From the NCBI GenBank assembly GCA_012518845.1, contig JAAYRJ010000052.1, forward strand, positions 14,381 to 78,380: a stretch of 64,000 nt of DNA, in the 5' to 3' direction. Position 1 is the first letter of the stretch; the number at the start of each line of letters is the position of its first letter. This document shows, piece after piece, positions 1-64,000 of this stretch. A program made the translations under genes and the position numbers. Under the pieces are notes generated by a model that was not told the origin of the DNA, did not search any database, and worked only from the letters and a program-made list of their open reading frames with translations. This DNA is from Clostridiaceae bacterium. GTDB taxonomy: Bacteria > Bacillota > Clostridia > Saccharofermentanales > DTU023.

Positions 1-140
1 AAGAGATTTAAACACTCTAAAACTCTTGCTAATTAAGCAATAAATATAACAAAATCAATATAATAATTTTACGAATTTACATTTCACATTTTTGACTATA
101 TCAAGTATCATAAAAGTGTATTGCCCATAAATAAATATGT

Positions 141-240
141 GAAAGCGTACCTAGGGATCTAAGATTAATTTCCAGGACCAAGCGGTACCGATATGATAAT
201 CAATAATTCGTATTACACCCGAGGGATAAAAGCCCAGATG
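141..240 (+). promoter_or_regulatory. ykkC-family (subtype 2, probably PRPP-sensing) riboswitch aptamer in the purC leader
   Basis: Contains CTAGGGATC (151-159), GGACCAAGCGG (175-185) and ACACCCGAGGGATAAAAGCCC (215-235). These match the three conserved ykkC cores (CUAGGGUUCCG / GGUCCGAGAG / ACACGGAGGGAnAAAAGCCCGGGAG) with pocket-segment changes. It sits directly upstream of the purine operon and overlaps a terminator. Confidence 0.6.
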
Positions 241-280
241 GACAGGTTTCACAGACTGTTCATAGGCTTTTTTTGTTTTT
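232..280 (+). terminator. Intrinsic terminator acting as the riboswitch expression platform
   Basis: GCC(232-234)/GGC(265-267) plus ATGGACAG(238-245)/CTGTTCAT(256-263) form the stem, followed by T7-G-T5 (268-280). The 5' arm reuses the GCCC of the aptamer 3' core. Confidence 0.6.
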
Positions 281-311
281 AGAAATATATTGTCAAAATC
301 TGGGAGGGAAA

Positions 312-992
312 ATGAAACTACTATACAAAGGCAAAACCAAAGATGTTTATGAGCTAGACGCCGAAACAGTACGTTTGCAGTTTAAGGATGATGTAACTGG
401 TAAAGATGGTATCTTTGATCCTGGGGCAAATGAAATAGCACTGTCAATCGAAGGAATTGGCAAAAGAAATTTAGCTGTCTCAACTTTGTTTTTTGAAAAA
501 TTAGCTACTAACAATATTCCTACCCACTTTATAAGTTCAGATCTTGAAGCAGGTACAATGGATGCAAAAAAATGTACGCCATTTGGCAAAGGCATTGAGA
601 TCATTCAAAGAAAATATGCGGTCGGCTCTTTTTTGCGTCGTTATGGTCTTTATGCAACAGAAATGATGCCACTTAACAATTATGTAGAGATAACCTTAAA
701 AGATGACAAGAGACAAGATCCACTTATAACCGAAGATGGCTTAGTTGCGTTAAATATTTTAACTCATACACAATACGACTCTTTAATAAACCAAACTAAA
801 CAAATTGTCGATATAATAGATAAGTTTTTAGAAGCTAAAAACTTACAATTGATTGATATTAAATTGGAATTTGGTATTGATACTGAGGATAATGTCCTCT
901 TAACTGACGAAATTTCTAGTGGTAATATGAGAGTTTACCGAAATGGAGAAAAACTAGAGCCAGCAGAATTGACAGATTTAATTCTTGCTTAG
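312..992 (+). CDS. purC: SAICAR synthase (phosphoribosylaminoimidazole-succinocarboxamide synthase)
   Basis: MKLLYKGKTKDVYE N-terminus typical of PurC. The ATG at 312 is preceded by GGGAGGG (302-308). The ORF-track TTG start at 273 lies inside the terminator T-tract. Confidence 0.93.
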   Translation: MKLLYKGKTKDVYELDAETVRLQFKDDVTGKDGIFDPGANEIALSIEGIGKRNLAVSTLFFEKLATNNIPTHFISSDLEAGTMDAKKCTPFGKGIEIIQRKYAVGSFLRRYGLYATEMMPLNNYVEITLKDDKRQDPLITEDGLVALNILTHTQYDSLINQTKQIVDIIDKFLEAKNLQLIDIKLEFGIDTEDNVLLTDEISSGNMRVYRNGEKLEPAELTDLILA

Positions 993-1015
993 TTTTATCA
1001 TAAAAGGAGATCGCA

Positions 1016-1498
1016 ATGAAAGTTGCTATTATAATGGGCAGTAGTTCAGATTATGAGATTGCTCAAAAAGCTTTTCCGCTTTTAGAAAAATTTAACATCC
1101 CATATTTTGTTAGAGTTATTTCAGCTCATCGAGCTCTTGAGATGCTACAAGAATGTGTATCAGAGTTTGAACAAGAAAATGTAAAATGCGTCATTGCTTT
1201 AGCAGGTAAGGCTGCTCATTTACCAGGTGTAGTAGCTGGAATGACAGTTTTACCAGTGATTGGTGTACCAATCAAGGGCTCAGCTTTTTTAGGACTTGAT
1301 TCATTAATGTCTATTGTTCAAATGCCTAAAGGGGTACCGGTTGCTACAGTTGCGGTTGACGCAGCAGACAATGCTGCTATTTTAGCAGCTCAAATCCTTG
1401 CTATTAACTCCAACGACATTACACAAAAATTAAAAGTTTACAAACAAGAATTAGCTGAACATGTCGTTCAACAAGACAAGGAAATCAATACTATATGA
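1016..1498 (+). CDS. purE: N5-CAIR mutase, class I PurE
   Basis: SAHR and AGKAAHLPGV motifs are class I type rather than the class II SAHK/AGRSNGLG type. RBS AAGGAGA lies upstream. Confidence 0.92.
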   Translation: MKVAIIMGSSSDYEIAQKAFPLLEKFNIPYFVRVISAHRALEMLQECVSEFEQENVKCVIALAGKAAHLPGVVAGMTVLPVIGVPIKGSAFLGLDSLMSIVQMPKGVPVATVAVDAADNAAILAAQILAINSNDITQKLKVYKQELAEHVVQQDKEINTI

Positions 1499-2793
1499 GT
1501 GGAATAGTAGGTGTGAGTACTGATAAATCAGTTGTAGCTGCCCATCCTATTATTTATGGGGTATATGCATTACAGCATCGTGGACAGGTAAATACAGGTG
1601 TTGCTTTGTTAGATAATAATCAGTTGGTTGTTAGAAAAGGCTCTGGACAGATTAATGCTTTATTTCCAGATAATATTTCAATGAATATACCAGGAGATAG
1701 GGGTCTAGGTCACGTCAAATATGGCGAGTATTTACAATATGATATTGAACAACCGATATTGCCAAAAGAATATAAAATTAATGGAACAAATTGTCTGATT
1801 ACAATAGATGGCAATATTTTAAACAAAGACTTTTCTTTACACGATTTGGCTCTAGCTTTAAATTCATCTTTGCAAACAGGCAAAGAATATCTGAGTAAAT
1901 TGCAAGGTGCTTTTGCAGGAGTTTATCTGGATCCTTATAAAATGATAGGTTTTCGAGATCCGGTTGGTTTAAAACCACTGTATGCAGGTAAGTTTGATCA
2001 TGGTTATATTTTAGCCTCGGAAACTTGTGCAATTGATTCTACGGGTGCAGATTTAATTCAATCCGTAGACAATGGTGAAATGGTTGTAATTCAAAAAGAC
2101 AAGATTGATTTTTATCGTTACACAGAAAAATTACCAAAGAAAAAATGTATCTTTGAACTTGTTTATATCTCAAGACCGGATAGCTATTTTGATGGATTAT
2201 CTGTCTATCAAGCTAGAAGTCAGATGGGCAAGATTTTATATGAAGAATATCCAACAAGTGCTGATATTGTTATGGGTGCACCAGACTCAGGTCTAATAGC
2301 AGCTGTAGGATATGCTGAAGAATCTAAAATTCCCTATAAAGATGGTATTATAAAAAACAGATATGTAGGTAGAACCTTTTTAACTACAGATGAAAGTGAA
2401 CGCAAAACAGATATTTTTATTAAATTTAATCCAATTAAGGAAGTATTAAGAGATAAAGAAATTGTTTTAGTTGATGATTCAATAATCAAAGGTTCAACTA
2501 TCAAACGAACTATAAAAATGTTAAGAAATGCTGGCGCAAAAAAAATTCATGTTCGAATTTCTTCACCAATTTTGAGGTTCCCTTGCAATTTATCTATGGA
2601 TATTCCAAATGTTAATGACCTAATGGCACATCAAAAAGATGTTGAAGAAATTCGCCAAGAAATTAACGCAGATTCACTTTATTATCTTTCGATGGAGGGT
2701 TTACTTAAAGCTTGTGGACAAGATGATTTTTGTGATCACTGTTTTACAAATAATTATCCAATCAAACCATATGAGGAGGGACTATGGGTTTAA
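1495..2793 (+). CDS. purF: Amidophosphoribosyltransferase (Fe-S type) with a degenerate Ntn glutaminase site
   Basis: LQHRGQ, RDPxGxxPL, PRTase loop VLVDDSIIKGST, and cluster Cys residues (KKC, FPC, CDHC) are present. The start ATG overlaps the purE stop (ATATGA). The protein begins MSGIVG, not MCGIVG. Confidence 0.9.
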   Translation: MSGIVGVSTDKSVVAAHPIIYGVYALQHRGQVNTGVALLDNNQLVVRKGSGQINALFPDNISMNIPGDRGLGHVKYGEYLQYDIEQPILPKEYKINGTNCLITIDGNILNKDFSLHDLALALNSSLQTGKEYLSKLQGAFAGVYLDPYKMIGFRDPVGLKPLYAGKFDHGYILASETCAIDSTGADLIQSVDNGEMVVIQKDKIDFYRYTEKLPKKKCIFELVYISRPDSYFDGLSVYQARSQMGKILYEEYPTSADIVMGAPDSGLIAAVGYAEESKIPYKDGIIKNRYVGRTFLTTDESERKTDIFIKFNPIKEVLRDKEIVLVDDSIIKGSTIKRTIKMLRNAGAKKIHVRISSPILRFPCNLSMDIPNVNDLMAHQKDVEEIRQEINADSLYYLSMEGLLKACGQDDFCDHCFTNNYPIKPYEEGLWV

Positions 2794-3836
2794 CATATAA
2801 GGATTCTGGTGTAGATAAAGAAGCTGGCTATAAACAAGTTAAATTAATCAAAGACATGCTCAAGTCGACTTATACTTCTGGTGTTATTACTGACATAGGT
2901 GGATTTGGTGGTATGTTTCGTTCACCTCAATCAGAGTATGAAAAACCAATTTTGGTTTCGGGTACAGATGGGGTTGGTACAAAATTAGATTTAGCTTTTA
3001 GGACCGATATTCATAATACAGTTGGTATTGATTGCGTTGCCATGTGTGTTAACGATATTTTATGCCAAGGGGCAAAACCATTGTTTTTCCTAGATTATAT
3101 TGCAACAGGCAAATTAATTCCTACAAAGATGGCAGAAATTGTTTCTGGTGTAGTTGAAGGTTGCAAGCAATCAGGCATGGCTTTAATTGGTGGTGAAACT
3201 GCTGAAATGCCGGGCATATACCAAGAAAATCATTATGATTTAGCTGGTTTTGCAGTTGGAATGGTTGATGAAGCAAAAGTTATCGTACCAGAGCGGGTAC
3301 AGGCCGGTGACAAATTAATAGGTCTCCCATCTAGTGGTATTCACTCTAATGGTTTTTCGCTCGTAAGAAAAATAATTTTTGAGCTGCAAAATAAGAGTTT
3401 AGAAGAGTATATACCGGAATTAGATCAAACTTTGGGCAAAAATCTTTTGACGCCAACTAAAATTTATGTAGATGCTGTTTTACCATTAATTGATAAATTT
3501 GATTTGCATGGTATCTGTCATATTACAGGCGGTGGTATTATCGAAAATTTACCAAGAGCTTTAGGACAAAATCAAACAGCTCTTGTAGATCTTTCAGATT
3601 TTGAAATTCCAGCCATATTTAAGCTACTAGCCAAGTGGGGCAAGATAGAAACTAAAGAAATGTTTAATACATTTAACATGGGTATTGGTATGATTTTGAT
3701 TGTAGGAGAGGAAGATTATTCTGCCGTAACTGACGATCTAAATGAACGTCAACAGGATTTCGTTGAAATGGGAGAAGTACTATTAGGTGACGAAGATATC
3801 GAAATTAAATATTCTGACGATTGCTTAGAAATTTAA
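2784..3836 (+). CDS. purM: AIR synthase (phosphoribosylformylglycinamidine cyclo-ligase)
   Basis: YKDSGVDKEAGY, GTDGVGTK and GGETAEMP motifs. The start overlaps the purF end, after GAGGAGGGA. Confidence 0.93.
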   Translation: MGLTYKDSGVDKEAGYKQVKLIKDMLKSTYTSGVITDIGGFGGMFRSPQSEYEKPILVSGTDGVGTKLDLAFRTDIHNTVGIDCVAMCVNDILCQGAKPLFFLDYIATGKLIPTKMAEIVSGVVEGCKQSGMALIGGETAEMPGIYQENHYDLAGFAVGMVDEAKVIVPERVQAGDKLIGLPSSGIHSNGFSLVRKIIFELQNKSLEEYIPELDQTLGKNLLTPTKIYVDAVLPLIDKFDLHGICHITGGGIIENLPRALGQNQTALVDLSDFEIPAIFKLLAKWGKIETKEMFNTFNMGIGMILIVGEEDYSAVTDDLNERQQDFVEMGEVLLGDEDIEIKYSDDCLEI

Positions 3837-3853
3837 TAAAGAAAGTCATTATT

Positions 3854-4474
3854 ATGAAAAAAATTGCCGTGTTGCTTTCGGGTGGTGGATCTAATTTACA
3901 AAGTTTAATTGACAGTCAAAAAGTTGGCTATTTTAAAGGTGAAATAAAACTTGTAATCTCAAATAATAAAAATGCTTTTGGGCTCGAAAGGGCCAGCAAT
4001 AACAACATAGAAGCTATCTATCTCAACAAAGAAGATTATCCGAATAATGAACAATATGATCGTCAAATTTTGAGCCTATTTAAGCAGTATAAAATTGATC
4101 TGGTTGTATTAGCAGGATATCTAAGATATGTAACGCCTGTTTTGCTTGAAGCCTATCCCAATCGTATTATTAATATCCATCCTTCTTTATTACCAGCCTT
4201 TGGAGGCAAGAATTTTTATGGCTCTAAAGTACATGAAGCTGTTTATCAAAGAGGTGCAAAAATTTCTGGAGCAACTGTTCATTTTATTGATGAGGGCCAA
4301 GATACTGGACCGATTATTATTCAAGAGAGTTTGCCGTTAGATCAAGATTGGCAACCAGAAGAAATCGGTCAAGCAGTACTAAAAATAGAACATAAAATAC
4401 TACCTTTAGCAGTTAAATATTTTTGTGATGAGAAATTAACAGTTAAAAATAAGCGTGTTTATATCAAAGCTTAA
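3854..4474 (+). CDS. purN: GAR formyltransferase
   Basis: KIAVLLSGGGSNLQ, HPSLLPAFGG and GATVHFIDEGQDTGPII. The ATG at 3854 is preferred over the TTG at 3821, which overlaps the purM end. Confidence 0.92.
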   Translation: MKKIAVLLSGGGSNLQSLIDSQKVGYFKGEIKLVISNNKNAFGLERASNNNIEAIYLNKEDYPNNEQYDRQILSLFKQYKIDLVVLAGYLRYVTPVLLEAYPNRIINIHPSLLPAFGGKNFYGSKVHEAVYQRGAKISGATVHFIDEGQDTGPIIIQESLPLDQDWQPEEIGQAVLKIEHKILPLAVKYFCDEKLTVKNKRVYIKA

Positions 4475-4529
4475 TTTCATAATTTAAACAATAAATCACT
4501 GAGCAAATGATCAAAAATCGGAGGCAAAA

Positions 4530-5786
4530 ATGAAAGTATTAATAATAGGGAGTGGTGGGCGTGAACACGCTATAGCGGATAGTTTGATTAAAAATGACAG
4601 AATAGAAACTGTTTATTTTTTAACTCATAATGGTGCTGCAAAAGGCAAATTAAAAAATGCCAATTTCCCTGATAATAGTAAAAATTCGATTGATCAATTT
4701 TTGTTGAAGTATCCAGTAGAGCTTGTGATAGTGGGTCCAGAACAACCACTTTCTGAAGGCATAGTTGATTATATTCAAGAAAAAGGTATTAAAGTTTTTG
4801 GTCCACATAAAAAGGCTGCCAGATTAGAAGCGAGTAAAGCTTTTGCCAAACGATTTATGGAGGAACAAAATATTCCAACTGCTAAATATATTGAGTATGA
4901 CAATTATGAATCAGCTCTTAATGGTCTAGATAATTTTGAATTTCCTTTAGTAATTAAAGCCGATGGCCTTTGTGCAGGCAAAGGTGTTGTTATTTGCCAA
5001 AATTATTCTGAGGCCAAAAAAGCTTTAGCCGATATGTTTAAAGAAAAGATTTTTGGTGACCAAGCCCAAACAGTTATTATAGAGGAATTTTTGTCTGGAT
5101 TTGAAGCCTCTTTACTTTGTTTTGTTTCAGGTTCCAAAATATACCCTTTAGACACTGCTATGGATTATAAGAAAATTTATGAAAATGATCTTGGACCAAA
5201 TACTGGTGGTGTAGGGATGATATCACCTAATCCATACTGGAACAGTAATTTACAATCTCAATCGGATATTATTATTAAAAAAATAGAAAATGGTCTAAGC
5301 CAGAGAGGTCTTGAGTATAGTGGAATATTATTTATTGGATATTTGATTGAAGATGGAAAAATCTATGTTCTAGAATTTAATGTGCGTTTTGGTGATCCTG
5401 AAACAGAAGCTCTTTTGCCACGTCTTCATTCTGATTTATTAGAGAATATAGAAGAATCAATTAATCGTTTGCCTGTTAATTTAAAGTTTGATAATAAAGT
5501 AGCATTGGCAACTTTATTAGTTTCAAAAGGTTATCCCGCTTCATTTGAGAAAGGCAAAGTTATTTCAGGCTTAGAAGATTGTGACCCTGATATTAAGATT
5601 TATCACAATGGGACAAAAAATATTGATGATAAAATTTTAAGTAACGGTGGACGAGTACTGTCTATAGTCGCAGTTAAAGATACATTAGAAGAGGCAAGAG
5701 AAGCTGTTTATCAAAATATTCCTAAAATTTCATTTGAAAATATGAGCTATCGAACAGACATTGGCCAACTCAAAAATTATGATTAA
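4530..5786 (+). CDS. purD: Phosphoribosylamine-glycine ligase (GAR synthetase)
   Basis: MKVLIIGSGGREHA N-terminus, ATP-grasp core and GDPETE motif. Confidence 0.94.
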   Translation: MKVLIIGSGGREHAIADSLIKNDRIETVYFLTHNGAAKGKLKNANFPDNSKNSIDQFLLKYPVELVIVGPEQPLSEGIVDYIQEKGIKVFGPHKKAARLEASKAFAKRFMEEQNIPTAKYIEYDNYESALNGLDNFEFPLVIKADGLCAGKGVVICQNYSEAKKALADMFKEKIFGDQAQTVIIEEFLSGFEASLLCFVSGSKIYPLDTAMDYKKIYENDLGPNTGGVGMISPNPYWNSNLQSQSDIIIKKIENGLSQRGLEYSGILFIGYLIEDGKIYVLEFNVRFGDPETEALLPRLHSDLLENIEESINRLPVNLKFDNKVALATLLVSKGYPASFEKGKVISGLEDCDPDIKIYHNGTKNIDDKILSNGGRVLSIVAVKDTLEEAREAVYQNIPKISFENMSYRTDIGQLKNYD

Positions 5787-5798
5787 TTTTTGAGTTGG
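5765..5798. terminator. Perfect 14-bp hairpin between convergent purD and the acyltransferase gene
   Basis: CCAACTCAAAAATT (5765-5778), 6-nt loop, AATTTTTGAGTTGG (5785-5798). It includes the purD stop codon. The flanking U-tracts are poor. Confidence 0.5.
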
Positions 5799-5808
5799 TT
5801 ATTAGCTT

Positions 5809-7677
5809 TTATTTTACTGATCTTTCTTTAGCTCTCTCAATAGTTTCTAAAATGAAATTGCTATAAGCTTCATAGGTTTCTGGTATTCCATAAAAATGGA
5901 CAAGGTCAGTTCCCGCATAATACTGTGGATTGTCTTCTGCTACTGCAAACCAATCACCGACCGTAACAAAGTCATATTTGTCTTCTAAAGTTAAAAGATA
6001 TTCGCGGTATTGCCAAGATCCCAACGAAGAATCTCCTCTTCCATCATAAGGGGTTATGAATATCAAGCGATGTTTTTCAGGAAAGTCAGCAATGATTTCT
6101 TCTGTGAACTCTACATCATTTGAGCTAGTATTAGTACCAAGAGCAAGAATAACAAATTCTTTCAAATCACCACTCTCCTTAAGATCTTGAATTAATTCAT
6201 TTACACTATCAAGCTTTCTATATTGTGCAGCATCGACAGAAGAGTCTGGAATTGTTTCTAGTAAGTAGTCTCTTGGACCTACCATGACACTATCACCAAA
6301 TATTGTTGCTCCTTTAATATCTTCGTAAAAAAGTCTTTCTTTTTCATCAAGTTCTTGAACTTCGGCTTTTACTATTAAATTATTAGCCTCATCTTTACTT
6401 TGCATTAAAGCATTACGCATCAAGGTTTCTTCCATGGAAGTCAACCAAGGAGCTTTAAATAAAGTAATTATCAGGATTATAGCAAAAATACCCGCAATAC
6501 CTGGAAATAAATATTTTTTCTTATTAAGGAATTGTAGGTTTGGTATTTGAACTTTTCCTTGCCAAGCTGGTTCCCAAATGTATGAAGCAAAATTAGCCAA
6601 TAATATCGAAGCAAACAAAGAGATTAGTGCGCTTATGATAGGTGAAAAATGTTGTTTAGCTAAAACAAATAATGGCCAATGAAAGAGATAGATAGGATAG
6701 CTTATTTTATTAAAATATGCAGTAAATCTATCAATTCCAGATTTTAAATCAGGAAAAATTTTAATTTTGGTAGCAGCATGAAAAAGAATTGCATAATAAA
6801 TTAATACACCAGTTGCAATGCTAGTAGTTAAGATACCAAAGTAATATGTCAATGAGCTTTCGTATGATAGTAGAAATGCCAAAAATAAAACAACAAAAGT
6901 AGCAATTAGACTACCTCTAAGTACATTCTCTCTTAATTTTTTAGGCTTAAAGGATGCTGCAAGTCTGATAAAGCGCTTATCACTATGAAATAAGCAAGCA
7001 AGTAGAGATCCTATGAAGAGTGGATAACTACGTGTAAAATTAGAAAAATACAAAGTAGCAATATTTTCTTTTCTAATTATGCCAATTAGCATTAAAATAT
7101 ATCCAATTAGGGCGAAGACAAAACTAGCAATTAATACTTGGTTTCTTAATTTTAGGAATAATTGTAAATTTCTCTTATTCGTTTGAGCTTTAACCCGTTT
7201 TTGATTTGACTTTACAAGGATTAAAATAAAAAGTGCCCAAATTATGTAAAAGACAATTTCTAAGCTTAAATACCAGGTGTGTAAAAATAAATGCTCTATG
7301 AATTGAGCTTCATAGCTGCCGCCTGTCAATATTTCATACCAATTTGTTACAAAACCGAGGGTTGCCGCAACTTGTTTGCCAATGTCTACTAAAAAGTCAG
7401 GATTACTAAACAAGGAGAAAAATAATGTGATAATAATAGCTAAAAGTAAAGTTGGAAAAATACGATAAAATCGTTTTTTAAAGAAATTTTTGCTGTCAAA
7501 ATCTCCTGTTTTTTGAACTTCTGTGAAAATTGATCTTGTAATCAAAAAACCAGATAGTACTAATAGCATGTCAACGCCAAGAAAACCAGCTGCTAAAAAT
7601 TTAGGGAAAAAATGGTAAACAATTATAAGCAAAAATGCTACAAACCGGATAATATCAAAACCTTTAATATATGTCAT
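5809..7677 (-). CDS. Acyltransferase-3 family membrane protein with a C-terminal SGNH domain (OatA-like O-acetyltransferase)
   Basis: The N-terminal 400 aa or so are polytopic with the FDIIRFVAFLLIIVYHF start typical of the AT3 family. The C-terminal soluble domain has a GDSVMVG (SGNH block I-like) motif. Confidence 0.8.
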   Translation of the reverse strand: MTYIKGFDIIRFVAFLLIIVYHFFPKFLAAGFLGVDMLLVLSGFLITRSIFTEVQKTGDFDSKNFFKKRFYRIFPTLLLAIIITLFFSLFSNPDFLVDIGKQVAATLGFVTNWYEILTGGSYEAQFIEHLFLHTWYLSLEIVFYIIWALFILILVKSNQKRVKAQTNKRNLQLFLKLRNQVLIASFVFALIGYILMLIGIIRKENIATLYFSNFTRSYPLFIGSLLACLFHSDKRFIRLAASFKPKKLRENVLRGSLIATFVVLFLAFLLSYESSLTYYFGILTTSIATGVLIYYAILFHAATKIKIFPDLKSGIDRFTAYFNKISYPIYLFHWPLFVLAKQHFSPIISALISLFASILLANFASYIWEPAWQGKVQIPNLQFLNKKKYLFPGIAGIFAIILIITLFKAPWLTSMEETLMRNALMQSKDEANNLIVKAEVQELDEKERLFYEDIKGATIFGDSVMVGPRDYLLETIPDSSVDAAQYRKLDSVNELIQDLKESGDLKEFVILALGTNTSSNDVEFTEEIIADFPEKHRLIFITPYDGRGDSSLGSWQYREYLLTLEDKYDFVTVGDWFAVAEDNPQYYAGTDLVHFYGIPETYEAYSNFILETIERAKERSVK

Positions 7678-7683
7678 AATCTA

Positions 7684-8220
7684 CTACTCCGCTCCCTCTG
7701 TTTCATTTTCACTTGAATCGCTCATCTCATCTGGATCAGACTCCTCTGATATATTTTGGCTGGGATCACTGGAATCTGGATCTGTTTCCTCTAAATTTTT
7801 GTTCTCAACTATAGACGAGGATTTATTTATCCAGGTATTATCAGGACCAAGCTGCCAAGATTTGCCAGGTTCAATTTCGACGATACTATTGGTTCCCGCT
7901 TTACCAGTTTCAAAATTGCCCTCTATCTTTTGATTTTGGCTATTGATAAAAATTCCTTCACCTTCAAATTTATTGTCTTTGAAATTACCTTCGTAAATTT
8001 CGCCATCTGGAAAAACGATTTTTCCTTCACCCTCAATTAATTTGCCTTTGATTTCACCAGTATATTCAAGATCATCAATACTTAAGTTTTTAACGTTTCT
8101 TTTTCCACTAGGTAATAAGGCGAAAATAATACAAATTATCCAGATAAACAAAAATAGATAGTATTTAAAATTAGGTATTGAATTAATTTTTAGCCAGATG
8201 TTATTTACAAATTTTTTCAT
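7684..8220 (-). CDS. Membrane-anchored MORN-repeat protein with an acidic tail
   Basis: One N-terminal TM helix, then YxGExxxGxxxGxG-type repeats (YTGEIKGKLIEGEGKIVFPDGEIYEGNFKDNKFEGEGIF). The C-terminus is D/E/S-rich. Confidence 0.7.
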   Translation of the reverse strand: MKKFVNNIWLKINSIPNFKYYLFLFIWIICIIFALLPSGKRNVKNLSIDDLEYTGEIKGKLIEGEGKIVFPDGEIYEGNFKDNKFEGEGIFINSQNQKIEGNFETGKAGTNSIVEIEPGKSWQLGPDNTWINKSSSIVENKNLEETDPDSSDPSQNISEESDPDEMSDSSENETEGAE

Positions 8221-8267
8221 ATAGTCTCCTGTTATAAAAAATATTTGTTAATTATTCCTGATATTAT

Positions 8268-9290
8268 TTATAATGCTTCAGCTATTTCATAAATTAATCT
8301 TTCAGATTTTTCCCAGCCAAGACAAGGATCGGTAATTGATTTACCGAATGTGTTTTCCCCAATTTTTTGGGCACCATCCTCTAGATAACTTTCGATCATG
8401 AGACCTTTGACCAGTTGTCTAATATCATCAGAAAGACGACAACTATGCAAAATTTCTTTAGTGATACGGATTTGTTCTAAATAATTTTTATTAGAGTTTG
8501 CATGATTTGTATCGACTATCAGGGCAGGGTTCTGCAAATTACTTTCTTGATATAAATTAAACAAACTCATTAGATCTTCATAATGATAATTTGCCAGAGA
8601 TTGCTGAAATTTATCTTGATAGCCACGTAAAATAGCATGTGCATATGGATTGCCTTGGCTTGCACATTCCCAACCACGATATTCAAATACTTGTTCTTGC
8701 TGAGCTGCATAGATAGCATTCATCATCACATCTAAGTCACCGCTGGTTGGGTTTTTCATACCTACAGGTAAATCTACACCACTTGCGACAAGACGATGTT
8801 GCTGATCTTCAACTGATCTTGCACCAACTGCGACATAGGATAAAAGATCATCTAAATATGAATGATTTTGTGGGTATAACATTTCATCAGCAGAACTAAA
8901 GCCATAATCTTTTAAGGCTCTATGATGTAACTTACGGATCGAAATTAAGCCCTTAATAATATTTGGATTTTGTTTAGGATCGGGTGAGTAGAGCATTCCC
9001 TTATAACCAACGCCTAAGGTTCTGGGTTTATTTGTATAGATACGAGGAATAATGATAATTTTATCTTTGACCTTATCTGCCACTACCTTTAATCTGGAAA
9101 GATATTCGAGAACAGAATCTTCATTGTCAGCTGAACAAGGACCAATTACTAATATAAAACGCGAATCTTTACCGGTAAACACGTCTTTTATTTCTTGATC
9201 TCGCTCTTTTTTGACAAGAGCATCTTTTTCATCAATAGAATATTGTGCTTTTATCTCACTTGGTGAAGGTAATTTACTTATAAATTGCAT
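8268..9290 (-). CDS. aroG: DAHP synthase, class I-alpha (AroG/F/H-like)
   Basis: LVIGPCSADNEDSVLEY..., IYTNKPRT and GYKGMLYSPDP correspond to E. coli AroG VVIGPCSIHD / YFEKPRT / WKGLINDP. Confidence 0.88.
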   Translation of the reverse strand: MQFISKLPSPSEIKAQYSIDEKDALVKKERDQEIKDVFTGKDSRFILVIGPCSADNEDSVLEYLSRLKVVADKVKDKIIIIPRIYTNKPRTLGVGYKGMLYSPDPKQNPNIIKGLISIRKLHHRALKDYGFSSADEMLYPQNHSYLDDLLSYVAVGARSVEDQQHRLVASGVDLPVGMKNPTSGDLDVMMNAIYAAQQEQVFEYRGWECASQGNPYAHAILRGYQDKFQQSLANYHYEDLMSLFNLYQESNLQNPALIVDTNHANSNKNYLEQIRITKEILHSCRLSDDIRQLVKGLMIESYLEDGAQKIGENTFGKSITDPCLGWEKSERLIYEIAEAL

Positions 9291-9374
9291 TTAAAACTCC
9301 ATTTTGTAACAAATATGTAATAATAATACCATAAATTGATGTTTATTTATTTTTATATTTTTTTATTATATTGA

Positions 9375-10235
9375 TTATTTATTTTTATCAAATTGCGAAC
9401 GACGAATAGTCGATTTTTGCATCATTTTTCTTAAGCCATCTTGATCATTTTCGATTAAGGTAACTTTTATTTTATCTAATTCATTTTCGAATTCATTTAT
9501 ATGTTTTAATAAAAAATCCTTATTTAATAAAAATAGTTCTGACCACATTTGATCATTTATTTTTGCAATTCTTGTTAAATCACGGAAAGAATCACCTGTA
9601 TATGCTTTTAGATGCTCTTCATCATTACAATTCATCAATGCAATAGCAATACAATGTGTTAATTGTGAAAGAAAAGCAATGACATCGTCGTGATCTTCTG
9701 GTGTAATAAAGGCAATATTGGCAAAACCTAAGATTTCACCTAATTCTTGACAAATCTCTTTAGCCTTTTGCGTGTTGTTTTGAGTTGGCGTAATTAAAAA
9801 ATTAGCTTCACCAAATATTGAGTCATCACTATTCTCAATTCCATATTTTTCTTTACCTGCCATAGGATGCGAGGCGATAAATTCCACTTCCTGTGGTAAG
9901 GCTGTTTGAATTTTTTCAATAATTGGTATTTTTACACCCGTAACATCTGTAATAATAGTTCCAGGAGAGATAAGACTAGCATTCTCTTTAATCCAATCTA
10001 AAAATGTTAGTGGGTAGAGGGCAAAAATAATAATATCTGCATCCCCAATTAACTTTTGATCTATCTCTATGCTACCTTTATCGATATATTTATGTTTTAG
10101 AGCATAATCGAGCGGCTGTTGTTTATCGGAGAGAGCATAAACAGTATAACCTTTTTTACTCAAAGCCATAGCATAGCTGCCACCCATCAAGCCAAGTCCT
10201 ACTATCAAAAACTTTGTATCTTTTTTTATATGCAT
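9375..10235 (-). CDS. tyrA: Prephenate dehydrogenase
   Basis: Rossmann motif FLIVGLGLMGGSYA and SHPMAG motif. The ATG at 10235, with GAGGA 8 nt upstream, is preferred over the TTG at 10250. Confidence 0.88.
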   Translation of the reverse strand: MHIKKDTKFLIVGLGLMGGSYAMALSKKGYTVYALSDKQQPLDYALKHKYIDKGSIEIDQKLIGDADIIIFALYPLTFLDWIKENASLISPGTIITDVTGVKIPIIEKIQTALPQEVEFIASHPMAGKEKYGIENSDDSIFGEANFLITPTQNNTQKAKEICQELGEILGFANIAFITPEDHDDVIAFLSQLTHCIAIALMNCNDEEHLKAYTGDSFRDLTRIAKINDQMWSELFLLNKDFLLKHINEFENELDKIKVTLIENDQDGLRKMMQKSTIRRSQFDKNK

Positions 10236-10239
10236 AACA

Positions 10240-11520
10240 TCATTCCTCAACTATTTCTATATCAATCCCACAATTAGCTAGAACCTTGAAAAAATCTGGG
10301 AAACTTTTGTTGATAGCTGCTGCGCCTTCAATTGTTCCACCGTACAAACTAGCTAAGATTGCCAAAGACATTACTATTCGATGATCGTTATGGCCAAAAA
10401 GGGCTTGTTTTGGTTTGCTTAAGTTTGCCCTTTTTATTGTTACTTGATTTTCCTCAACTAAAATCTTTGCCCCAAATTTTTCTAATTCCATAGCCATAAC
10501 TTTAGCTCGATCACTTTCTTTGATGGCAAGACGTTTTGTATCTGTAAAAATAGCTCCATTTAAAGCTGCAGCAACAGTAAATGCTATAGGTGCTAAATCA
10601 GGACAATCAGCTAGTGAAATTATAGTATTTTCATCTTTTGCAGATGCTAGTTTATTAAAAATTTCTGGAAAAACTTTATCACCTTGTAAACTACTTTCTC
10701 TTAAATTCGTTACTTCAACTTTATTGTCAGACCTCAGGTAATTTAAAGCAGAAAAAAATGCTGCATTAGAGTAATCACCTTCAACTGTATGAATTCCAGC
10801 TTGATATTTTTGTCTGCCAGGAATCGTTAGCAATAAATCTTTATCTGGATTTATTTTATTCGGTTCAAGCTCAATCTGGATTCCGAAGGCTTTTAGAGCA
10901 TCTAAGGTTAGTAATAAATATGAAAGACTTTCAATTGGTGCTTTTATTTGAATACTGCTTGAATTATTATTCAAGGTTGGTAGAGCAAATAAAAGACCAG
11001 TAATGAATTGACTGCTAATATCACCTGGTATTTTATAATCATCAGATTTTAAATAACCTTTGACGAAGATTTCATTTTCTGACTTATTAAATTGAATTTC
11101 TGGATCTTTTAAAAAAATATCTTCATACACTGATAATGGGCGTTCAAATAGGCGTTTTTTACCTTGAAAAATAACAGGTTTATTAAATAATAAAGCAATG
11201 GGGATCAAAAATCGTAGTGTGCTTCCACTTTCATTGCAGTCTAGTTTTTGTGGTTGTGTCTCTTTATTTAAGTTATAAGCAGAATTGGTATCTAATTTAA
11301 TACCCCGAATTTTGATCACATCATTTTCCAAAGAGTATTGCGCACCCAATCCTTCAAGACAATTTAAGGTTGCTCTAATATCTTCACTTAAATCAATTTG
11401 CTTGATTTGACTTTTTCCCTCACTCAAAGCAGCAGAGATCAAAAGTCGATGGGCCATACTTTTAGATGGTGGAGCTTTAATTTTGCCGTTCGCAATACTT
11501 GGTGAAATTTTTACTATCAT
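10240..11520 (-). CDS. aroA: EPSP synthase (3-phosphoshikimate 1-carboxyvinyltransferase)
   Basis: PPSKSMAHR, GSTLRFL and DHRIVMSLAI motifs. The ATG at 11520 follows AAGGAAGGA; the TTG at 11526 is an alternative. Confidence 0.92.
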   Translation of the reverse strand: MIVKISPSIANGKIKAPPSKSMAHRLLISAALSEGKSQIKQIDLSEDIRATLNCLEGLGAQYSLENDVIKIRGIKLDTNSAYNLNKETQPQKLDCNESGSTLRFLIPIALLFNKPVIFQGKKRLFERPLSVYEDIFLKDPEIQFNKSENEIFVKGYLKSDDYKIPGDISSQFITGLLFALPTLNNNSSSIQIKAPIESLSYLLLTLDALKAFGIQIELEPNKINPDKDLLLTIPGRQKYQAGIHTVEGDYSNAAFFSALNYLRSDNKVEVTNLRESSLQGDKVFPEIFNKLASAKDENTIISLADCPDLAPIAFTVAAALNGAIFTDTKRLAIKESDRAKVMAMELEKFGAKILVEENQVTIKRANLSKPKQALFGHNDHRIVMSLAILASLYGGTIEGAAAINKSFPDFFKVLANCGIDIEIVEE

Positions 11521-11587
11521 TAACAATCCTTCCTTAATATTTTAATGATATGTTTGTTTTGTAGGGTAGCTAATAGAGATATATAAT

Positions 11588-12076
11588 TTATTGGCTATTT
11601 AGCTTTAAATATTCTTCTAATTCATAAAGAGCGTCTAAATAACCTTTAAAGCCTTGACCTGCGATAGTCTTGATACAAGCTGTCTCAACATAACTAATTT
11701 TCCTAAAATCTTCGCGTTCTTTTGGATTTGATATATGAACTTCAACTGTAGGAATAGCAACTGCTTTTAAAGCATCTAAGATGGCGACACTAGAATGAGT
11801 ATATGCAGCTGGATTAATCACGATACCATCATATTTAGCAAAATAGGCTTCTTGTATTTTATCAACAATATCTCCTTCATGGTTTGATTGATAAAAATCG
11901 ACCTGCCAATGTTTTTCTTTGGCAGTATCATTTATTAATTGAATTAAATCTTGATAAGTTTCTGAGCCGTAAATATTTTTCTCACGTATGCCTAAAAAAT
12001 TAATATTTGGTCCATTTATGATTAAAAAATGGAAATGTTCATGTTTGTTTTGTTCTTGAGATTTAGATATTGTCAT
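11588..12076 (-). CDS. aroQ: 3-dehydroquinate dehydratase, type II
   Basis: INGPNINFLGIRE, SNHEGDIVDKIQ and INPAAYTHSSVA motifs. The ATG at 12076 overlaps the end of the upstream fusion gene by 14 nt. Confidence 0.9.
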   Translation of the reverse strand: MTISKSQEQNKHEHFHFLIINGPNINFLGIREKNIYGSETYQDLIQLINDTAKEKHWQVDFYQSNHEGDIVDKIQEAYFAKYDGIVINPAAYTHSSVAILDALKAVAIPTVEVHISNPKEREDFRKISYVETACIKTIAGQGFKGYLDALYELEEYLKLNSQ

Positions 12077-13331
12077 TAAAATGTATTTCCTTAATCTTTT
12101 CTGCAAGTTGATCAGCTAAGTCATTTACAATAATAACTTCATTAGCTAAGTGTTGATAAATAGGATAGCGTTCTTGATATTTTTCTTCTAGATCTTCAAT
12201 TGAAGCAGTCAAAGGTCTGTCTTTTGTAGGTGTTAATTCTTCTAAAGCTCGGTCTAGAAAGTATATTTTAGAGTTTGCTTGTAAAGCCATCTGATTTTCT
12301 TTAGCTAGAATACTTCCACCTCCAGTTGCAATGATTTGACCTGATTGAGATGCAACTTCCTTAATAACTTCAGTTTCTTTTGCTCGAAAATATGCTTCTC
12401 CTTTTTTCTCGATGATTTTTGAAGGATGCATTTTTTCCTTTTCTTCAATCAAGTGATCAGTATCGATAAAAGAACGGTTTGTGATTTCAGCCAGCTTTAA
12501 ACCAACGGTGGTTTTGCCACTCGAGGGCATCCCGATTAAGACAATATTAGCCATTTGGGCTAAAAGCCTTTGATAAGCCTCGTCTTGTAGATCATTGGTT
12601 TTAAGATTAATTTTATTTTTTAGAAACAATTGTGAAGCATAATAAGCCTGCATAACTAGCATATAAAGTCCATTACAAGTTTTGATCCCTTTTTTTTCAG
12701 CTTCAAACATTAATTTAGTTTTTAATGGATTGTAAATTACGTCTACAACAGCTTCTAGATTTGAAAAAGAATCTAAAGATATGGGTGATTGATCGATATT
12801 TTCACCATACATACCAACAGGAGTGGTGTTGATGATCACTTGAATATCTTTTAGCTTCTCTGCCTCGGCGTAACTTATAGAATCGTCTGATTTAACTCGA
12901 CTAACTAAATAAACTTTTTTTGCTTTTAGTTTTTGGCATAAAACTTTTGCAGTCTTTGAAGTACCACCCGTACCAAGTATCAATACTTTTTTAGCTTCTA
13001 TTTCTATGTTGTTTTTCTCTAGTAGTGCGTTGAGACCTAATATGTCTGTATTGTAGCCAATTAATTTTTCGCCTGTTTTTACGATTGTGTTTATAGCCCC
13101 AATTTCTTTTGCTAAAGGATCAATCTCATCAAGGTAGGGTATCACCATTTCTTTATAGGGGATTGTGACATTAATTCCTTTAAAATTGGGCGTTCTAAAA
13201 AAATCTAACAGCTCTGATTTCTCTAATTGACAAAGCTGATAATCATAATCACCAAACATTTTATGTAAAACAGGTGAATAACTTTGTCCTAAGGGATTGC
13301 CAATAAGTCCATATTTAATTTTTTTTGACAT
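12063..13331 (-). CDS. aroE: Bifunctional shikimate dehydrogenase (N-terminal) / shikimate kinase (C-terminal)
   Basis: The N-terminal part has GLIGNPLGQSYSP, NVTIPYK, GYNTD and GTGGTSK. The C-terminal part has Walker A IGMPSSGKTTVG plus DTD and GGG motifs of AroK. It is one uninterrupted ORF. The ATG at 13331 follows GAGG; the ATG at 13343 is also possible. Confidence 0.88.
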   Translation of the reverse strand: MSKKIKYGLIGNPLGQSYSPVLHKMFGDYDYQLCQLEKSELLDFFRTPNFKGINVTIPYKEMVIPYLDEIDPLAKEIGAINTIVKTGEKLIGYNTDILGLNALLEKNNIEIEAKKVLILGTGGTSKTAKVLCQKLKAKKVYLVSRVKSDDSISYAEAEKLKDIQVIINTTPVGMYGENIDQSPISLDSFSNLEAVVDVIYNPLKTKLMFEAEKKGIKTCNGLYMLVMQAYYASQLFLKNKINLKTNDLQDEAYQRLLAQMANIVLIGMPSSGKTTVGLKLAEITNRSFIDTDHLIEEKEKMHPSKIIEKKGEAYFRAKETEVIKEVASQSGQIIATGGGSILAKENQMALQANSKIYFLDRALEELTPTKDRPLTASIEDLEEKYQERYPIYQHLANEVIIVNDLADQLAEKIKEIHFNDNI

Positions 13332-13358
13332 TTGTTGCCTCATAATTAATTTGTTGGT

Positions 13359-14477
13359 TTAATTTTTCAGATAATCAGTACCATATCTTAAAGCTAAAAA
13401 ATCGCAGATCACAAAAGCTGAGATAGAATTGACAACTTGTCTGATTCTATGAATTATTGCGGGATCATGTCTTCCCACTATTTCTAAATCTGTTGTCTCT
13501 AGAGTTTTGATATTTACAGTTTTTTGTTTTTGAGCAATTGAAGGAGTAGGTTTTATCACGGTAGAGAAAAGAATTGGCATACCGTTACTGATACCACCAT
13601 TAATACCTCCATTATTGTTAGAAGCAAACTTGATTTGGTCAATTCTATCAGCACTAGCGTCAATAGTAGGTGAATCATTTGCCTCACTTCCTTTGATTCT
13701 AGCAAATTGAAAGCCAGCTCCAAAAGCAATGGCTTTGACTGCTGGAATCGAAAATACAGCATGTGATAATAGACTTTCTATGCTATCGAAATAAGGTTCA
13801 CCTATACCTGCTTCAAGACCAAAGATAATGGTTTCTAAAATGCCACCGACACTGTCTTTTTGCGATTTTGCTTTTAAAATTTCAGCCTGCATTTTTTCGC
13901 CTTTAGCATCATCAATAACAGCAAATTGTTTGTTATTCAATTCTTCTAAAATATCTGCATGGTTTTCTTGCCCCAAAATAGTCTCGAAATCGCTATCAAC
14001 GATCCCAGCACATTCTTTAATATGTGATGCTATAATAATATTTTTTTCTTGCAAAACTTGTTCACAAATAGAACAGGCAGCAACTATTGCAGCAGTTACT
14101 CTACCAGAAAATTGCCCACCACCACGCCAATCCTGAAAGCCATGATATTTAGCATAGGCAGAATAATCAGCATGGCCAGGTCTTAAATACTCTTTTTGAT
14201 AATCTTTACTTCGCGTATTTTTATTAGGAATTATTATTGCTATTGGCGTACCAGTCGTCTTTCCTTCGAATACACCACTTAAGATTTGAAATTGATCTTT
14301 TTCTTTTCTTGATGTGGAAATCTGACCATGTGGTGCTCGCATAGCAAGTCTCATTTTGATAAAATCTTCGTCTATTTTTATTCCTGGTGCCATGCCTGTT
14401 AAAACAGCACCAATTGCTGGTCCATGACTTTCACCAAAAATTGTCAGATTAAGACTATTACCAAATGTGTTCTTCAT
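13359..14477 (-). CDS. aroC: Chorismate synthase
   Basis: FGESHGPAIG, RPGHADY and GRHDP motifs. Confidence 0.94.
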   Translation of the reverse strand: MKNTFGNSLNLTIFGESHGPAIGAVLTGMAPGIKIDEDFIKMRLAMRAPHGQISTSRKEKDQFQILSGVFEGKTTGTPIAIIIPNKNTRSKDYQKEYLRPGHADYSAYAKYHGFQDWRGGGQFSGRVTAAIVAACSICEQVLQEKNIIIASHIKECAGIVDSDFETILGQENHADILEELNNKQFAVIDDAKGEKMQAEILKAKSQKDSVGGILETIIFGLEAGIGEPYFDSIESLLSHAVFSIPAVKAIAFGAGFQFARIKGSEANDSPTIDASADRIDQIKFASNNNGGINGGISNGMPILFSTVIKPTPSIAQKQKTVNIKTLETTDLEIVGRHDPAIIHRIRQVVNSISAFVICDFLALRYGTDYLKN

Positions 14478-14487
14478 AATTTTTCTT

Positions 14488-15516
14488 TCAAATATTTTGT
14501 AATAAGGAAGCGATTTTTTGCTGAGATTCTTCTAATTTAGCTTTACATTCATCTAAGGTTAGATCTATTAACTGATACGAACCAATTTCTGGTACATAAA
14601 CAATTGTAATTTCATCACCACTCGTTTTTTTATCATGCAAGATAGCAGAAAAAATTTTATCTACACTTAAATTTGATTTAAGTGGTAAGTTAAATTGTTT
14701 TAAAATTTCAATTAATTTAGTTCGCACCTGATCTGAACAAAAATATAGCATACCCATGCCGATACATTCACCATGTAAATAATTACTTTGAACTTCAATT
14801 GCATGTCCAACTGTATGACCAAAGTTTAATACTTTACGCAAGTTTTTTTCTTTTACATCATTTTGGACAATATCTATTTTAATAGCCAAACTATCTGCAA
14901 TAATTTGCTTGATGTTTTCTTTCAAAGGATTATTTTTGATCAAATCAAATAAATTAGCATCAGAAGTAGCAGCCATTTTAATTGCTTCAACTAAGCCTGC
15001 GTTTGTCTCACGTCTTGATAAAGTTTCTAATACTAATGGATCAATAATAACTTTTTTAGGTTGATGAAAGGCACCGACTATATTTTTTAAATTGCAAAAG
15101 TCAATTGCAGTTTTACCGCCAACCGAAGAGTCAACTTGAGCCAAAAGGGTAGTTGGAATGTTATAAAAATCAATACCTCGCATATATGAAGCTGCTACAA
15201 AACCGGCTAAATCACCAACTACTCCACCACCTAGAGCAATGATGGCATCGCTTCTTGTAAATTGGTTTTTTACGAGTAATTTAAGTAGACTTTTATATTC
15301 AGCAAATGATTTGCTAGCTTCTCCTTGTTTAACAATTGCCAAGAAAACTGGATCACATTGTTGCATTACTTTATCCACGTACTGTTTTGGGATTCCATCA
15401 TCTGTGACCAACAATATTTTTCTTTTAACGTTTATGGCTTGATTAATGTTGGCTAAAGCATTATCTTCTAATAAAATTTCATAACTATCTTGAGCCAAAT
15501 TTACAGGAATTATCAT
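14488..15516 (-). CDS. aroB: 3-dehydroquinate synthase
   Basis: ALGGGVVGDLAGF, VDSSVGGKT and FGHTVGHAIE motifs. Confidence 0.93.
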   Translation of the reverse strand: MIIPVNLAQDSYEILLEDNALANINQAINVKRKILLVTDDGIPKQYVDKVMQQCDPVFLAIVKQGEASKSFAEYKSLLKLLVKNQFTRSDAIIALGGGVVGDLAGFVAASYMRGIDFYNIPTTLLAQVDSSVGGKTAIDFCNLKNIVGAFHQPKKVIIDPLVLETLSRRETNAGLVEAIKMAATSDANLFDLIKNNPLKENIKQIIADSLAIKIDIVQNDVKEKNLRKVLNFGHTVGHAIEVQSNYLHGECIGMGMLYFCSDQVRTKLIEILKQFNLPLKSNLSVDKIFSAILHDKKTSGDEITIVYVPEIGSYQLIDLTLDECKAKLEESQQKIASLLQNI

Positions 15517-15521
15517 TGTTT

Positions 15522-16634
15522 TTACTTTCTATATTCAACAAATGAGCCTACTACTTTGATATTGCGACAAGTCAATTGTAAGGCTTCTAACATTTCTTGA
15601 CCTTCATTGGAGTAGACATTGCCTTCTGATTCGGCATAAAAATAATATTGCCAGAGCAAATCTTTTTGTGGTCTGCTTCTTAAAGTTCTTAAGTTAAACC
15701 CATGTGCACCGATAATATTTAAAGCTCTGCCTAAGGAACCAGCTTCATTAGCAACAGTGAACATTAATGAAAAGTTCAACTCGGCATCTTTTTGCGTTGC
15801 TATATTTTGAGAAGCAGAAACAACTGCAAAGCGAGTAGTATTTGTTTTTCTTGTATTTATTCCAGAGGCAATAATCTCTAAACCAAATAAATTTGCACTA
15901 TCATCACTGGCAATTGCTGCGAGACTAGGATCGTTTTGCTCTGCCACATATTTCGCAGCAAAGGCGGTGTTTTCTGAATTTAATGTTTTTAAATTGTATT
16001 TATCAATAAATTCTGCACATTGACTCAATGCTTGAGGATGACTCATTACAGTTTTGATATCTGCTAATTTAGCACCAGGAACAGCAAGTAAATCATGTCC
16101 AATTTCTAATGAATAGGTGGCGTTAATAAATAAATTTCCAGAAAATAATAAATCGGCTACTTGTCCAACTTCTCCGGTTGAGCTATTTTCTAATGGTAAA
16201 ATAACAGCTTCACATTCGCCATTTTCTACTGCTTCATAAGCTAATCTAAAGTTTGGGTAGGAAACTTTTTTTGCAACAGGGAATAAATGATCAGCAGCAA
16301 TATAGGCAAAAGCACCTTCGGTTCCACAATACGCGACTCTCATACCTTCAAACAATAAAGTTTGGTAATTGCGTGAAATTCGCATAGTCTGTCTTAGAAA
16401 ATCTGCATAATAGCCTTGAAAATCAGAATGATTAAGCCAGGCGATATTCTCTTTTAAGACATAATCCTCACGTTTAGCATCTTTTACAGGTAGTCCGTGT
16501 GCTTGTTTATATTCTGCAATATCTTTAGATATCAACATTCTTTTTTCAAAAAGTTTAGCCATCTCACGATCAATTTTATTTATTTCTTGACGACTTTCTT
16601 TGATATCTTTTATATTCGTAATATCTTTTTTCAT
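15522..16634 (-). CDS. pheA: Chorismate mutase / prephenate dehydratase (P-protein) with a C-terminal ACT domain
   Basis: An N-terminal AroQ-class CM helix region (REEINKIDREMAKLFEKRM) is followed by a PDT domain (VAYCGTEGAF..., TRF) and an ACT-like tail (GSLGRALNI, ESEG). Confidence 0.88.
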   Translation of the reverse strand: MKKDITNIKDIKESRQEINKIDREMAKLFEKRMLISKDIAEYKQAHGLPVKDAKREDYVLKENIAWLNHSDFQGYYADFLRQTMRISRNYQTLLFEGMRVAYCGTEGAFAYIAADHLFPVAKKVSYPNFRLAYEAVENGECEAVILPLENSSTGEVGQVADLLFSGNLFINATYSLEIGHDLLAVPGAKLADIKTVMSHPQALSQCAEFIDKYNLKTLNSENTAFAAKYVAEQNDPSLAAIASDDSANLFGLEIIASGINTRKTNTTRFAVVSASQNIATQKDAELNFSLMFTVANEAGSLGRALNIIGAHGFNLRTLRSRPQKDLLWQYYFYAESEGNVYSNEGQEMLEALQLTCRNIKVVGSFVEYRK

Positions 16635-16736
16635 GATTCTCTCTTCTCTAATTTTATTTATTCCATACGACTTTTTTTAAACTTTAGATAAATTAATAAA
16701 GTATAATGAATAATTATACTTATTTTAGCGTAAAAA

Positions 16737-17936
16737 TTAAGTAATTTCAGATAATTGATAATAATTAGCTAATTTTGTAAAGGAATCTAGAGATTTCTCA
16801 ATTTGATCTGTTGAAACACAATAGCCAATTCTTACAAAACCTGGATGGCCAAAGCTATTACTGGGAACAAAATATAATTCAAAATCTCTTGCTTTTTCAC
16901 AAAATTCTTCTGCATCAGCAATAGGTGACTCCATGAACAAATAAAAAGCACCATCCGGATATACACAATTAAAGCCAATTTTAATCAAATGTTCATATAA
17001 TAAATTACGATTTTTTTCATAAATTGAAAAATCTGAAGTTAAGCCAATACAATCTTCAATCACCCTTTGAAACATTGATGATGCACAGACATAACCTAAA
17101 GCTCTGCCAGCTCCACAAATGGTTTTATAGACCATATCTGCATTTTTTGCTTTTGTTGAAACTAAAATATAACCAATTCTTTCGCCAGCTAAAGATAAAG
17201 ATTTGCTAAATGAATAAATTACAATAGAATTTTTATAATAATGTGTTACAAAGGGGACATCTTTACCATAGCTAATCTCACGATATGGCTCATCACTAAC
17301 CAAGAAGATCGGATGTCCATATTCATTTTCTTTTTTCTTCAATAGTTCAGCTAATTTTTGAATAGTTTTTTCAGAGTAAATTACACCGGTCGGATTATTA
17401 GGCGAATTGATTAAAACGATTTTTGTTTTAGGATTAATTGCTTTTTCTAGAAGATCAAAGTCAGGTAAGAAATTCTCTGGCTGGGTTTTTAGAGCTATTA
17501 ACTTTGCATTTGTGCTTTCAACAAAAACTTTATAATCTGGAAAAAATGGGGCAAAGGTAATTACTTCATCATCTTCATTTAAAAAAGCTTTAAAAGTAAT
17601 AGCTAGTGCTGCAGCAGCACCAGATGTAATATAAATTAGATCACTTTTGGCATCGCAAGAAAAAGTTTTATTCAAATAATTAGCAATGGCCTTTTTGGTC
17701 GTGGGGGCACCTGGACCGCTGGTATAGCCATGTAATTTCTCTGGAGGTATAGTATTTACTAATTCCTTAATCTTTTCTGTTACTTGTTTGTGAGTCGGTA
17801 TATTAGGATTGCCAATACTAAAGTCAAAAACATTTTCATCACCAATTTGTTGTTTTCTTTTTAAACCATATTCAAAAATTTCACGAATTACTGAGCTTTC
17901 TTGCCCGTATCCTAACATTCTCTTTGATAAAAACAT
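16737..17936 (-). CDS. Class I PLP-dependent aminotransferase (aspartate/aromatic type), first gene of the aromatic cluster
   Basis: SPNNPTG and SFSKSLSLAGERIGY (PLP-lysine motif). Specificity is inferred only from its position ahead of pheA. Confidence 0.8.
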   Translation of the reverse strand: MFLSKRMLGYGQESSVIREIFEYGLKRKQQIGDENVFDFSIGNPNIPTHKQVTEKIKELVNTIPPEKLHGYTSGPGAPTTKKAIANYLNKTFSCDAKSDLIYITSGAAAALAITFKAFLNEDDEVITFAPFFPDYKVFVESTNAKLIALKTQPENFLPDFDLLEKAINPKTKIVLINSPNNPTGVIYSEKTIQKLAELLKKKENEYGHPIFLVSDEPYREISYGKDVPFVTHYYKNSIVIYSFSKSLSLAGERIGYILVSTKAKNADMVYKTICGAGRALGYVCASSMFQRVIEDCIGLTSDFSIYEKNRNLLYEHLIKIGFNCVYPDGAFYLFMESPIADAEEFCEKARDFELYFVPSNSFGHPGFVRIGYCVSTDQIEKSLDSFTKLANYYQLSEIT

Positions 17937-18023
17937 ATTTAACCTTTCTATAACGTTCTATAATTAGATATAATTGTGATATGCTATTTGTTAATTGTAG
18001 CTAAAAAGGGAGAAAAGTAACAG

Positions 18024-18689
18024 ATGATCGATGCCGTAATTTTTGATTTGGATGGAACTATTTTAGATTCAATGCCAATGTGGAATAATTTTGGTAGAAA
18101 ATATTTAAAATCATTGGGAATTAAGGCAAGAAAAGGAATAGATGATGATCTTTTCACTTTGACACCAGAACAATCTGCTGAATACTTTATCTCTGAATAT
18201 GGTGTAAAAAAGACAGTTTCAGAAATGTTAGAAGAAATGAAAGCTATTTCTTACGGCTATTATCAAAATGAAGTAGAAATAAAAGCTGGTATCAGAGAGT
18301 TTCTTCAAGTACTATCAGAACAAGAAATTCCATTAGGTGTGGCCACTGTAACTAATCAAGCTTCAACTCGGGCAGGATTAACCCGAAACAATTTAATACA
18401 ATATTTTTCTACAATAATGACAGTAGATGATGTTGGTATAGGAAAGGAAAACCCTGCCGTTTTTTTAGAGGCAGCCAGATTACTGAAGGCGGATCCTCAA
18501 AAAAGTATTGTGGTAGAAGATGCACTACACGCAGTTAAAACAGCAAAATCAGCTGATTTTATAACAGTTGGTATCTATGATGAGGGTAATGAAAGTTTTC
18601 AAGCAGAGTTAAAAAATGCTTGTGATTTATATCTTAAAGACTATTCAAATCCCCGCGAAATTTTTGAATTATTAACTAGATTGTTTTAA
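18024..18689 (+). CDS. HAD-IA family hydrolase (beta-phosphoglucomutase/phosphatase-like)
   Basis: DAVIFDLDGTILDS motif I, a T/S motif and a VVEDA motif IV-like element. Confidence 0.8.
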   Translation: MIDAVIFDLDGTILDSMPMWNNFGRKYLKSLGIKARKGIDDDLFTLTPEQSAEYFISEYGVKKTVSEMLEEMKAISYGYYQNEVEIKAGIREFLQVLSEQEIPLGVATVTNQASTRAGLTRNNLIQYFSTIMTVDDVGIGKENPAVFLEAARLLKADPQKSIVVEDALHAVKTAKSADFITVGIYDEGNESFQAELKNACDLYLKDYSNPREIFELLTRLF

Positions 18690-18714
18690 AATGGTATGAA
18701 TTAAAGGTTGTAAC

Positions 18715-19914
18715 ATGAATGTTGGAATTTTTAAGAATAGAGATTTTACATTACTCTCAATAGGTCAATCAATTTCTAATTTGGCTCAATCCATGATTGT
18801 TTTAGCACAGTCACTCTTTGTACTAAAACTGGAAAGACCAGTTGTTGGTTTAGGAACTCTTTTGATTTTAATGGCTTTGCCGTGGATTATTTTTGGTCCA
18901 GTAGCTGGTTATCTTTCTGACAACTATAAGAAAAGAACATTTATTATTTTAAGTGATTTTTGTTTTGCTATATTAGCACTTGGCTTGATCGTAACTTCGT
19001 CAATTACGGTTTTTTATATAATTACATTTTTAAAAACTTGTGTTGATGTTTTCTTTAAACCAGCTTCAGGCAGTTATTTGCCGCATATCTTTGCCGGGGA
19101 CGAAAATCTTACTCAGGCAAATTCTATATATGCAATAATTGTTAACTTTGGTGTGCTATTAGGTCCTGTTCTTAGTGGATTTATTATTTCAAAATACACT
19201 GAACAAACCGTTTTTTTTATTGCAGCGATATTATTTGTCATTGCTTTTATTTCTCAATTGTTTTTACGTGAACCAGGTTTATCAGCAGATGACAAAAAGG
19301 AAAGAGGAAGTGTTTTTAGCAATATTAAATCAGGTCTAAAATTTTTAGTGGGTTATAAGGAATTACTTTACATTGTCTCTTTTGTTTGTCTTTCAGCTTT
19401 TGGTTTTGGTGCAATAAGTGTTATCTATCCTAATTATTTAAGAATAGACCTTGGTATCAGCGAAAGTTTGTATGGTACTTATACTGCTTTAATTAATTTT
19501 GGTGCACTGCTATCAGGGCTTTTATTAATTAGATTAGTAAGAAGATTAGGAGATATTAATGTTATCTTCCTTAGTTCGCTCTTATCAGGAGTCTTTTACT
19601 TTATACTTAGTTTTGGTATGAATTCCGGCATAATGGCAGTTATAATTTTATTGTTAGGTATAAGTAATGCAATGCTCTCTATTTGTAATGATATTCATCT
19701 TCAAATAGCAGTACCGCGTGAGAAATTAGGGAGAGTATATAGCATTGACACAGCTATATATCAAATAATTATGACTGCAGGTATTCTTTTTGCTACACTT
19801 CTTGGTGAATCAGCAGATAATTCATTTTTCCTGCGCTGGACTGCATTTGGTTTAATCATCTTTACGATTATAAGTACAGCTTATTATTTTAGAAAAAAAT
19901 ATTCTACCACCTAA
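18715..19914 (+). CDS. MFS transporter
   Basis: About 12 predicted hydrophobic helices with MFS-type loop composition. Substrate unknown. Confidence 0.7.
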   Translation: MNVGIFKNRDFTLLSIGQSISNLAQSMIVLAQSLFVLKLERPVVGLGTLLILMALPWIIFGPVAGYLSDNYKKRTFIILSDFCFAILALGLIVTSSITVFYIITFLKTCVDVFFKPASGSYLPHIFAGDENLTQANSIYAIIVNFGVLLGPVLSGFIISKYTEQTVFFIAAILFVIAFISQLFLREPGLSADDKKERGSVFSNIKSGLKFLVGYKELLYIVSFVCLSAFGFGAISVIYPNYLRIDLGISESLYGTYTALINFGALLSGLLLIRLVRRLGDINVIFLSSLLSGVFYFILSFGMNSGIMAVIILLLGISNAMLSICNDIHLQIAVPREKLGRVYSIDTAIYQIIMTAGILFATLLGESADNSFFLRWTAFGLIIFTIISTAYYFRKKYSTT

Positions 19915-19931
19915 ATTTAAAGGATCGGTAT

Positions 19932-20213
19932 ATGAAAAAAATCAGATTGGATTTTAAAGATATTACCAGTAACGTAGCATTGCATAATTTGCTCAAAGAC
20001 AAATTAGATTTGGCAAGTGAATATGCAAGTAATTTAGATTCACTTTGGGATTGCCTGTTAGAGATTGATAATTATATGTTGGTAGAGTTGATAAATATAA
20101 ATTATCTATACCAAAACTTAGGTTCTTATGGAGCAAAGGTATTAGGGATTTTGGATGATATGACTCAAGAAAATCCCTGTTTTTGGCTTAAGCTTTTGCA
20201 GGAAAGGCTATAG
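19932..20213 (+). CDS. Barstar-family ribonuclease inhibitor-like protein
   Basis: NLDSLWDCLLE matches the barstar core ENLDALWDCLTG. Its size (93 aa) fits. Confidence 0.65.
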   Translation: MKKIRLDFKDITSNVALHNLLKDKLDLASEYASNLDSLWDCLLEIDNYMLVELININYLYQNLGSYGAKVLGILDDMTQENPCFWLKLLQERL

Positions 20214-20225
20214 AACCTAAATTCT

Positions 20226-21548
20226 TTAATCTTCATCATCAGATTCGGAGTCAGGTTCTTCGGATTCAGTTTTTGCTTTTCTTTCTTGTAGTTCTTCAGC
20301 GGTTAAAATATGGAGAAGAATTGTTTGAATTCGGTTTTTATTCATTTCAGTTATTTCGAAGCGCAAATCCTCATAGTAAATGAAATCATTTTCCTCAGGT
20401 ACACGGTCAAATTCACCATAAAGAAAACCACCAATTGAATCAAAGTTATCATCTGGAATTTCAAAATCAAAATATTCATTTACTTCTTCGATGTTTAGAC
20501 TAGCATCAATGAGATGATCATGTTCATTGATTGTTACAATTTTTTGATCTTTTTCATCATACTCATCCTCAATTTCTCCAATGATTTCTTCGACTAAATC
20601 TTCAATCGTCACTAACCCAGCAGTTCCGCCATATTCATCTAAAACAATTGCTATATGAATGTGCTTTTGACGCATAGTTTTGAGTAAGTTGGTAACGTTT
20701 TGCAACTCATATGTGAAATAAGGTTTAAACATGATCTCATTCAAATCGAAGTCGCGACCGTTTAGCTCTAAAGTTGCAAAATCACGTACATGGATAAATC
20801 CTATAACTTTGTCTATATTACCATCACACACTGGAATTCTGGAGTAAGCAACTTCACGGAACAATTGCTTTAATTCAGAATAAGAAATATCCGAATTGAT
20901 TGAAATAATATCTGGACGCGGGGTCATTATAGTTCTTACTGGAGTATCTTTGAAATCAAAAACATTTTCCAACATTTCTTTTTCGTCTTCTTCAAGTACA
21001 CCCTCTTCATGACCTACATTTAGGAGTGTAATTAGTTCCTCCTGGGTAACAAAAGGCTTATGCTCATCTTTTGAACTGTCTAATAATTTAGCCAAAAAAT
21101 TGGTTATTTTTAAAAGTAAAAAAGTGAGGGGTGTCAATAGCCTGACTATAAATTGCACACTAGGAGCTACTGACAATGCGATATTTTCAGAATTTTTTAC
21201 CGCGACTGACTTGGGGGTAATTTCACCAAAAATTAAGACTAACAATGTAACTATACCAGTTGCAATCCCAACCCCAGTATTACCAAATAATTCAATGCTT
21301 AAAGAAGTTGCGATTGAAGAAGCCAAAATATTTACTAAATTGTTACCTACTAAAATTGAACTTAATAGTTTATTTGGATCTTCAATTAAAGATAGAACAA
21401 TTTTAGCTTTTTTATTACCATCTTCTGATAAATGTTTCATTCGGATGATATTAACAGATGTTAAGGCTGTCTCTGAAGATGAAAAAAATGCAGATAGTAC
21501 AAGGCAAATAATGAAAATAATTAGCTGTACCGTATGAGAAGTTTCCAG
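20226..21548 (-). CDS. CorC/HlyC-family protein (DUF21 - CBS pair - CorC_HlyC) with a probable CTG start
   Basis: CBS pair and C-terminal transporter-associated domain are present. The in-frame sequence upstream of the first ATG (21440) encodes LIIFIICLVLSAFFSSSETALTSVNIIR, the canonical first DUF21 helix. GGAG (21556-21559) lies 7 nt before CTG (21546-21548). There is no ATG/GTG/TTG between the upstream stop and 21440. Confidence 0.75.
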   Translation of the reverse strand: METSHTVQLIIFIICLVLSAFFSSSETALTSVNIIRMKHLSEDGNKKAKIVLSLIEDPNKLLSSILVGNNLVNILASSIATSLSIELFGNTGVGIATGIVTLLVLIFGEITPKSVAVKNSENIALSVAPSVQFIVRLLTPLTFLLLKITNFLAKLLDSSKDEHKPFVTQEELITLLNVGHEEGVLEEDEKEMLENVFDFKDTPVRTIMTPRPDIISINSDISYSELKQLFREVAYSRIPVCDGNIDKVIGFIHVRDFATLELNGRDFDLNEIMFKPYFTYELQNVTNLLKTMRQKHIHIAIVLDEYGGTAGLVTIEDLVEEIIGEIEDEYDEKDQKIVTINEHDHLIDASLNIEEVNEYFDFEIPDDNFDSIGGFLYGEFDRVPEENDFIYYEDLRFEITEMNKNRIQTILLHILTAEELQERKAKTESEEPDSESDDED

Positions 21549-21742
21549 ATATATGCTCCTTTTCGAGCCAAAATAATTCTATTTAACTTAATCTAGATTA
21601 ATATTTAAGCAAAGCAGAACTTCAGTATAATCAATGTTAAAATCAAATTATTAAGGCATTTTGTTACTTTCTATTATTTAGCTTAATTTTTTTCTGTTAT
21701 TTTTGTCAAGTTTCGTGCATTTTTTAATTTTTATTAGAAGGG

Positions 21743-21771
21743 TTGAATAGTAATACAAATTCTGATAGTAT
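21743..21771 (+). promoter_or_regulatory. Putative sigma-A promoter of the his operon
   Basis: TTGAAT (21743-21748), 17-nt spacer, TAGTAT (21766-21771), about 95 nt upstream of hisZ. Confidence 0.35.
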
Positions 21772-21867
21772 TCTTTTATCGCTTTACCACTTTAGCGAGA
21801 TAAAGTAAAATTGTTATCAGAAAACATTTGTTATAGATTAATGCTATTATTTTTATTGGAGAAAAAG

Positions 21868-22680
21868 ATGTCTAATCAAGTAATTTTAGAAAAATTTAAT
21901 TTGGCGATTGAGTATATGACTTTGCTTGCTGAGTATAACTATAAATTAATCGATCTTAATATGATTGAACCTTTTCGAATTGAGGACAAAGAATTTCAAC
22001 CTAGTAGTCTTGTATTTGAGAGAAATGAAACTATGTATGCTATTCGAAGTGACTGGACAAGGTCACTGTTAAATTATAATGATAGTTATTTTCTTGATGA
22101 TCGTATGTTTTGTTATTTTGGAACTGTTATTCGTGATTATCAATCTTTTTATCAGGCGGGTGTTGAACTTTACGAACCAAGCGAAGTAGAAATGCTAAAA
22201 AGTATTCAAATTCATTTAGACTTTGTTAAAAATAAAATAAGAAATCAAGGTAAAAATATAACGGCTTTAATTCTAAATAATGATCGATTTATTGATTTGT
22301 TTATTGAAAAATATGATTTGTCGGAAAGTATTCGTACTTTGATTTATGAAAAAAATCTGAGTGAATTAAAAAATCAGCTTGAGCCTGATAATCCTCTCTT
22401 AAAAATTCTACAAGCAAGAGTTAGCGAGCAGTATACTTTGCTAGCGAGCGAATTTTCGAATACAGAAGAATTGCAAACTATTGAAAAAATCAAAAAAATA
22501 GCAGATCAAGAAAATCTTAAGTTTATGATAGACTTGTCGTTTAAATCACCTCAGGGCTATTACAATGGTTTATATTTTCAGGCTTTCATAAATTATCATA
22601 CCCCAATTTTAAGTGGTGGTGAGTACGATAATCGGGCTTTTGGTATTGCCCTCAATATTGAAGATGGAGGACTTTTATGA
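21868..22680 (+). CDS. hisZ: ATP phosphoribosyltransferase regulatory subunit (short HisZ)
   Basis: HisRS-like motifs (IRSDWTRS, YQAGVELY, GGEYDN). It is translationally coupled to the short-form hisG. The ATG at 21868 follows GGAG. Confidence 0.75.
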   Translation: MSNQVILEKFNLAIEYMTLLAEYNYKLIDLNMIEPFRIEDKEFQPSSLVFERNETMYAIRSDWTRSLLNYNDSYFLDDRMFCYFGTVIRDYQSFYQAGVELYEPSEVEMLKSIQIHLDFVKNKIRNQGKNITALILNNDRFIDLFIEKYDLSESIRTLIYEKNLSELKNQLEPDNPLLKILQARVSEQYTLLASEFSNTEELQTIEKIKKIADQENLKFMIDLSFKSPQGYYNGLYFQAFINYHTPILSGGEYDNRAFGIALNIEDGGLL

Positions 22681-23282
22681 TTACTGTTGCCTTGCCTAAA
22701 GGTAGATTATTAAAAGAAGTTATTGCATATTTAGAGTCCTGTGACCTAAAAAAATATGCAGATAAACTTGATCCAAAATCACGACTACTCTTTACGGATG
22801 TTGATGGAATCCGTTTTGTTTATGCTAAAGGCAGAGATGTGCCTACCTATGTTGAATCAGGAATAGCCGATTTAGGTTTTATTGGTTCTGACATTATTAC
22901 TGAAAACAAATTTGAATTGTTAAATGTGTCGCAACTGCCATTTGGCTATTGTCGTTTTTCATTATGTGGTTTACCAGGTGTTAAGCAATTTAAGAGTGTA
23001 GCCACAAGCTTTTACAATATTTCTTTTCAATATTTTAAAAAGAAAAAACAGCAAGTTTCATTTATCCATTTACACGGCTCGGTTGAGCTTGCACCTTTAT
23101 TAGGTTTAGCAGACGGAATCGTCGATATTGTCCAAACAGGTAGCACTTTAAAAGCAAATGGTTTGATTGAGTATGAAACGATTATGGATGTCCAGGCTTG
23201 TTTAATTGCTAATAGGCAAACATTTTATACAAAAGAAGCTGAAGTTTATCCTTTTTTGAAAAAGTTAGGAGTTTTTGAATAA
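22677..23282 (+). CDS. hisG: ATP phosphoribosyltransferase, short form
   Basis: ITVALPKGRL N-terminus and DIVQTGSTLKANGL motif. At 201 aa it is the HisZ-dependent type. Confidence 0.92.
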   Translation: MITVALPKGRLLKEVIAYLESCDLKKYADKLDPKSRLLFTDVDGIRFVYAKGRDVPTYVESGIADLGFIGSDIITENKFELLNVSQLPFGYCRFSLCGLPGVKQFKSVATSFYNISFQYFKKKKQQVSFIHLHGSVELAPLLGLADGIVDIVQTGSTLKANGLIEYETIMDVQACLIANRQTFYTKEAEVYPFLKKLGVFE

Positions 23283-24541
23283 TGAAATTAGAGTTACCTG
23301 AAATTCAGGCTGCTAGAGAATATCTTGCTCAGTTTTCCCAAGTTAAAGAAGCCGAAGATCAAGAATCTTTAAGCCAAGTAATGGATATTCTGCAAAATGT
23401 TCGCAAGTATGGTGATAACGCTTTATTTGAATATACAGAGAAATTTGATGGTCAGAAATTAGAGAAGTTTAAAGTTCCAGAAACGTGGCTCGAGCAAAGT
23501 TATCTTGCACTGGAGCCAGAGTTGCGTCAAGCATTGGAATTTATTAAGCAGCGAATTCAAAAGTACGAAGAACAAATAAAATATAAAGACAAAGAATTAA
23601 CTGAATTTAAATATGTCTATCATCCGATTGAAAAAGTAGGTTTCTATGTCCCAGGCGGCACAGCTTTATATCCATCATCTGTACTTATGAGTATTATTGC
23701 TGCTCAGGTAGCCGGCGTGCCCAAGATCTATGCAGTTACACCAACTTTTGAAGAAAATAATATTACATTTGCAACTCTTTATATTTGCGGCGTGACGAAT
23801 GTTTATCAAATAGGTGGAGCTCAAGCAATTGCAGCTTTAGCCTATGGCACCGAGAGCATTCCTAAAGTCGATAAAATTGTAGGCCCAGGAAATCGTTATG
23901 TAGCTTTAGCAAAACGATTAGTCTTTGGTGAAGTTGGAATTGATTCTATAGCTGGACCTAGTGAAATTTTGCTTTATATTGATGAAAATGTTGATCCAGA
24001 ATCAATTACATTAGATATTTTTGCTCAAGCAGAACATGATCCAGATGCTAAAACTTTTTTATTAGCAGAAAATAAAAAGATTTTGAAAGATATACATGCT
24101 TTGATTGTGAAAAAACTGCCTGAGCAAAAACGTAGTGATATTATTACTCAGTCAATTAATAATAATCATTATTCCATTATTGGTGAAGCAAAAGATTTAA
24201 TTGCTATTATTAATCAGATAGCACCAGAGCATGTTTCGATCCAACATGCAAATTCAGACGAAATAATTTCAAAAATCCATTATGCTGGTGCAATTTTTAA
24301 GGGCAATTACTCGCCAGAGGCCATAGGCGATTATGTGGCAGGACCATCCCATGTCTTACCAACAAGTGGTAGTGCCAGATTTAGTCATGGTCTTAATGTA
24401 AATGATTTTTTGACTAGTCATGCAATTATAGATATTGAACCTGAAACTTATCAGCAAATTGCTCCGTATGGGATCAAAGTCGCATATGCGGAAGGACTTT
24501 ACGCACATGCCGAAAGTTTAGAGGCAAGATTAAAAGAATAA
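23282..24541 (+). CDS. hisD: Histidinol dehydrogenase
   Basis: IAGPSEIL, QAEHD and PEHV motifs. Confidence 0.94.
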   Translation: MKLELPEIQAAREYLAQFSQVKEAEDQESLSQVMDILQNVRKYGDNALFEYTEKFDGQKLEKFKVPETWLEQSYLALEPELRQALEFIKQRIQKYEEQIKYKDKELTEFKYVYHPIEKVGFYVPGGTALYPSSVLMSIIAAQVAGVPKIYAVTPTFEENNITFATLYICGVTNVYQIGGAQAIAALAYGTESIPKVDKIVGPGNRYVALAKRLVFGEVGIDSIAGPSEILLYIDENVDPESITLDIFAQAEHDPDAKTFLLAENKKILKDIHALIVKKLPEQKRSDIITQSINNNHYSIIGEAKDLIAIINQIAPEHVSIQHANSDEIISKIHYAGAIFKGNYSPEAIGDYVAGPSHVLPTSGSARFSHGLNVNDFLTSHAIIDIEPETYQQIAPYGIKVAYAEGLYAHAESLEARLKE

Positions 24542-24582
24542 TATTTTATTGAATAAAATACCTAGTGAAAGAGAAGAACAAT

Positions 24583-25572
24583 ATGATAATCATGAATCGT
24601 AATACCAGTCCCATCAAGCCTTTGACAGATGAACAAATTTTTAATGCTGTGAAAAAAACAAATTATAATCAATATCCAGATCAGGAACGAATAAATTTTA
24701 TTAATTTATATGCCGATTATTTTGGCTTTAATCCAGACAATATAGAAGTAGCTAATGGCTCTGATGAATGGATTCAAAAATTGATTATAACGCTTGGTAA
24801 AAACGGGGTAATGTCTTTAAATCCCGATTTTGTGATGTATCAAATCTATACAGAACAATTTTTGCCAGAAATTTATTTTGTTAATGCTGAGCCTGATTTT
24901 ACCTTTGATTTTGATAAAGTAATTGTTGCCATCAAAGCTAAAAAACCTTCATTATTTTTAATATCTAATCCACAAAATCCAACCGGTACGATGTTTAGTA
25001 CCCAAGATTTGCAACGTTTAGCTGATGCTATGGCAGAGGTTGATGGTTATCTTGGCTTAGACGAGTGTTATATTGATTTTGCTAAAGATTACGAACGACC
25101 AAAGGGAAAAAATATTATTATTCTCAGAACTTTAAGTAAAGTTTATGGGATGGCAGGCTTGCGTGTAGGGATGGCAATTGCGGAAAAAGAAACTTTGGAT
25201 ATAATCACTCAAATAAATCATCCTTACCCTTTAAATTCACTAGCGTTAAATTTAGCCAGTGAATTGTTTTCGGATAAAAAAGCTTTACAAAAATTCAAAA
25301 ATTATCAATTTGAGAGTAAAGCTAGATTAGAGACAGCCTTAGATCAAGTTTCAGATTTAATGGAAATAAAAGAATCTTATACTAATTATATTTTTACTTA
25401 TGGTGATGCTGCAATAGATATGGCAAACTTTTTATTGGATAAAGGATTTTTGAGTCGCATCTATGATGTACCGATCTTACAAAATGCAGCTCGTTATTCA
25501 ATTATCAAATTAGAAGAATATCAAGCATTAAATGAGGCAATTATAGAATGGAGAAATCAGTATGTTGAGTAG
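24583..25572 (+). CDS. hisC: Histidinol-phosphate aminotransferase
   Basis: SNPQNPTG and LSKVYGMAGLRVG motifs. The start is uncertain (GTG 24565, ATG 24583 or ATG 24592). Confidence 0.88.
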   Translation: MIIMNRNTSPIKPLTDEQIFNAVKKTNYNQYPDQERINFINLYADYFGFNPDNIEVANGSDEWIQKLIITLGKNGVMSLNPDFVMYQIYTEQFLPEIYFVNAEPDFTFDFDKVIVAIKAKKPSLFLISNPQNPTGTMFSTQDLQRLADAMAEVDGYLGLDECYIDFAKDYERPKGKNIIILRTLSKVYGMAGLRVGMAIAEKETLDIITQINHPYPLNSLALNLASELFSDKKALQKFKNYQFESKARLETALDQVSDLMEIKESYTNYIFTYGDAAIDMANFLLDKGFLSRIYDVPILQNAARYSIIKLEEYQALNEAIIEWRNQYVE

Positions 25573-26143
25573 GAAAAGAGAAACGCTAGAAACTAAAATC
25601 GAATTGAAATTAGCCGAGCAAACAGATACAAATGAAAGATCGGAAATAGATACAGGTATAGGTTTTTTTGATCATATGCTTACTTTGTTGGCATTTCACT
25701 CCAATTTATTTTTATCGGTTAAGGCTGATGGTGATTTAGAAGTAGATTTTCACCATACAGTTGAAGATACTGGTATTGTTCTTGGTGAATTAATTTATGA
25801 GCTATATCAAAGCAAAAAGTCTTTTGGACGTTATGGTTTTTTCTACTTGCCGATGGATGAATCTTTAGCAAGAGTCACACTTGATTTATCTGGACGACCA
25901 GGTTTTTATTTTAACTGTAATTTTGCTAGTGAAAAAGTTGGAGAGTTTGATACGGAACTTGTTAAAGAGTTCTTCAATGCGGTGGCAATGAATGCGAAAA
26001 TGACTTTGCATATTGATTTGTTAAAAGGTGGAAATAGCCATCATGAAATTGAAGCTGTCTTTAAGGCATTTGGTCGTAGCCTGGCTATTGCCTTAGAAAC
26101 CAAAACAGGTGGAGTGCCATCTTCCAAAGGGGTGATTGCATGA
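25562..26143 (+). CDS. hisB: Imidazoleglycerol-phosphate dehydratase
   Basis: GIGFFDHML, HHTVEDTGI and GGNSHHEIEA motifs. Monofunctional (193 aa). Confidence 0.94.
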   Translation: MLSRKRETLETKIELKLAEQTDTNERSEIDTGIGFFDHMLTLLAFHSNLFLSVKADGDLEVDFHHTVEDTGIVLGELIYELYQSKKSFGRYGFFYLPMDESLARVTLDLSGRPGFYFNCNFASEKVGEFDTELVKEFFNAVAMNAKMTLHIDLLKGGNSHHEIEAVFKAFGRSLAIALETKTGGVPSSKGVIA

Positions 26144-26847
26144 TTGATATTATTCCAGCAATAGATTTAATCGAAGGTCAAAGTGTTAGATTAGAACAAG
26201 GCGATTATCAAACAAAATCCTTAATGCCAAGAACAGCTAAAGAAGCGATAAAATTTTACAATCAATTTGAACAAGTTAAAGGGATTCATATTATTGATCT
26301 TCTAGCAGCTAAGGAAAAAAAGGCAAAAGAGATGGATTTGATTTCAGAACTTAGGGCTTTGACAGATTTGCCAATACAAATTGGTGGTGGTTTGAGAAAT
26401 GAAGAAACAATTCGGTTTTACGATAGTAAAGGCATTGACTACTTTATTTTAGGTACAAAAGCAATAACAGATTTTGCTTGGCTAGAAGAGATGACAAACT
26501 TATTTCCAGCCCGAATTATAGTTGGCATTGATGCTAGAGACGATTATATTTATATAAATGGCTGGACAGAGAATTCCGGTATTCAAATTCCAGATCATTT
26601 AGCAAAAATTGAAAAACTTAATTTGCAAGGAATTATTTATACAGATATCGCTAAAGATGGGATGAATAAAGGTCCCAATTTTGAAAAAACTGCCGCCTTA
26701 GCTAAAAATACAAGACATAAAGTAATTGCTAGCGGTGGAGTACGTGATAATTCAGATTTGAAAAAGTTAGCAGCACTTGAAATACCAGCGGCAATTGTTG
26801 GTAAAGCAGCTAACACAGATGCTTTTTGGCAATCAATTGTTGATTAG
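26140..26847 (+). CDS. hisA: ProFAR isomerase
   Basis: IIPAIDL, QIGGGLR and ASGGV motifs. Its ATG overlaps the hisB stop (ATGA), leaving no room for hisH. Confidence 0.92.
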   Translation: MIDIIPAIDLIEGQSVRLEQGDYQTKSLMPRTAKEAIKFYNQFEQVKGIHIIDLLAAKEKKAKEMDLISELRALTDLPIQIGGGLRNEETIRFYDSKGIDYFILGTKAITDFAWLEEMTNLFPARIIVGIDARDDYIYINGWTENSGIQIPDHLAKIEKLNLQGIIYTDIAKDGMNKGPNFEKTAALAKNTRHKVIASGGVRDNSDLKKLAALEIPAAIVGKAANTDAFWQSIVD

Positions 26848-26856
26848 AGGGCAGAC

Positions 26857-27624
26857 ATGATAGAGAAAACAAGAAAAATTCTTCCTTGTCTTGATATAAG
26901 AAATGGGAAAGTAGTTAAAGGTGTAAATTTTGAAAATATTAGAGAAATGGGCGATCCAGTCGAGTTGGCAACCAAATATGGAGCGGCAGGAGCTGATGCC
27001 CTAGCTTTTTTAGATATAACAAAAACTAAAGAGAAGCATGGATTTTATCTAGATCTAATTTCTGAAATTACAAGCAACATTGAGATTCCGCTATTTGTGG
27101 GTGGAGGTATTAGCACGCTTAAAGATATTAATTTAATATTAAATGCTGGTGCCAGCAAAGTTAGTATTGCTTCTGCAGCTCTAACAAATCCTAACTTTAT
27201 CTCAGATGCAGCTTCTGAATTTGGACACGACAAAATAATTATTGCATTAGATGTTGCCCAAGATTTAGCTGACAATAAATATTATGCTTATACTCATGGA
27301 GGTCAGAAAAAAACAGATTTTGAAGTGTTTGAACTAATTGAAAAATTTGACCAAATTGGAGTGTCAGCATTTTTGATTACGGGAATTTCATTTGATGGCT
27401 CAAAATCTGGCTTTGACCTTGCTTTTTTTAAAGAAGCAGGAAAAAGAACAAATACAACTTTAATCGCAAGTGGTGGTGCTGGAAAAATTGAAGATTTCGT
27501 TGATTTATTTCAAAAAACAAATGTTGAATATAGTTTAGCAGCTTCTATTTTTCATCAAAACACAGTAAATATTAGAGAGCTAAAACAAAATTTAGCTTCG
27601 AAAAACATTAATGTTAATCTGTAA
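26857..27624 (+). CDS. hisF: Imidazole glycerol phosphate synthase cyclase subunit
   Basis: ILPCLDIRNGKVVKG, VGGGI and ASGGAG motifs. The catalytic Asp equivalents (D13, D132) are present. Confidence 0.93.
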   Translation: MIEKTRKILPCLDIRNGKVVKGVNFENIREMGDPVELATKYGAAGADALAFLDITKTKEKHGFYLDLISEITSNIEIPLFVGGGISTLKDINLILNAGASKVSIASAALTNPNFISDAASEFGHDKIIIALDVAQDLADNKYYAYTHGGQKKTDFEVFELIEKFDQIGVSAFLITGISFDGSKSGFDLAFFKEAGKRTNTTLIASGGAGKIEDFVDLFQKTNVEYSLAASIFHQNTVNIRELKQNLASKNINVNL

Positions 27625-27679
27625 TTTCTCTCTAGAAAAAAGCAAAATTTCCAAACTAATTAAAAGCGAAAGGATTATT

Positions 27680-28303
27680 ATGCAACCTGATTTTACAAAA
27701 AATAATGGCTTGTTATCTGTTATTTTACAGGACTTTGATACAAAACAAGTTTTAATGAATGGCTTTATGAATGAAGAAGCCTATAAATTAACCAAACAAG
27801 AAAATGTTGTTTGGTTTTATTCTAGATCAAAACAACGTCTTTGGAAAAAAGGGGAATCAAGTGGCCATGTTCAACATGTTGTAGAAATGACACTTGATTG
27901 TGATCAAGATGCCCTTCTAATTCAAGTTGTTCCGGCTGGACCAACTTGCCATCTTGGCAATACCAGTTGTTTTGATGATCCTTATTTTAATCTGGAAATT
28001 CTAGAAAAAACTATTCAAGATCGCATAAAAAATCCTAAAGAGGGTTCCTATACAAAATATTTGTTGGAACAAGGTTTAGATAAAATTTTGAAAAAAAGCA
28101 GTGAAGAAATGACCGAAACTATAATCGCTAGTAAAAATCAGGATAAAAATGAGATAATAGCAGAAGCATCGGATTTACTTTACCATGTAATTTTATTGTT
28201 AAATTCTCAAAAAATTTCTTTGAATGATGTCAAAGAAAATTTAGCAAAAAGACATGGCAAGGTACAGTCTTACAAGCGTCGAAAAGAAATTACAAATTGG
28301 TAA
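27680..28303 (+). CDS. hisI: Bifunctional PR-AMP cyclohydrolase / PR-ATP pyrophosphatase
   Basis: WFYSRSKQRLWKKGESSGH and DCDQDALL (HisI part), and a C-terminal HisE helix bundle (EASDLLYHVILLL). The ATG at 27680 follows AAAGGA. Confidence 0.9.
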   Translation: MQPDFTKNNGLLSVILQDFDTKQVLMNGFMNEEAYKLTKQENVVWFYSRSKQRLWKKGESSGHVQHVVEMTLDCDQDALLIQVVPAGPTCHLGNTSCFDDPYFNLEILEKTIQDRIKNPKEGSYTKYLLEQGLDKILKKSSEEMTETIIASKNQDKNEIIAEASDLLYHVILLLNSQKISLNDVKENLAKRHGKVQSYKRRKEITNW

Positions 28304-28398
28304 TCTTTATTTATTATATTTGAAAAATTGATAATAAATATTTCATCATCAACATTTCTATATTATAATGGGCGAGTATCTGTTTTTTACTTAACTTG

Positions 28399-28424
28399 TA
28401 GATAGTTAATTTAGATAGTTAATT
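28399..28424. repeat. Perfect tandem 13-bp direct repeat (TAGATAGTTAATT x2) directly upstream of the PII-like gene
   Basis: 28399-28411 and 28412-28424 are identical, followed by a T-run and the ORF start. Confidence 0.9.
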
Positions 28425-28428
28425 TTTT

Positions 28429-29091
28429 TTGAAAGCGAGAATTTTGGTGAACAATCAAAGTTTATTCATAAGTGTCTTAAATCGAGGTAAAGCTGAGGAA
28501 TTCTTGAATGAGATGCGTATTTTTGATCTGACAGGTGGCATTGTCATGTTAGGCGAAGGAACAGCGACTAATCGGCTATTACAAATTCTTGGCTTAGCAG
28601 AAACTCAAAAAGAAATAATCATTCTTCCCATTTTTGATTCCAAGTTTGAAGATCCAATCCATGAGATGATGTTACATCATTTTCAAGTGGATAAAAGAAG
28701 AAAAGGAATTGCATTTTCAATTCCAATAAGTTATTTAGGTGCAGAAAGTGTATTACCAAAAGATAAAATGTATGACCCAGCCTGCTTTTTTTCTCAATGT
28801 ATTTTTGCTGTTGTTGATGAAGGTCAAGGTCAGCAGGTAATGAAACATGTTCAAGCAACCGGACAAACGGGTGGCACAATCATTCATGCGCGTGGTGCAG
28901 GAGTTCCAAGTGATTCTTACTTTCCTTTCAAAATAGAACCTCAAAAGGATATAGTCATGATTTTAGTAAAAACAGAGCGAGTAAAAACAGTCCAAAATTA
29001 CTTGAACGAAAAAATGAATTTTTCTGATCCAAGAAAAGGTATTATTTTTACCTTGCCAGTATCTAGAGTGACAGGTATCTTTCAAGGTTAG
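28429..29091 (+). CDS. Tandem PII-like (two P-II fold modules) protein
   Basis: Two copies of the pattern hhhxVVxxGxxxxVhxxhxxxGxxGGTIhxxxG ... GIxFxhPh: SLFISVLNRGKAEE...GIAFSIPIS and CIFAVVDEGQGQQ...GIIFTLPVS. The start is uncertain (TTG 28429, or GTG 28447). Confidence 0.65.
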   Translation: MKARILVNNQSLFISVLNRGKAEEFLNEMRIFDLTGGIVMLGEGTATNRLLQILGLAETQKEIIILPIFDSKFEDPIHEMMLHHFQVDKRRKGIAFSIPISYLGAESVLPKDKMYDPACFFSQCIFAVVDEGQGQQVMKHVQATGQTGGTIIHARGAGVPSDSYFPFKIEPQKDIVMILVKTERVKTVQNYLNEKMNFSDPRKGIIFTLPVSRVTGIFQG

Positions 29092-29099
29092 GGGTTAAA

Positions 29100-30980
29100 A
29101 TGAATTTATTACAATCCAAAACGAAAGAAGTAGCGCAATCTATTTTACCTATAGTTATTTTTGTAGGGATATTATCAATGGCTTTTGTTCGGGTAGACTT
29201 TCCCGTCGTCCAAAGATTTTTTATCGCTTCAATTTTAGTCTTTTTAGGTTTATCTATTTTTCTTTGGGGCATTGATCAAAGTATGGAACCAATTGGTTAC
29301 CATATGGCACATGAAATAGCTACGTCTAAAAGCCTAGGTAAAACCGTTATTTTGAGCTTTTTACTAGGGTTTTTGATCACAATTGCAGAACCAGATATTT
29401 TGATTTTAGCAAATCAGGTTGAAAGTGCTTCTGGAGGTACTCTAGCTGCAGATTTTTTAGTCCGAATGATTTCAGTTGGAGTTGGTGTGATGATTTCCAT
29501 TGCCTCTATTAGACTATTATCTGGTTTTAAATATAATGTTATGATGACCATAGTCTATATCATTATCTTTATACTTGGTCTAAAAGTATCTGAAGAATTT
29601 TTGGCTATCTCAGTTGATGCCTCTGGTGCAACTACTGGTGCTTTAACTACACCCTTTGTGCTTGCAATTTCTGTAGGCCTATCAAGAATTAAAGGTGGAA
29701 AATCATCCGAAGAAGATTCTTTTGGGATGGTTGGTGCAATGAGTGCAGGTCCAATCCTTGCAGTCATGTTAATTTCTATTATCTCTGGGCAAACTAATAT
29801 TCATGGACAGGCAGAACCTTTTATTTTGTCAGATCAAGTTTTTGCTCCATTTATTGCAGACTTTAAAGTGACTTTTGTGGACTCAATATTTGCTTTATTA
29901 CCAATCACAGCCTTGTTTTTTATCTTTAATGCTTTCAAGTTTAAAGTTAGTCGTTCAGAGCTGATTCGAATAATTCGTGGTTTAGTATATACATTATTAG
30001 GTTTAACTTTGTTCTTAGTTGGTGCCCATACTGGTTTTATGGATATGGGGCGTGTGCTTGGAGCTAGTCTTGCTGATTCATATCTTCCCTATATGCCTTT
30101 CATAGGCTTATTGCTTGGAATGTTTGTTGTTTTAGCCGAACCGGCAGTTCATGTTTTAGGGGAGCAGGTAGAAGATGTCACAGCTGGTAATATCAAAGAC
30201 AGTGTTTTGAGGACGACTTTGTCAATGGGGGTGGGTGTAGCCATTGCCTTATCTATGATAAAAATTATGGTTCCTGAAGTCAGACTTTGGTATTTTCTTT
30301 TACCAGGCTTTGCAATCTCTATCATTCTTTCTTATTTCGTTGATCCTGTTTTTGTTGGGATTGCATTTGATGCCGGTGGTGTTGCATCTGGTCCTATGGC
30401 AGCAACATTTGTCATGGCGTTTGCTCAGGGTGCAGCAGATAGTGTGCCAACTGCCGATGTTCTTAAAGATGGCTTTGGAGTTATTGCCATGATCGCAATG
30501 ACGCCAGTATTAAGTGTTATGGTTTTAGGCTCAATTAATAAGATTCAAATGATTCGCACCCAAAAAGTTAAGGATGAAGTCGATCATTCTGAAATCTTTG
30601 AGGTATGTACGATCGATAAAGATTCCGATCAAAAACTCCATGATTTAATTTTTTGTGTAATTGATCGTGGTTTTACAGAAGAAGTGATTGATCTTGCTCG
30701 TTCAGTAGGAGCAAGAGGTGCAACCATTTTACATGGACGTGATGCTAGGACAGGTACTTGGCTTAGTTCCTCTTTGAATATAGAGAAAGAAAAAGAAATT
30801 ATTTGGTTAATTGTTGATGGCGATTTAACTAGAAAAGTCAGCAAAACTTTATTGGAAGCCTCAGAAGAAGAAGACAGCCATATTGTATCAATCTTTTCAT
30901 TGCCTATTACTGATGTAAAAGGTATACCAACCGAAAACTTAAAAACAAATAATGAAAATGTAGACATAATCGTCCAATAA
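29100..30980 (+). CDS. Fused double DUF1538 membrane domain with a C-terminal PII-like domain
   Basis: There is an internal duplication: LGLSIFLWG...FLITIAEPDILILANQVE versus LGLTLFLVG...FVVLAEPAVHVLGEQVE. The C-terminal module is LIFCVIDRGFTEEVIDLARSVGARGATILHGRD...IVSIFSLPI. Confidence 0.65.
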   Translation: MNLLQSKTKEVAQSILPIVIFVGILSMAFVRVDFPVVQRFFIASILVFLGLSIFLWGIDQSMEPIGYHMAHEIATSKSLGKTVILSFLLGFLITIAEPDILILANQVESASGGTLAADFLVRMISVGVGVMISIASIRLLSGFKYNVMMTIVYIIIFILGLKVSEEFLAISVDASGATTGALTTPFVLAISVGLSRIKGGKSSEEDSFGMVGAMSAGPILAVMLISIISGQTNIHGQAEPFILSDQVFAPFIADFKVTFVDSIFALLPITALFFIFNAFKFKVSRSELIRIIRGLVYTLLGLTLFLVGAHTGFMDMGRVLGASLADSYLPYMPFIGLLLGMFVVLAEPAVHVLGEQVEDVTAGNIKDSVLRTTLSMGVGVAIALSMIKIMVPEVRLWYFLLPGFAISIILSYFVDPVFVGIAFDAGGVASGPMAATFVMAFAQGAADSVPTADVLKDGFGVIAMIAMTPVLSVMVLGSINKIQMIRTQKVKDEVDHSEIFEVCTIDKDSDQKLHDLIFCVIDRGFTEEVIDLARSVGARGATILHGRDARTGTWLSSSLNIEKEKEIIWLIVDGDLTRKVSKTLLEASEEEDSHIVSIFSLPITDVKGIPTENLKTNNENVDIIVQ

Positions 30981-31001
30981 ATTCAAGAAATATTTATCTG
31001 A

Positions 31002-31040
31002 TTAGAAAAGGCTCTCTTAAAATGGAGAGCCTATTTCTAA
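31002..31040. terminator. Hairpin between the convergent DUF1538 gene and purL
   Basis: TTAGAAAAGGCTCTC / GAGAGCCTATTTCTAA pair with one bulge around an 8-nt loop. Confidence 0.45.
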
Positions 31041-31074
31041 AATGCAATTAAAATATAATTAGAAAAAATATAAT

Positions 31075-34000
31075 CTACTTAAAGTAATCAACAGCGGATT
31101 TAAATAATCCAAGATCATATTCACCGACGACATTTTTATACAAATGCTTGCCAATTCTTTCGCTATGTCCCATCTTTCCAAAAATTCTACCATCTGGTGA
31201 AGTAATACCTTCAATAGCATAAATGGAGCCGCTTGGATTGTATTCTATTTCATAAGATGGTTTACCAGCCATATCTACATATTGTGTGGCAATTTGACCG
31301 TTTTTGATTAATTCATTTAATGTTGCTTCATCTGCTATAAATCTTCCCTCGCTATGAGCTATTGGTACTTGATAAATTTTGCCAAGCTCCGCATTTGCTA
31401 ACCAAGCTGACTTATTTGAGACAACTTTTGTTCGCACAATTTTTGATTGATGGCGCTGGATTGTATTATAGGTGAGAGTAGGTGCGTTAGGTTTTAGGTC
31501 AACAAATTTACCATAGGGGAGTAAACCCAGTTTGATTAAAGCTTGAAAGCCGTTGCCAATTCCCAAAATTAGGCCATCTCTATTTTCTAATAAATCTTCT
31601 ATTGCCAACCTTATTTGAGGTTTACGTAGGAAGGTTGTAATAAATTTTGCTGCACCTTCAGGTTCGTCACCTGCAGATGCCCCGCCAGAAAGAAAAATAA
31701 TTTGACTTTCCTTAATTTTTTGAGTCAGTTTTTGCACAGATTCTTGAATAGAGTTAGGTTTTAAGTTTTTGATAATGAAAATCTCAGGTTCAGCACCTGC
31801 TTGAAGCCAAGCTTTTGCAGCTTCATATTCACCATTTGTACCTGGAAATACAGGTAATAATACTTTTGGATTTTCAATTGTTACATTAGCTTTTAAAGTT
31901 TCATTTAGCTTGCAAGAGATCTCTGGAATGGATGTTTTGTTTTCTGGAGCTTTTGTCCTAAACACAGATTCTAATTTATTTTCATACAGTTTTTCTAACT
32001 CATCGATTTCCAGAATTGTGTTTTGGAAGCTGAGCTGATATTTGCCCGTTGTTTGTCCTAGCTTTTTTACAACAAATTGCTCACTGTTGAAAGCAGATAA
32101 ATCTAATGTGTCTTTGAGCTCTATCACAAAAGATCCATAATTATATTTAAATAGCTCTGTTTGACAAATGTCTTGCTCAAATTCAAAACCAACTCGGTTC
32201 CCAAGTGTCATTTTAAAAATTGCTTCAGCAATACCGCCATGTCCAGGCGTATATGCCGCTAAAACTTCACCATCCCTAATTGCATTGACTATATATTCAA
32301 ACAATGCTAATTGTGAAATTTTTTCAGGTAAATTATTATTTTCAAATGGTTCTAATACATAGACTTGATGCTCTGGCTTTTTAAATTCTGGCGATATAAT
32401 ATTTTTAGAATAATCTGTTGTCACAGCAAAGGAAACTAATGTAGGTGGAACGTCTAAATGCTCAAATGAGCCACTCATGGAGTCTTTACCGCCAATAGCC
32501 GCAATTTTATAATCCATTTGCGCTTGGAAAGCACCTAGCAAGGCAGCAAAAGGCTTACCCCAACGTTTGGGATCATTTTCTAGTCGTTCAAAATATTCTT
32601 GAAAGGTTAGGTAAATTTCATTAAGATCTGAACCTGCCGCTATCAGCTTAGCTATTGATTCCACTACAGCTAAGTAAGCACCGTGATAGGGACTTTTTTC
32701 TGATATATAAGGATTAAAGCCAAAGGCCATTAAAGAACAATTTTCTGTTTCATGGTTTTCAACTGAAATTTGATGTGCCATTGCTTGAATGGGAGTTCTT
32801 TGGTATTTCCCTCCATAAGGCATCAAAATTGTACCAGCCCCTGCAGTAGAATCAAATTGTTCTGCCAGACCACGTTTTGAGCAAACATTTAAATCAGTTA
32901 CTAAACCTTCCATATTTGCTTTAAAATCAGATTGGGGTGCAGATTTTTGATAAGTCTGAGGCTTAACAGTTTCAATCTGAATATGTTTTTGAGCACCGTT
33001 GGAATCCATAAATTCACGTGAAAGATCAACTATTTTTTGATCGCGCCAATGCATTACTAGGCGTGGCTCTTCAGTAACTACTGCAATTACTGTTGCTTCA
33101 ACATTTTCACTTTCTGCTAACTTAATAAAACGATCTGCATCTTCTGGAGCTACGACAACAGCTAACCTTTCTTGGGATTCGCTAATTGCTAATTCGGTCC
33201 CATCTAAACCTTTGTATTTTGTTGGAACCAGATCCAAATTAATTTTCAGCCCAGCTGCTAGTTCACCAACTGCCACCGAGACACCACCTGCTCCAAAGTC
33301 ATTGCAACGTTTTATTAATTGTGAAACTTGTTTATTTCTAAACAATCTTTGCAATTTTCTTTCTTCTGGCGCATTACCTTTTTGTACTTCTGCACCTGAA
33401 GTTTCAAATGAGTCGACAGTATGTGATTTTGAAGAGCCTGTAGCTCCACCAAGACCATCACGTCCTGTTCTGCCACCTATTAAAATTACGACATCATCTG
33501 CAACTGGAGTTTCGCGTCTGACATTTTCTGCTGGGGTTGCAGCTACAACAGCACCAATTTCCATTCTTTTAGCCGCATAGCCAGGATGATATAATTCAGC
33601 AACTTTGCCGGTAGCAAGACCAATTTGGTTACCGTAGGAACTGTAGCCATCGGCAGCAACGGTGGTAATTTTTCTTTGTGGTAACTTTCCTTCAAATACA
33701 GGTTTATTATCTAAGGGATTAGCTGCCCCAGTTACACGCATGGCAGCGTAAACATATGAACGTCCAGATAAAGGATCTCTAATAGCACCACCCAGACAAG
33801 TTGCTGCTCCACCAAAAGGCTCAATTTCGGTTGGGTGATTATGGGTTTCATTTTTAAATAATAATAGCCATTCTTCTAGCTCACCATTTATTTCAATATC
33901 GATTTTCACCGTACAAGCATTAATTTCATCAGAAACATCAAGCTTGTCTAATTGACCATTTTCTCTTAAGAATTTTGCTACAATCGTACCAAGATCCATT

Positions 34001-34791
34001 AAAGTAATAGGTTTTTCACGCTTTAATTTTGATCTAACCTCAAGGTATTCTTGATAAGAATTTTCAAGCAGCTCATCTTCGAAAGTAACTTTATCAATAT
34101 TTGTCAAAAAGGTAGTATGACGACAATGATCAGACCAGTAGGTATCGATAACTCTAATTTCAGTTAGAGTAGGATTGCGTTTTTCATTCTTAAAATAATC
34201 TTGACAGAATAACAAATCGTCAAGGTCCATTGCTAATTCATATTTGTCCAAAAACTGATTTAAACCTGTTTTGTCTAAATTAATAAAATCTTGTAAAACT
34301 TCGACATTTGCCGGTTCTTCGTACTTAAGTTGTAGAGTTTCATACTCTCCTAGTCTAGCTTCTCTAGATTCGATAGGATTAATAATATGTTCTTTAATAG
34401 CGACGAGGTTTTCTTGTGTAAGATCACCACTCAATACATAAACTTTTGCAAACCGAACTAGCGGTTTTTCTGTTTGAGTTACAAGTTGTATACACTCAGC
34501 AGCAAAATCAGCTCTTTGATCATATTGACCCGGTAATAGTTCTACTACAAAAACATAATCCGTATGATCATACTCTAACGTTTCATATACCATATCAACA
34601 GGTGCTTCGGAAAATATTGTTGTTTTTATTGATTCAAAGACTTCCTCTGAGATGTTTTCTACATCATATCGATTGATGATTCGTAAGTTATTGATACCAT
34701 CAATCTCAAGAAGTGATATAATTTCTGATTTAAGAAGTAAAGCTTCTGTAGCTAATTCTTGTTTTTTTTCGGAATATACACGATAGACCAT
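31075..34791 (-). CDS. purL: Large single-chain FGAM synthase (PurS-like + PurL + PurQ-like domains) with a mutated glutaminase nucleophile
   Basis: 1238 aa. ETHNHPT, DFGAGG and GGKDSMSG are synthetase motifs. The C-terminal class I GATase-like domain (about 31075-31869) has GIGNGFQ, AHSEGRF and GHSER. Confidence 0.92.
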   Translation of the reverse strand: MVYRVYSEKKQELATEALLLKSEIISLLEIDGINNLRIINRYDVENISEEVFESIKTTIFSEAPVDMVYETLEYDHTDYVFVVELLPGQYDQRADFAAECIQLVTQTEKPLVRFAKVYVLSGDLTQENLVAIKEHIINPIESREARLGEYETLQLKYEEPANVEVLQDFINLDKTGLNQFLDKYELAMDLDDLLFCQDYFKNEKRNPTLTEIRVIDTYWSDHCRHTTFLTNIDKVTFEDELLENSYQEYLEVRSKLKREKPITLMDLGTIVAKFLRENGQLDKLDVSDEINACTVKIDIEINGELEEWLLLFKNETHNHPTEIEPFGGAATCLGGAIRDPLSGRSYVYAAMRVTGAANPLDNKPVFEGKLPQRKITTVAADGYSSYGNQIGLATGKVAELYHPGYAAKRMEIGAVVAATPAENVRRETPVADDVVILIGGRTGRDGLGGATGSSKSHTVDSFETSGAEVQKGNAPEERKLQRLFRNKQVSQLIKRCNDFGAGGVSVAVGELAAGLKINLDLVPTKYKGLDGTELAISESQERLAVVVAPEDADRFIKLAESENVEATVIAVVTEEPRLVMHWRDQKIVDLSREFMDSNGAQKHIQIETVKPQTYQKSAPQSDFKANMEGLVTDLNVCSKRGLAEQFDSTAGAGTILMPYGGKYQRTPIQAMAHQISVENHETENCSLMAFGFNPYISEKSPYHGAYLAVVESIAKLIAAGSDLNEIYLTFQEYFERLENDPKRWGKPFAALLGAFQAQMDYKIAAIGGKDSMSGSFEHLDVPPTLVSFAVTTDYSKNIISPEFKKPEHQVYVLEPFENNNLPEKISQLALFEYIVNAIRDGEVLAAYTPGHGGIAEAIFKMTLGNRVGFEFEQDICQTELFKYNYGSFVIELKDTLDLSAFNSEQFVVKKLGQTTGKYQLSFQNTILEIDELEKLYENKLESVFRTKAPENKTSIPEISCKLNETLKANVTIENPKVLLPVFPGTNGEYEAAKAWLQAGAEPEIFIIKNLKPNSIQESVQKLTQKIKESQIIFLSGGASAGDEPEGAAKFITTFLRKPQIRLAIEDLLENRDGLILGIGNGFQALIKLGLLPYGKFVDLKPNAPTLTYNTIQRHQSKIVRTKVVSNKSAWLANAELGKIYQVPIAHSEGRFIADEATLNELIKNGQIATQYVDMAGKPSYEIEYNPSGSIYAIEGITSPDGRIFGKMGHSERIGKHLYKNVVGEYDLGLFKSAVDYFK

Positions 34792-34850
34792 ATTTGTCTC
34801 CAGTCTTCATAAAATGTCTGAGCTTACTAAGTATTAGTAATTGCAGTACA

Positions 34851-34879
34851 AATATAACAAACTTTGATAGTGTGAACAA
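34851..34879 (-). promoter_or_regulatory. Putative purL promoter
   Basis: On the minus strand: TTGTTC (34879-34874), 17-nt spacer, TATATT (34856-34851). The leader is about 50 nt with no obvious riboswitch. Confidence 0.3.
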
Positions 34880-34997
34880 TTAAAAAAATTGTTTATAGAG
34901 TTGGATAAATTCAAAAAAACTGTTTAGATTTTTGCTGTTTGGGCAGAAAATAGAAAAGAAAATAGTCTCAAAGCTAAAAAACAGCTAATATACAAAA

Positions 34998-35999
34998 ATG
35001 GGAAAAATAGCACAAAAGTCAAATAAAAGTGGTTTTCAATTGCGACAAGATGCTTCTAAAGCAGAATTCTGGCAAAAGCCGGTTGTATGGCTAACGTGTA
35101 CTTTTATTTGTATTTTTCTCTGGGGGACAGCATTTCCAGCAGTAAAAACTGGCTATGATTTATTTCAAATTGATCAATCAGTGGATAATTCGATAGCCTC
35201 TCTTTTACTTTTTGCTGGTATGAGATTTTCTTTAGCAGGACTTTTAACTATTGTTTTTACAGTAGTATCAGAAAAAAGAAATCCACTACCGCAAAATAGT
35301 AGACAAATAAGAGCAGTATTAATTTTAGCTATCCCTCAAACTATTTTACAATATGGTTTTTTCTTCGTGGGCTTAGCTAATACTTCAGGAACAATTGGTT
35401 CGATTTTGGCTAGCACATCTTCGTTTATAGCCGTTATTTTGGCTAGTTTTTTCTTTAAAGATGAAAAATTAACGAATTATGTAGTATTAGGTTGTGTAGT
35501 AGGATTTGCAGGTGTAGTAACAATTGATTTTCAAGCCGGCGACAATCTTGGTTTCAGTATGATAGGTGATGGAATGATGTTGTTGTCATCAGTAGCGTCA
35601 GCGATTGCAACTAATCTTAGCAAAAAATTAACAGAATTTTCACATCCACGCTTGTTAAGCGGTTGGAATTTTTTAGTTGGTGGAATTGTATTAATGTCGG
35701 TAGGTAAAGGTTTTAATGGTGAAGTTAGACCAATCAATATTAGTGCATGGTTAATCCTATTATATTTAGCATTTTTATCTGCAACAGCTTTTTCCTTATG
35801 GACAACCATGCTAAAATACCATGAAGTTGCCAAATTAAGTGTTTTTAAGAGTTTAATTCCAGTTGTTGGAGCGGTTGGCTCTGCTCTAATTTTGAAAGAA
35901 AACATTTTACAACCACGGATAATAATTGCATTAATATTAGTAGTATTAGGGATTTTCTTAGTTAATTATAAAAAGCCAAGTGCAGGAGGAGAAAGATGA
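34998..35999 (+). CDS. EamA/DMT-family transporter (10-TM), first gene of the ask-hom-thrC operon
   Basis: Two EamA-like halves. Its stop overlaps the ask start (ATGA at 35996). Confidence 0.75.
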   Translation: MGKIAQKSNKSGFQLRQDASKAEFWQKPVVWLTCTFICIFLWGTAFPAVKTGYDLFQIDQSVDNSIASLLLFAGMRFSLAGLLTIVFTVVSEKRNPLPQNSRQIRAVLILAIPQTILQYGFFFVGLANTSGTIGSILASTSSFIAVILASFFFKDEKLTNYVVLGCVVGFAGVVTIDFQAGDNLGFSMIGDGMMLLSSVASAIATNLSKKLTEFSHPRLLSGWNFLVGGIVLMSVGKGFNGEVRPINISAWLILLYLAFLSATAFSLWTTMLKYHEVAKLSVFKSLIPVVGAVGSALILKENILQPRIIIALILVVLGIFLVNYKKPSAGGER

Positions 36000-37309
36000 A
36001 AGTAACAAAATTTGGTGGTAGCTCGTGTGCCGAAGCCTCTCAATTCACCAAAGTAAAAGCTATAATTGAAGCAGATCCAGAACGTAAAATAGTTGTGGTT
36101 TCTGCGCCTGGTAAGAGATTTGATGCAGACCATAAGGTAACAGATATGCTCTATCTATGTCATCAGTTTATGGGAATTGGTATTGGTGGGGATGAGGTTT
36201 TTGATTCCATTTGTGAAAGATTTTTATCTATTCAAAATGATTTGGACTTAGATATTGACTTGACTGAGGAATTAGAATCAACACGTAGTATCTTGCAAGC
36301 AGGTGCCTCAGTAGACTACACGGCGAGTCGAGGTGAATATTTCTCTGCAAAACTAATGGCAGCTTATTTGGGTTATCAATTTATTGATGCTGCCGATATA
36401 ATCCGTTTCGATACAAAAAACCAATATGATGAGATAAAAACCAAAGAATTAATCAGGGAAAAAATAGCAGAAGGTAATTATGTGGTGCCAGGTTTCTACG
36501 GTTCAAAGGAAAATGGTGAAATAGTTACTTTTCCTAGGGGTGGTTCAGATATTACTGGATCTATTCTAGCTTCTGCCTTGGGTGTAGACGAATATGAAAA
36601 CTGGACAGATGTTTCAGGATTTTTAGCAGCTGATCCCCGTATTGTTGATAACCCCAAACCACTGAGAATAGTAACTTATGAGGAATTAAGAGAACTAAGT
36701 TATATGGGAGCAAATGTTTTACAAGAAGAATCAATCTTGCCCGCAAGGAAAAGAAACATTCCTATCCATATTTTGAATACTAATTCACCAAGTGATCCAG
36801 GCACTTTGATTTTACCCAGGGCAAAGAGACAAGAAGAGGATTTTGTTGTTACTGGCATTGCAGGTTTGAAAGACTTTATGGTCATAGATGTTGAAAAATA
36901 TCACATGACAGAGGATTTAAGTTTTTTCCGCAAATTATTTTCTGTCTTTGAAGCAAATCGTATTCCAATTCATCATATGCCATCTTCGATTGACCGTGTA
37001 TCTATCATTGTCAAAGAAGAAAATATGAAAGGTCTGGAAAAAAAGATATTAGAAGAAATTGACATTTATTGTTCACCAGATATGATAGAAATCACGGGTG
37101 GCTTGTCACTACTAGCTGTTGTTGGTCAAAACATGGCCTTGCGCTCAGGTGTTGCGGGTAGAGTATTTGGCACTTTAGCTAATGCAGATGTAAACATCCG
37201 GATGATTTCACAAGGTTCTAGTGAACTCAATATTATTGTAGGAGTAGCGAATGAGGATTTCGAAAAATCCATCAGAGCAATTTATAATGAATTTTTTGAG
37301 GAAGATTAA
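35996..37309 (+). CDS. Aspartate kinase (monofunctional, two C-terminal ACT domains)
   Basis: KFGGSS and VVSAPG N-terminus, GGSD motif, ACT-like C-terminus. Confidence 0.9.
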   Translation: MKVTKFGGSSCAEASQFTKVKAIIEADPERKIVVVSAPGKRFDADHKVTDMLYLCHQFMGIGIGGDEVFDSICERFLSIQNDLDLDIDLTEELESTRSILQAGASVDYTASRGEYFSAKLMAAYLGYQFIDAADIIRFDTKNQYDEIKTKELIREKIAEGNYVVPGFYGSKENGEIVTFPRGGSDITGSILASALGVDEYENWTDVSGFLAADPRIVDNPKPLRIVTYEELRELSYMGANVLQEESILPARKRNIPIHILNTNSPSDPGTLILPRAKRQEEDFVVTGIAGLKDFMVIDVEKYHMTEDLSFFRKLFSVFEANRIPIHHMPSSIDRVSIIVKEENMKGLEKKILEEIDIYCSPDMIEITGGLSLLAVVGQNMALRSGVAGRVFGTLANADVNIRMISQGSSELNIIVGVANEDFEKSIRAIYNEFFEED

Positions 37310-38548
37310 ATGAAAATAGCAATACTTGGTTTTGGAACAGTTGGTCAAGGGGTATACAACATACTCACAAAGAGCAAAAAAAATTATCAAGAAAAATTTG
37401 GTGAAGCTGTTGAAGTAGCAAAAATTTTGGTCTACGACGATAACGAAAAAAATGCAATCATCGAAAAACAGATTGTGGAAAATGCAGAACAAGTTTTGAC
37501 ACCAGATTTTGATGAAATTTTAACAGATCCAGAAATAGATCTAACGGTCGAAGTTACAAGCTCAAAAGATAAGGCGATTGAATATATAAGACAAAGTTTA
37601 GCAGCTGGTAAACATGTAACCACTGCAAATAAATCAGCAATTGCAGCAGATTTTATGAATTTACAAGAACTTGCTATCAAGAACAATGTTCATCTTAAAT
37701 TTGAAGCTTCGGTTGGAGGTGGAATTCCAGTATTGGCACCTTTAAGTAGAGTTGTTGCATTTAATGAAATTTCGAAATTGCATGGTATTATCAATTCTTC
37801 TACCAACTATGTCTTAACTGAATTATGTAAAGGTAGAGACCTAGATGAAGTTATGGTCGAGGCACGAGAGCTAGGTATTTTAGAAGCTGATCCAACAGAT
37901 GATGTTGCTGGTTACGATGCTAGGAGAAAATTAGCAATTTTGGCAATGATGATTTTACAAATCGACATTGCAGAAGAAAATGTTTCAAGCTTTGGTATTA
38001 CTCAGGTCGATAGTCATGACACCGAAATTTTACGTGAGCAGGGCTATGACCTTAAATTAATTGCTGAATTATTAAGTGGTGAAGAAGCGGGACTTAAAGA
38101 AAATCAGTTTGCGATTTCTGTGTTCCCAACAGCCATAAAAGACAGTAAGTTTAGCCGTGTTAACGGTATGATGAACGAAGTAGCATTTTTTGGTTCACAC
38201 AGTGGCGAATTACGTTTTTATGGTGCTGGCGGTTCTATGTATCCAACGGCTAATGCTATTGTTTCTGATATTTATGAAATATTAACTACAGAACCGATCT
38301 ACTTTCCAGCTTTGGAAAACTCCTATGAGGATGTCTCAGAAGATATTGAATCATCTTTTTATATTCGTATTCCGGAAAAATTGATGGATGACAAGTCTAT
38401 ATTAGATGAAATTAATAGTCTTGCAGAAAAAGTTATCCAAAATGATAAAGAAGTTATAATCTTTTCTAAAGCAATTTCTAATCAAAAAGCAATAGAGCTT
38501 TTTGAATGTGGTTTACATATCATTCGGATTAATAAAGCGATAGACTAA
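37310..38548 (+). CDS. hom: Homoserine dehydrogenase
   Basis: IAILGFGTVGQGV, ANK, FEASVGGGIP and a C-terminal ACT-like region. Confidence 0.92.
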   Translation: MKIAILGFGTVGQGVYNILTKSKKNYQEKFGEAVEVAKILVYDDNEKNAIIEKQIVENAEQVLTPDFDEILTDPEIDLTVEVTSSKDKAIEYIRQSLAAGKHVTTANKSAIAADFMNLQELAIKNNVHLKFEASVGGGIPVLAPLSRVVAFNEISKLHGIINSSTNYVLTELCKGRDLDEVMVEARELGILEADPTDDVAGYDARRKLAILAMMILQIDIAEENVSSFGITQVDSHDTEILREQGYDLKLIAELLSGEEAGLKENQFAISVFPTAIKDSKFSRVNGMMNEVAFFGSHSGELRFYGAGGSMYPTANAIVSDIYEILTTEPIYFPALENSYEDVSEDIESSFYIRIPEKLMDDKSILDEINSLAEKVIQNDKEVIIFSKAISNQKAIELFECGLHIIRINKAID

Positions 38549-38584
38549 GTACATTAAACAGCACTAGCATGAAGTGGAGAGATT

Positions 38585-40048
38585 ATGCGTTATCATAGCA
38601 CGAGAAACAGCCAAAAGTTTGTTCAACCTTCAGAAGCTGTTTTGCAAGGATTGGCTGAAGATGGTGGCTTATTTGTACCAGAGTATTTGCCACAACTTAA
38701 TTTTGAGAACTGGCTTGATTATAGCTATCAACAAATTGCACAAAGTATTTTCGAAATATTTTTCTCTGATTTAGGTAAAGAAACAATTTCTAAGATTTTA
38801 GAAAATAGTTACGGTAGTAATTTTGATCATTTGGAAATTGTACCAACTCATTGGCTTAATGATGAAAAAGGTTTTTTAGAACTATGGCATGGTCCAACTC
38901 TGGCTTTTAAAGACATTGCTTTACAATTTTTACCACATTTAATGCAAGCTGCTAAACAATTAAGAAATGATCAGAGTAAAATTTTAATTTTAACTGCAAC
39001 ATCTGGCGATACTGGTAAAGCTGCCATGGAGGGTTTTAGCGCTGTTGAAGATTTCGAAGTGCTTGTTTTCTATCCTTATCAGGGTGTTAGTTCATTTCAA
39101 AAAAGACAGATGCTAACTAGAGAAGCAGATAATGTCAGAGCGATTGCTGTAAAAGGTGATTTTGATACTTGTCAGCGTGGTGTAAAAGATATCTTTGTTG
39201 ATCAAAATTTTAATCTAAAAATGGCTGAACAAGGTTATGAATTGTCTTCAGCCAACTCGATTAATATCGGCCGTTTAGTTCCACAGATGAACTATTATAT
39301 TTATAGCTATTTGCAAGCAGTTAAGACGAACAAGATTAGCTACGGGGAACCATTAAATGTGGTTGTTCCTACAGGTAATTTTGGTAACATTTTAGCTGCT
39401 TGCTACACTAAGGAAATGGGACTACCTTTAGGCGAAATTCTATTAGCAGCCAACCAGAATAACGTTTTGGCAGATTTTCTTTTTGATGGTACATATAATG
39501 CTAATCGTGATTTAGTCAAAACATCATCGCCTTCAATGGATATTTTAGTTGCGAGCAATCTAGAGCGTTATCTCTATCTTAAAAATCCTGATAGTAGCTG
39601 GATTAACACAATCATGGCAGATTTGACTAACAACGGTCAATTTTCTGTGCCAGAACAGTTTTTAGATATTAAAGCGGCTTGGGCTGATGAAACAGAAACA
39701 AGTAAAGCAATTGCTGATGTATATAATTCTTACAATTATTTAATAGATCCACATACCGCAGTCGCCTATGTGGTCGCAGAAAAACTAGTCAAAAATCATA
39801 AAACATTGATAGCTTCAACCGCTAGTCCTTATAAATTTATTACTAAAGTTTTAGATTCTTTACAGTTAGAAACTCCAGAGAGTGACCGGGAGGCAATTAA
39901 TAAAATTGCTAAAGTTATTGATGCAGAAAATCCTACAATTCCCGCAACAGTTGAAAAATTATGGAATTTAAATCAGGATGAAGAAATAATTATTGAAAAG
40001 AAAAACATGATTCAAGCTATTAATGAACAAATTTTTGGAAATTTATAG
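38585..40048 (+). CDS. thrC: Threonine synthase (long form)
   Basis: YHSTRN N-terminus, GPTLAFKD PLP-lysine motif and TSGDTG. Confidence 0.93.
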   Translation: MRYHSTRNSQKFVQPSEAVLQGLAEDGGLFVPEYLPQLNFENWLDYSYQQIAQSIFEIFFSDLGKETISKILENSYGSNFDHLEIVPTHWLNDEKGFLELWHGPTLAFKDIALQFLPHLMQAAKQLRNDQSKILILTATSGDTGKAAMEGFSAVEDFEVLVFYPYQGVSSFQKRQMLTREADNVRAIAVKGDFDTCQRGVKDIFVDQNFNLKMAEQGYELSSANSINIGRLVPQMNYYIYSYLQAVKTNKISYGEPLNVVVPTGNFGNILAACYTKEMGLPLGEILLAANQNNVLADFLFDGTYNANRDLVKTSSPSMDILVASNLERYLYLKNPDSSWINTIMADLTNNGQFSVPEQFLDIKAAWADETETSKAIADVYNSYNYLIDPHTAVAYVVAEKLVKNHKTLIASTASPYKFITKVLDSLQLETPESDREAINKIAKVIDAENPTIPATVEKLWNLNQDEEIIIEKKNMIQAINEQIFGNL

Positions 40049-40162
40049 TTAATCATATTTTTATATAAATCGCATAATAAAATCAAAAGACATTCAGTAA
40101 TAATTCACAAAAATCTTATGACTGTTTGATATCTAATTTGGGAAAAAATATTCTCGAATTTC

Positions 40163-40191
40163 TTGTGGTTTTTCTGTAATATGACTATAAT
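40163..40191 (+). promoter_or_regulatory. Putative promoter of the opp operon
   Basis: TTGTGG (40163-40168), 17-nt spacer, TATAAT (40186-40191). Confidence 0.4.
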
Positions 40192-40254
40192 TAACATTTA
40201 TGCAATGCATCATTATTATACAGTAGAATGCGTTTAGATCTTCAGGAGGAGACG

Positions 40255-41184
40255 ATGGGATCAAAAACATGGGGCTACATTTTAAAACGAATCTTATTGG
40301 GTTTATTGACAATTTGGATCGTAATCACAATTACATTTTTTGTAATGCATTCGGTTCCAGGTGGTCCTTTTCTAAGTGAAAAAGCTTTATCAGAAGCTGC
40401 TACCAAAGCTTTAGAAGCAAAATATGGGATGGATAAACCTTTATTTGAACAATATACTACTTATCTGTCTGATATTGTGACTAGGTTTGATTTTGGACCT
40501 TCTCTAAAGCAAAGAGGTAGGGATGTTATGACAGTAATTATGGATGGACTTAAAACTTCTGCCAAGTTAGGAGTGACGGCCGCTGTGATTGCTTTAATTA
40601 CGGGAACTGTTTTAGGTGCTGTTGCTGCCCTGAAGCGTAATACGTGGATAGAAAAAACGATTATGGTATTTACAACAGCTTTTGTTTCGATACCGTCGTT
40701 TATTATGGGTGCTTTGCTTTTAATAGCTTTTAGTTTGAAATTGGGCTGGTTTCCTGCAAATGGTGCTGCAGAGGGTGGTTTCGTACTACCGATTATTACT
40801 TTAGCTTTATATCCTATGGCATATATAACTAGACTTACAAGATCTTCAATGCTAGATGTTCTAGGTCAAGATTATATTCGAACCGCTAGAGCTAAAGGTG
40901 TAAAAAATTATAAAATTATTTTTGGCCATGCTCTAAAAAATTCTTTGTTACCTGTAATTACCTATTTTGGTCCAATGCTTGCCTATATAGTTACAGGTTC
41001 ACTTGTTGTCGAAAAAATATTTGCAGTACCTGGTATAGGTAGAGCATTCGTTGATAGTATCAATGATAGGGACTATCCACTGATTATGGGGACTACGATT
41101 GTTTTAGCAACATTTATTGTAGTCATGAATTTAATCAGCGATATTCTGTATAAAGTTGTTGATCCTAGAATTAAATTTGAATAG
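40255..41184 (+). CDS. oppB: Oligopeptide ABC transporter permease
   Basis: BPD-transport permease with the YIRTARAKG EAA loop. The ATG at 40255 follows AGGAGGA. Confidence 0.9.
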   Translation: MGSKTWGYILKRILLGLLTIWIVITITFFVMHSVPGGPFLSEKALSEAATKALEAKYGMDKPLFEQYTTYLSDIVTRFDFGPSLKQRGRDVMTVIMDGLKTSAKLGVTAAVIALITGTVLGAVAALKRNTWIEKTIMVFTTAFVSIPSFIMGALLLIAFSLKLGWFPANGAAEGGFVLPIITLALYPMAYITRLTRSSMLDVLGQDYIRTARAKGVKNYKIIFGHALKNSLLPVITYFGPMLAYIVTGSLVVEKIFAVPGIGRAFVDSINDRDYPLIMGTTIVLATFIVVMNLISDILYKVVDPRIKFE

Positions 41185-41193
41185 GAGTTTGCT

Positions 41194-42252
41194 GTGAAAA
41201 AAAATCCTTTAAGCATGCACATTGATGCTGATAAATTTTTACCAGCGACTGATGAGGAAAAAGAATATTTAGTTAAAATGAGGCCATCCTCAACCTTTTT
41301 TAAAGATAGTATCAGACGCTTAAAGAAAAATAAAATTGCTATGTTAGCTTTCTTTACTATAGTAATAATCATATTAGCTACGATCTTTGTTCCTCTGTTT
41401 TGGCCTTATAGTTATGAACAACAGCTCGGCTTAACACCAGGTAAACCTGTTGATGCATCATATTTAAATCTTTCACCTTTTGAATATGGAACTACAGAAC
41501 TGGAAAAAATAGAAGCGGGTGAAAGAGTATTCCCACATGTTTTTGGTACAGATGGACAAGGCCGTGATTATTTTATCAGAGTTATCTATGGAGCCAGAAT
41601 TTCTTTACTAGTAGGTTTCTTTGCTAGTATTATCGTTTTAGTTATTGGTTTAACTGTCGGTTCTATTGCTGGTTATGTAGGTGGAAAAGTTGATTTGGTT
41701 ATCATGCGGATTGTTGATGTTATTTATTCATTACCTGAGATGCTGATGGTCATTTTGATTGCATCTGTATTAAGAGTAACGTTAGCTCCAATAATTGAAG
41801 GAACAGTATTAGCTAAAATAGGTAGTAATATAATTAGCTTATTCATTGTTTTTGCGATCTTGTATTGGGTTTCTATGGCAAGGCTTGTCAGAGGTCAGAT
41901 CTTATCGTTACGAGAGCAAGAATATGTTTTGGCTGCTAGAGCAGCTGGTGCAAAAGGTAGCTGGATTATCAGAAAACACTTAATACCCAATACGATTAGT
42001 GTTATCTTTATTTCTACTGCTTTGCAAATACCTAGCGCTATTTTTACTGAGAGCTATTTATCGTTTCTTGGACTTGGTGTAAATGCACCAATGCCTTCAC
42101 TTGGTTCGTTAGCATCAGATGCCTTGAATGGTATTAATTCATATCCATATCGTCTAATCATCCCAGCAGTTGTAATTTCCTTAATTGTTTTATCACTCAA
42201 TCTGTTTGGCGATGGTTTACGTGATGCATTTGATCCAAAGTTATCAGAATAA
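41194..42252 (+). CDS. oppC: Oligopeptide ABC transporter permease
   Basis: OppC-type N-terminus and EAA loop (EYVLAARAAGA). GTG start after AGGAG. Confidence 0.88.
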   Translation: MKKNPLSMHIDADKFLPATDEEKEYLVKMRPSSTFFKDSIRRLKKNKIAMLAFFTIVIIILATIFVPLFWPYSYEQQLGLTPGKPVDASYLNLSPFEYGTTELEKIEAGERVFPHVFGTDGQGRDYFIRVIYGARISLLVGFFASIIVLVIGLTVGSIAGYVGGKVDLVIMRIVDVIYSLPEMLMVILIASVLRVTLAPIIEGTVLAKIGSNIISLFIVFAILYWVSMARLVRGQILSLREQEYVLAARAAGAKGSWIIRKHLIPNTISVIFISTALQIPSAIFTESYLSFLGLGVNAPMPSLGSLASDALNGINSYPYRLIIPAVVISLIVLSLNLFGDGLRDAFDPKLSE

Positions 42253-42267
42253 GCAAGGAGCAAATAT

Positions 42268-43314
42268 ATGTCTTTATTAGAAGTAAAAAATCTAGAAACC
42301 TCCTTTTTTACTGATCAGGGCGAAGTAAAGGCTCTTAATGGTATTAGTTTTAATGTTGAGTCAGGTAAGATTTTAGGAATTGTTGGTGAATCAGGTTCTG
42401 GTAAATCCGTTACTGCTTATTCAATTATGCAAATCCTAGAAAAGAACGGCAAGATTGTTAACGGTTCGATTAAGTTTAATGATCAAGAACTAGTGGATGC
42501 TGGCGAAGAAGTTATGCAAGGTATTCGCGGCAATAAAATAAGTATTATTTTCCAAGATCCAATGACTTCTTTAAATCCAACTTATACAATTGGCAAACAG
42601 TTAACCGAAGGTATCCTTCTCCATACTAATCGAAATAAAAAAGAAGCAGAGGCAAGGGCATTGGAAATGCTTGAAATGGTTAATGTAAATGAGCCTAGAA
42701 AGCGTTTAAAACAATATCCATTTGAATTGTCAGGTGGTATGCGTCAAAGAGTTATGATTGCAATGGCATTGGCTTGTGAGCCAGACATATTAATAGCTGA
42801 TGAACCAACAACAGCTTTAGATGTGACGATTCAAGCTCAGATTCTTGATGTTATGCAGCAATTGCAACAAGAGATTGGTATGGCTATCATCATGATTACA
42901 CATGACCTAGGTGTAATCGCTCAAATTTGTGATGAAGTCATCGTTATGTATGCAGGACGGATATGTGAACAAGGTACTGCTGATGAAATTTTCTACAATC
43001 CAAAACATGAATATACAAAAGGTCTTCTTAAGTCGTTACCAAGTGTAACTACTGTGGGCAAACAATTAGAATCAATTAAAGGTACACCCATAGACCTACT
43101 AAATTTGCCAAAAGGTTGTGCCTTTGCACCACGTTGTGACCGTGCTTTAAAAATTTGTTTAGAGCAAGTACCTGATCGTTTAAGAATTAATGATTACCAT
43201 CAAGCCGCTTGTTGGTTAAATGTTAAAGATCGGATCGAAGAAGGTTCAATTGTTTTAACAGGTGATTCCAAAGATGATGGAGCAGTAATAATAGAAGAAG
43301 GAGGAGAAGCATAA
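42268..43314 (+). CDS. oppD: Oligopeptide ABC transporter ATPase
   Basis: Walker A GESGSGKS, signature LSGGMRQR, Walker B ILIADEPTT and a C-terminal oligopeptide-type Cys-rich extension. Confidence 0.92.
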   Translation: MSLLEVKNLETSFFTDQGEVKALNGISFNVESGKILGIVGESGSGKSVTAYSIMQILEKNGKIVNGSIKFNDQELVDAGEEVMQGIRGNKISIIFQDPMTSLNPTYTIGKQLTEGILLHTNRNKKEAEARALEMLEMVNVNEPRKRLKQYPFELSGGMRQRVMIAMALACEPDILIADEPTTALDVTIQAQILDVMQQLQQEIGMAIIMITHDLGVIAQICDEVIVMYAGRICEQGTADEIFYNPKHEYTKGLLKSLPSVTTVGKQLESIKGTPIDLLNLPKGCAFAPRCDRALKICLEQVPDRLRINDYHQAACWLNVKDRIEEGSIVLTGDSKDDGAVIIEEGGEA

Positions 43315-44333
43315 TGAAAAAGAAAATTAAATCTCAAAATATTATTAAGTCAAAAGAAACTTCGACTCCTTTAGTAGATGTAAGAAATTTAAAGCAATAT
43401 TTTGACATTCAAATGGGATTATTTAGATCTAAGCCCTTAAAAGCTGTGGATGATGTTTCATTTACGATTGGACATGGTGAAACTTTGGGCTTAGTTGGAG
43501 AGTCTGGTTGTGGTAAAACTACAGTAGGACGTAGTGTTCTGCATTTATACGACATCACAGATGGTGAAATTTATTTTAATGGTAAAGAGATTAAAGGAAA
43601 AACCTCAATCGAGAAATTCAGAAAAGAATCAACGATGGTTTTTCAAGATCCATACTCATCCTTAAATCCAAGAATGACAGTTGCAGATATTATTGGTGAA
43701 CCACTTGATATCCACAAAATGTATAAAGACGAAAAAGAGCGTAATGAAAAAATTCTTGAGCTAATGGATTATGTAGGCTTGAATAGTGAACATGCTGCCC
43801 GCTATGCTCATGAATTTTCCGGTGGACAAAGACAAAGAATTGGTATTGCAAGAGCATTAGCTATTAATCCTAGCTTTATTGTCGCAGATGAACCTGTGTC
43901 GGCTTTAGATGTTTCGATTCAAGCTCAAGTAATCAATATGTTTGAGGAATTACAAAACAGCTTACACTTATCATATTTATTTATTGCACATGATTTGTTA
44001 GTTGTAAGACATATTAGTGATCGGATTGCTGTTATGTATTTAGGAAAAATTGTGGAAATGGGTAGCACTGAGGATCTTTATAATAAGCCACTTCATCCGT
44101 ATTCACAGTCATTAATTTCCGCAGTTCCAGTTCCTGATCCAAATTATGCCAGAAAACATAAACGGATTATTTTAGAAGGAGATATTCCAAGTCCACTTAA
44201 TGCGCCATCTGGTTGTCCATTTAGAACTAGATGTCCTTATGCAAAAGATATTTGCGCTGAGAGTATGCCGGAATTTGAAGAAGCTTCAACCGAGCACTTT
44301 ATTGCTTGCCACAGATGGCAAGATATTAATTAG
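43314..44333 (+). CDS. oppF: Oligopeptide ABC transporter ATPase
   Basis: [17 protein letters not shown] and [12 protein letters not shown]. Confidence 0.92.
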
Positions 44334-44397
44334 TTTTTTACACGATTTATCGTGTTAAGAAAATATTATTCTAAAGAATAAACAAAAGGAGAAAAAG

Positions 44398-46308
44398 ATG
44401 AAAAGAATAATAGCATTATTATTAATGGTTTCTATGCTAATTTCTTTAGCTGCTTGTGGTGGTGGATTTAGTGATGAACCAGCAGATACAGATGCTGCTA
44501 AAGAGGATGTAGAAACAGTAGATTCTGATGAAGATGTTGAACCTGCTGATGAGGCTGCTGATTCTGACACTAGTTCAGAAGGTGGTACCTCAATTGCAGT
44601 TAGTTTAGCTTCTGAACCAGATACAATTGATCCAGCTTTAAACTCTGCCGTTGACGGTGGTACAATGATTGTTCATCTATTTGCAGGTTTAGCAAAATGG
44701 GATATTGATGAAGAAGGTACAGCTGTTATTAAGCCTGATTTAGCCGAAGAATTAGTTGAACCTGAAATAAACGATGATGGAACAGCAACCTATACATACA
44801 CAATCCGTGAAGGTGCTACCTGGACTGATGGCGAACCTGTAACAGCACATGATTTTGCTTTTGCATGGCAACGTGCTGCTTCACCAGAATTATCTGCTGA
44901 CTATAACTATATGTTTGATTTAGTTGTTGGTTATGATGAAATGTGGGAAATGGATGAAGCAGGCGAAGAGTTTGTTAATCCAGACGCAAAATTAGCCGTT
45001 GAAGCATTAGATGATAGTACACTTACAGTAACAACAACAAATCCTGCTACATATTGGGATGAGTTATTGGCTTTCCCAACCTTATTCCCTGTGCGTGAAG
45101 ATGTTGTTGCTGATGAAGCCTGGGCTACAGATCCTGCTACATATGTTTCAAATGGTGCATACAAATTAACTGGTTGGGAACATGACAGTGTTATTACAGT
45201 AGAAAAGAACCCTGATTATCTTGATGCTGATGAAATCAAAATGGAAAAAATCGAGTTCTATCTTTCCAATGATGCTAATAATATGCTCACTAACTTCCAA
45301 AATGGTGCATGGCAATTGATTGATGACGTTCCAACTAATGAAATCGCAGCTTTAGAAGAATCTAATCCTGATGAATTCTTTGTTGAAGGTCAAATTGGTA
45401 CTTACTATGTTTGTTACAACATTAATGAAAGCTTATTGCCTGCAGATAGTGATTTAACTGGCGAAGAAGCAGAAAAAGCGAATGAAGAAATTAGAAAAGG
45501 CTTGTCCTTATTAATCGATCGTACCTACATTGTTGAAAGTGTAGCTCAAGGTGGTCAAATACCTGCAGCTTCTTTTGTAGCTATGGGTATGACAGAGCCA
45601 GATGGTTCTCAATTCTATGAAAATGCTGGTCCTGAAGATTATGCTGGTTACTTTGACACAGACAGAGACGCATACGAATCAGTTTATGCAGAAGGTTTTG
45701 AACTTCTTAAAAAGCATTATGATTTAGATGAAGGAACAGGGCAATTTACAAATGTTCCAGCAATGACTTATCTTTATAACACAAGTGAAGGTCATCAAGC
45801 CATTGGTGAATATATTCAAGGTGTATATGCCTCTGTTGGTCTTGATATGAGTCTTGAAAATCAAGAATGGAATACATTCCTCAATACACGTAAAGATGGT
45901 GATTATACAGTTGCACGTAATGGCTGGATTGCAGACTACAATGATCCTATTTCTTTCTTAGATATGTGGACAACTGTTTCTGGTAACAATGATGTTCAAT
46001 TTGGTAAAGGGCCACATGCTGAATTAGCTATTTATAGTATTGATTTCTCAGACTTAGGTTCTGATCTCAACGTTGAAAATGGTACTTGGGCTCAAACATA
46101 TGATGAGGCAATTAGATTAATCAAACTTGAAGAAGATGCAGAAGTTCGTTATGAAATGATGCATAGAGTAGAAGATTTGTTAATGTCAACTGGTGCAATT
46201 GTACCTATTTACTATTACACAGATCTATTTATGCTCAGCAAAGATGTTGATGGATTCTTCAGCACACCTTTAGGCTGGAAATTCTTCAAATACTGTGAAG
46301 TTAAGTAA
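44398..46308 (+). CDS. oppA: Oligopeptide-binding lipoprotein (SBP family 5)
   Basis: Lipobox LSLAAC-GG, an acidic linker, then family-5 SBP body. Confidence 0.88.
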   Translation: MKRIIALLLMVSMLISLAACGGGFSDEPADTDAAKEDVETVDSDEDVEPADEAADSDTSSEGGTSIAVSLASEPDTIDPALNSAVDGGTMIVHLFAGLAKWDIDEEGTAVIKPDLAEELVEPEINDDGTATYTYTIREGATWTDGEPVTAHDFAFAWQRAASPELSADYNYMFDLVVGYDEMWEMDEAGEEFVNPDAKLAVEALDDSTLTVTTTNPATYWDELLAFPTLFPVREDVVADEAWATDPATYVSNGAYKLTGWEHDSVITVEKNPDYLDADEIKMEKIEFYLSNDANNMLTNFQNGAWQLIDDVPTNEIAALEESNPDEFFVEGQIGTYYVCYNINESLLPADSDLTGEEAEKANEEIRKGLSLLIDRTYIVESVAQGGQIPAASFVAMGMTEPDGSQFYENAGPEDYAGYFDTDRDAYESVYAEGFELLKKHYDLDEGTGQFTNVPAMTYLYNTSEGHQAIGEYIQGVYASVGLDMSLENQEWNTFLNTRKDGDYTVARNGWIADYNDPISFLDMWTTVSGNNDVQFGKGPHAELAIYSIDFSDLGSDLNVENGTWAQTYDEAIRLIKLEEDAEVRYEMMHRVEDLLMSTGAIVPIYYYTDLFMLSKDVDGFFSTPLGWKFFKYCEVK

Positions 46309-46338
46309 TATTATCCTTTAACTAAACAAATTACTAAG

Positions 46339-46368
46339 ACTGCCTGTGAATTTCATAGGCAGTTTTTG
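46339..46368 (+). terminator. Intrinsic terminator after oppA
   Basis: ACTGCCTGTGA / TCATAGGCAGT stem with one G-U pair and a 3-nt loop, followed by TTTTTG. Confidence 0.7.
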
Positions 46369-46463
46369 ATTTGTGTAACATAGTCATATTAATTAGGCTA
46401 AGCTCAACATTATTTTCTAATAATTGCTATAATAGAAACATTATTTTTTAGGTTGGAGTATGT

Positions 46464-47462
46464 ATGCAAGAATTAACAGTACGTGTGCCAGGTACAAGTG
46501 CTAACTTAGGACCTGGTTTTGATTGTTTAGGAATCGCTTTTCAAATATATAATTGGTTTACTTTTCGTTGGCAAAATATCGAAGAAGTAGTAAGCCCCAA
46601 GGAACAACATGATAAACTTGCAGTTACTAGTATTGAGCAACTGCCAATGACAGAGGCTTATGTACAGTATGCCACTTTATTTGACGTAGATTTACCCTTG
46701 CTTGAATCAGTTGAATCTTTAGCAAGTGAAGTACCTGTCGCAAGGGGACTTGGCTCATCAGCAACATGTTATACAGCTGGTGCTATGGCAGCAGCTTGGG
46801 TTGCTGAACAGCTTTATGATAAAGAAACTATCTTGAGAGAAATTGAGGATAAACTTGCAGATTTTACGATCGATCCTTTCTCGAAAGAGGCAGCTTTGGC
46901 TATCGCCGCCACAATAGAAAGACATCCAGATAATTTAAGTCCAGCTGTTTTTGGAGGCTTACAAATTGCCCGTATTTTAAATCATGATAATATTCCAAAT
47001 GTTTTGAATCAAAAAATAACGGTCGATCCTAATGTGAAATTTATTGTTTCTTATCCTAATTACAGCTTAAAAACAAAAAGTGCAAGAGCTATTTTGCCAG
47101 AAAAAATTAGTCGAGAAGATGCAATTTTCAATTTGAGTGCACTAACATTCTTAACCCAAGGATTAGAAAATGGAAATCCAAATTTAATTGAAAATGGGTT
47201 GAAAGATCGCTTACATCAACCTTATAGGGCAGAATTAATTGATGGTTTTTATGATATTTTAGCTATAGGTAAACAAGCGGGTGCTTTGGGAAGTGTCTTA
47301 TCTGGTGCTGGTCCAGCTATATTAACTGTTTATCTTAATTCCGAAGATGGTAATTTAATTTGTGAAAAAATTAAGAAAGAACTTGGCAAAAACTGGCATG
47401 TAAAACAAATGGAATTAGACGATTCTGGCTTAATAGCTAAATCAGGAAGAATTAAGTTTTAA
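46464..47462 (+). CDS. thrB: Homoserine kinase
   Basis: VPGTSANLGPGFD N-terminus and GHMP motif GLGSSA. Confidence 0.9.
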   Translation: MQELTVRVPGTSANLGPGFDCLGIAFQIYNWFTFRWQNIEEVVSPKEQHDKLAVTSIEQLPMTEAYVQYATLFDVDLPLLESVESLASEVPVARGLGSSATCYTAGAMAAAWVAEQLYDKETILREIEDKLADFTIDPFSKEAALAIAATIERHPDNLSPAVFGGLQIARILNHDNIPNVLNQKITVDPNVKFIVSYPNYSLKTKSARAILPEKISREDAIFNLSALTFLTQGLENGNPNLIENGLKDRLHQPYRAELIDGFYDILAIGKQAGALGSVLSGAGPAILTVYLNSEDGNLICEKIKKELGKNWHVKQMELDDSGLIAKSGRIKF

Positions 47463-47470
47463 AACAAAAA

Positions 47471-47507
47471 ACTCTGCAAAAGCCTTGTTTAATAGATTTT
47501 GCAGAGT
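47471..47507. terminator. Bidirectional terminator between thrB and the convergent ABC operon
   Basis: ACTCTGCAAAA / TTTTGCAGAGT is a perfect 11-bp stem. An A-run lies on one side, giving a T-run for the minus-strand transcript. Confidence 0.65.
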
Positions 47508-47540
47508 AAAATAATTTAATTACAAATAATTACAAATTTT

Positions 47541-48266
47541 CTAAAGTACTTTGGAAAGAAATTGCTGGGTTCTGATTTCTTTAGGATTTTCAAAGAAATC
47601 TGCAGGGTTATAACTTTCTTCTACGATTTGACCTTCATCCATAAACATGATTCTATTTGCAACTTGTTTGGCAAAACCCATCTCATGTGAAACAACAATC
47701 ATCGTCATGCCTGACTCAGCTAATTCTGTCATTAAATCTAAAACTTCGCCAACCATCTCTGGATCAAGTGCAGACGTAGGTTCATCAAATAGTAATACCT
47801 TGGGGTCCATCATCATCGCCCGAATGATTGCAATTCTTTGTTGTTGCCCACCAGATAATTGTCTTGGATAAGCATTAGCCTTATCTGCCAAATCAATTCT
47901 ATTTAATAAATTATAAGCTCTCTCTTCAGCTTCTTGTTTTTTTAGCTTATCGCGTTTAAGAGGTGCTAAGATCAAATTATCTAAAACATTTAAATTTGAA
48001 AACAAATTAAATTGTTGAAAAACCATTCCCATTTGTTCACGTATTAGATTTAGATCAATTTTAGGTTTTGTAATCTCTTGATCTTCAAAAAAGATTTCAC
48101 CCGAAGTTGGTTGTTCAAGTAAATTCAAGCATCGCAACAAAGTAGATTTACCTGAACCTGAGGGACCAACAACCACAACCTTTTCACCTGATTTAATTTC
48201 TAGATTAACATTTTTTAAGACTTTTAAATCGCCAAAATCTTTATATAATTTGTTCACTTTAAGCAT
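47541..48266 (-). CDS. Polar amino-acid ABC transporter ATPase (GlnQ-like)
   Basis: [17 protein letters not shown] and [11 protein letters not shown]. Confidence 0.92.
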
Positions 48267-48978
48267 GTAAATATCTCTTTTCTATGAAATTAAATAAATG
48301 CTCTAAACCATAAACAACAATCAAATAAATCATTGCCGCTGCAAAATAAGGAGGAGCAGCTTTGAAGGTGTTGCTTACTAATATATTTGCACCTCTGGTT
48401 AAATCAATTAAGCCAATGAAGCCACTAATCGATGTTTCTTTAAATAAAGTGATAACTTCATTACCAAAAGCTGGTAAACAGTTGCGGAATGCTTGTGGTA
48501 AAACAACATGACGCATCGATTGTAAGTAGTTTAGACCTAATGACCTAGCAGCTTCTTTCTCACCTTTACTGACAGCTTGAATACCACTTCTAAAAATTTC
48601 TGCCATGTAGGCGGCAGAGTTAAGACCAAAGGTTAAAATAGCAACCAATGGCAAGTTATCTAGGCTAATCAAAATTACATTGAACATAATCAATAATTGA
48701 ATTGTAGTTGGGGTTCCTCTGATAACTGTAATGTAAATGTTAGCAATTTTATTGAGCAAATTAAGTAGAAAACCTGAAGGATTTCTCCAGCTGGGTTTAA
48801 GATCTTTATGTGCTACCCGAATAACAGCCAGGATAATACCAAAAACTAAACCGATCAGGAAAGCAAAGAACGTAACTTGGATTGTAATTTTAAAACCATT
48901 TGCTAAGTATTTCCAATTTTCGCCAGTAAAAAAAACAGATTGAAAATCTTCAAGAAATTTTGCTGTTAGCATCGGCAT
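48259..48978 (-). CDS. Polar amino-acid ABC transporter permease (HisM/GlnP-like)
   Basis: His/Glu/Gln/Arg-type permease with the EAARSLG EAA loop. Confidence 0.88.
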
Positions 48979-48997
48979 AGATTATCCTTTCTCTTTA

Positions 48998-49035
48998 GAC
49001 AGAAAAACCAGCTATTATTGAGCTGGTTTTGTCTG
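48998..49035 (-). terminator. Intercistronic hairpin between the SBP and permease genes (possible partial terminator or stabiliser)
   Basis: On the minus strand, CAGACAAAACCAGCT / AGCTGGTTTTTCTG flank a 7-nt loop. Confidence 0.35.
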
Positions 49036-49042
49036 AATTATA

Positions 49043-49903
49043 TTATTTAGCAGGGATATATTTTTCAATGATTGCTGGAATCGTACCATCATCTGTTAAA
49101 ACTTCTAAAGCATAATTAACTTCCTCTAACAAAGTATCATTATCTTTTGTTAAGGCAATAGCATAATCTTCTTCAGTATAGTTTGTATCTAATAATTGTA
49201 AATTGTCATCTGCTTCAACAAAACTTTGTGCTGGAGCGCTGTCTATGATGACACAATCTACATTACCTGCTAATAGAGCAACGACAGCATCTGCACCTTT
49301 ATCAAAAGCCTGAACATTGTCTATGCCAAAATCATCTTGAGCATACATATCACCAGTAGTACCAAATTGAGTACCAATTTTCTTTCCTTCTAAATCATCA
49401 ATTGATCCTATTTCACTGTCTTTGGTAACAATAATGGATTGAATGCCGGTTGCATATGAATTAGAGAAGTTGACACTTTCTAAACGATCTGCTGTAACAG
49501 TCATGCCGGCAATACCGCCGTCTAACTTGCCACTTTCGATCGAAGCAATAATATTGCTAAATTCCATATCATGAATTTTAACTTCATAGCCTAAATAGTC
49601 AGCAATTGCTTTGGCTATATCAATATCAATACCAACCATTTGATCGCCATCATAAAATTCGTATGGTGGGAAAGCAGCATTTGTACCAAGGTCGAGAACG
49701 CCGTCATCCAAAGCATTGCCTTCTAAACCGGCTGCTGATTCTGATTCGTCTGCGTCTGTTTCTTCAGCTTCAGCTTCTTCAACTACCGTATCTGTTTCTG
49801 GGGTTTCATCTTCCGCACCATTACCTCCACATGCAACGCTAACTAACATTGCAAGAATTAGCATTAATGAGATTAAAACTTTTGTGGTTTTTTTATTTTT
49901 CAT
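49043..49903 (-). CDS. Polar amino-acid-binding lipoprotein (SBP family 3)
   Basis: Lipobox LVSVAC-GG, an acidic linker, then family-3 SBP motifs (PPYEF, GFDIDIAKAIA-like). Confidence 0.88.
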   Translation of the reverse strand: MKNKKTTKVLISLMLILAMLVSVACGGNGAEDETPETDTVVEEAEAEETDADESESAAGLEGNALDDGVLDLGTNAAFPPYEFYDGDQMVGIDIDIAKAIADYLGYEVKIHDMEFSNIIASIESGKLDGGIAGMTVTADRLESVNFSNSYATGIQSIIVTKDSEIGSIDDLEGKKIGTQFGTTGDMYAQDDFGIDNVQAFDKGADAVVALLAGNVDCVIIDSAPAQSFVEADDNLQLLDTNYTEEDYAIALTKDNDTLLEEVNYALEVLTDDGTIPAIIEKYIPAK

Positions 49904-50034
49904 AATTTTCTCCTTTATATTCTGAAAATAATGTATGTTTATTCATTGATTTCTTTAGGATTCAACAATCCATGCATTATTTTTGTAAAAAAATCTATAC
50001 TAATATTGATCTTTACCAAGCTGATAACGTGGTT

Positions 50035-50063
50035 ATTATATGGATCCAGTACTTTTTTGTCAA
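50035..50063 (-). promoter_or_regulatory. Consensus sigma-A promoter for the amino-acid ABC operon
   Basis: On the minus strand: TTGACA (50063-50058), exactly 17 nt, TATAAT (50040-50035). This predicts a leader of about 125 nt. Confidence 0.6.
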
Positions 50064-50316
50064 AATAATATTACATGAAAATGAATAATTATAAGCATTT
50101 CCACAAATTGACTGAAATGCCAAAATAATTAATTGAATATTGTTCAAATTGCAGGAATACAAAAAGTGACTTTAAATATATTCAATTTTATATAAAATAT
50201 AATGTATGATAGTTTAGTTTAGATATTATTAATGAAGTAAAGAGTTTATAATCACATTAAAATCCCAAGACGTTTTAATAATAGATGTTGAATGTTTACA
50301 AAGGAGTATACTTTAA

Positions 50317-51879
50317 ATGAACAAGAGAAATAAGTTCTTATCTGTTTTTTTGAGTTTTATTTTGCTTTTTTCAGTAGCGTGTCAAGACTCATCCGATTCT
50401 GAAGCAAATATCTCCGAAGAAGATTCTGAGGTTACAGAAGATCTCAGCCAAGGAGAGTCTCAGCAAGGTGGTTCTGTTATCTTAGGAATTACCCAAGAAC
50501 CGGATTCTTTTGACCCTCATTTAGCTGCAGCTGCTGGTACTAAAGAGATAATTTATAATTTTTTTGATGGTTTAGTAAAATTGATGCCAGATAGCACCTT
50601 CGAACCTGCTTTGGCCGAGAGCTATGATGTTTCAGATGATGCAAAGATCTTTACTTTTAAAATTCGAGAAAATGTAACCTTTCATAATGGTAAAGAACTG
50701 ACAGTAGATGATGTTGTCTATTCTTTAGAAAATGCAGCAGGGATAAATGACGGAACTCTAAAAGTTCCCCAATTGAGTATTATTGATTCTGTTGAAGCTG
50801 ATCCAGAACAAAATGAGGTATCTGTAACTTTAAAAGAATCCGATGCAGATTTTATAACGTATATGACTTTAGCTATTGTACCTGAAGATTATTCAGAACA
50901 AGCGACTGAACCGATAGGTACAGGACCTTTTGTCTTTACAGAATATCAGCCACAACAACATGTAAAAATGGAAAAGAATGAAAACTATTGGCGTGAGCGT
51001 ATAGCCTACTTAGATGAAGTTACCTTTTTGATCGTCCCATCTGCAGATGCAGCTATTGTAGATTTACAAGCTGGTAATATAGATATTTTCCCATATCTAA
51101 CAGCAGATAAAAAGGATTTGCTCAAAGATCAATATAACTTTGTTACTGCTGATTCAAATATGGTTCAAGTATGGGGTTTAAACAATCAAGAAGAGCCATT
51201 TGATGATCCGATCGTAAGAAAAGCAATGGATATGGCAGTAGATAAACAAATGATAGTTGAAGCTGTTACTTTTGGTGAAGGTAAAGTCTTGGAATCTGGT
51301 ATGGCACCATCTATGGGGCAGTATTACAATTCAAATTTAGAAAGCCAATATAATCCTGAAGAAGCAAAAAAACTCTTAGAAGAAAATGGTTACTCTGATT
51401 TAAATATTACCATCACTGTACCAGGCAATTATGTTATTCACGTACAAACAGCAGAAGTCATAGCTGAAAATCTTGATGCAATTGGCGTTCAAGCAGATAT
51501 TAAATCTGTAGATTGGGGTACCTGGCTTTCTGATGTTTTTCAAGGACGTAACCATCAGTCAACAGTTATTGCCTTGACTTTTGATCATGTGGCTCCAGCT
51601 ACTGTACTCAGTTATTACTATAGCCCAAGCGATATGAATTTTATTAATTATAGCAATCCGGAGTTTGATGCTTTGTTTGAAGAAGCTCAATCTATTACGA
51701 ATGAAGACCAACGTGTTAAGCTATATCATGAAATGCAACAAATGCTACAAACAGATGCTGCCTCGGTATTTATCCAGAATCCAGGCGTGCAAACTGCAAT
51801 CAGCAAAAAATTAGGTGGTTACACAACTTATCCACAATACGTTCAAGATATGTATGAAGTGTATTTTGTAGCTGAATAA
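50317..51879 (+). CDS. ABC transporter substrate-binding lipoprotein, family 5 (peptide/nickel type)
   Basis: Lipobox LFSVAC-QD, an acidic linker and a family-5 SBP body. Confidence 0.85.
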   Translation: MNKRNKFLSVFLSFILLFSVACQDSSDSEANISEEDSEVTEDLSQGESQQGGSVILGITQEPDSFDPHLAAAAGTKEIIYNFFDGLVKLMPDSTFEPALAESYDVSDDAKIFTFKIRENVTFHNGKELTVDDVVYSLENAAGINDGTLKVPQLSIIDSVEADPEQNEVSVTLKESDADFITYMTLAIVPEDYSEQATEPIGTGPFVFTEYQPQQHVKMEKNENYWRERIAYLDEVTFLIVPSADAAIVDLQAGNIDIFPYLTADKKDLLKDQYNFVTADSNMVQVWGLNNQEEPFDDPIVRKAMDMAVDKQMIVEAVTFGEGKVLESGMAPSMGQYYNSNLESQYNPEEAKKLLEENGYSDLNITITVPGNYVIHVQTAEVIAENLDAIGVQADIKSVDWGTWLSDVFQGRNHQSTVIALTFDHVAPATVLSYYYSPSDMNFINYSNPEFDALFEEAQSITNEDQRVKLYHEMQQMLQTDAASVFIQNPGVQTAISKKLGGYTTYPQYVQDMYEVYFVAE

Positions 51880-52895
51880 TGACAAGATATATTGTTAAAA
51901 AAATTATAGATATGATAATTACGATTTTTATTATCGTATTAATCGTTTTTGCCATGTTTGAATTAATTCCTGGCAATCCAGCTCGGATCATGTTGGGGAT
52001 GAATGCTAGTAATGCTCAAGTAGCTGCTTTAGAAGCAGAACTTGGTCTAGATAAGTCAATTTTTGTCAAAATATATACTTATTTTTCAGATTTATTTAAC
52101 GGCGATTTAGGTTTTTCCTTCCGTTTTCAAAGACCTGTCATAGAGCTAATAACTGAAGCCCTACCTTATACGTTGTTTCTGGCTTTATATGCCTTCTTTT
52201 TTATCATTATTTTGGCTATTCCTTTAGCAATTTTGGCAGCAAGAAAACCAAATTCTAAATTAGACAATTTTATCAGAATATCATCAGAAACATGTCTTGC
52301 CATTCCACCTTTTTTTATGGCTATTATCTTGATGTTAATTTTTAGAACATCACAATTGGCTTTACAAGGTGGAAGTGTTGATTTTGATCTTAACAATGCC
52401 TTCCAAAGTTATTGGATGCCAGCTCTAGCTATTGCTTTATCGAGGCTTGCTATGGCAATGGAATTTTTACGTGATTCAATTATTGAACAAAGGGAATCAG
52501 ATTATGTAAAAACAGCAATTGGTAAAGGAGCTTCAAGATCCAGAGTTATGTTCTTTCATATTTTTCGAAATAGCTTAGTTCCTTTTATAACTGCACTGGG
52601 CTTAATCCTGGCTGAGGTTTTTAGTGGCAGTATCATCATTGAGCAAGTTTTCTTAATACCTGGTCTTGGTCGTTCATTAGTAACAGCTGTAGAGGCAAGA
52701 GACTTTCAACTGACTCAAGGTATTGTTTTACTTATTGCTTTTATTGTCGTCTTTGTGAATTTTTGCGTTGATCTTATTAATCAATTTATTGACCCTAGAA
52801 TCCGTGAGCAAAATAAAAAACTTTACAAAAGCAGAAATACATTTTTCTTAAGAATGAAAAATCAAGCTAATTTAGATTCACAAAAAAAGAGGTGA
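51879..52895 (+). CDS. ABC transporter permease (DppB/NikB-like)
   Basis: BPD-transport permease with the YVKTAIGKGAS EAA loop. Confidence 0.85.
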   Translation: MTRYIVKKIIDMIITIFIIVLIVFAMFELIPGNPARIMLGMNASNAQVAALEAELGLDKSIFVKIYTYFSDLFNGDLGFSFRFQRPVIELITEALPYTLFLALYAFFFIIILAIPLAILAARKPNSKLDNFIRISSETCLAIPPFFMAIILMLIFRTSQLALQGGSVDFDLNNAFQSYWMPALAIALSRLAMAMEFLRDSIIEQRESDYVKTAIGKGASRSRVMFFHIFRNSLVPFITALGLILAEVFSGSIIIEQVFLIPGLGRSLVTAVEARDFQLTQGIVLLIAFIVVFVNFCVDLINQFIDPRIREQNKKLYKSRNTFFLRMKNQANLDSQKKR

Positions 52896-52898
52896 ATC

Positions 52899-53798
52899 AT
52901 GAAATTGACTACCGGAAAACTAAACAATAATCTCGATCAAATTCGTAATCCTAAGCTTAAACGTGATCTTTATACAGATAGTTCAGTGTTAAATTCTGCT
53001 CGCAAGCAATTTTTTATTGGAGTTATTTTATTGGGGATACCATTAATACTATATTTAATTTCCCTAATTTATAAACCATATGGTGTTACCGAAATGAATC
53101 CATTAGACCGCTTTCAAGGCCCCAGTGTAAAACACTGGTTTGGTACTGACAATTACGGGCGAGATGTTTTTGTAAGGGCAATGTCAGCCTTTCCTATTAC
53201 CATATTTGTATCGCTAGGAATAAATTTTATCGGTTGTTTCTTTGGGTCAATTATAGGAGCGTTGAGTGGTTATTTTGCCGGTGTATTAGACTATATTTTT
53301 AGTCGTTTAACTGAAGCCTTATTATCAATTCCTATGATCTTAATGGGCTTACTTTTTGTTTCTAGCTTTGGTAATGGTGTCATTCAAGTTATTGTAGCTT
53401 TAGGTATTATGTTCATCCCTTCTTATGCAAGAATTGTTAGAAGTGGTTTTTTGGAATACCGTCAACGTAACTTCGTTAAGAGGTTGCAACTTTTAGGATC
53501 TTCTTCGGGGAGAATAATATTTAAACATCTTTTTCCTTTAATAAAATCGAGATTATTGTCAGCTCTGGCTTTGGGTTTTTCTAATGCAATTTTAGCTGAA
53601 TCTTCGCTTAGTTTTTTAGGTCTTGGCGTGCCAACTGATCAGATCACTTGGGGACGAATGTTAAAAGACGCCCAAGGCTTTGTTTTCCAAGGAGTATCCG
53701 CCGCAATATTTCCTGGCATTTTAATTGTGGTGATAGTACTTGGCTCATTTTTTGTCAGTCATTCCTTTAAACTAAGAGATCAAGAAAATAAACTTTAA
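52899..53798 (+). CDS. ABC transporter permease (DppC/NikC-like)
   Basis: Contains the N-terminal GTDNYGRDVF motif typical of DppC/OppC-type permeases. Confidence 0.85.
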   Translation: MKLTTGKLNNNLDQIRNPKLKRDLYTDSSVLNSARKQFFIGVILLGIPLILYLISLIYKPYGVTEMNPLDRFQGPSVKHWFGTDNYGRDVFVRAMSAFPITIFVSLGINFIGCFFGSIIGALSGYFAGVLDYIFSRLTEALLSIPMILMGLLFVSSFGNGVIQVIVALGIMFIPSYARIVRSGFLEYRQRNFVKRLQLLGSSSGRIIFKHLFPLIKSRLLSALALGFSNAILAESSLSFLGLGVPTDQITWGRMLKDAQGFVFQGVSAAIFPGILIVVIVLGSFFVSHSFKLRDQENKL

Positions 53799-53821
53799 TA
53801 TAAACTTAAAATGGTGATAAA

Positions 53822-54862
53822 ATGACTCGACGATTAGGACATTCATTAGTTAATAAATCAGATATCTTGCGGGTAGAAAATCTCAAAGTAACCTCAGCCA
53901 ATGGTGCAGAATTAGTAAGAGATATTTCACTAAATGTTAAACGAGGTGAAATTGTTGGTCTGGTCGGTGAATCAGGTAGTGGTAAAAGCATAACGATTAT
54001 GTCTATTGCAGGACTTTTACCGAAAGGAATTTCAATAGCTTCAGGTAGAGTGTTTTTTGAGGGAAGAGATATTACTAAATTAACAAATAATCAGCGCCAA
54101 ACAATTAATGGCAGTCGCTTAGGTGTTATTTATCAAGATGCTGCTCAGGCTTTAAATCCTTTGATGACAATTGGTAAACAAATTGGTGAAGTATTACAGA
54201 TCCACACTAAAATGCCTAGAAAAGAAATTAAATATCGAATTTTGGCAGCGATGCGTGCTGTAAACTTGCCAGATCCTGAAAAAACTTATAAAAGTTATCC
54301 ACACGAATTATCTGGCGGACAAAGACAAAGAGTTTTGATAGCAATGGCAATTATTAACAACCCGGAATTACTAATAGCAGATGAGCCAACTACAGCTTTA
54401 GATGTTAATGTTAAGATCCAAGTATTAGAATTAATAAAAATCATTAATGAAAGCAAAAATTTGTCAGTTCTATATATTTCGCATGATTTATCTACGATAC
54501 AACATATTTGTGATCGAGTTTATGTACTTTATGCTGGAATTCCGGTCGAGGTAGGAAGGACAGAGCAAATTATCCACGAACCTAAACATCCATATACCAG
54601 TTTGTTAATTGATTCTGCCCCAACCAAAGAAAAGCGTGGAAAAAAATTAGCAGTAATGAAACCCCGTGTACAGGATCAAAGGGGTCCTGCTACTAACTGT
54701 CAATTTGCTAGTCGTTGTCCTTTTGCCTTTAAAAAATGTTATCAGAAAATTCCTCATATGATTTCTGCAGGTAAAAATCATGAAGTAGCATGTTTTTTAT
54801 ATAATAAGAATTTTTCCGAGTCTGAAAAGATAAGAACGAGTGAGCAACCCGATGAAAAATAA
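53822..54862 (+). CDS. ABC transporter ATPase (DppD-like)
   Basis: GESGSGKS, LSGGQRQR and LLIADEPTT. Confidence 0.9.
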   Translation: MTRRLGHSLVNKSDILRVENLKVTSANGAELVRDISLNVKRGEIVGLVGESGSGKSITIMSIAGLLPKGISIASGRVFFEGRDITKLTNNQRQTINGSRLGVIYQDAAQALNPLMTIGKQIGEVLQIHTKMPRKEIKYRILAAMRAVNLPDPEKTYKSYPHELSGGQRQRVLIAMAIINNPELLIADEPTTALDVNVKIQVLELIKIINESKNLSVLYISHDLSTIQHICDRVYVLYAGIPVEVGRTEQIIHEPKHPYTSLLIDSAPTKEKRGKKLAVMKPRVQDQRGPATNCQFASRCPFAFKKCYQKIPHMISAGKNHEVACFLYNKNFSESEKIRTSEQPDEK

Positions 54863-55631
54863 CATTTTGGAAGTTAAGCATTTATTTGTAGATTATTCTG
54901 TTAGCAAGCAAAAAACAGATTATGTACTTAGAGATTTGTCGCTAAATATTGTTGAACATGAGTTTCTGGGTTTAGTTGGTGAGTCGGGTTCAGGTAAATC
55001 TACTTTAGCCAATACCATTGCTGGATTTTTAGAACCAGTAGAAGGTGAAATATTTTTTAGAAGAAATTCTTTACAAAACTTGTCCTTTAAAGAAAAAATA
55101 AAGACAACTAATGCAGGCATCCAAATGGTTTTTCAAGATCCTTATGATTCATTTGACCCAATTATGACTATAGGAGAGCAATTAGAAGAACCACTAATTA
55201 TCCAAGATAAGCTAAACAAACAAAATAGAAAAAATAAAGTTTTCGAAATGTTACACAATATAGGCTTGGTAGAAGAATATGCGAATCGATATCCTAGACA
55301 ATTATCGGGAGGACAATTGCAAAGAGTGGCAATTGGTTCTGCACTTATTACAGAACCAGATTTATTGTTAGCTGATGAACCTGTTTCATCATTAGATGTC
55401 TCCGTTCAAGCACAAGTCTTGGATCTTTTACAAGATTTAAGAAAAAAAATAGGTTTTGCTTGTCTATTTATATCACATGATTTATCTGTAATTCAGTTTT
55501 TATGCGATCGAATTGCAGTTTTAAATCAGGGTACGATTGTCGAAGTAGGTAAAGTGGATGAAATTTTTGACAATCCACAAAATCCGTATACTAGACAACT
55601 AATAGAAGATTCGGAATTTTTATCCATATAG
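54852..55631 (+). CDS. ABC transporter ATPase (DppF-like)
   Basis: [17 protein letters not shown] and LLLADEPVS. The ATG at 54852 is preferred over the GTG at 54840. Confidence 0.88.
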   Translation: MKNNILEVKHLFVDYSVSKQKTDYVLRDLSLNIVEHEFLGLVGESGSGKSTLANTIAGFLEPVEGEIFFRRNSLQNLSFKEKIKTTNAGIQMVFQDPYDSFDPIMTIGEQLEEPLIIQDKLNKQNRKNKVFEMLHNIGLVEEYANRYPRQLSGGQLQRVAIGSALITEPDLLLADEPVSSLDVSVQAQVLDLLQDLRKKIGFACLFISHDLSVIQFLCDRIAVLNQGTIVEVGKVDEIFDNPQNPYTRQLIEDSEFLSI

Positions 55632-55658
55632 ACACATTTTGTAGTGTTATATTTATTA

Positions 55659-55687
55659 TTGACAAATTAAGCTATTATATGAATATT
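55659..55687 (+). promoter_or_regulatory. Putative promoter of lysA-ask
   Basis: TTGACA (55659-55664), 17-nt spacer, AATATT (55682-55687). The remaining leader is too short for an L-box. Confidence 0.35.
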
Positions 55688-55714
55688 CTTTATATTTGAA
55701 TAGGGAGTGAGCTT

Positions 55715-57025
55715 ATGAAATTACATGGCACAATGACAGTGAAAAATAACAAGCTTAACATCGGTGGAATTGTTGTTAATGAATTAGCTAAGGAGTTTGG
55801 TACCCCTTTATATGTTTTTGACGAAGCTGATTTTATTGAACGAGCACATCTATTTCTTGATAATTTTGTATCAGAAAGATTTGATACCACAGTTTATTAT
55901 GCAGGAAAAACTTTCTCGAATCTTTACATTTTTGGTCTAATTAAAGAATTGGGACTTGCTTTAGATGTAGTTAGTGAAGGTGAGTTATTTACTGCAATCA
56001 AAGCAGGGGTTAACCCAGAAAGTATTATTTTGCATGGTAACAACAAATTGCAAAGAGAGCTTGAAATGGCTTTAGATTACAAGATCAGTCGTATTGTTAT
56101 TGACCATCCAACTGAATATCAATTATTATCAAAACTCTGCCAGGAACGACAGCAAACAATCAAGGTTTTATTACGCATTAATCCTGGGATTGAGGCAGAT
56201 ACACATGCCTTTATCAAAACTAGTACCGAAGATTCTAAATTTGGTATGAATACTGCTGATCAAGCAACTTATACATTGCTAAATGAAATTGCTCAAGATC
56301 CTTATATTGATTTGGTGGGTATCCATTGCCATATTGGCTCTCAAGTCCTAAACAAAAAATTCTTTTTTGAAGAAGCAGAAATAGTTCTAGATTTTGTTCA
56401 TCAAATTAGAGAAGAACATAATATCTCTTTGCCAGAAATTAATTTGGGTGGTGGCTTTGGTGTATATTATACGTCAGAAGATCAACCTTTTAATCTGGAG
56501 ACATTTTTGCCCACTTATATAGAAATAATTGAAAAAAAGATTGAAGAGTATAATTTAGAAATAAAAAATATTGCGATTGAACCAGGCAGAGCATTGATTA
56601 ATGACAGTGGTAGCCTCATTTATAAAATCGGAGCTGTTAAATATCCTTATCGTGGCAATCCCTATATTTTTGTAGATGGTGGTATGAGCGACAATATTAG
56701 GCCTGCATTATATGGTGCAAAATATGAAGCCGCTTTACCAAATCGAATCAATGATGAACCAGAAGCAGTTTTTAAAGTTGCTGGAAAATTGTGCGAATCT
56801 GGAGATGTTTTAATCGAAGAAGCAAAACTACCAATGCCTGATCAAAATGATTTACTTATCATTCCTGCTGCCGGAGCTTATACTTTTTCCATGAGTTCAA
56901 ATTACAATCGCTTACCTAAACCTGCAGTCGTTTTTGTTAATGATGGTCAAGCAAAGCTGGCTGTCAAAAGAGAAGATTATAATGATCTAATCCGTAATGA
57001 CTTACCTTACACAGAAAGTGAATAA
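55715..57025 (+). CDS. lysA: Diaminopimelate decarboxylase
   Basis: FGTPLYVFDE, YAGKTFSN (PLP lysine), GGGFG, CESGD and GAY motifs. Confidence 0.93.
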   Translation: MKLHGTMTVKNNKLNIGGIVVNELAKEFGTPLYVFDEADFIERAHLFLDNFVSERFDTTVYYAGKTFSNLYIFGLIKELGLALDVVSEGELFTAIKAGVNPESIILHGNNKLQRELEMALDYKISRIVIDHPTEYQLLSKLCQERQQTIKVLLRINPGIEADTHAFIKTSTEDSKFGMNTADQATYTLLNEIAQDPYIDLVGIHCHIGSQVLNKKFFFEEAEIVLDFVHQIREEHNISLPEINLGGGFGVYYTSEDQPFNLETFLPTYIEIIEKKIEEYNLEIKNIAIEPGRALINDSGSLIYKIGAVKYPYRGNPYIFVDGGMSDNIRPALYGAKYEAALPNRINDEPEAVFKVAGKLCESGDVLIEEAKLPMPDQNDLLIIPAAGAYTFSMSSNYNRLPKPAVVFVNDGQAKLAVKREDYNDLIRNDLPYTESE

Positions 57026-57064
57026 TTTTGGTGATAATTTAGCAGATGTTAAGAAGGACATTTT

Positions 57065-58270
57065 ATGAATACATTAGTTATGAAATTTGGTGGTAGTTCT
57101 GTCTCAACTACAGATAAAATCAAAGATGTAGCAGAACTAATTTTGCATCGCAAATCAGCAGGACATAAGGTTGTAGTTGTTGTTTCGGCCATGGGCGATA
57201 CGACTGACAATTTATTATTTTTAGCAAATAGACTGGCAAAAAAGCCATATGAAAAAGAACTTGATATGCTTTTATCTAGCGGAGAAATTGTTTCTGCTTC
57301 ATTATTAGCTATGCATTTAATTGATTTAGGCCATCCAGCTCAAAGCTTTACAGGTTTTCAAGCAGGTTTCAAGACGCGTGGTCAACATTTAAGCAGTCAA
57401 ATAGAAACTATCGATCCCCATAGAATTTTGGAGTCACTCAATTTAGATAAAATTGTTATTGTTGCAGGCTTTCAAGGTATGAATGCCGAAGGTGAAATTA
57501 CTACTTTAGGTAGAGGCGGCTCTGATACTTCGGCAGTTGCTTTAGCTGCAAAGCTGAAAGCAAAATGCGAAATATATACAGATGTAGCTGGTATTTATAC
57601 AGTCGATCCACGTATTAGACCTTACGCAAAAAAATTAAGTCAAGTTACCTATGAGGAAGCTGTTGAAATGGCAAATTTAGGGGCAAAAATCATTGCTGCT
57701 AGAAGTGTGGAGTTAGCATCAAAGTATCAAGTTCCACTTTATGTCGCTTTAAATACAGGTGAGGTAGAAGGCACATACATCAACAATGAACAGGAGAATT
57801 CTATGATTGAGAATATGGAAGAAATTCGTTTGACCAATATTTCAAAGATCGATGATGTTTTATTAGTAAATTTGGAAAAGCTAGAAAAAATAGATGAAAA
57901 GGTGACAAAATGTTTTTTAGCTTTGGCAAACGCAAATATAAATATTGATATTTTAAATCAAATCCTATTAAAAGATAATCATTCTGCCGTTTCTTTTACT
58001 GCTAATAAAAGCGATAAAGCCGGAATTATTGAAATTCTGAATGAATTGAATTTTTCTTATAAAATAAAAGAAGATTTAACAAAAGTTTCGATAATTGGTT
58101 CTGCAATGCGTCATCAAGCAGGTGTTGCTGCGGAAGCATTTCGAGTTTTTGTTGACCAAAATATTCCTTATTATATGATTTCTACTTCGGACATTAGCAT
58201 CTCTTATGTAGTAGATACAGCAAATACAAAGCAAATTGTAAATGCTCTGGCAGATAAGTTTAATTTGTAA
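57065..58270 (+). CDS. Aspartate kinase (second paralogue, lysine-cluster copy)
   Basis: KFGGSSV, VVVVSAMGDTTD, LGRGGSDTSA and two C-terminal ACT domains. Confidence 0.9.
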   Translation: MNTLVMKFGGSSVSTTDKIKDVAELILHRKSAGHKVVVVVSAMGDTTDNLLFLANRLAKKPYEKELDMLLSSGEIVSASLLAMHLIDLGHPAQSFTGFQAGFKTRGQHLSSQIETIDPHRILESLNLDKIVIVAGFQGMNAEGEITTLGRGGSDTSAVALAAKLKAKCEIYTDVAGIYTVDPRIRPYAKKLSQVTYEEAVEMANLGAKIIAARSVELASKYQVPLYVALNTGEVEGTYINNEQENSMIENMEEIRLTNISKIDDVLLVNLEKLEKIDEKVTKCFLALANANINIDILNQILLKDNHSAVSFTANKSDKAGIIEILNELNFSYKIKEDLTKVSIIGSAMRHQAGVAAEAFRVFVDQNIPYYMISTSDISISYVVDTANTKQIVNALADKFNL

Positions 58271-58350
58271 GTTGTTTTGATTTGATATATAGAAAGTTGG
58301 TAATAATCCGACAATTAAAAATAGGAATTGAACAATTACGGATCAATTTA

Positions 58351-58380
58351 TTGTAATAATTAATCTAAATTATGTATAAT
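58351..58380 (+). promoter_or_regulatory. Putative promoter of dapA-dapB-ddh
   Basis: TTGTAA (58351-58356), 18-nt spacer, TATAAT (58375-58380). Confidence 0.35.
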
Positions 58381-58454
58381 TAATTTTATCTATCGTAAAA
58401 CACATTAAATCATAACGTTTGAAAACGATGATTGTAATTAAATAGGAGGTAGCT

Positions 58455-59339
58455 ATGTTATTTCAAGGTTCGGGCGTTGCTCTAGTCACACCTTTTACTG
58501 ATCAAGGAGAAGTAGATTACTCTGCATTGGATAAGTTAATCGATTTTCATTTAGAAAATAAGACGGATGCGATTATCTCTATGGGAACTACTGGTGAAGC
58601 ATCTACAGTTTCAGATCAAGAACAGATCGAAGTGATTGAATATACAGTTAAACGTGTTGCGGGCAAAATTCCTGTCATTGCTGGTACTGGCATTAATCAT
58701 ACTGATCATGCTATAGGACTTAGCGTAGAAGCAGAAGCAGTTGGTGCAGATGGCTTGTTACTTGTAACACCGTATTATAATAAAGCCACTAAACGTGGTT
58801 TGTATGAGCATTACAAAGCAATTGCGGAAAGTGTCAAAATACCATCTATTTTATATACTGTTCCAGGACGAACTGCTGTTGAAATTCCAGTTGGTCTAGC
58901 TAAAGAATTATCTGAAATTGATAATATTGTCGGCATAAAAGATGCAACTGGTAATCTTGCTTATACTGTTGCCCTTAGAAACGCAGTCCCAGAGGATTTT
59001 GCTATCTATTCAGGCAATGATGATGTTATAGTTCCATTAATGTCTGTTGGTGGTAATGGTGTAATTTCTGTTTTAGCAAATGTATTGCCTGAAGAAACAC
59101 ATAATATGGTTCAAGCATGTTTAGATGGAGACTTTGGAGCAGGTGCTGAAATTCAGGTTAAACTTTATCCTTTTATTAATGCACTCTTCCATGAAGTTAA
59201 TCCTGTCCCTGTTAAAGCTGCATTAGAACTTTTAGGTATGTGTGACAGCAACTTACGCCTTCCTTTAACATCCGCAGAGCCGGCAACATATGATTTACTC
59301 AAAAAACACTTGATTGATTTAGGTTACCTAGAGTCATAA
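58455..59339 (+). CDS. dapA: 4-hydroxy-tetrahydrodipicolinate synthase
   Basis: GTTGE, TPYYNK and IVGIKDATG (Schiff-base lysine) motifs. Confidence 0.94.
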   Translation: MLFQGSGVALVTPFTDQGEVDYSALDKLIDFHLENKTDAIISMGTTGEASTVSDQEQIEVIEYTVKRVAGKIPVIAGTGINHTDHAIGLSVEAEAVGADGLLLVTPYYNKATKRGLYEHYKAIAESVKIPSILYTVPGRTAVEIPVGLAKELSEIDNIVGIKDATGNLAYTVALRNAVPEDFAIYSGNDDVIVPLMSVGGNGVISVLANVLPEETHNMVQACLDGDFGAGAEIQVKLYPFINALFHEVNPVPVKAALELLGMCDSNLRLPLTSAEPATYDLLKKHLIDLGYLES

Positions 59340-59413
59340 TCTGTTTCTTATTACTATAGGTTTTATTTTTTCATAACATAATGAATATGATGATTAGAAA
59401 ATAGGGGAATAAG

Positions 59414-60163
59414 ATGAAAATACTGATGTCGGGTGCAACTGGCAAAATGGGTCGGATGATTTTTCAGATGTTAGAACAATCTAAGCAACATCAGATTATT
59501 GCTGGTTTTGCTGTAGAGTTAGATGAAAAATTACCATTTCCTATATATCTAAATTTAGAAGAATGTCAGGAAACGGATGAGATTGAGATGATTATTGATT
59601 TTTCATCTCCTAATTCTTTAGCTGATTTATTGAATTTTGCTTTAGCAAACAAAAAGCCAATTATTTTAGCTTCGACTGGTTATTCTGCGGAGCAAGAAGA
59701 ACAAATAAAAAAGGCTTCAAAAAGCATTCCCATTTTACATTCCAAGAATATGAGTCTTGGCATTAATGTGATGCAAATGCTGGTCGAAAGAATGGCAGCT
59801 GCTTTAAGTGATTTTGATATAGAAATTATCGAAAAACATCATCGCTATAAAAAGGATTCACCTAGTGGTACTGCAAAAATGCTTTTTGAATCTGTCAATA
59901 AAGGCAGGGATAACAAGCTAACAGAATTGGATGGGCGTGCGGGCATGTATGATAGCAGAGAAATTAATGAAGTTGGTGTTTCTGCTCTCAGAGGTGGCAC
60001 GATCGTCGGTGAACATTCGGTTATTTTTGCTGGTGAAGATGAAATATTAGAAATTAAACATACAGCTAATTCAAGAGCAATTTTTGCAAATGGTGCTATT
60101 AAAGCTGCAGAGTTTTTGCTAGATCAAAAGCCAGGTTTTTATACAATGAATGATGTACTTTAA
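59414..60163 (+). CDS. dapB: 4-hydroxy-tetrahydrodipicolinate reductase
   Basis: GATGKMG and EKHHRYKKDSPSGTA motifs. Confidence 0.92.
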   Translation: MKILMSGATGKMGRMIFQMLEQSKQHQIIAGFAVELDEKLPFPIYLNLEECQETDEIEMIIDFSSPNSLADLLNFALANKKPIILASTGYSAEQEEQIKKASKSIPILHSKNMSLGINVMQMLVERMAAALSDFDIEIIEKHHRYKKDSPSGTAKMLFESVNKGRDNKLTELDGRAGMYDSREINEVGVSALRGGTIVGEHSVIFAGEDEILEIKHTANSRAIFANGAIKAAEFLLDQKPGFYTMNDVL

Positions 60164-60225
60164 TTGTTGGATAAATACTTTTTAGCTTGATAGTTATGTG
60201 ACAAACAAAAATATATGAGGTTTAG

Positions 60226-61194
60226 ATGGTAAACATAGGAATTGTTGGTTTTGGCAATTTAGGAGCAAGTATTGAAAAATGTCTGGAAAATTTTCCAGAC
60301 ATTAATTTAATTACAGTTTTTACAAGACGTAAACCAGATTCAATAAATAGCAAAGTTAAAGTAGATAAATTTGAGAATATTGATCAATATGAAACAGAGA
60401 TTGATGTTTTGATTTTAGCCGGTGGGTCACAAAAAGATATTCCGGAACAAGGCCCACAATTAATAAGAAATTTCAACACGGTTGATGTTTTTGATAATCA
60501 TGCTGAAGTAAAACAATATTATACAAAAATGAATAAAATTGCCTTGGAAAATAATAAGGTTGCTGTTGTTTCTACTGGCTGGGATCCAGGTTTATTTTCT
60601 TTGGAGCGAACTTTGGCTGATGCAATTTTGCCAAAAGGTAATACACATACTTTTTGGGGCCCTGGTTTAAGCCAAGGTCATAGTGATGTAGTACGTCGTG
60701 TTCCTGGCGTAAAGTATGGTGCTCAATATACAATTCCTAATAAAAAGATGTTGGACGAAGCAAGGCAAGGCAAAAAAATTGAATATAGTACTGCAACCGC
60801 CCATCAAAGAGATGTCTATGTTGTTCTTGAAGAAACTGCTGATTCAGAAGAAGTTAGTGATACAATCAAGAATATTCCTGACTATTTTGCACCGTATCAA
60901 ACAAATGTATATATTATTTCTGAGGAAGAGTTTTTTGCTAACCACCAAGGTATGCCACATGGTGGTACAGTAATACGTTTAGGGGAAACTTCACAGCAAG
61001 TTAAAGCTAATTTTGAATTCAATCTGAATTTATCTAGCAATCCAGAATTTACAGCATCAGTTAGCTTAGCTTATGCGAGAGCAGCTGCCCGCTTAGCAGC
61101 AGAAAAAAATTATGGTGCCAAGACAGTTTTAGATATTCCTATTTCATATCTGTCTAGTAGAACTAAAAGTGAGTTACTTGCTAAATATATTTAA
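60226..61194 (+). CDS. ddh: meso-diaminopimelate D-dehydrogenase
   Basis: IGIVGFGNLGASIEKCL N-terminus and WDPGLFS and GPGLSQGHSD motifs, as in Corynebacterium Ddh. Confidence 0.85.
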   Translation: MVNIGIVGFGNLGASIEKCLENFPDINLITVFTRRKPDSINSKVKVDKFENIDQYETEIDVLILAGGSQKDIPEQGPQLIRNFNTVDVFDNHAEVKQYYTKMNKIALENNKVAVVSTGWDPGLFSLERTLADAILPKGNTHTFWGPGLSQGHSDVVRRVPGVKYGAQYTIPNKKMLDEARQGKKIEYSTATAHQRDVYVVLEETADSEEVSDTIKNIPDYFAPYQTNVYIISEEEFFANHQGMPHGGTVIRLGETSQQVKANFEFNLNLSSNPEFTASVSLAYARAAARLAAEKNYGAKTVLDIPISYLSSRTKSELLAKYI

Positions 61195-61219
61195 AGTTTC
61201 TGAATTTTCTTACTGCAGC

Positions 61220-61247
61220 TTGAATTTTTCTATAAAATACCTAGTAT
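61220..61247 (+). promoter_or_regulatory. Putative glnN promoter
   Basis: TTGAAT (61220-61225), 16-nt spacer, TAGTAT (61242-61247). I saw no TnrA/GlnR-type TGTNAN7TNACA box. Confidence 0.3.
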
Positions 61248-61290
61248 ATTACTTTAATATGATGTTTGACTAATTATGCGAGGGAAAATT

Positions 61291-63378
61291 ATGACACGTT
61301 TTGAATTAATTGAAAATTTTGGCATCAATCAATTTGGTAAATCGGTGATGCGGGATCGCTTGCCTAAACCAGTCTATGAAGCGTGGGAACAGGCAACTTA
61401 TCAAAATATTCCAATTAATCGTGAAATAGCCGATGCAATTGCTCATGCTATGAAGGTTTGGGCTCTTGAAAGAGGCGCAACCCATTTTTGCCATTGGTTT
61501 CAACCCTTAACAGGCAAAACAGCTGAAAAACATACTGCTTTTCTCAAAGAAGATAAGCATGGTTTACCGATTTCTAGATTATCTGGTAAATCATTAATGC
61601 GTGGCGAAACAGATGGTTCATCGTTTCCGCATGGTGGTCTTAGGGACACATTTGAGGCCCGAGGTTATACTTTCTGGGATGTTTCATCCTATGCTTACGT
61701 CAGACAAAATGTTTTATATATTCCTAGTGTCTATGTTAGCTATAATGGTGCCAAATTAGATATGAAAATGCCTTTGATCAAGGCTCGCGAAGCTCTAGAT
61801 CAACAAGCGACTAGGATGCTTCATCTGTTAGGAAAAACAGAGGTTAAATTTGTCAGACCGATGATTGGTTTAGAGCAAGAATTCTTTTTAGTAGATACTG
61901 AAGCTGCAATGAAAAGACCAGATTTACGCTATTGTGACAGAATGTTATTTTCAGCAGAAATGCCAAGAAATGGAGATTACGAATCACCATATTTTAGCTC
62001 AGTTAGTGAGAAAGTCAAAGCCTTTATGCATGATGTAAATCTAGAATGCTGGGCTCTTGGAATTTATACAGTTATTGAACATAATGAAGCGGCACCAGGT
62101 CAATATGAGTTTGTGACTGCATATGACGAAGCAACGACTACCATAGATCAAAATATGCTACTCATGGATGTTTTGAAAAAAGTTGCCTTAAGGCATGGAT
62201 TCACTTGCCTGCTATCTGAAAAGCCATTTGCTAAATTGAGTGGTTCAGGTAAACATAACAATGTTTCTCTAATTGATTCAACGAATGATAATCTATTTGA
62301 ACCTGGTGAAAAAGCATCAGAAGACTTACAGTTTATTGTCTTTTTATCAGCATTTATTCAAGCAGTAGACAAATATCAAGTTTTAATTCGGATGGCTGCT
62401 TCAAATGAAGGGAATGATCACCGTTTAGGTGGACATGAGGCTCCGCCGGGTGTAATTTCAATTTATTTAGGTGATAAATTACATGATCTATTTATGCAGT
62501 TGGCAGAAACTACAGAAATAAGCGCTGTAAAATTAAAAGAAATGACAGCTCCAATTGCCAATTTAGCTACTCAAAGCATTGATGCTACTGATCGTAATCG
62601 GACAGCACCTGTTAGTTTTTCTGGTAATAAGTTCGAAATCAGGATTTTAGGCGCTTCCATGAATGCCTCATCTCTTAATACATTTTTGCTTGCAGCCATG
62701 GCAGAAAGTCTTGAAAATATGGCGGACGAAATAGAGAAAATAAATCCCCAAAGCCAAGATGAACTACATAAAGCAGTAATGCAAGTTACACATGAAGTTA
62801 TGCGCGAGCATCATCATATATTATTTGCAGGCAATGGCTATGACGAAACATGGTATCAAGAAGCAGAAAAACGCGGTCTAATTAAGTTAGACAATTATAT
62901 TGATACTGTTGAAGCTCTAATTGAACCAAAAACGATTAAGCTTTTGGAAAAATTTGATGTCTTAAACAAAATTGAATTAGAAGCCCGTTATCAAGTTTTG
63001 GTTAAGGATTTTATTCATTCAGTTAAAACTCAAGCAAGAATTATTACGCGCATGGGACAAGAAGGTATTTATCCAGCCTTGTTGCGTTATCAAATTGACT
63101 TAGAAAAAGTGGCTATAAATGGCTACAGCAAATCGGCTGAAACTAGAGCGAGATTTAATGCGGATCTGATGGATAAGCTCGATGCTAAAACCAAAGAATT
63201 GGATAACATGATTAATGACATAATTAAGACAGATGATAAAAAGCAAATTATCCAAGATATGCTAGATAAATTACGACCTGCAATCGAAGAGTTAGCTGAT
63301 TTACTACGCACAATAGAGCTTTATTCTCCATATGATATTTATCCTTATCCAACAGAAGAAGATCTAATTGTGGTTTAA
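61291..63378 (+). CDS. glnN: Glutamine synthetase type III (GlnN)
   Basis: About 696 aa. It has the GSIII-type N-terminus, the EHNEAAPGQYEF catalytic block and NGSGKHNN-like SGSGKHNN. The ATG at 61291 follows GAGGGA. Confidence 0.88.
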   Translation: MTRFELIENFGINQFGKSVMRDRLPKPVYEAWEQATYQNIPINREIADAIAHAMKVWALERGATHFCHWFQPLTGKTAEKHTAFLKEDKHGLPISRLSGKSLMRGETDGSSFPHGGLRDTFEARGYTFWDVSSYAYVRQNVLYIPSVYVSYNGAKLDMKMPLIKAREALDQQATRMLHLLGKTEVKFVRPMIGLEQEFFLVDTEAAMKRPDLRYCDRMLFSAEMPRNGDYESPYFSSVSEKVKAFMHDVNLECWALGIYTVIEHNEAAPGQYEFVTAYDEATTTIDQNMLLMDVLKKVALRHGFTCLLSEKPFAKLSGSGKHNNVSLIDSTNDNLFEPGEKASEDLQFIVFLSAFIQAVDKYQVLIRMAASNEGNDHRLGGHEAPPGVISIYLGDKLHDLFMQLAETTEISAVKLKEMTAPIANLATQSIDATDRNRTAPVSFSGNKFEIRILGASMNASSLNTFLLAAMAESLENMADEIEKINPQSQDELHKAVMQVTHEVMREHHHILFAGNGYDETWYQEAEKRGLIKLDNYIDTVEALIEPKTIKLLEKFDVLNKIELEARYQVLVKDFIHSVKTQARIITRMGQEGIYPALLRYQIDLEKVAINGYSKSAETRARFNADLMDKLDAKTKELDNMINDIIKTDDKKQIIQDMLDKLRPAIEELADLLRTIELYSPYDIYPYPTEEDLIVV

Positions 63379-63388
63379 GGAACATAAT

Positions 63389-63772
63389 ATGAGTCAAGAA
63401 CTACCGCATGATCATAATCATTTTTCAGAAAAAATAATTGCGGTTATGCCTAAAGAACAAGAATTTGTTGAAGCTGCACATCTTTTCAAACAACTAGCTG
63501 ATGGGACTCGGCTTAGAATCTTATGGTTTTTGTGTCATACCGAAGAGTGTGGTATCAATATAGCCTCGGCAGTAGGTAAAAGCCAAGCTGTTGTGTCTCA
63601 TCATTTACAAGTTCTAAAGTCTGATAACTTGATTACCAGCAGACGTGAGGGAAAAGAAATTTATTATAAATTGGCTTCTACTGAACATGCCGATCTTATT
63701 CACCGAATCATAGATAGTTATTTTTCTGAAATTTGTCCTGTTGAAGAATTTGGCTTAAGTACTGATAACTAA
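63389..63772 (+). CDS. ArsR/SmtB-family metal-responsive transcriptional regulator
   Basis: LADGTRLRILWFL, wHTH SQAVVSHHLQVLK, and a Cys pair CHTEEC at the alpha3 position. His-rich N-terminus (HDHNH). Confidence 0.85.
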   Translation: MSQELPHDHNHFSEKIIAVMPKEQEFVEAAHLFKQLADGTRLRILWFLCHTEECGINIASAVGKSQAVVSHHLQVLKSDNLITSRREGKEIYYKLASTEHADLIHRIIDSYFSEICPVEEFGLSTDN

Positions 63773-63805
63773 TTTTTATTAAATATTAAAAATTAATCAA
63801 AAAAA

Positions 63806-64000
63806 TTATTTTACCATTAGAGCCCGTAATGCATTGGTAACAGCAATTATTGTTACTCCAACATCGCCAAAAACTGCCAGCCATAGGTTTGCAAATCCAA
63901 AAGTTGCAAGAATTAAAATAATAATTTTGATGGATAAAGCAATTACCAAATTCTGGATAGCAATCCGAAGAGTCTTTCTTCCCACTTTAATTGCATCGGC
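63806..64000 (-). CDS. Heavy-metal translocating P1B-type ATPase, C-terminal 64 aa (5' part lies outside the window)
   Basis: Not in the ORF track because no start lies in the window. The minus-strand translation ADAIKVGRKTLRIAIQNLVIALSIKIIILILATFGFANLWLAVFGDVGVTIIAVTNALRALMVK* matches the last two TM helices of CadA/ZntA/CopA-type pumps. Confidence 0.8.
   Translation of the reverse strand, partial: ADAIKVGRKTLRIAIQNLVIALSIKIIILILATFGFANLWLAVFGDVGVTIIAVTNALRALMVK

Follow-up and report, generated by a model that had tools for sequence, protein, structure and literature searches.

A window of 64,000 nucleotides from a Clostridiaceae bacterium (GenBank assembly GCA_012518845.1, contig JAAYRJ010000052.1, positions 14,381 to 78,380) contains two adjacent genes which together encode three PII-like modules and a membrane protein of the DUF1538 family. 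Few signal integrators are as widespread as PII proteins, whose known logic is that of symmetric homotrimers. The question raised by this locus is whether three non-identical modules, two in a soluble protein and one on a membrane protein, act as a single sensor, and which activity such a sensor would control.

The two genes and their modules

Gene 1 encodes the soluble di-PII protein and extends from 28447 to 29091 of the window; it lies on the plus strand, as do all features of both genes described below. The GTG at 28447 is a likelier start than the TTG at 28429 of the same reading frame. The first-pass annotation had described a protein of 220 residues with two PII-like modules. Its length is corrected here to 214 residues because the homologues have 213-214 and begin MNNQ... 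or MTKK..., whereas the two modules were recovered by hhalign, AF2 and Foldseek. The AF2 monomer consists of two beta-alpha-beta-beta-alpha-beta modules (pLDDT 83, pTM 0.82), matched by Foldseek to GlnK1 and plant PII with probability 1.0, and the two halves, a and b, are homologous in profile-profile comparison (hhalign, 99.2%). A two-ferredoxin-fold arrangement of the chlorite dismutase, ABM or ACT kind was rejected for the di-PII protein (TM-score ~0.29, rmsd ~16 A). More than 3,000 homologues of gene 1 were found.

Module a (residues 4-94; 28456..28728), delimited by its hhalign match to b and by the alignment, is divergent and has no Pfam match; its T-loop is short and ordered, and its GEGT motif is invariant. 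Module b (residues 113-211; 28783..29079) is the only half of gene 1 matched by Pfam P-II (PF00543; 32.2 bits, cutoff 25, E 1.4e-7) and is also identified by Foldseek. Its T-loop (residues 150-166; 28894..28944), delineated by pLDDT and column entropy, is the best conserved segment of gene 1 (lowest column entropy, 0.88 bits, type A), and residues 154-160 are predicted by the AF2 monomer to be disordered in isolation (pLDDT <50). This loop is a candidate docking loop.

Gene 2 (29100..30980; 626 residues; AF2 monomer pLDDT 84) was defined by its open reading frame, Pfam and AF2, and has more than 7,500 homologues. Pfam DUF1538 (PF07556) matches it in two stretches (403.3 bits, threshold 22.6, E 2e-121), corresponding to a UmpA-like repeat 1 (residues 5-232; 29112..29795) and a UmpB-like repeat 2 (residues 256-481; 29865..30542), both assigned by Pfam, NCBIfam and HMM. 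The two halves are homologous to each other (hhalign 99.6%), and the positive-inside pattern predicts that repeat 2 is inverted relative to repeat 1. Each half carries a helix break located from conserved columns and AF2 helices: AEPD in repeat 1 (A96-D99; 29385..29396) and AEP in repeat 2 (A346-P348; 30135..30143). The AF2 breaks fall at 95/98 and 345/348, and A96-E97-P98 in repeat 1 and E347-P348-A349 in repeat 2 are invariant or nearly so in the alignment, the invariant positions being A96, E97, D99, E347, P348 and A349. Two further motifs consist of invariant columns: D-A-S-G-A-T-T-G...T-T-P-F in repeat 1 (D173-F186; 29616..29657), in a region of short AF2 helices at 165-177 and 183-198, and D-A-G-G-V-A-S-G-P-M in repeat 2 (D424-T436; 30369..30407). 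The membrane part has no PDB match by sequence, and Foldseek against the PDB returned no fold counterpart (best TM-scores 0.11-0.14). SbtA, Amt, NhaA-type and 7+7 carrier folds were rejected on this basis, with no Foldseek PDB match and TM-scores of at most 0.14; of the SbtB-SbtA pair, Foldseek picks up SbtB (7egk_B) alone.

The match to SbtB belongs to the third PII-like module, c (residues 513-609; 30636..30926), which is tethered to the final transmembrane helix by ~35 residues and was delimited by hhalign, Foldseek and the consensus. No Pfam model matches the region around residues 513-609. However, module c is homologous to module b (hhalign 99.7%), shows the beta-alpha-beta-beta-alpha-beta fold at residues 514-603 of the AF2 model, and is matched by Foldseek with probability 1.0 to TTHA0516, GlnK1, SbtB and CPII. 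In a profile search of solved structures, the A1 profile matches NifI1 (9p1x_H; E 4e-4), the nearest solved sequence. The duplicated DUF1538 core, the AEP-containing helix break in each half and the C-terminal PII module, as proposed in the first-pass annotation, are all borne out by Pfam, hhalign, the alignment, AF2 and Foldseek. Pfam searches recognised DUF1538 and module b, and hhalign tied modules a and c to b. These assignments go well beyond what chance could produce.

By sequence model and fold, all three modules belong to the PII superfamily, b through Pfam and a and c through hhalign (98-99.7%). Canonical GlnB/GlnK proteins are homotrimers with a T-loop of about 19 residues that carries Tyr51 and a B-loop reading T-G-x-x-G-D-G-K-I-F. 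The modules of the window depart from both loops: relative to GlnB/GlnK, the T-loop has lost 7 residues along with the Tyr51 motif, and the B-loop reads K-x-G-N-G-I-I-F in b and K-G-I-A-F in a, and is degenerate in the consensus of c. Signatures of the nucleotide site are kept, namely GGT (the G27/T29 equivalent), the RGxG base of the T-loop, the K58 equivalent in EPxKE and the GxG of the B-loop.

A conserved pair with a variable number of modules

The two genes are closely joined. A Shine-Dalgarno-like AGGGG, read from the sequence (29090..29094), shares bases with the TAG stop of gene 1 and is placed 5 nt upstream of the ATG of gene 2; in most relatives the di-PII and DUF1538 genes overlap by 4 nt. 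A terminator scan found a GC-rich hairpin (31009..31032, no strand assigned) between gene 2 and the convergent purL, which is likely to act as a bidirectional terminator ending the two-gene unit. No Rfam match to a riboswitch or leader was obtained in the region upstream of the pair or in the whole window, and the promoter scan upstream scored no better than shuffles.

The neighbours in the window are hisZGDCBAF-IE and purL, and nif context is absent from it. The first-pass annotation had attached weight to this setting as one of nitrogen-demanding biosynthesis. The setting is not conserved: apart from the window, it recurs only in the four closest relatives (L001-L004), and the sole conserved neighbour of the DUF1538 gene is the di-PII gene, present at 74 of 81 loci. 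A functional tie to the his operon or purL was rejected on the same grounds. The di-PII and DUF1538-PIIc genes are an obligate pair, and the pair is a self-contained cassette across anaerobic Firmicutes whose his/purL setting is lineage-specific.

A census of 169 DUF1538 loci showed that nearly every DUF1538 gene has a PII partner, from alpha-proteobacterial split operons to Clostridia, and that the number of modules differs. Split UmpAB-like genes are accompanied by one PII module; 71 loci have two modules, none of them transporter-borne; 69 intact loci, that of the window included, have three modules arranged as 2+1; and five have three modules in a single-chain tri-PII protein. The tri-PII gene lies directly 3' of a PII-less DUF1538 gene at all four loci looked at. 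The modules are encoded by separate 1+2 genes at one locus, and at another everything is fused into a chain of 840 residues. Position and architecture go together, with an upstream di-PII gene accompanied by PIIc (42/42) and a downstream one by its absence (36/36). The 2+1 split noted in the first-pass annotation therefore holds here and at many other loci, but the 71 loci with two untethered modules indicate that a three-membered ring is not the general rule of the DUF1538 family. DUF1538 proteins are common in anaerobic digesters and among Firmicutes of the gut and of fermentations.

Literature searches turned up no work on DUF1538 together with PII, nor any on PII domains in tandem or as fusions; a match on 'PII domains' of C. 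thermocellum was set aside, as it concerns an AmtB-PII fusion. No solved structure was found for this PII subfamily, the nearest being NifI1 in 9p1x, whose context is unrelated. Although widespread, the 2+1 arrangement is uncharacterised and would be a variant of PII-gated transport.

Transport activity and assembly of the modules

Features of gene 2 such as the inverted repeats, the pair of broken helices and the invariant acidic/glycine motifs are typical of ion-coupled carriers. The first-pass annotation had regarded DUF1538 as having no assigned substrate; this no longer applies, since UmpAB of Halomonas zhaodongensis, a DUF1538 protein covered by NCBIfam models, is a two-component, pH-dependent Na+(Li+,K+)/H+ antiporter which, in a single heterologous study, conferred Na+/Li+ tolerance and showed antiport in vesicles (PMC5484666). 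Gene 2 shares the Pfam family with UmpAB, and its halves align nearly full length to UmpA (residues 6-228) and UmpB (257-488) in NCBIfam. Split proteobacterial operons of the UmpAB type likewise carry a single PII gene of the same subfamily as that of the window, a partner that goes unmentioned in the UmpAB paper (PMC5484666). UmpAB, however, is a heterodimer of two separate subunits, whereas gene 2 is one fused chain of 626 residues with a PII module and a di-PII partner. The UmpA and UmpB equivalogs (NF041627/NF041628) score 150.9/137.5 bits on gene 2 against cutoffs of 490/500. Because these scores are ~30% of the cutoffs, gene 2 is a UmpAB homologue and not an orthologue, and its transported substrate may differ. 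By homology with UmpAB, monovalent-cation/proton antiport would be the most likely activity, as a tentative assignment. The reading of gene 2 as a transporter draws on UmpAB antiport, on the inverted-repeat topology and on the invariant membrane-embedded acidic/glycine motifs.

The arrangement of the modules was approached by coevolution. In mfDCA of 414 non-redundant di-PII sequences (Neff 348), the top pair overall joins H72, in alpha2 of a, to T209, in the C-loop of b (z 10.5); for V10-M171, z is 8.0. Thirteen a-b pairs exceed z 4, compared with none in four pairing shuffles, and the strongest a-b couplings connect mid-strand residues of the sheets as well as alpha2 and the C-loop. The a-b coupling map lacks mirror symmetry (r = 0.008), and the interface is therefore heterologous, as in a cyclic trimer. 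[quoted passage not shown] The couplings thus indicate that a and b are packed laterally, in one direction, by way of the B-loop side and the C-loop, like neighbours in a PII trimer, with one slot open.

As regards module c, the C-loop of module a is better conserved where PIIc exists (entropy 2.39 vs 2.85 bits). Symmetry predicts b183-c607 and a98-c581 as the pairs that would close the ring; they reached no significance in just 75 paired sequences (Neff ~57), and transfer of the contact map at this depth gave weak trends, with z 1.2 for b to c and 0.8 for c to a beside a positive control of 2.6. Phylogenetic noise is high in this set because transmembrane columns give inter-protein couplings of similar size. 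Closure of the a-b ring by module c is plausible. The idea of the first-pass annotation that the three modules form one unit gains support from the single-chain tri-PII proteins found after PII-less DUF1538 genes and from the a-b contact.

Taken together, the best explanation, with a probability of about 0.55, is that the cassette encodes a secondary transporter that is gated by a PII-type sensor of its own, an a-b-c pseudo-heterotrimer. Gene 2 would be the transporter, belonging to the DUF1538/UmpAB family as a fused protein with inverted repeats; its ion site would probably be formed by the two broken AEP helices and the two invariant glycine-rich acidic motifs. The three divergent modules most likely constitute one asymmetric pseudo-heterotrimer per transporter, with a and b supplied by the soluble chain and c tethered to the final transmembrane helix. 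From coevolution, a sits beside b with its B-loop side against the C-loop of b, and c is somewhat favoured as the occupant of the open slot beside them. Adenine nucleotides would be the signal. Given the degenerate B-loop of c, no more than two of the inter-module pockets, a|b and b|c, would be intact and able to bind them. As output, the conserved flexible T-loop of b, and perhaps that of c, would bind to the cytoplasmic side of the transporter and gate it, in the manner of GlnK-AmtB and SbtB-SbtA. That the trimer is obligate and fully asymmetric, composed of three non-identical modules of which two are tandem and soluble and one is tethered to the transporter, is possible and falls slightly short of even odds.

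Layered homotrimers are an unlikely alternative arrangement, in which an AmtB/SbtA-like homotrimeric transporter would be joined by separate a3, b3 and c3 rings instead of a mixed pseudo-heterotrimer, so that nothing would hinge on the 2+1 split. Such layering agrees with the sister subfamily, which manages with two modules (71 loci), with the single PII gene of split proteobacterial operons, for which a homotrimer is expected, and with the lack of significant c-a or c-b coupling among the 75 paired sequences (Neff ~57). However, the a-b couplings (z up to 10.5) make a and b lateral neighbours and not parts of separate rings, and both the single-chain tri-PII proteins and the 1:1 translational coupling agree with a single ring for each transporter chain.

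The nature of the controlled activity admits two further readings. It is improbable that the cassette is a nitrogen- or carbon-linked transporter (for ammonium, bicarbonate or a histidine/purine intermediate) with a 2-oxoglutarate-sensing PII. Its appeal lies in the classical gating of AmtB by PII and of SbtA by SbtB, in the resemblance of module c to SbtB, CPII and GlnK folds and in the adjoining hisZGDCBAF-IE and purL, but this context is confined to the window and four closest relatives with no other conserved neighbour, the membrane domain matches neither Amt, SbtA nor any solved transporter by sequence or fold, and the T-loop is shortened by 7 residues and lacks the Tyr51 region. Moreover, the sole characterised family member, UmpAB, moves Na+/Li+/K+ against H+. 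Still less probable is a DUF1538 protein that serves as a membrane receptor or scaffold, its PII modules signalling to other cytoplasmic targets. Against this stand the inverted repeats, broken helices and invariant acidic/glycine motifs typical of ion-coupled carriers, and the absence of a conserved cytoplasmic partner gene from the 81-locus neighbourhood census. The Na+/Li+ tolerance and vesicle antiport of UmpAB (PMC5484666) likewise speak against a receptor, which would find its support in a membrane fold with no solved counterpart (best Foldseek TM-scores 0.11-0.14) and in YitT/DUF2179 (BB0017), a further membrane family that bears a PII-like domain at its C-terminus and has been discussed as a signal transducer (PMC6516651).

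Significance and comparison with known PII systems

If the proposed asymmetric trimer is correct, it would gate the members of a widespread transporter family, none of which has had its membrane fold solved. It would also offer a functional handle on DUF1538, which is known from one biochemical report and from no solved structure. Duplication, fusion and splitting of PII around one transporter would show how asymmetry arises in a symmetric sensor, probably at the cost of active ligand pockets. The evolutionary series would start from a single, free-standing PII gene and lead by way of di-PII to single-chain tri-PII. The cassette would also show how tethering wires a PII sensor to its target. 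If cation/proton antiport holds, the energy or nucleotide state of the cell would be linked directly to Na+/K+/pH homeostasis.

In GlnK-AmtB and SbtB-SbtA, PII or PII-like trimers plug a co-encoded transporter by means of their T-loops. The locus resembles these systems in the co-encoding of a PII-fold protein with a membrane protein, in the conserved flexible T-loop and in the nucleotide-site signatures. The membrane partner, however, is unrelated to Amt or SbtA, and whereas GlnK and SbtB are free homotrimers, the PII of the window consists of three divergent modules, two tandem-fused and one transporter-tethered. A C-terminal PII-like domain on a polytopic membrane protein is also found in YitT/DUF2179 proteins such as Borrelia BB0017 (PMC6516651), which differ in belonging to another membrane family with four transmembrane helices, in having one PII-like domain with truncated loops and in the absence of a di-PII partner.

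The proposed assembly can also be compared with NifI1,2 of methanogens, an asymmetric 2:1 PII heterotrimer with non-equivalent ligand pockets, one of them empty (PDB 9P1X; bioRxiv 10.1101/2025.09.09.675011). Both would be heteromeric asymmetric PII trimers, and among solved sequences the profile search places NifI1 nearest to module c; the NifI subunits, however, are separate proteins that target nitrogenase, whereas the modules described here are covalently linked, as 2+1 or as three per chain, and all different. To our knowledge, NifI1,2 has been described as the only heteromeric PII. The cassette, if the proposal is true, would join it as another type of heteromeric PII, and as the first that is covalently linked.

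Domain content and gene layout

The domain content proposed in the first-pass annotation is confirmed in every structural particular: gene 1 encodes a di-PII protein with modules a (residues 4-94) and b (113-211), and gene 2 a 626-aa membrane protein with a duplicated DUF1538 core and a third, C-terminal PII-like module, c (PIIc; residues 513-609). Pfam DUF1538 matches gene 2 twice (403 bits), and the Pfam P-II match in gene 1 (32.2 bits, cutoff 25) is confined to its second half; no Pfam family matches residues ~490-626 of gene 2. Modules a and c were assigned by fold and by profile-profile comparison of modules excised from the homologue alignments A1 and A2, which links a to b (99.2%), b to c (99.7%), a to c (98.3%), and the DUF1538 halves to each other (99.6%). 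The AlphaFold2 models show the beta-alpha-beta-beta-alpha-beta fold twice in gene 1 (pLDDT 83, pTM 0.82) and once in gene 2, at residues 514-603 (pLDDT 84, pTM 0.78). In Foldseek searches of the PDB every module matches PII or PII-like structures with probability 1.0 (GlnK1, plant PII, TTHA0516, SbtB, CPII), and none of the known tandem arrangements resembles the full di-PII chain (TM 0.29).

Both genes lie on the forward strand. The gene 1 ORF runs from TTG 28429 to 29091, opening 143 bp past hisIE; its start is taken as GTG 28447 (214 aa) because the homologues, 213-214 aa long, have their N-terminus there. In the ORF scan gene 2 spans 29100-30980, and an AGGGG Shine-Dalgarno sequence lies 5 nt before its ATG, sharing bases with the TAG stop of gene 1. 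A terminator scan found a GC-rich hairpin at 31009-31032, between gene 2 and the convergent purL. No Rfam family matches the gene-pair region or the whole window.

The pairing of the two genes is conserved, and the di-PII gene is the sole conserved neighbour of gene 2 (74/81 loci). The window and its four closest relatives are alone in having the his operon and purL next to the pair; this context therefore carries no functional information, and the earlier emphasis on nitrogen-demanding surroundings is not upheld. The his genes at 21811-28303 are ordered hisZ, hisG, hisD, hisC, hisB, hisA, hisF, hisIE; hisH, the glutaminase partner of HisF, was found neither between hisB and hisA nor among the neighbouring ORFs scanned. 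Past purL, at 34998-40048, a carboxylate/amino acid/amine transporter-like gene is followed by genes for aspartate kinase, homoserine dehydrogenase, and threonine synthase. Taken together, the window's content is general amino-acid biosynthesis and not specifically nitrogen-regulated.

Distribution and architectures

A word-indexed search returned more than 7,500 gene 2 homologues, and the di-PII profile matched 3,150 cluster representatives. The hosts are mainly Clostridia, Tissierellia, and Erysipelotrichia, with some Lactobacillales and Spirochaetes. At 77% identity, a Mageeibacillus MAG is the closest genome.

A census of 169 loci, made up of the window and of loci from look-ups and from scans of genomes and metagenomes, all annotated with module-built HMMs, recovered the 2+1 arrangement among several others. 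The window type, di-PII followed by DUF1538x2-PIIc, occurs in 69 intact and 13 truncated loci, and DUF1538x2 followed by di-PII, which has no transporter-borne module, in 71. Five loci combine DUF1538x2 with a single tri-PII chain, two on alpha-proteobacterial plasmids are split into two DUF1538 genes and a single PII, one has a PII before and a di-PII after DUF1538x2, and one encodes a fully fused 840-aa chain in which an internal start is absent. Gene order predicts the architecture perfectly: PIIc is present wherever di-PII is upstream (42/42) and absent wherever it is downstream (36/36). A 4-nt overlap of the two genes is usual. In a crude NJ tree the window architecture forms one clade nested within the two-module forms, and tri-PII lies near the base.

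Tri-PII chains of 304-357 aa (P0248, P0251, P0252, P0260, P0270, P0273, P0278, P0339, P0349, P0350; loci L081-L085) are rare, about 10 among the best 150 cluster representatives, and in the four looked up (P0248, P0251, P0260, P0273) the gene directly follows a PII-less DUF1538x2 gene. A YitT/DUF2179 gene adjoins two tri-PII loci (L083, 2390-3247; L085, 6232-7206); members of that separate membrane protein family likewise carry a PII-like domain at the C-terminus. The split UmpAB-like operons lie on conjugative or mobilizable plasmids of Chelativorans (L086, 3708-5046; first DUF1538 gene truncated, 90 aa) and Methylocystis rosea (L087, 3390-5148), and end in a lone PII gene (112-122 aa) from the same subfamily. 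Single variants have one transporter followed by two di-PII genes (L074, 7483-9004), a single PII before the transporter and a di-PII after it in Aerococcus (L080, 6058-8567), and a di-PII broken into two genes in Enterococcus lemanii (L068, 7469-8121).

A proposed PII ring and its pockets

Coevolution was analysed by mfDCA in 414 non-redundant di-PII sequences (Neff 348), where matching intradomain contacts were found independently in both modules (G36-I57 and A148-I169; L20-G31 and M132-G143). The highest pair of all is inter-module and links H72 in alpha2 of a to T209 in the C-loop of b (z 10.5); next, at z 8.0, comes V10 in beta1 of a, coupled to M171 in beta3 of b. A z above 4 is reached by 13 a-b pairs, compared with 0 in four a/b pairing shuffles. 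The coupling map lacks mirror symmetry under domain equivalence (r = 0.008; mirrored top pairs about 0), and the contact is therefore heterologous and lateral, with both modules in the same polarity. As shown by these couplings, the alpha2/B-loop/beta4 side of a faces the C-loop and sheet of b. The contact runs from a to b, with none from b to a, which leaves one slot open.

That module c fills this slot, closing an a-b-c pseudo-heterotrimer, is given a probability of about 0.55. Exactly three modules per transporter chain are kept in each of the 2+1, 0+3, 1+2, and all-fused architectures, and the presence of c goes with a better conserved C-loop in a (2.39 bits vs 2.85 bits without it, overall entropy being equal); both points favour closure. 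So does a cluster of some of the best a-c couplings, joining a98-101 to alpha2 of c within 2 residues of the symmetry-predicted pair. The other results are neutral or count against closure by c. In a paired set of only 75 sequences (Neff 57), the very pairs that symmetry predicts fall short of significance, and transmembrane columns give couplings of much the same size. Contact-map transfer gave z 1.2 for b to c and 0.8 for c to a, compared with 2.6 for the a-b positive control. The 71 loci lacking PIIc get by on two modules.

In an alignment with GlnB and GlnK of E. coli, the modules retain GGT and RGxG at the T-loop base and the lysine at the K58 position (EPxKE); the GxG B-loop is kept in a and b and degenerate in c, and the T-loop is 7 residues shorter, without the Tyr51 region. 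A closed ring would therefore have two competent nucleotide pockets (a/b and b/c) and one dead pocket, and these motifs suggest a nucleotide as the PII ligand. No segment of the protein is more conserved than the T-loop of b (0.88 bits), which is nevertheless disordered in the AlphaFold2 model, a combination that is the signature of folding on a target, as in GlnK-AmtB and SbtB-SbtA. By this analogy, it may fold on its target and gate transport.

The membrane part and related systems

The gene 2 model has 18 helices (9+9) ahead of the PII module, and the helix breaks coincide exactly with the AEP motifs. Besides its AEP broken helix, each repeat has an invariant acidic, glycine-rich motif, DASGATTG...TTPF in repeat 1 and DAGGVASGPM in repeat 2; elements of this kind typically build the sites of ion-coupled carriers. 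The positive-inside pattern and the natural N-terminal fusion indicate an N-in/C-in topology with inverted repeats. The membrane part has no Foldseek match in the PDB (TM 0.14 or lower), sequence and profile searches of the PDB found no DUF1538 chain, and a solved homologue of this fold is thus absent.

DUF1538 had been described as lacking an assigned substrate, which is superseded by the Halomonas zhaodongensis pair UmpA and UmpB, which jointly carry out Na+(Li+,K+)/H+ antiport in a pH-dependent manner (PMC5484666); PII goes unmentioned in that paper. NCBIfam holds equivalog models for both, with which the halves of gene 2 align end to end at 151 and 137 bits (cutoffs 490 and 500). By these scores the gene 2 product is a distant, fused UmpAB relative, a homologue and not an orthologue. 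Cation/H+ exchange is assigned to it tentatively, at slightly less than even odds. Among the named hosts of di-PII homologues are two haloalkaliphiles, Evansella halocellulosilytica and Desulfurispira natronophila, and 'Candidatus Muirbacterium halophilum' (P0476, P0483, P0435), in anecdotal agreement with a Na+/H+ role. At a tri-PII locus (L084, 5084-6652) the next gene encodes an MgtE_N and CBS domain protein and is followed by DUF1003, an arrangement that may again point towards cation homeostasis.

The sequences are not new, since routine annotation already labels the two products 'DUF1538 domain-containing protein' and 'P-II family nitrogen regulator'; no paper on a DUF1538-PII link or on tandem PII proteins was found in the searchable literature, where the combined system is undescribed. 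With gating by the T-loop as proposed, it would be a PII-gated transporter in kind, like GlnK-AmtB and SbtB-SbtA, but it belongs to neither, because its membrane partner is unrelated. Occupancy of the predicted pockets would be asymmetric, much as in NifI1,2; unlike NifI1,2, the gene pair has three modules that are all different and covalently linked 2+1.

Follow-up and report, generated by a model that had tools for sequence, protein, structure and literature searches.

In textbooks, nitrogen reaches nucleotides and amino acids through glutamine amidotransferases, whose glutaminase triad is regarded as invariant; CPS I is the ammonia-dependent CPS, and small PurL alone reportedly has ammonia-dependent activity, a finding attributed to Hoskins et al. 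2004. In human CPS1, the catalytic Cys of the glutaminase is replaced by Ser294 and glutamine cannot be used (PMC4655335); the CPS III of Alcolapia fish is reported to have adapted convergently to ammonia (PMC7657897), so that the ammonia switch arose more than once. Regarding PurF, the E. coli variants C1S and C1A retain ammonia-dependent activity, while archaeal PurF' and the Ser-PurF paralogue of M. labreanum are Cys-less and have been proposed to depend on ammonia (PMC3261824). As for FGAM synthase, it is only the glutamine-dependent activity of small PurL that requires PurQ and PurS (PMC7605207). In the human enzyme (FGAMS), the replacement of F1117 with Ala opens "gate 2" and ammonia leaks, and a gate 3 that includes Arg R1300 has been described (PMC13013826); in StPurL, N1051 holds the oxyanion strand (PMC7124931).

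The window, namely the whole 64-kb stretch of DNA analysed here, carries a monocistronic purL (31075-34791, minus strand, hereafter (-)) for a large (clade II) FGAM synthase of 1238 aa, whose sequence exactly matches NCBI NLJ94264.1 (MAG: Clostridiaceae bacterium). A Shine-Dalgarno GGAG, read from the sequence at 34798-34801 (-), is 6 nt 5' of the ATG at 34789-34791. In a profile search the protein matched positions 2-1239 of the 1239 of TIGR01857, scoring 1804 bits where the curated cutoff is 1057, and it has the three-domain architecture of the family: a PurS-like N-terminus with linker, an AIRS-type synthetase and a C-terminal GATase_5 (Pfam FGAR-AT_linker, AIRS_C and GATase_5). The PurS-like domain and linker (aa 1-220; 34132-34791 (-)) were assigned from the full-length TIGR01857 match and a linker Pfam match at aa 182-225. 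The FGAM synthetase domain (aa 221-960; 31912-34131 (-)) has its motifs intact, namely THNHP 316-320, GGAATC 327-332, DFGAGG 498-503, SESQER 537-542 and GGKDSMSG 767-774; the homologue alignment contained no non-conservative deviation inside these five motifs, and His317 and His319 are kept in 18/18 metagenome variants with Gly at the nucleophile site. Finally, the class I GATase domain (GATase_5, aa 975-1237; 31081-31869 (-)) matched Pfam profile positions 2-260 of 260 with E=9e-74, and it can be aligned to the glutaminase domains of StPurL and TmPurQ.

What this domain lacks is its nucleophile. The nucleophile-elbow motif G-I-G-N-G-F-Q (aa 1077-1083; 31543-31563 (-)) is written GGA ATT GGC AAC GGC TTT CAA, and the position normally taken by Cys (TGY) is Gly1079, whose codon GGC (31555-31557 (-)) differs from TGC in one base; re-reading of the codons bore out the initial annotation, made on the letters of this stretch, which had reported Gly for the catalytic Cys in GIGNGFQ at 31563-31543. 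In the alignment with Salmonella PurL 1t3t, Gly1079 falls on the Cys of LGVCNGCQ, at SEQRES index 1143 of a chain of 1303 aa; we take this residue to be Cys1135, on the assumption of 8 extra N-terminal residues in the deposited chain. The same column is Cys in 119/119 aligned Cys-type homologues and in all 80 nearest GTDB genomes, a total of 199/199 closest homologues checked, with a syntenic 71%-identical sister included. The Cys-His-Glu triad for glutamine-dependent activity is incomplete, with Cys replaced by Gly1079 and His1209 and Glu1211 present, and the GATase domain has no Cys at all (median of four in Cys-type homologues).

The exact PurL protein was found on 10 contigs from several assemblies, with ENA, Logan, JGI and NCBI NLJ94264.1 among the sources; two of these contigs derive from two different samples/runs. 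A 96%-identical PurL from the unrelated run SRR30427510 likewise has GGC at this codon, at a dS of 0.15 between the genes. No independent assembly had TGC, GGC being present in each of them. A sequencing or assembly error and a rare allele were both rejected on the concurrence of the 10 contigs, the 96% relative and the changes that occur together with Gly1079; the loss of the glutaminase nucleophile is real.

Besides Gly1079, at least 13 further changes affect columns invariant among homologues, and deviations from conserved columns are enriched in the GATase domain (23/141 vs 28/394 in the synthetase; Fisher p=0.002). In the loop PGTN(C>G)E, C987G (31831-31833 (-)) replaces a residue that is Cys in 119/119 homologues and Gly in 23/33 Gly variants; it adjoins Asn986, the equivalent of StPurL N1051. 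The oxyanion strand reads S-G-G-A-S-A-G-D (aa 1035-1042; 31666-31689 (-)) where the family has P-G-G-F-S-G-G-D, and F1038A falls on the position of human F1117, in gate 2. The drift of this motif to GGASAGD had been recognised in the initial annotation and is correct (P1035S, F1038A and G1040A, giving SGGASAGDE), but the reference form in this clade is PGGFSGGDE and not the GGFSYGD assumed there. Its view that AHSEGRF is a retained motif does not hold: the family form SHGEGRF is invariant in 119/119, and A-H-S-E-G-R (aa 1145-1150; 31342-31359 (-)) differs from S-H-G-E-G-R at two invariant positions, S1145A and G1147S. With S1047A, the oxyanion and pocket residues replaced at invariant or near-invariant columns of the Cys-type homologues are P1035S, F1038A, G1040A, S1047A, S1145A and G1147S. 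The annotated retention of the triad His and Glu in G-H-S-E-R (aa 1208-1212; 31156-31170 (-)) was instead found in the alignment, with His1209, Glu1211 and also Arg1212 kept.

The same division recurs among relatives. In two separate samples, N986, C987, F1038, S1047, H1146, G1147 and N1187 were near-invariant in Cys-type and variable in Cys-less forms, whereas the positions of His1209, Glu1211 and Arg1212 are kept at 94-100% in the latter. As for the channel mouth, R1212, the equivalent of human gate-3 R1300, is present in 29/29 Cys-less forms, and D647, which matches the gate-3 Asp by position, in 26/27. This PurL is comparable to the canonical large enzymes (StPurL 1T3T, human FGAMS, TIGR01857) in its three domains, synthetase motifs, His/Glu/Arg of HxER and gate-3 Asp; it differs from them in lacking the nucleophile Cys, the Phe of the oxyanion strand and several near-invariant pocket residues. 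The change of the GGF-loop Phe into Ala is the one introduced in human F1117A, as F1038A here (PMC13013826); however, F1117A is engineered, keeps Cys1158 and leaks ammonia outward, whereas an inward use of ammonia is what is proposed for the present protein.

Regarding selection, dN/dS was 0.13 for the whole PurL, 0.088 for the synthetase domain, 0.17 for the GATase domain and 0.27 for the PurS-like and linker region (vs L003); neutrality of the GATase domain was rejected (p=6e-7), and in other Gly lineages this domain had values of 0.08-0.14 at dS of at least 1. These rates indicate that the Cys-less GATase domain is retained under purifying selection, which is the CPS I-type behaviour. The resemblance to CPS I lies in a multidomain amidotransferase that keeps a class I GATase-like domain with its catalytic Cys replaced; unlike CPS I, the step is the fourth of purine synthesis, the replacement is Gly and not Ser, the enzyme is found in bacteria, the loss is repeated many times within one family, and ammonia use is proposed from sequence. 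The sister protein P0002 bears the Cys and is 71% identical overall (76% over its synthetase domain), and identical neighbour genes flank purL in both cases; in the tree P0002 grouped with the present protein and P0001 at 100% bootstrap. This synteny and grouping show the gene to be an orthologue of Cys-type purL and not a paralogue.

The loss of Cys had been presented in the initial annotation as a lone oddity, a view that the metagenomes overturn, as the variant is recurrent and widespread. A scan of JGI metagenomes identified Gly at the nucleophile site in 46 GATase domains of the PurL/PurQ family, and the tree gave the Gly variants at least three well-supported independent origins; many of them lie in pur clusters, with several loci adjoining purE, purM, purC, purD or purF. 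Cys was absent in 26 of the 150 best cluster representatives (∼17%), 6 of the 150 having Ser at this position; in one Anaerovoracaceae cluster the residue varies between Gly and Glu, and some Cys-less representatives also lack the synthetase His residues. A single ancient "Gly clade" was rejected, with 0% bootstrap for the monophyly of all Gly forms and the present protein nested among Cys forms. The acquisition of the GATase domain by recombination from another Gly lineage was rejected as well: the domain is clearly nearest to that of the Cys-bearing P0002, and other Gly variants are at most 57% identical. A profile search built on Gly-variant GATase domains returned Cys-type fragments only, and the literature search found no paper describing a bacterial PurL without Cys; a literature search on PRJNA311381 likewise gave no result.

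The rest of purine synthesis is encoded nearby. The operon purC-purE-purF-purM-purN-purD (273-5786, plus strand), identified by Pfam on contig k127_206021 and by tblastn of the window, is intact and is 25 kb from purL on the same contig. Neither purQ, purS nor a small purL occurs in the pur operon or on the ∼87 kb examined (the 86.7-kb contig), and no second GATase_5 homologue was found in the window, the contig or any of the 46 Gly-variant loci and their flanks. The product of purF (1495-2793, plus strand) starts M-S-G-I-V-G and not M-C-G, Ser replacing Cys1 (codon AGT, 1498-1500). The Ser1-PurF clade extends far beyond this lineage, with Treponema phagedenis, Schnuerera, Gudongella and Lagierella among its named members; a linkage of PurF-Ser1 and PurL-Gly as a rule was rejected, as L089 and L096 combine a Gly-PurL with an adjacent PurF that carries the usual Cys. 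The window's PurF resembles archaeal PurF' and the M. labreanum Ser-PurF, which are purine amidotransferase homologues without the nucleophile Cys; unlike the present PurL, these have a class II Ntn domain and belong to the first step of purine synthesis, and the archaeal paralogues occur beside a normal PurF. The his operon hisZ-G-D-C-B-A-F-IE (21811-28303, plus strand; hisB and hisA overlap by 4 nt) is without hisH, and gate and interface residues of HisF are altered (R5K, E46A, D98S and E167A). Two further amidotransferase steps in the window are without the glutaminase nucleophile (PurF) or subunit (HisH). The source habitat is a biogas fermenter; ammonia is typically very high in fermenters of this kind.

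Taken together, the sequences make it probable that this is an ordinary orthologous FGAM synthase whose glutaminase domain is dead and which would make FGAM from free ammonia. The initial annotation had likewise proposed a domain that is kept, perhaps for structure or as an ammonia entrance, and is predicted unable to hydrolyse glutamine; all of the sequence evidence obtained agrees with it, from the absent Cys and the lost pocket residues to the purifying selection and the conserved channel mouth. The loss of the nucleophile Cys (Gly1079) and of the surrounding glutamine-pocket residues would have inactivated the glutaminase permanently, and free ammonia would most likely serve, with FGAR and ATP, to form FGAM. 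As a part of the three-domain architecture, the dead domain would be retained as a scaffold, and ammonia would probably also enter the internal channel through it: the small replacements C1079G, C987G, F1038A and S1047A would leave the former glutamine site and "gate 2" open, with Arg1212 and Asp647 staying conserved at the channel mouth. Such a protein would be like small PurL without PurQ and PurS, an FGAM synthetase working minus its glutaminase; unlike small PurL, it still has glutaminase and PurS-like domains in the same chain, both under selection, and the state is a natural one instead of a laboratory condition. Against this explanation counts the retention of His1209 and Glu1211 in 94-100% of Cys-less forms, which a structural role alone leaves unexplained. 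Moreover, NH4+ is reportedly a poor substrate for the wild-type PurL of E. coli and the small PurL of B. subtilis, with a Km of ∼0.5-1 M (Schendel et al. 1989; Hoskins et al. 2004); therefore, an efficient use of ammonia would need an adaptation invisible in sequence alone.

Other explanations start from the same observations. Glutamine might still be used, with ammonia supplied in trans by a separate glutaminase (PurQ as a protein of its own, or a different GATase) whose gene would lie outside the ∼87 kb of the genome that were inspected. PurQ-type trans glutaminases do exist for small PurL, but organisms with a large PurL are normally without purQ and purS (PMC3261824), and the lack of any GATase_5 homologue in the window, on the contig and beside the 46 Gly-variant loci, pur-cluster ones included, makes this supply unlikely. 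Glutamine might instead be hydrolysed on the same domain by a non-thiol mechanism, such as a water molecule activated by the His-Glu pair; the near-universal retention of this pair in Cys-less forms would fit, as would the Ser of 6/150 representatives, which is in principle a nucleophile. Gly, however, offers no nucleophile, Glu is tolerated at the site in close relatives, and the near-invariant pocket and oxyanion residues N986, F1038, S1047, H1146, G1147 and N1187 are degenerate; replacement of the catalytic Cys also kills glutamine use in CPS I (PMC4655335) and PurF (PMC3261824), and we regard this mechanism as very improbable.

A decaying gene or pseudoenzyme that no longer makes FGAM, in a cell relying on purine salvage or with the protein in a non-catalytic role like that of the herpesvirus vFGAM-synthase homologues, would account for the missing nucleophile and the degenerate pocket, and for the Cys-less cluster representatives that have also lost synthetase His residues. 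Viral PurL-like pseudoenzymes are known: herpesvirus vFGAM synthase/vGAT (TIGR01739) is a PurL homologue with no working glutaminase triad, fails to complement purine synthesis and serves immune evasion (PMC7605207). In contrast, the present protein scores 31 bits against TIGR01739, with a cutoff of 716, its synthetase motifs are intact, as they are in 18 metagenome Gly variants, and its dN/dS is low (0.09 in the synthetase); with the purCEFMND operon intact in the window and Gly variants located inside pur clusters, a decaying gene or pseudoenzyme is unlikely. An error of sequencing or assembly at the Gly codon, or a deleterious allele that is rare and confined to one population, draws on the single base that separates GGC from TGC; the same codon in 10 contigs and in a relative at dS 0.15, the at least 13 further changes at invariant columns and the recurrence of Gly in many lineages leave it next to no credibility.

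Beyond the dead-domain, ammonia-dependent reading of this one enzyme, a broader proposal is tentative and stands somewhat below an even chance: Cys-less large PurL may be an unrecognised, convergent class of ammonia-dependent FGAM synthetase in anaerobic Bacillota, with the domain as an open ammonia port, and this lineage may have been re-wired away from glutamine. Cys-less forms would then make up about 1/6 of the sampled clade-II cluster representatives, and PurL-Gly, PurF-Ser1 and a HisH-less HisF minus its ammonia gate, all within 64 kb, would belong to one re-wiring; selection could have come from habitats rich in ammonia, or from a pressure to save glutamine and ATP. The sources of Cys-less PurL are digesters (anaerobic Bacillota) and, judging by contig names, presumably the gut.

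Public annotation (NCBI names and the TIGR01857 equivalog) calls the Cys-less forms ordinary FGAM synthase. If the proposal is true for a sizeable fraction of the large PurLs of anaerobic Bacillota, metabolic reconstructions of biogas and gut communities name the wrong purine nitrogen donor, and the donor of histidine synthesis is possibly misassigned too. It would also give, in bacteria open to experiment, a counterpart to the way in which CPS I evolved from CPS III, and Cys-less PurLs should escape inhibition by glutamine analogues such as DON and azaserine. As natural, independent "knock-outs", these proteins would mark N986, F1038, S1047, H1146, G1147 and N1187 as residues of the glutaminase chemistry, and the HxER Arg and Asp647 as residues of the ammonia channel or scaffold, which bears on how gating works in PurL and human PFAS, a matter of current structural debate.

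Finally, a whole-window Rfam scan for riboswitches and leaders gave zero matches, and one position outside the glutaminase deserves mention as a candidate coupling residue. Thr524 (33220-33222 (-)) is Lys or Arg in 81/81 Cys-type sequences of the subclade of this PurL, compared with 1/19 Gly forms. A universal coupling role for K524 was rejected, Lys being present in only 24/58 diverse Cys-type representatives; it stays a weak lead because none of the three Gly lineages that fall within the Lys-conserving subclade has kept it.

The Gly-for-Cys site lies in the C-terminal part of purL, a 1238-aa open reading frame on the minus strand (31075-34791), whose product matches TIGR01857, the NCBIfam model for the clade-II 'large' FGAM synthase, from end to end with 1804 bits (cutoff 1057); its Pfam domains are FGAR-AT_linker, AIRS_C and GATase_5, the last at residues 975-1237 (minus strand; E = 9e-74). 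The codon of Gly1079, GGC at 31555-31557 on the same strand, specifies the middle Gly of G-I-G-N-G-F-Q (codons 31563-31543), and a HMMER alignment to Salmonella PurL (1t3t) placed this residue opposite the Cys of LGVCNGCQ, at SEQRES index 1143 of the 1303-aa chain; this index is presumably the catalytic Cys1135, if the deposited chain has 8 extra N-terminal residues. In the same alignment, the GHSER motif of the query corresponds to the His and Glu of MPHPER. The initial annotation, which had read Gly in place of the catalytic Cys, was borne out by the codons and by the nucleophile column, which is Cys in 119/119 aligned Cys-type homologues; Cys also occupies this site in the PurL of 80/80 nearest GTDB species genomes. 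The GATase domain of the query contains no cysteine, against a median of 4 in Cys-type homologues, and of the Cys-His-Glu triad of the large-PurL family, the Cys position is Gly. Two motif readings of the same annotation needed correction: the family counterpart of the supposed reference GGFSYGD is PGGFSGGDE (SGGASAGDE in the query), and AHSEGRF, described as retained, differs at two invariant positions from the family SHGEGRF.

The Gly-for-Cys observation is real. The identical protein (NCBI entry NLJ94264.1, 'MAG: Clostridiaceae bacterium') was found on 10 contigs read, two of them from runs SRR3184648 and SRR3184554, which are described as biogas fermenter metagenome (PRJNA311381). P0001, a 96%-identical relative from the unrelated run SRR30427510, likewise has GGC at the nucleophile codon, and its gene differs from that of the query at 167 sites (dS = 0.15).

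As for orthology, the closest Cys-bearing relative is P0002 (identity 71% overall, 76% within the synthetase domain), and both genes have the same neighbourhood: a his operon that lacks hisH, a P-II-like gene and a DUF1538 gene on one side of purL, and EamA, ask, hom, thrC and opp genes on the other. P0001 and P0002 group with the query at 100% bootstrap, and by gene order and phylogeny the query is classed as an orthologous PurL. Columns with at least 95% conservation among homologues number 141 in the GATase domain and 394 in the synthetase; the query deviates at 23 and 28 of them, respectively (Fisher p = 0.002). Fourteen GATase columns invariant in 119/119 homologues are altered, C987G, P1035S, G1040A, S1047A, C1079G, P1129A, S1145A and G1147S among them, and F1038A affects a column conserved in 118/119; the synthetase motifs THNHP, GGAATC, DFGAGG, SESQER and GGKDSMSG are all intact. 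The damage falls mainly on the glutaminase site.

purL is not a decaying gene here. Between the query and its 96% relative, dN/dS is 0.13 overall, 0.088 for the synthetase and 0.17 for the GATase domain, the last value being based on 36 substitutions only, with neutrality still rejected (p = 6e-7). The ATG is preceded by a good Shine-Dalgarno sequence, the same contig carries an intact purC-E-F-M-N-D operon (273-5786), and no second PurL or PurQ homologue was found within the 64-kb window.

The replacement recurs in other lineages. JGI metagenome contigs were scanned for DNA encoding G-[IV]-G-N-G-F-Q-A-L, and 104 stretches matched; Gly occupies the nucleophile site in at least 46 PurL/PurQ-family GATase domains (46 of 80 loci among these stretches), most of them in clade-II large PurLs of 1220-1290 aa with 40-57% identity to the query domain. 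Several of these loci directly adjoin purE, purM, purC, purD or purF, and the flanks of none of the 46 contain a second GATase_5 gene. Exact-sequence lookups of Gly forms returned MAGs named Epulopiscium, Acutalibacteraceae, Halanaerobiaceae, Tissierellia, Oscillospiraceae and Anaerovoracaceae, the Halanaerobiaceae sequence being present on 54 contigs, one of 2.18 Mb. In a neighbour-joining tree of the synthetase domain, monophyly of the Gly forms has 0% bootstrap, the query lineage falls within Cys forms, and the Gly clade of loci L097, L131 and L164 joins the Cys-bearing L083 at 90% support; every Gly lineage has some Cys-type sequence nearer to it than any Gly form of another clade. Taken as a whole, these relationships point to at least three well-supported independent origins of the Gly form, and probably more.

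Strong purifying selection acts on the dead domain inside Gly lineages, with GATase dN/dS of 0.079, 0.135 and 0.14 at dS of at least 1 and similar values for the rest of the protein. The 90%-identity cluster of large PurLs that includes locus L150 (P0404-P0418, Anaerovoracaceae MAGs) has GIGNGFQ in some members and GIENGFQ in others, and this variation among close relatives indicates that the nucleophile position is no longer under catalytic constraint. Among the 150 representatives scoring best against the query domain (P0420-P0569; 50% identity clusters of the whole library), the nucleophile residue is Cys in 123, Gly in 17, Ser in 6, Asp in 2 and Asn in 1, about 17% being Cys-less, a proportion inflated to an unquantified degree because the query itself has no Cys and because lineages that evolve fast fall into more clusters. 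In some Cys-less representatives the His residues of the synthetase are missing too, and these proteins may be pseudoenzymes altogether. Eight loci (L119, L112, L152, L104, L151, L107, L147 and L156) have Gly in distant PurQ-like or E. coli-like GATase domains of 30-34% identity; most keep the GGFS(Y/F)GD oxyanion motif and several HGEGR, and they may be recent losses or errors. The DNA pattern also matched an unrelated family with '(V/I)P.GVGNGFQAL(E/A)' (L087, L088, L095, L124, L128, L141, L142, L157, L160, L163 and L166), so GxGNGFQAL is not specific to PurL.

Regarding the residues lost with the nucleophile, Cys-type and Cys-less forms were compared in two separate samples, and in both the same GATase positions are near-invariant in the former and degenerate in the latter. 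In the diverse representative set, N986 is kept in 59/60 Cys-type and 4/11 Cys-less domains, F1038 in 59/60 and 5/9, S1047 in 55/60 and 2/11, H1146 in 59/61 and 5/10, G1147 in 58/61 and 2/11, and N1187 in 57/61 and 2/11; C987 follows the same pattern. In StPurL the equivalent of N986 is N1051, which keeps the oxyanion strand in place through a hydrogen bond to G1092 (PMC7124931). F1038, the Phe of the GGF oxyanion loop, is F1117 in human FGAMS, which together with Y1202 forms 'gate 2' at the glutaminase-site entry; in the human F1117A mutant gating is lost and ammonia leaks (PMC13013826), and F1038A in the query is exactly this Phe-to-Ala change. The HxER residues are retained in the Cys-less forms of the representative set (H1209 10/11, E1211 11/11, R1212 11/11), R1212 also in 18/18 of the other sample, and D647 in 17/17 and 9/10 of the two sets. 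In the human enzyme, the ammonia channel has 'gate 3' at its mouth, formed by R1300 and D685 (PMC13013826); R1212 is the counterpart of R1300, since it follows the catalytic Glu, and D647 may, by position only, be the equivalent of the gate-3 Asp. Our reading is that selection was released on the glutamine-binding and oxyanion apparatus and not on the domain fold or the channel mouth; Cys-less PurLs would then separate glutaminase-specific from channel-specific residues. Lys524, in the synthetase domain, was considered as a coupling residue and rejected, being Lys in only 24/58 Cys-type forms of the broader representative set. In the subclade of the query, this position is K/R in 81/81 Cys forms and K in only 1/19 Gly forms, Lys524 being replaced in all three Gly lineages nested in this Lys-conserving subclade; the pattern appears largely phylogenetic.

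With its family membership and failed glutaminase triad, the query is best called, by sequence and architecture, a large-PurL amidotransferase with a vestigial glutaminase domain. The earlier proposal of a domain kept without glutamine hydrolysis is supported by the lost nucleophile, the degenerate pocket and the purifying selection. Its most likely function, in which we have moderate confidence, would be ammonia-dependent FGAM synthesis, with the former glutamine site acting as an entrance for free ammonia; the degenerate pocket, the kept fold and channel mouth, and the run of small residues (C>G, C>G, F>A, S>A) would fit such an entrance, as the initial annotation had suggested. This function does not by itself account for the kept His and Glu of the triad. 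Small PurL alone and E. coli PurL take NH4+ with a very high Km, so a dedicated ammonia enzyme would need adaptation. In logic, the nearest parallel is CPS I, the ammonia-dependent CPS, where a GATase-like domain is kept and the catalytic Cys is lost. In CPS I, Ser stands in place of this Cys and glutamine is unusable (PMC4655335); CPS III of the fish Alcolapia is reported to have adapted convergently to ammonia (PMC7657897). In FGAM synthase, PurQ and PurS are required only for glutamine-dependent activity (PMC7605207). The herpesvirus vFGAM synthases are PurL-derived pseudoenzymes (PMC7605207); the query is not a member of this family (31 bits against a cutoff of 716). In a survey of archaeal PurQ and PurL the Cys was conserved throughout (PMC3261824), no description of a Cys-less bacterial PurL was found in the literature searched, and the Cys-less PurLs seen here are publicly annotated as plain 'phosphoribosylformylglycinamidine synthase'; the Cys-less state recurs, is widespread and goes unannotated.

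In the query lineage, PurL-Gly appears to accompany two further glutaminase losses. The product of purF (1495-2793, plus strand) starts M-S-G-I-V-G and not M-C-G, with Ser (AGT, 1498-1500) at the site of the catalytic Cys1 of the Ntn domain; HNGN has Asp for its oxyanion Asn, and a deletion has removed the segment in which the SDSE motif is normally found. An MSG start is shared by more than 100 of the best 120 PurF homologues, including those of Treponema phagedenis, Schnuerera, Gudongella and Lagierella; judged from these matches, the Ser1-PurF clade extends well beyond the query lineage and would be a large bacterial group, apparently undescribed, whose members have conserved motifs of their own. 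A tie between PurF-Ser1 and PurL-Gly was rejected, as the PurF beside Gly-PurL in L089 and L096 has the normal Cys. The C1S and C1A variants of E. coli PurF are no longer active with glutamine but still active with ammonia, and Cys-less PurF' paralogues have been noted in archaea (PMC3261824).

The his operon (hisZ-G-D-C-B-A-F-IE, 21811-28303, plus strand) has no hisH, and its hisB and hisA overlap by 4 nt. Aligned with HisF-LUCA (4evz), the product of its hisF (26857-27624, plus strand) has R5K, E46A, D98S and E167A, at positions that in T. maritima HisF belong to the ammonia gate and to the interface with HisH. On the sister contig L086, hisH is likewise missing, and HisF shares D98S and E167A and keeps E46. 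This suggests a HisH-independent, ammonia-dependent IGP synthase. Within the 64-kb window, three amidotransferases that differ in mechanism are predicted to be without glutaminase function; their losses appear to be of different ages, and they support ammonia as the working nitrogen donor in the organism. Glutamine synthesis persists, given a type III glutamine synthetase (61276-63378, plus strand).

Regarding other genes of the window, the P-II-like and DUF1538 pair (28429-30980, plus strand) is convergent to purL and adjoins it also in the 96% (L003) and 71% (L086) relatives. The P-II-like product, of about 214-220 aa, matches PF00543 weakly and no NCBIfam model; in the 626-aa DUF1538 product, an UmpA-like half and an UmpB-like half are fused. 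Rfam at the gathering threshold gave zero matches over positions 1-64000 (riboswitch, T-box or other curated RNA families), although the window has pur, his, aro, thr, lys/dap and opp operons. There are two aspartate kinase genes on the plus strand (35996-37309 and 57065-58270), one in ask-hom-thrC and one in a lysA/dap cluster.
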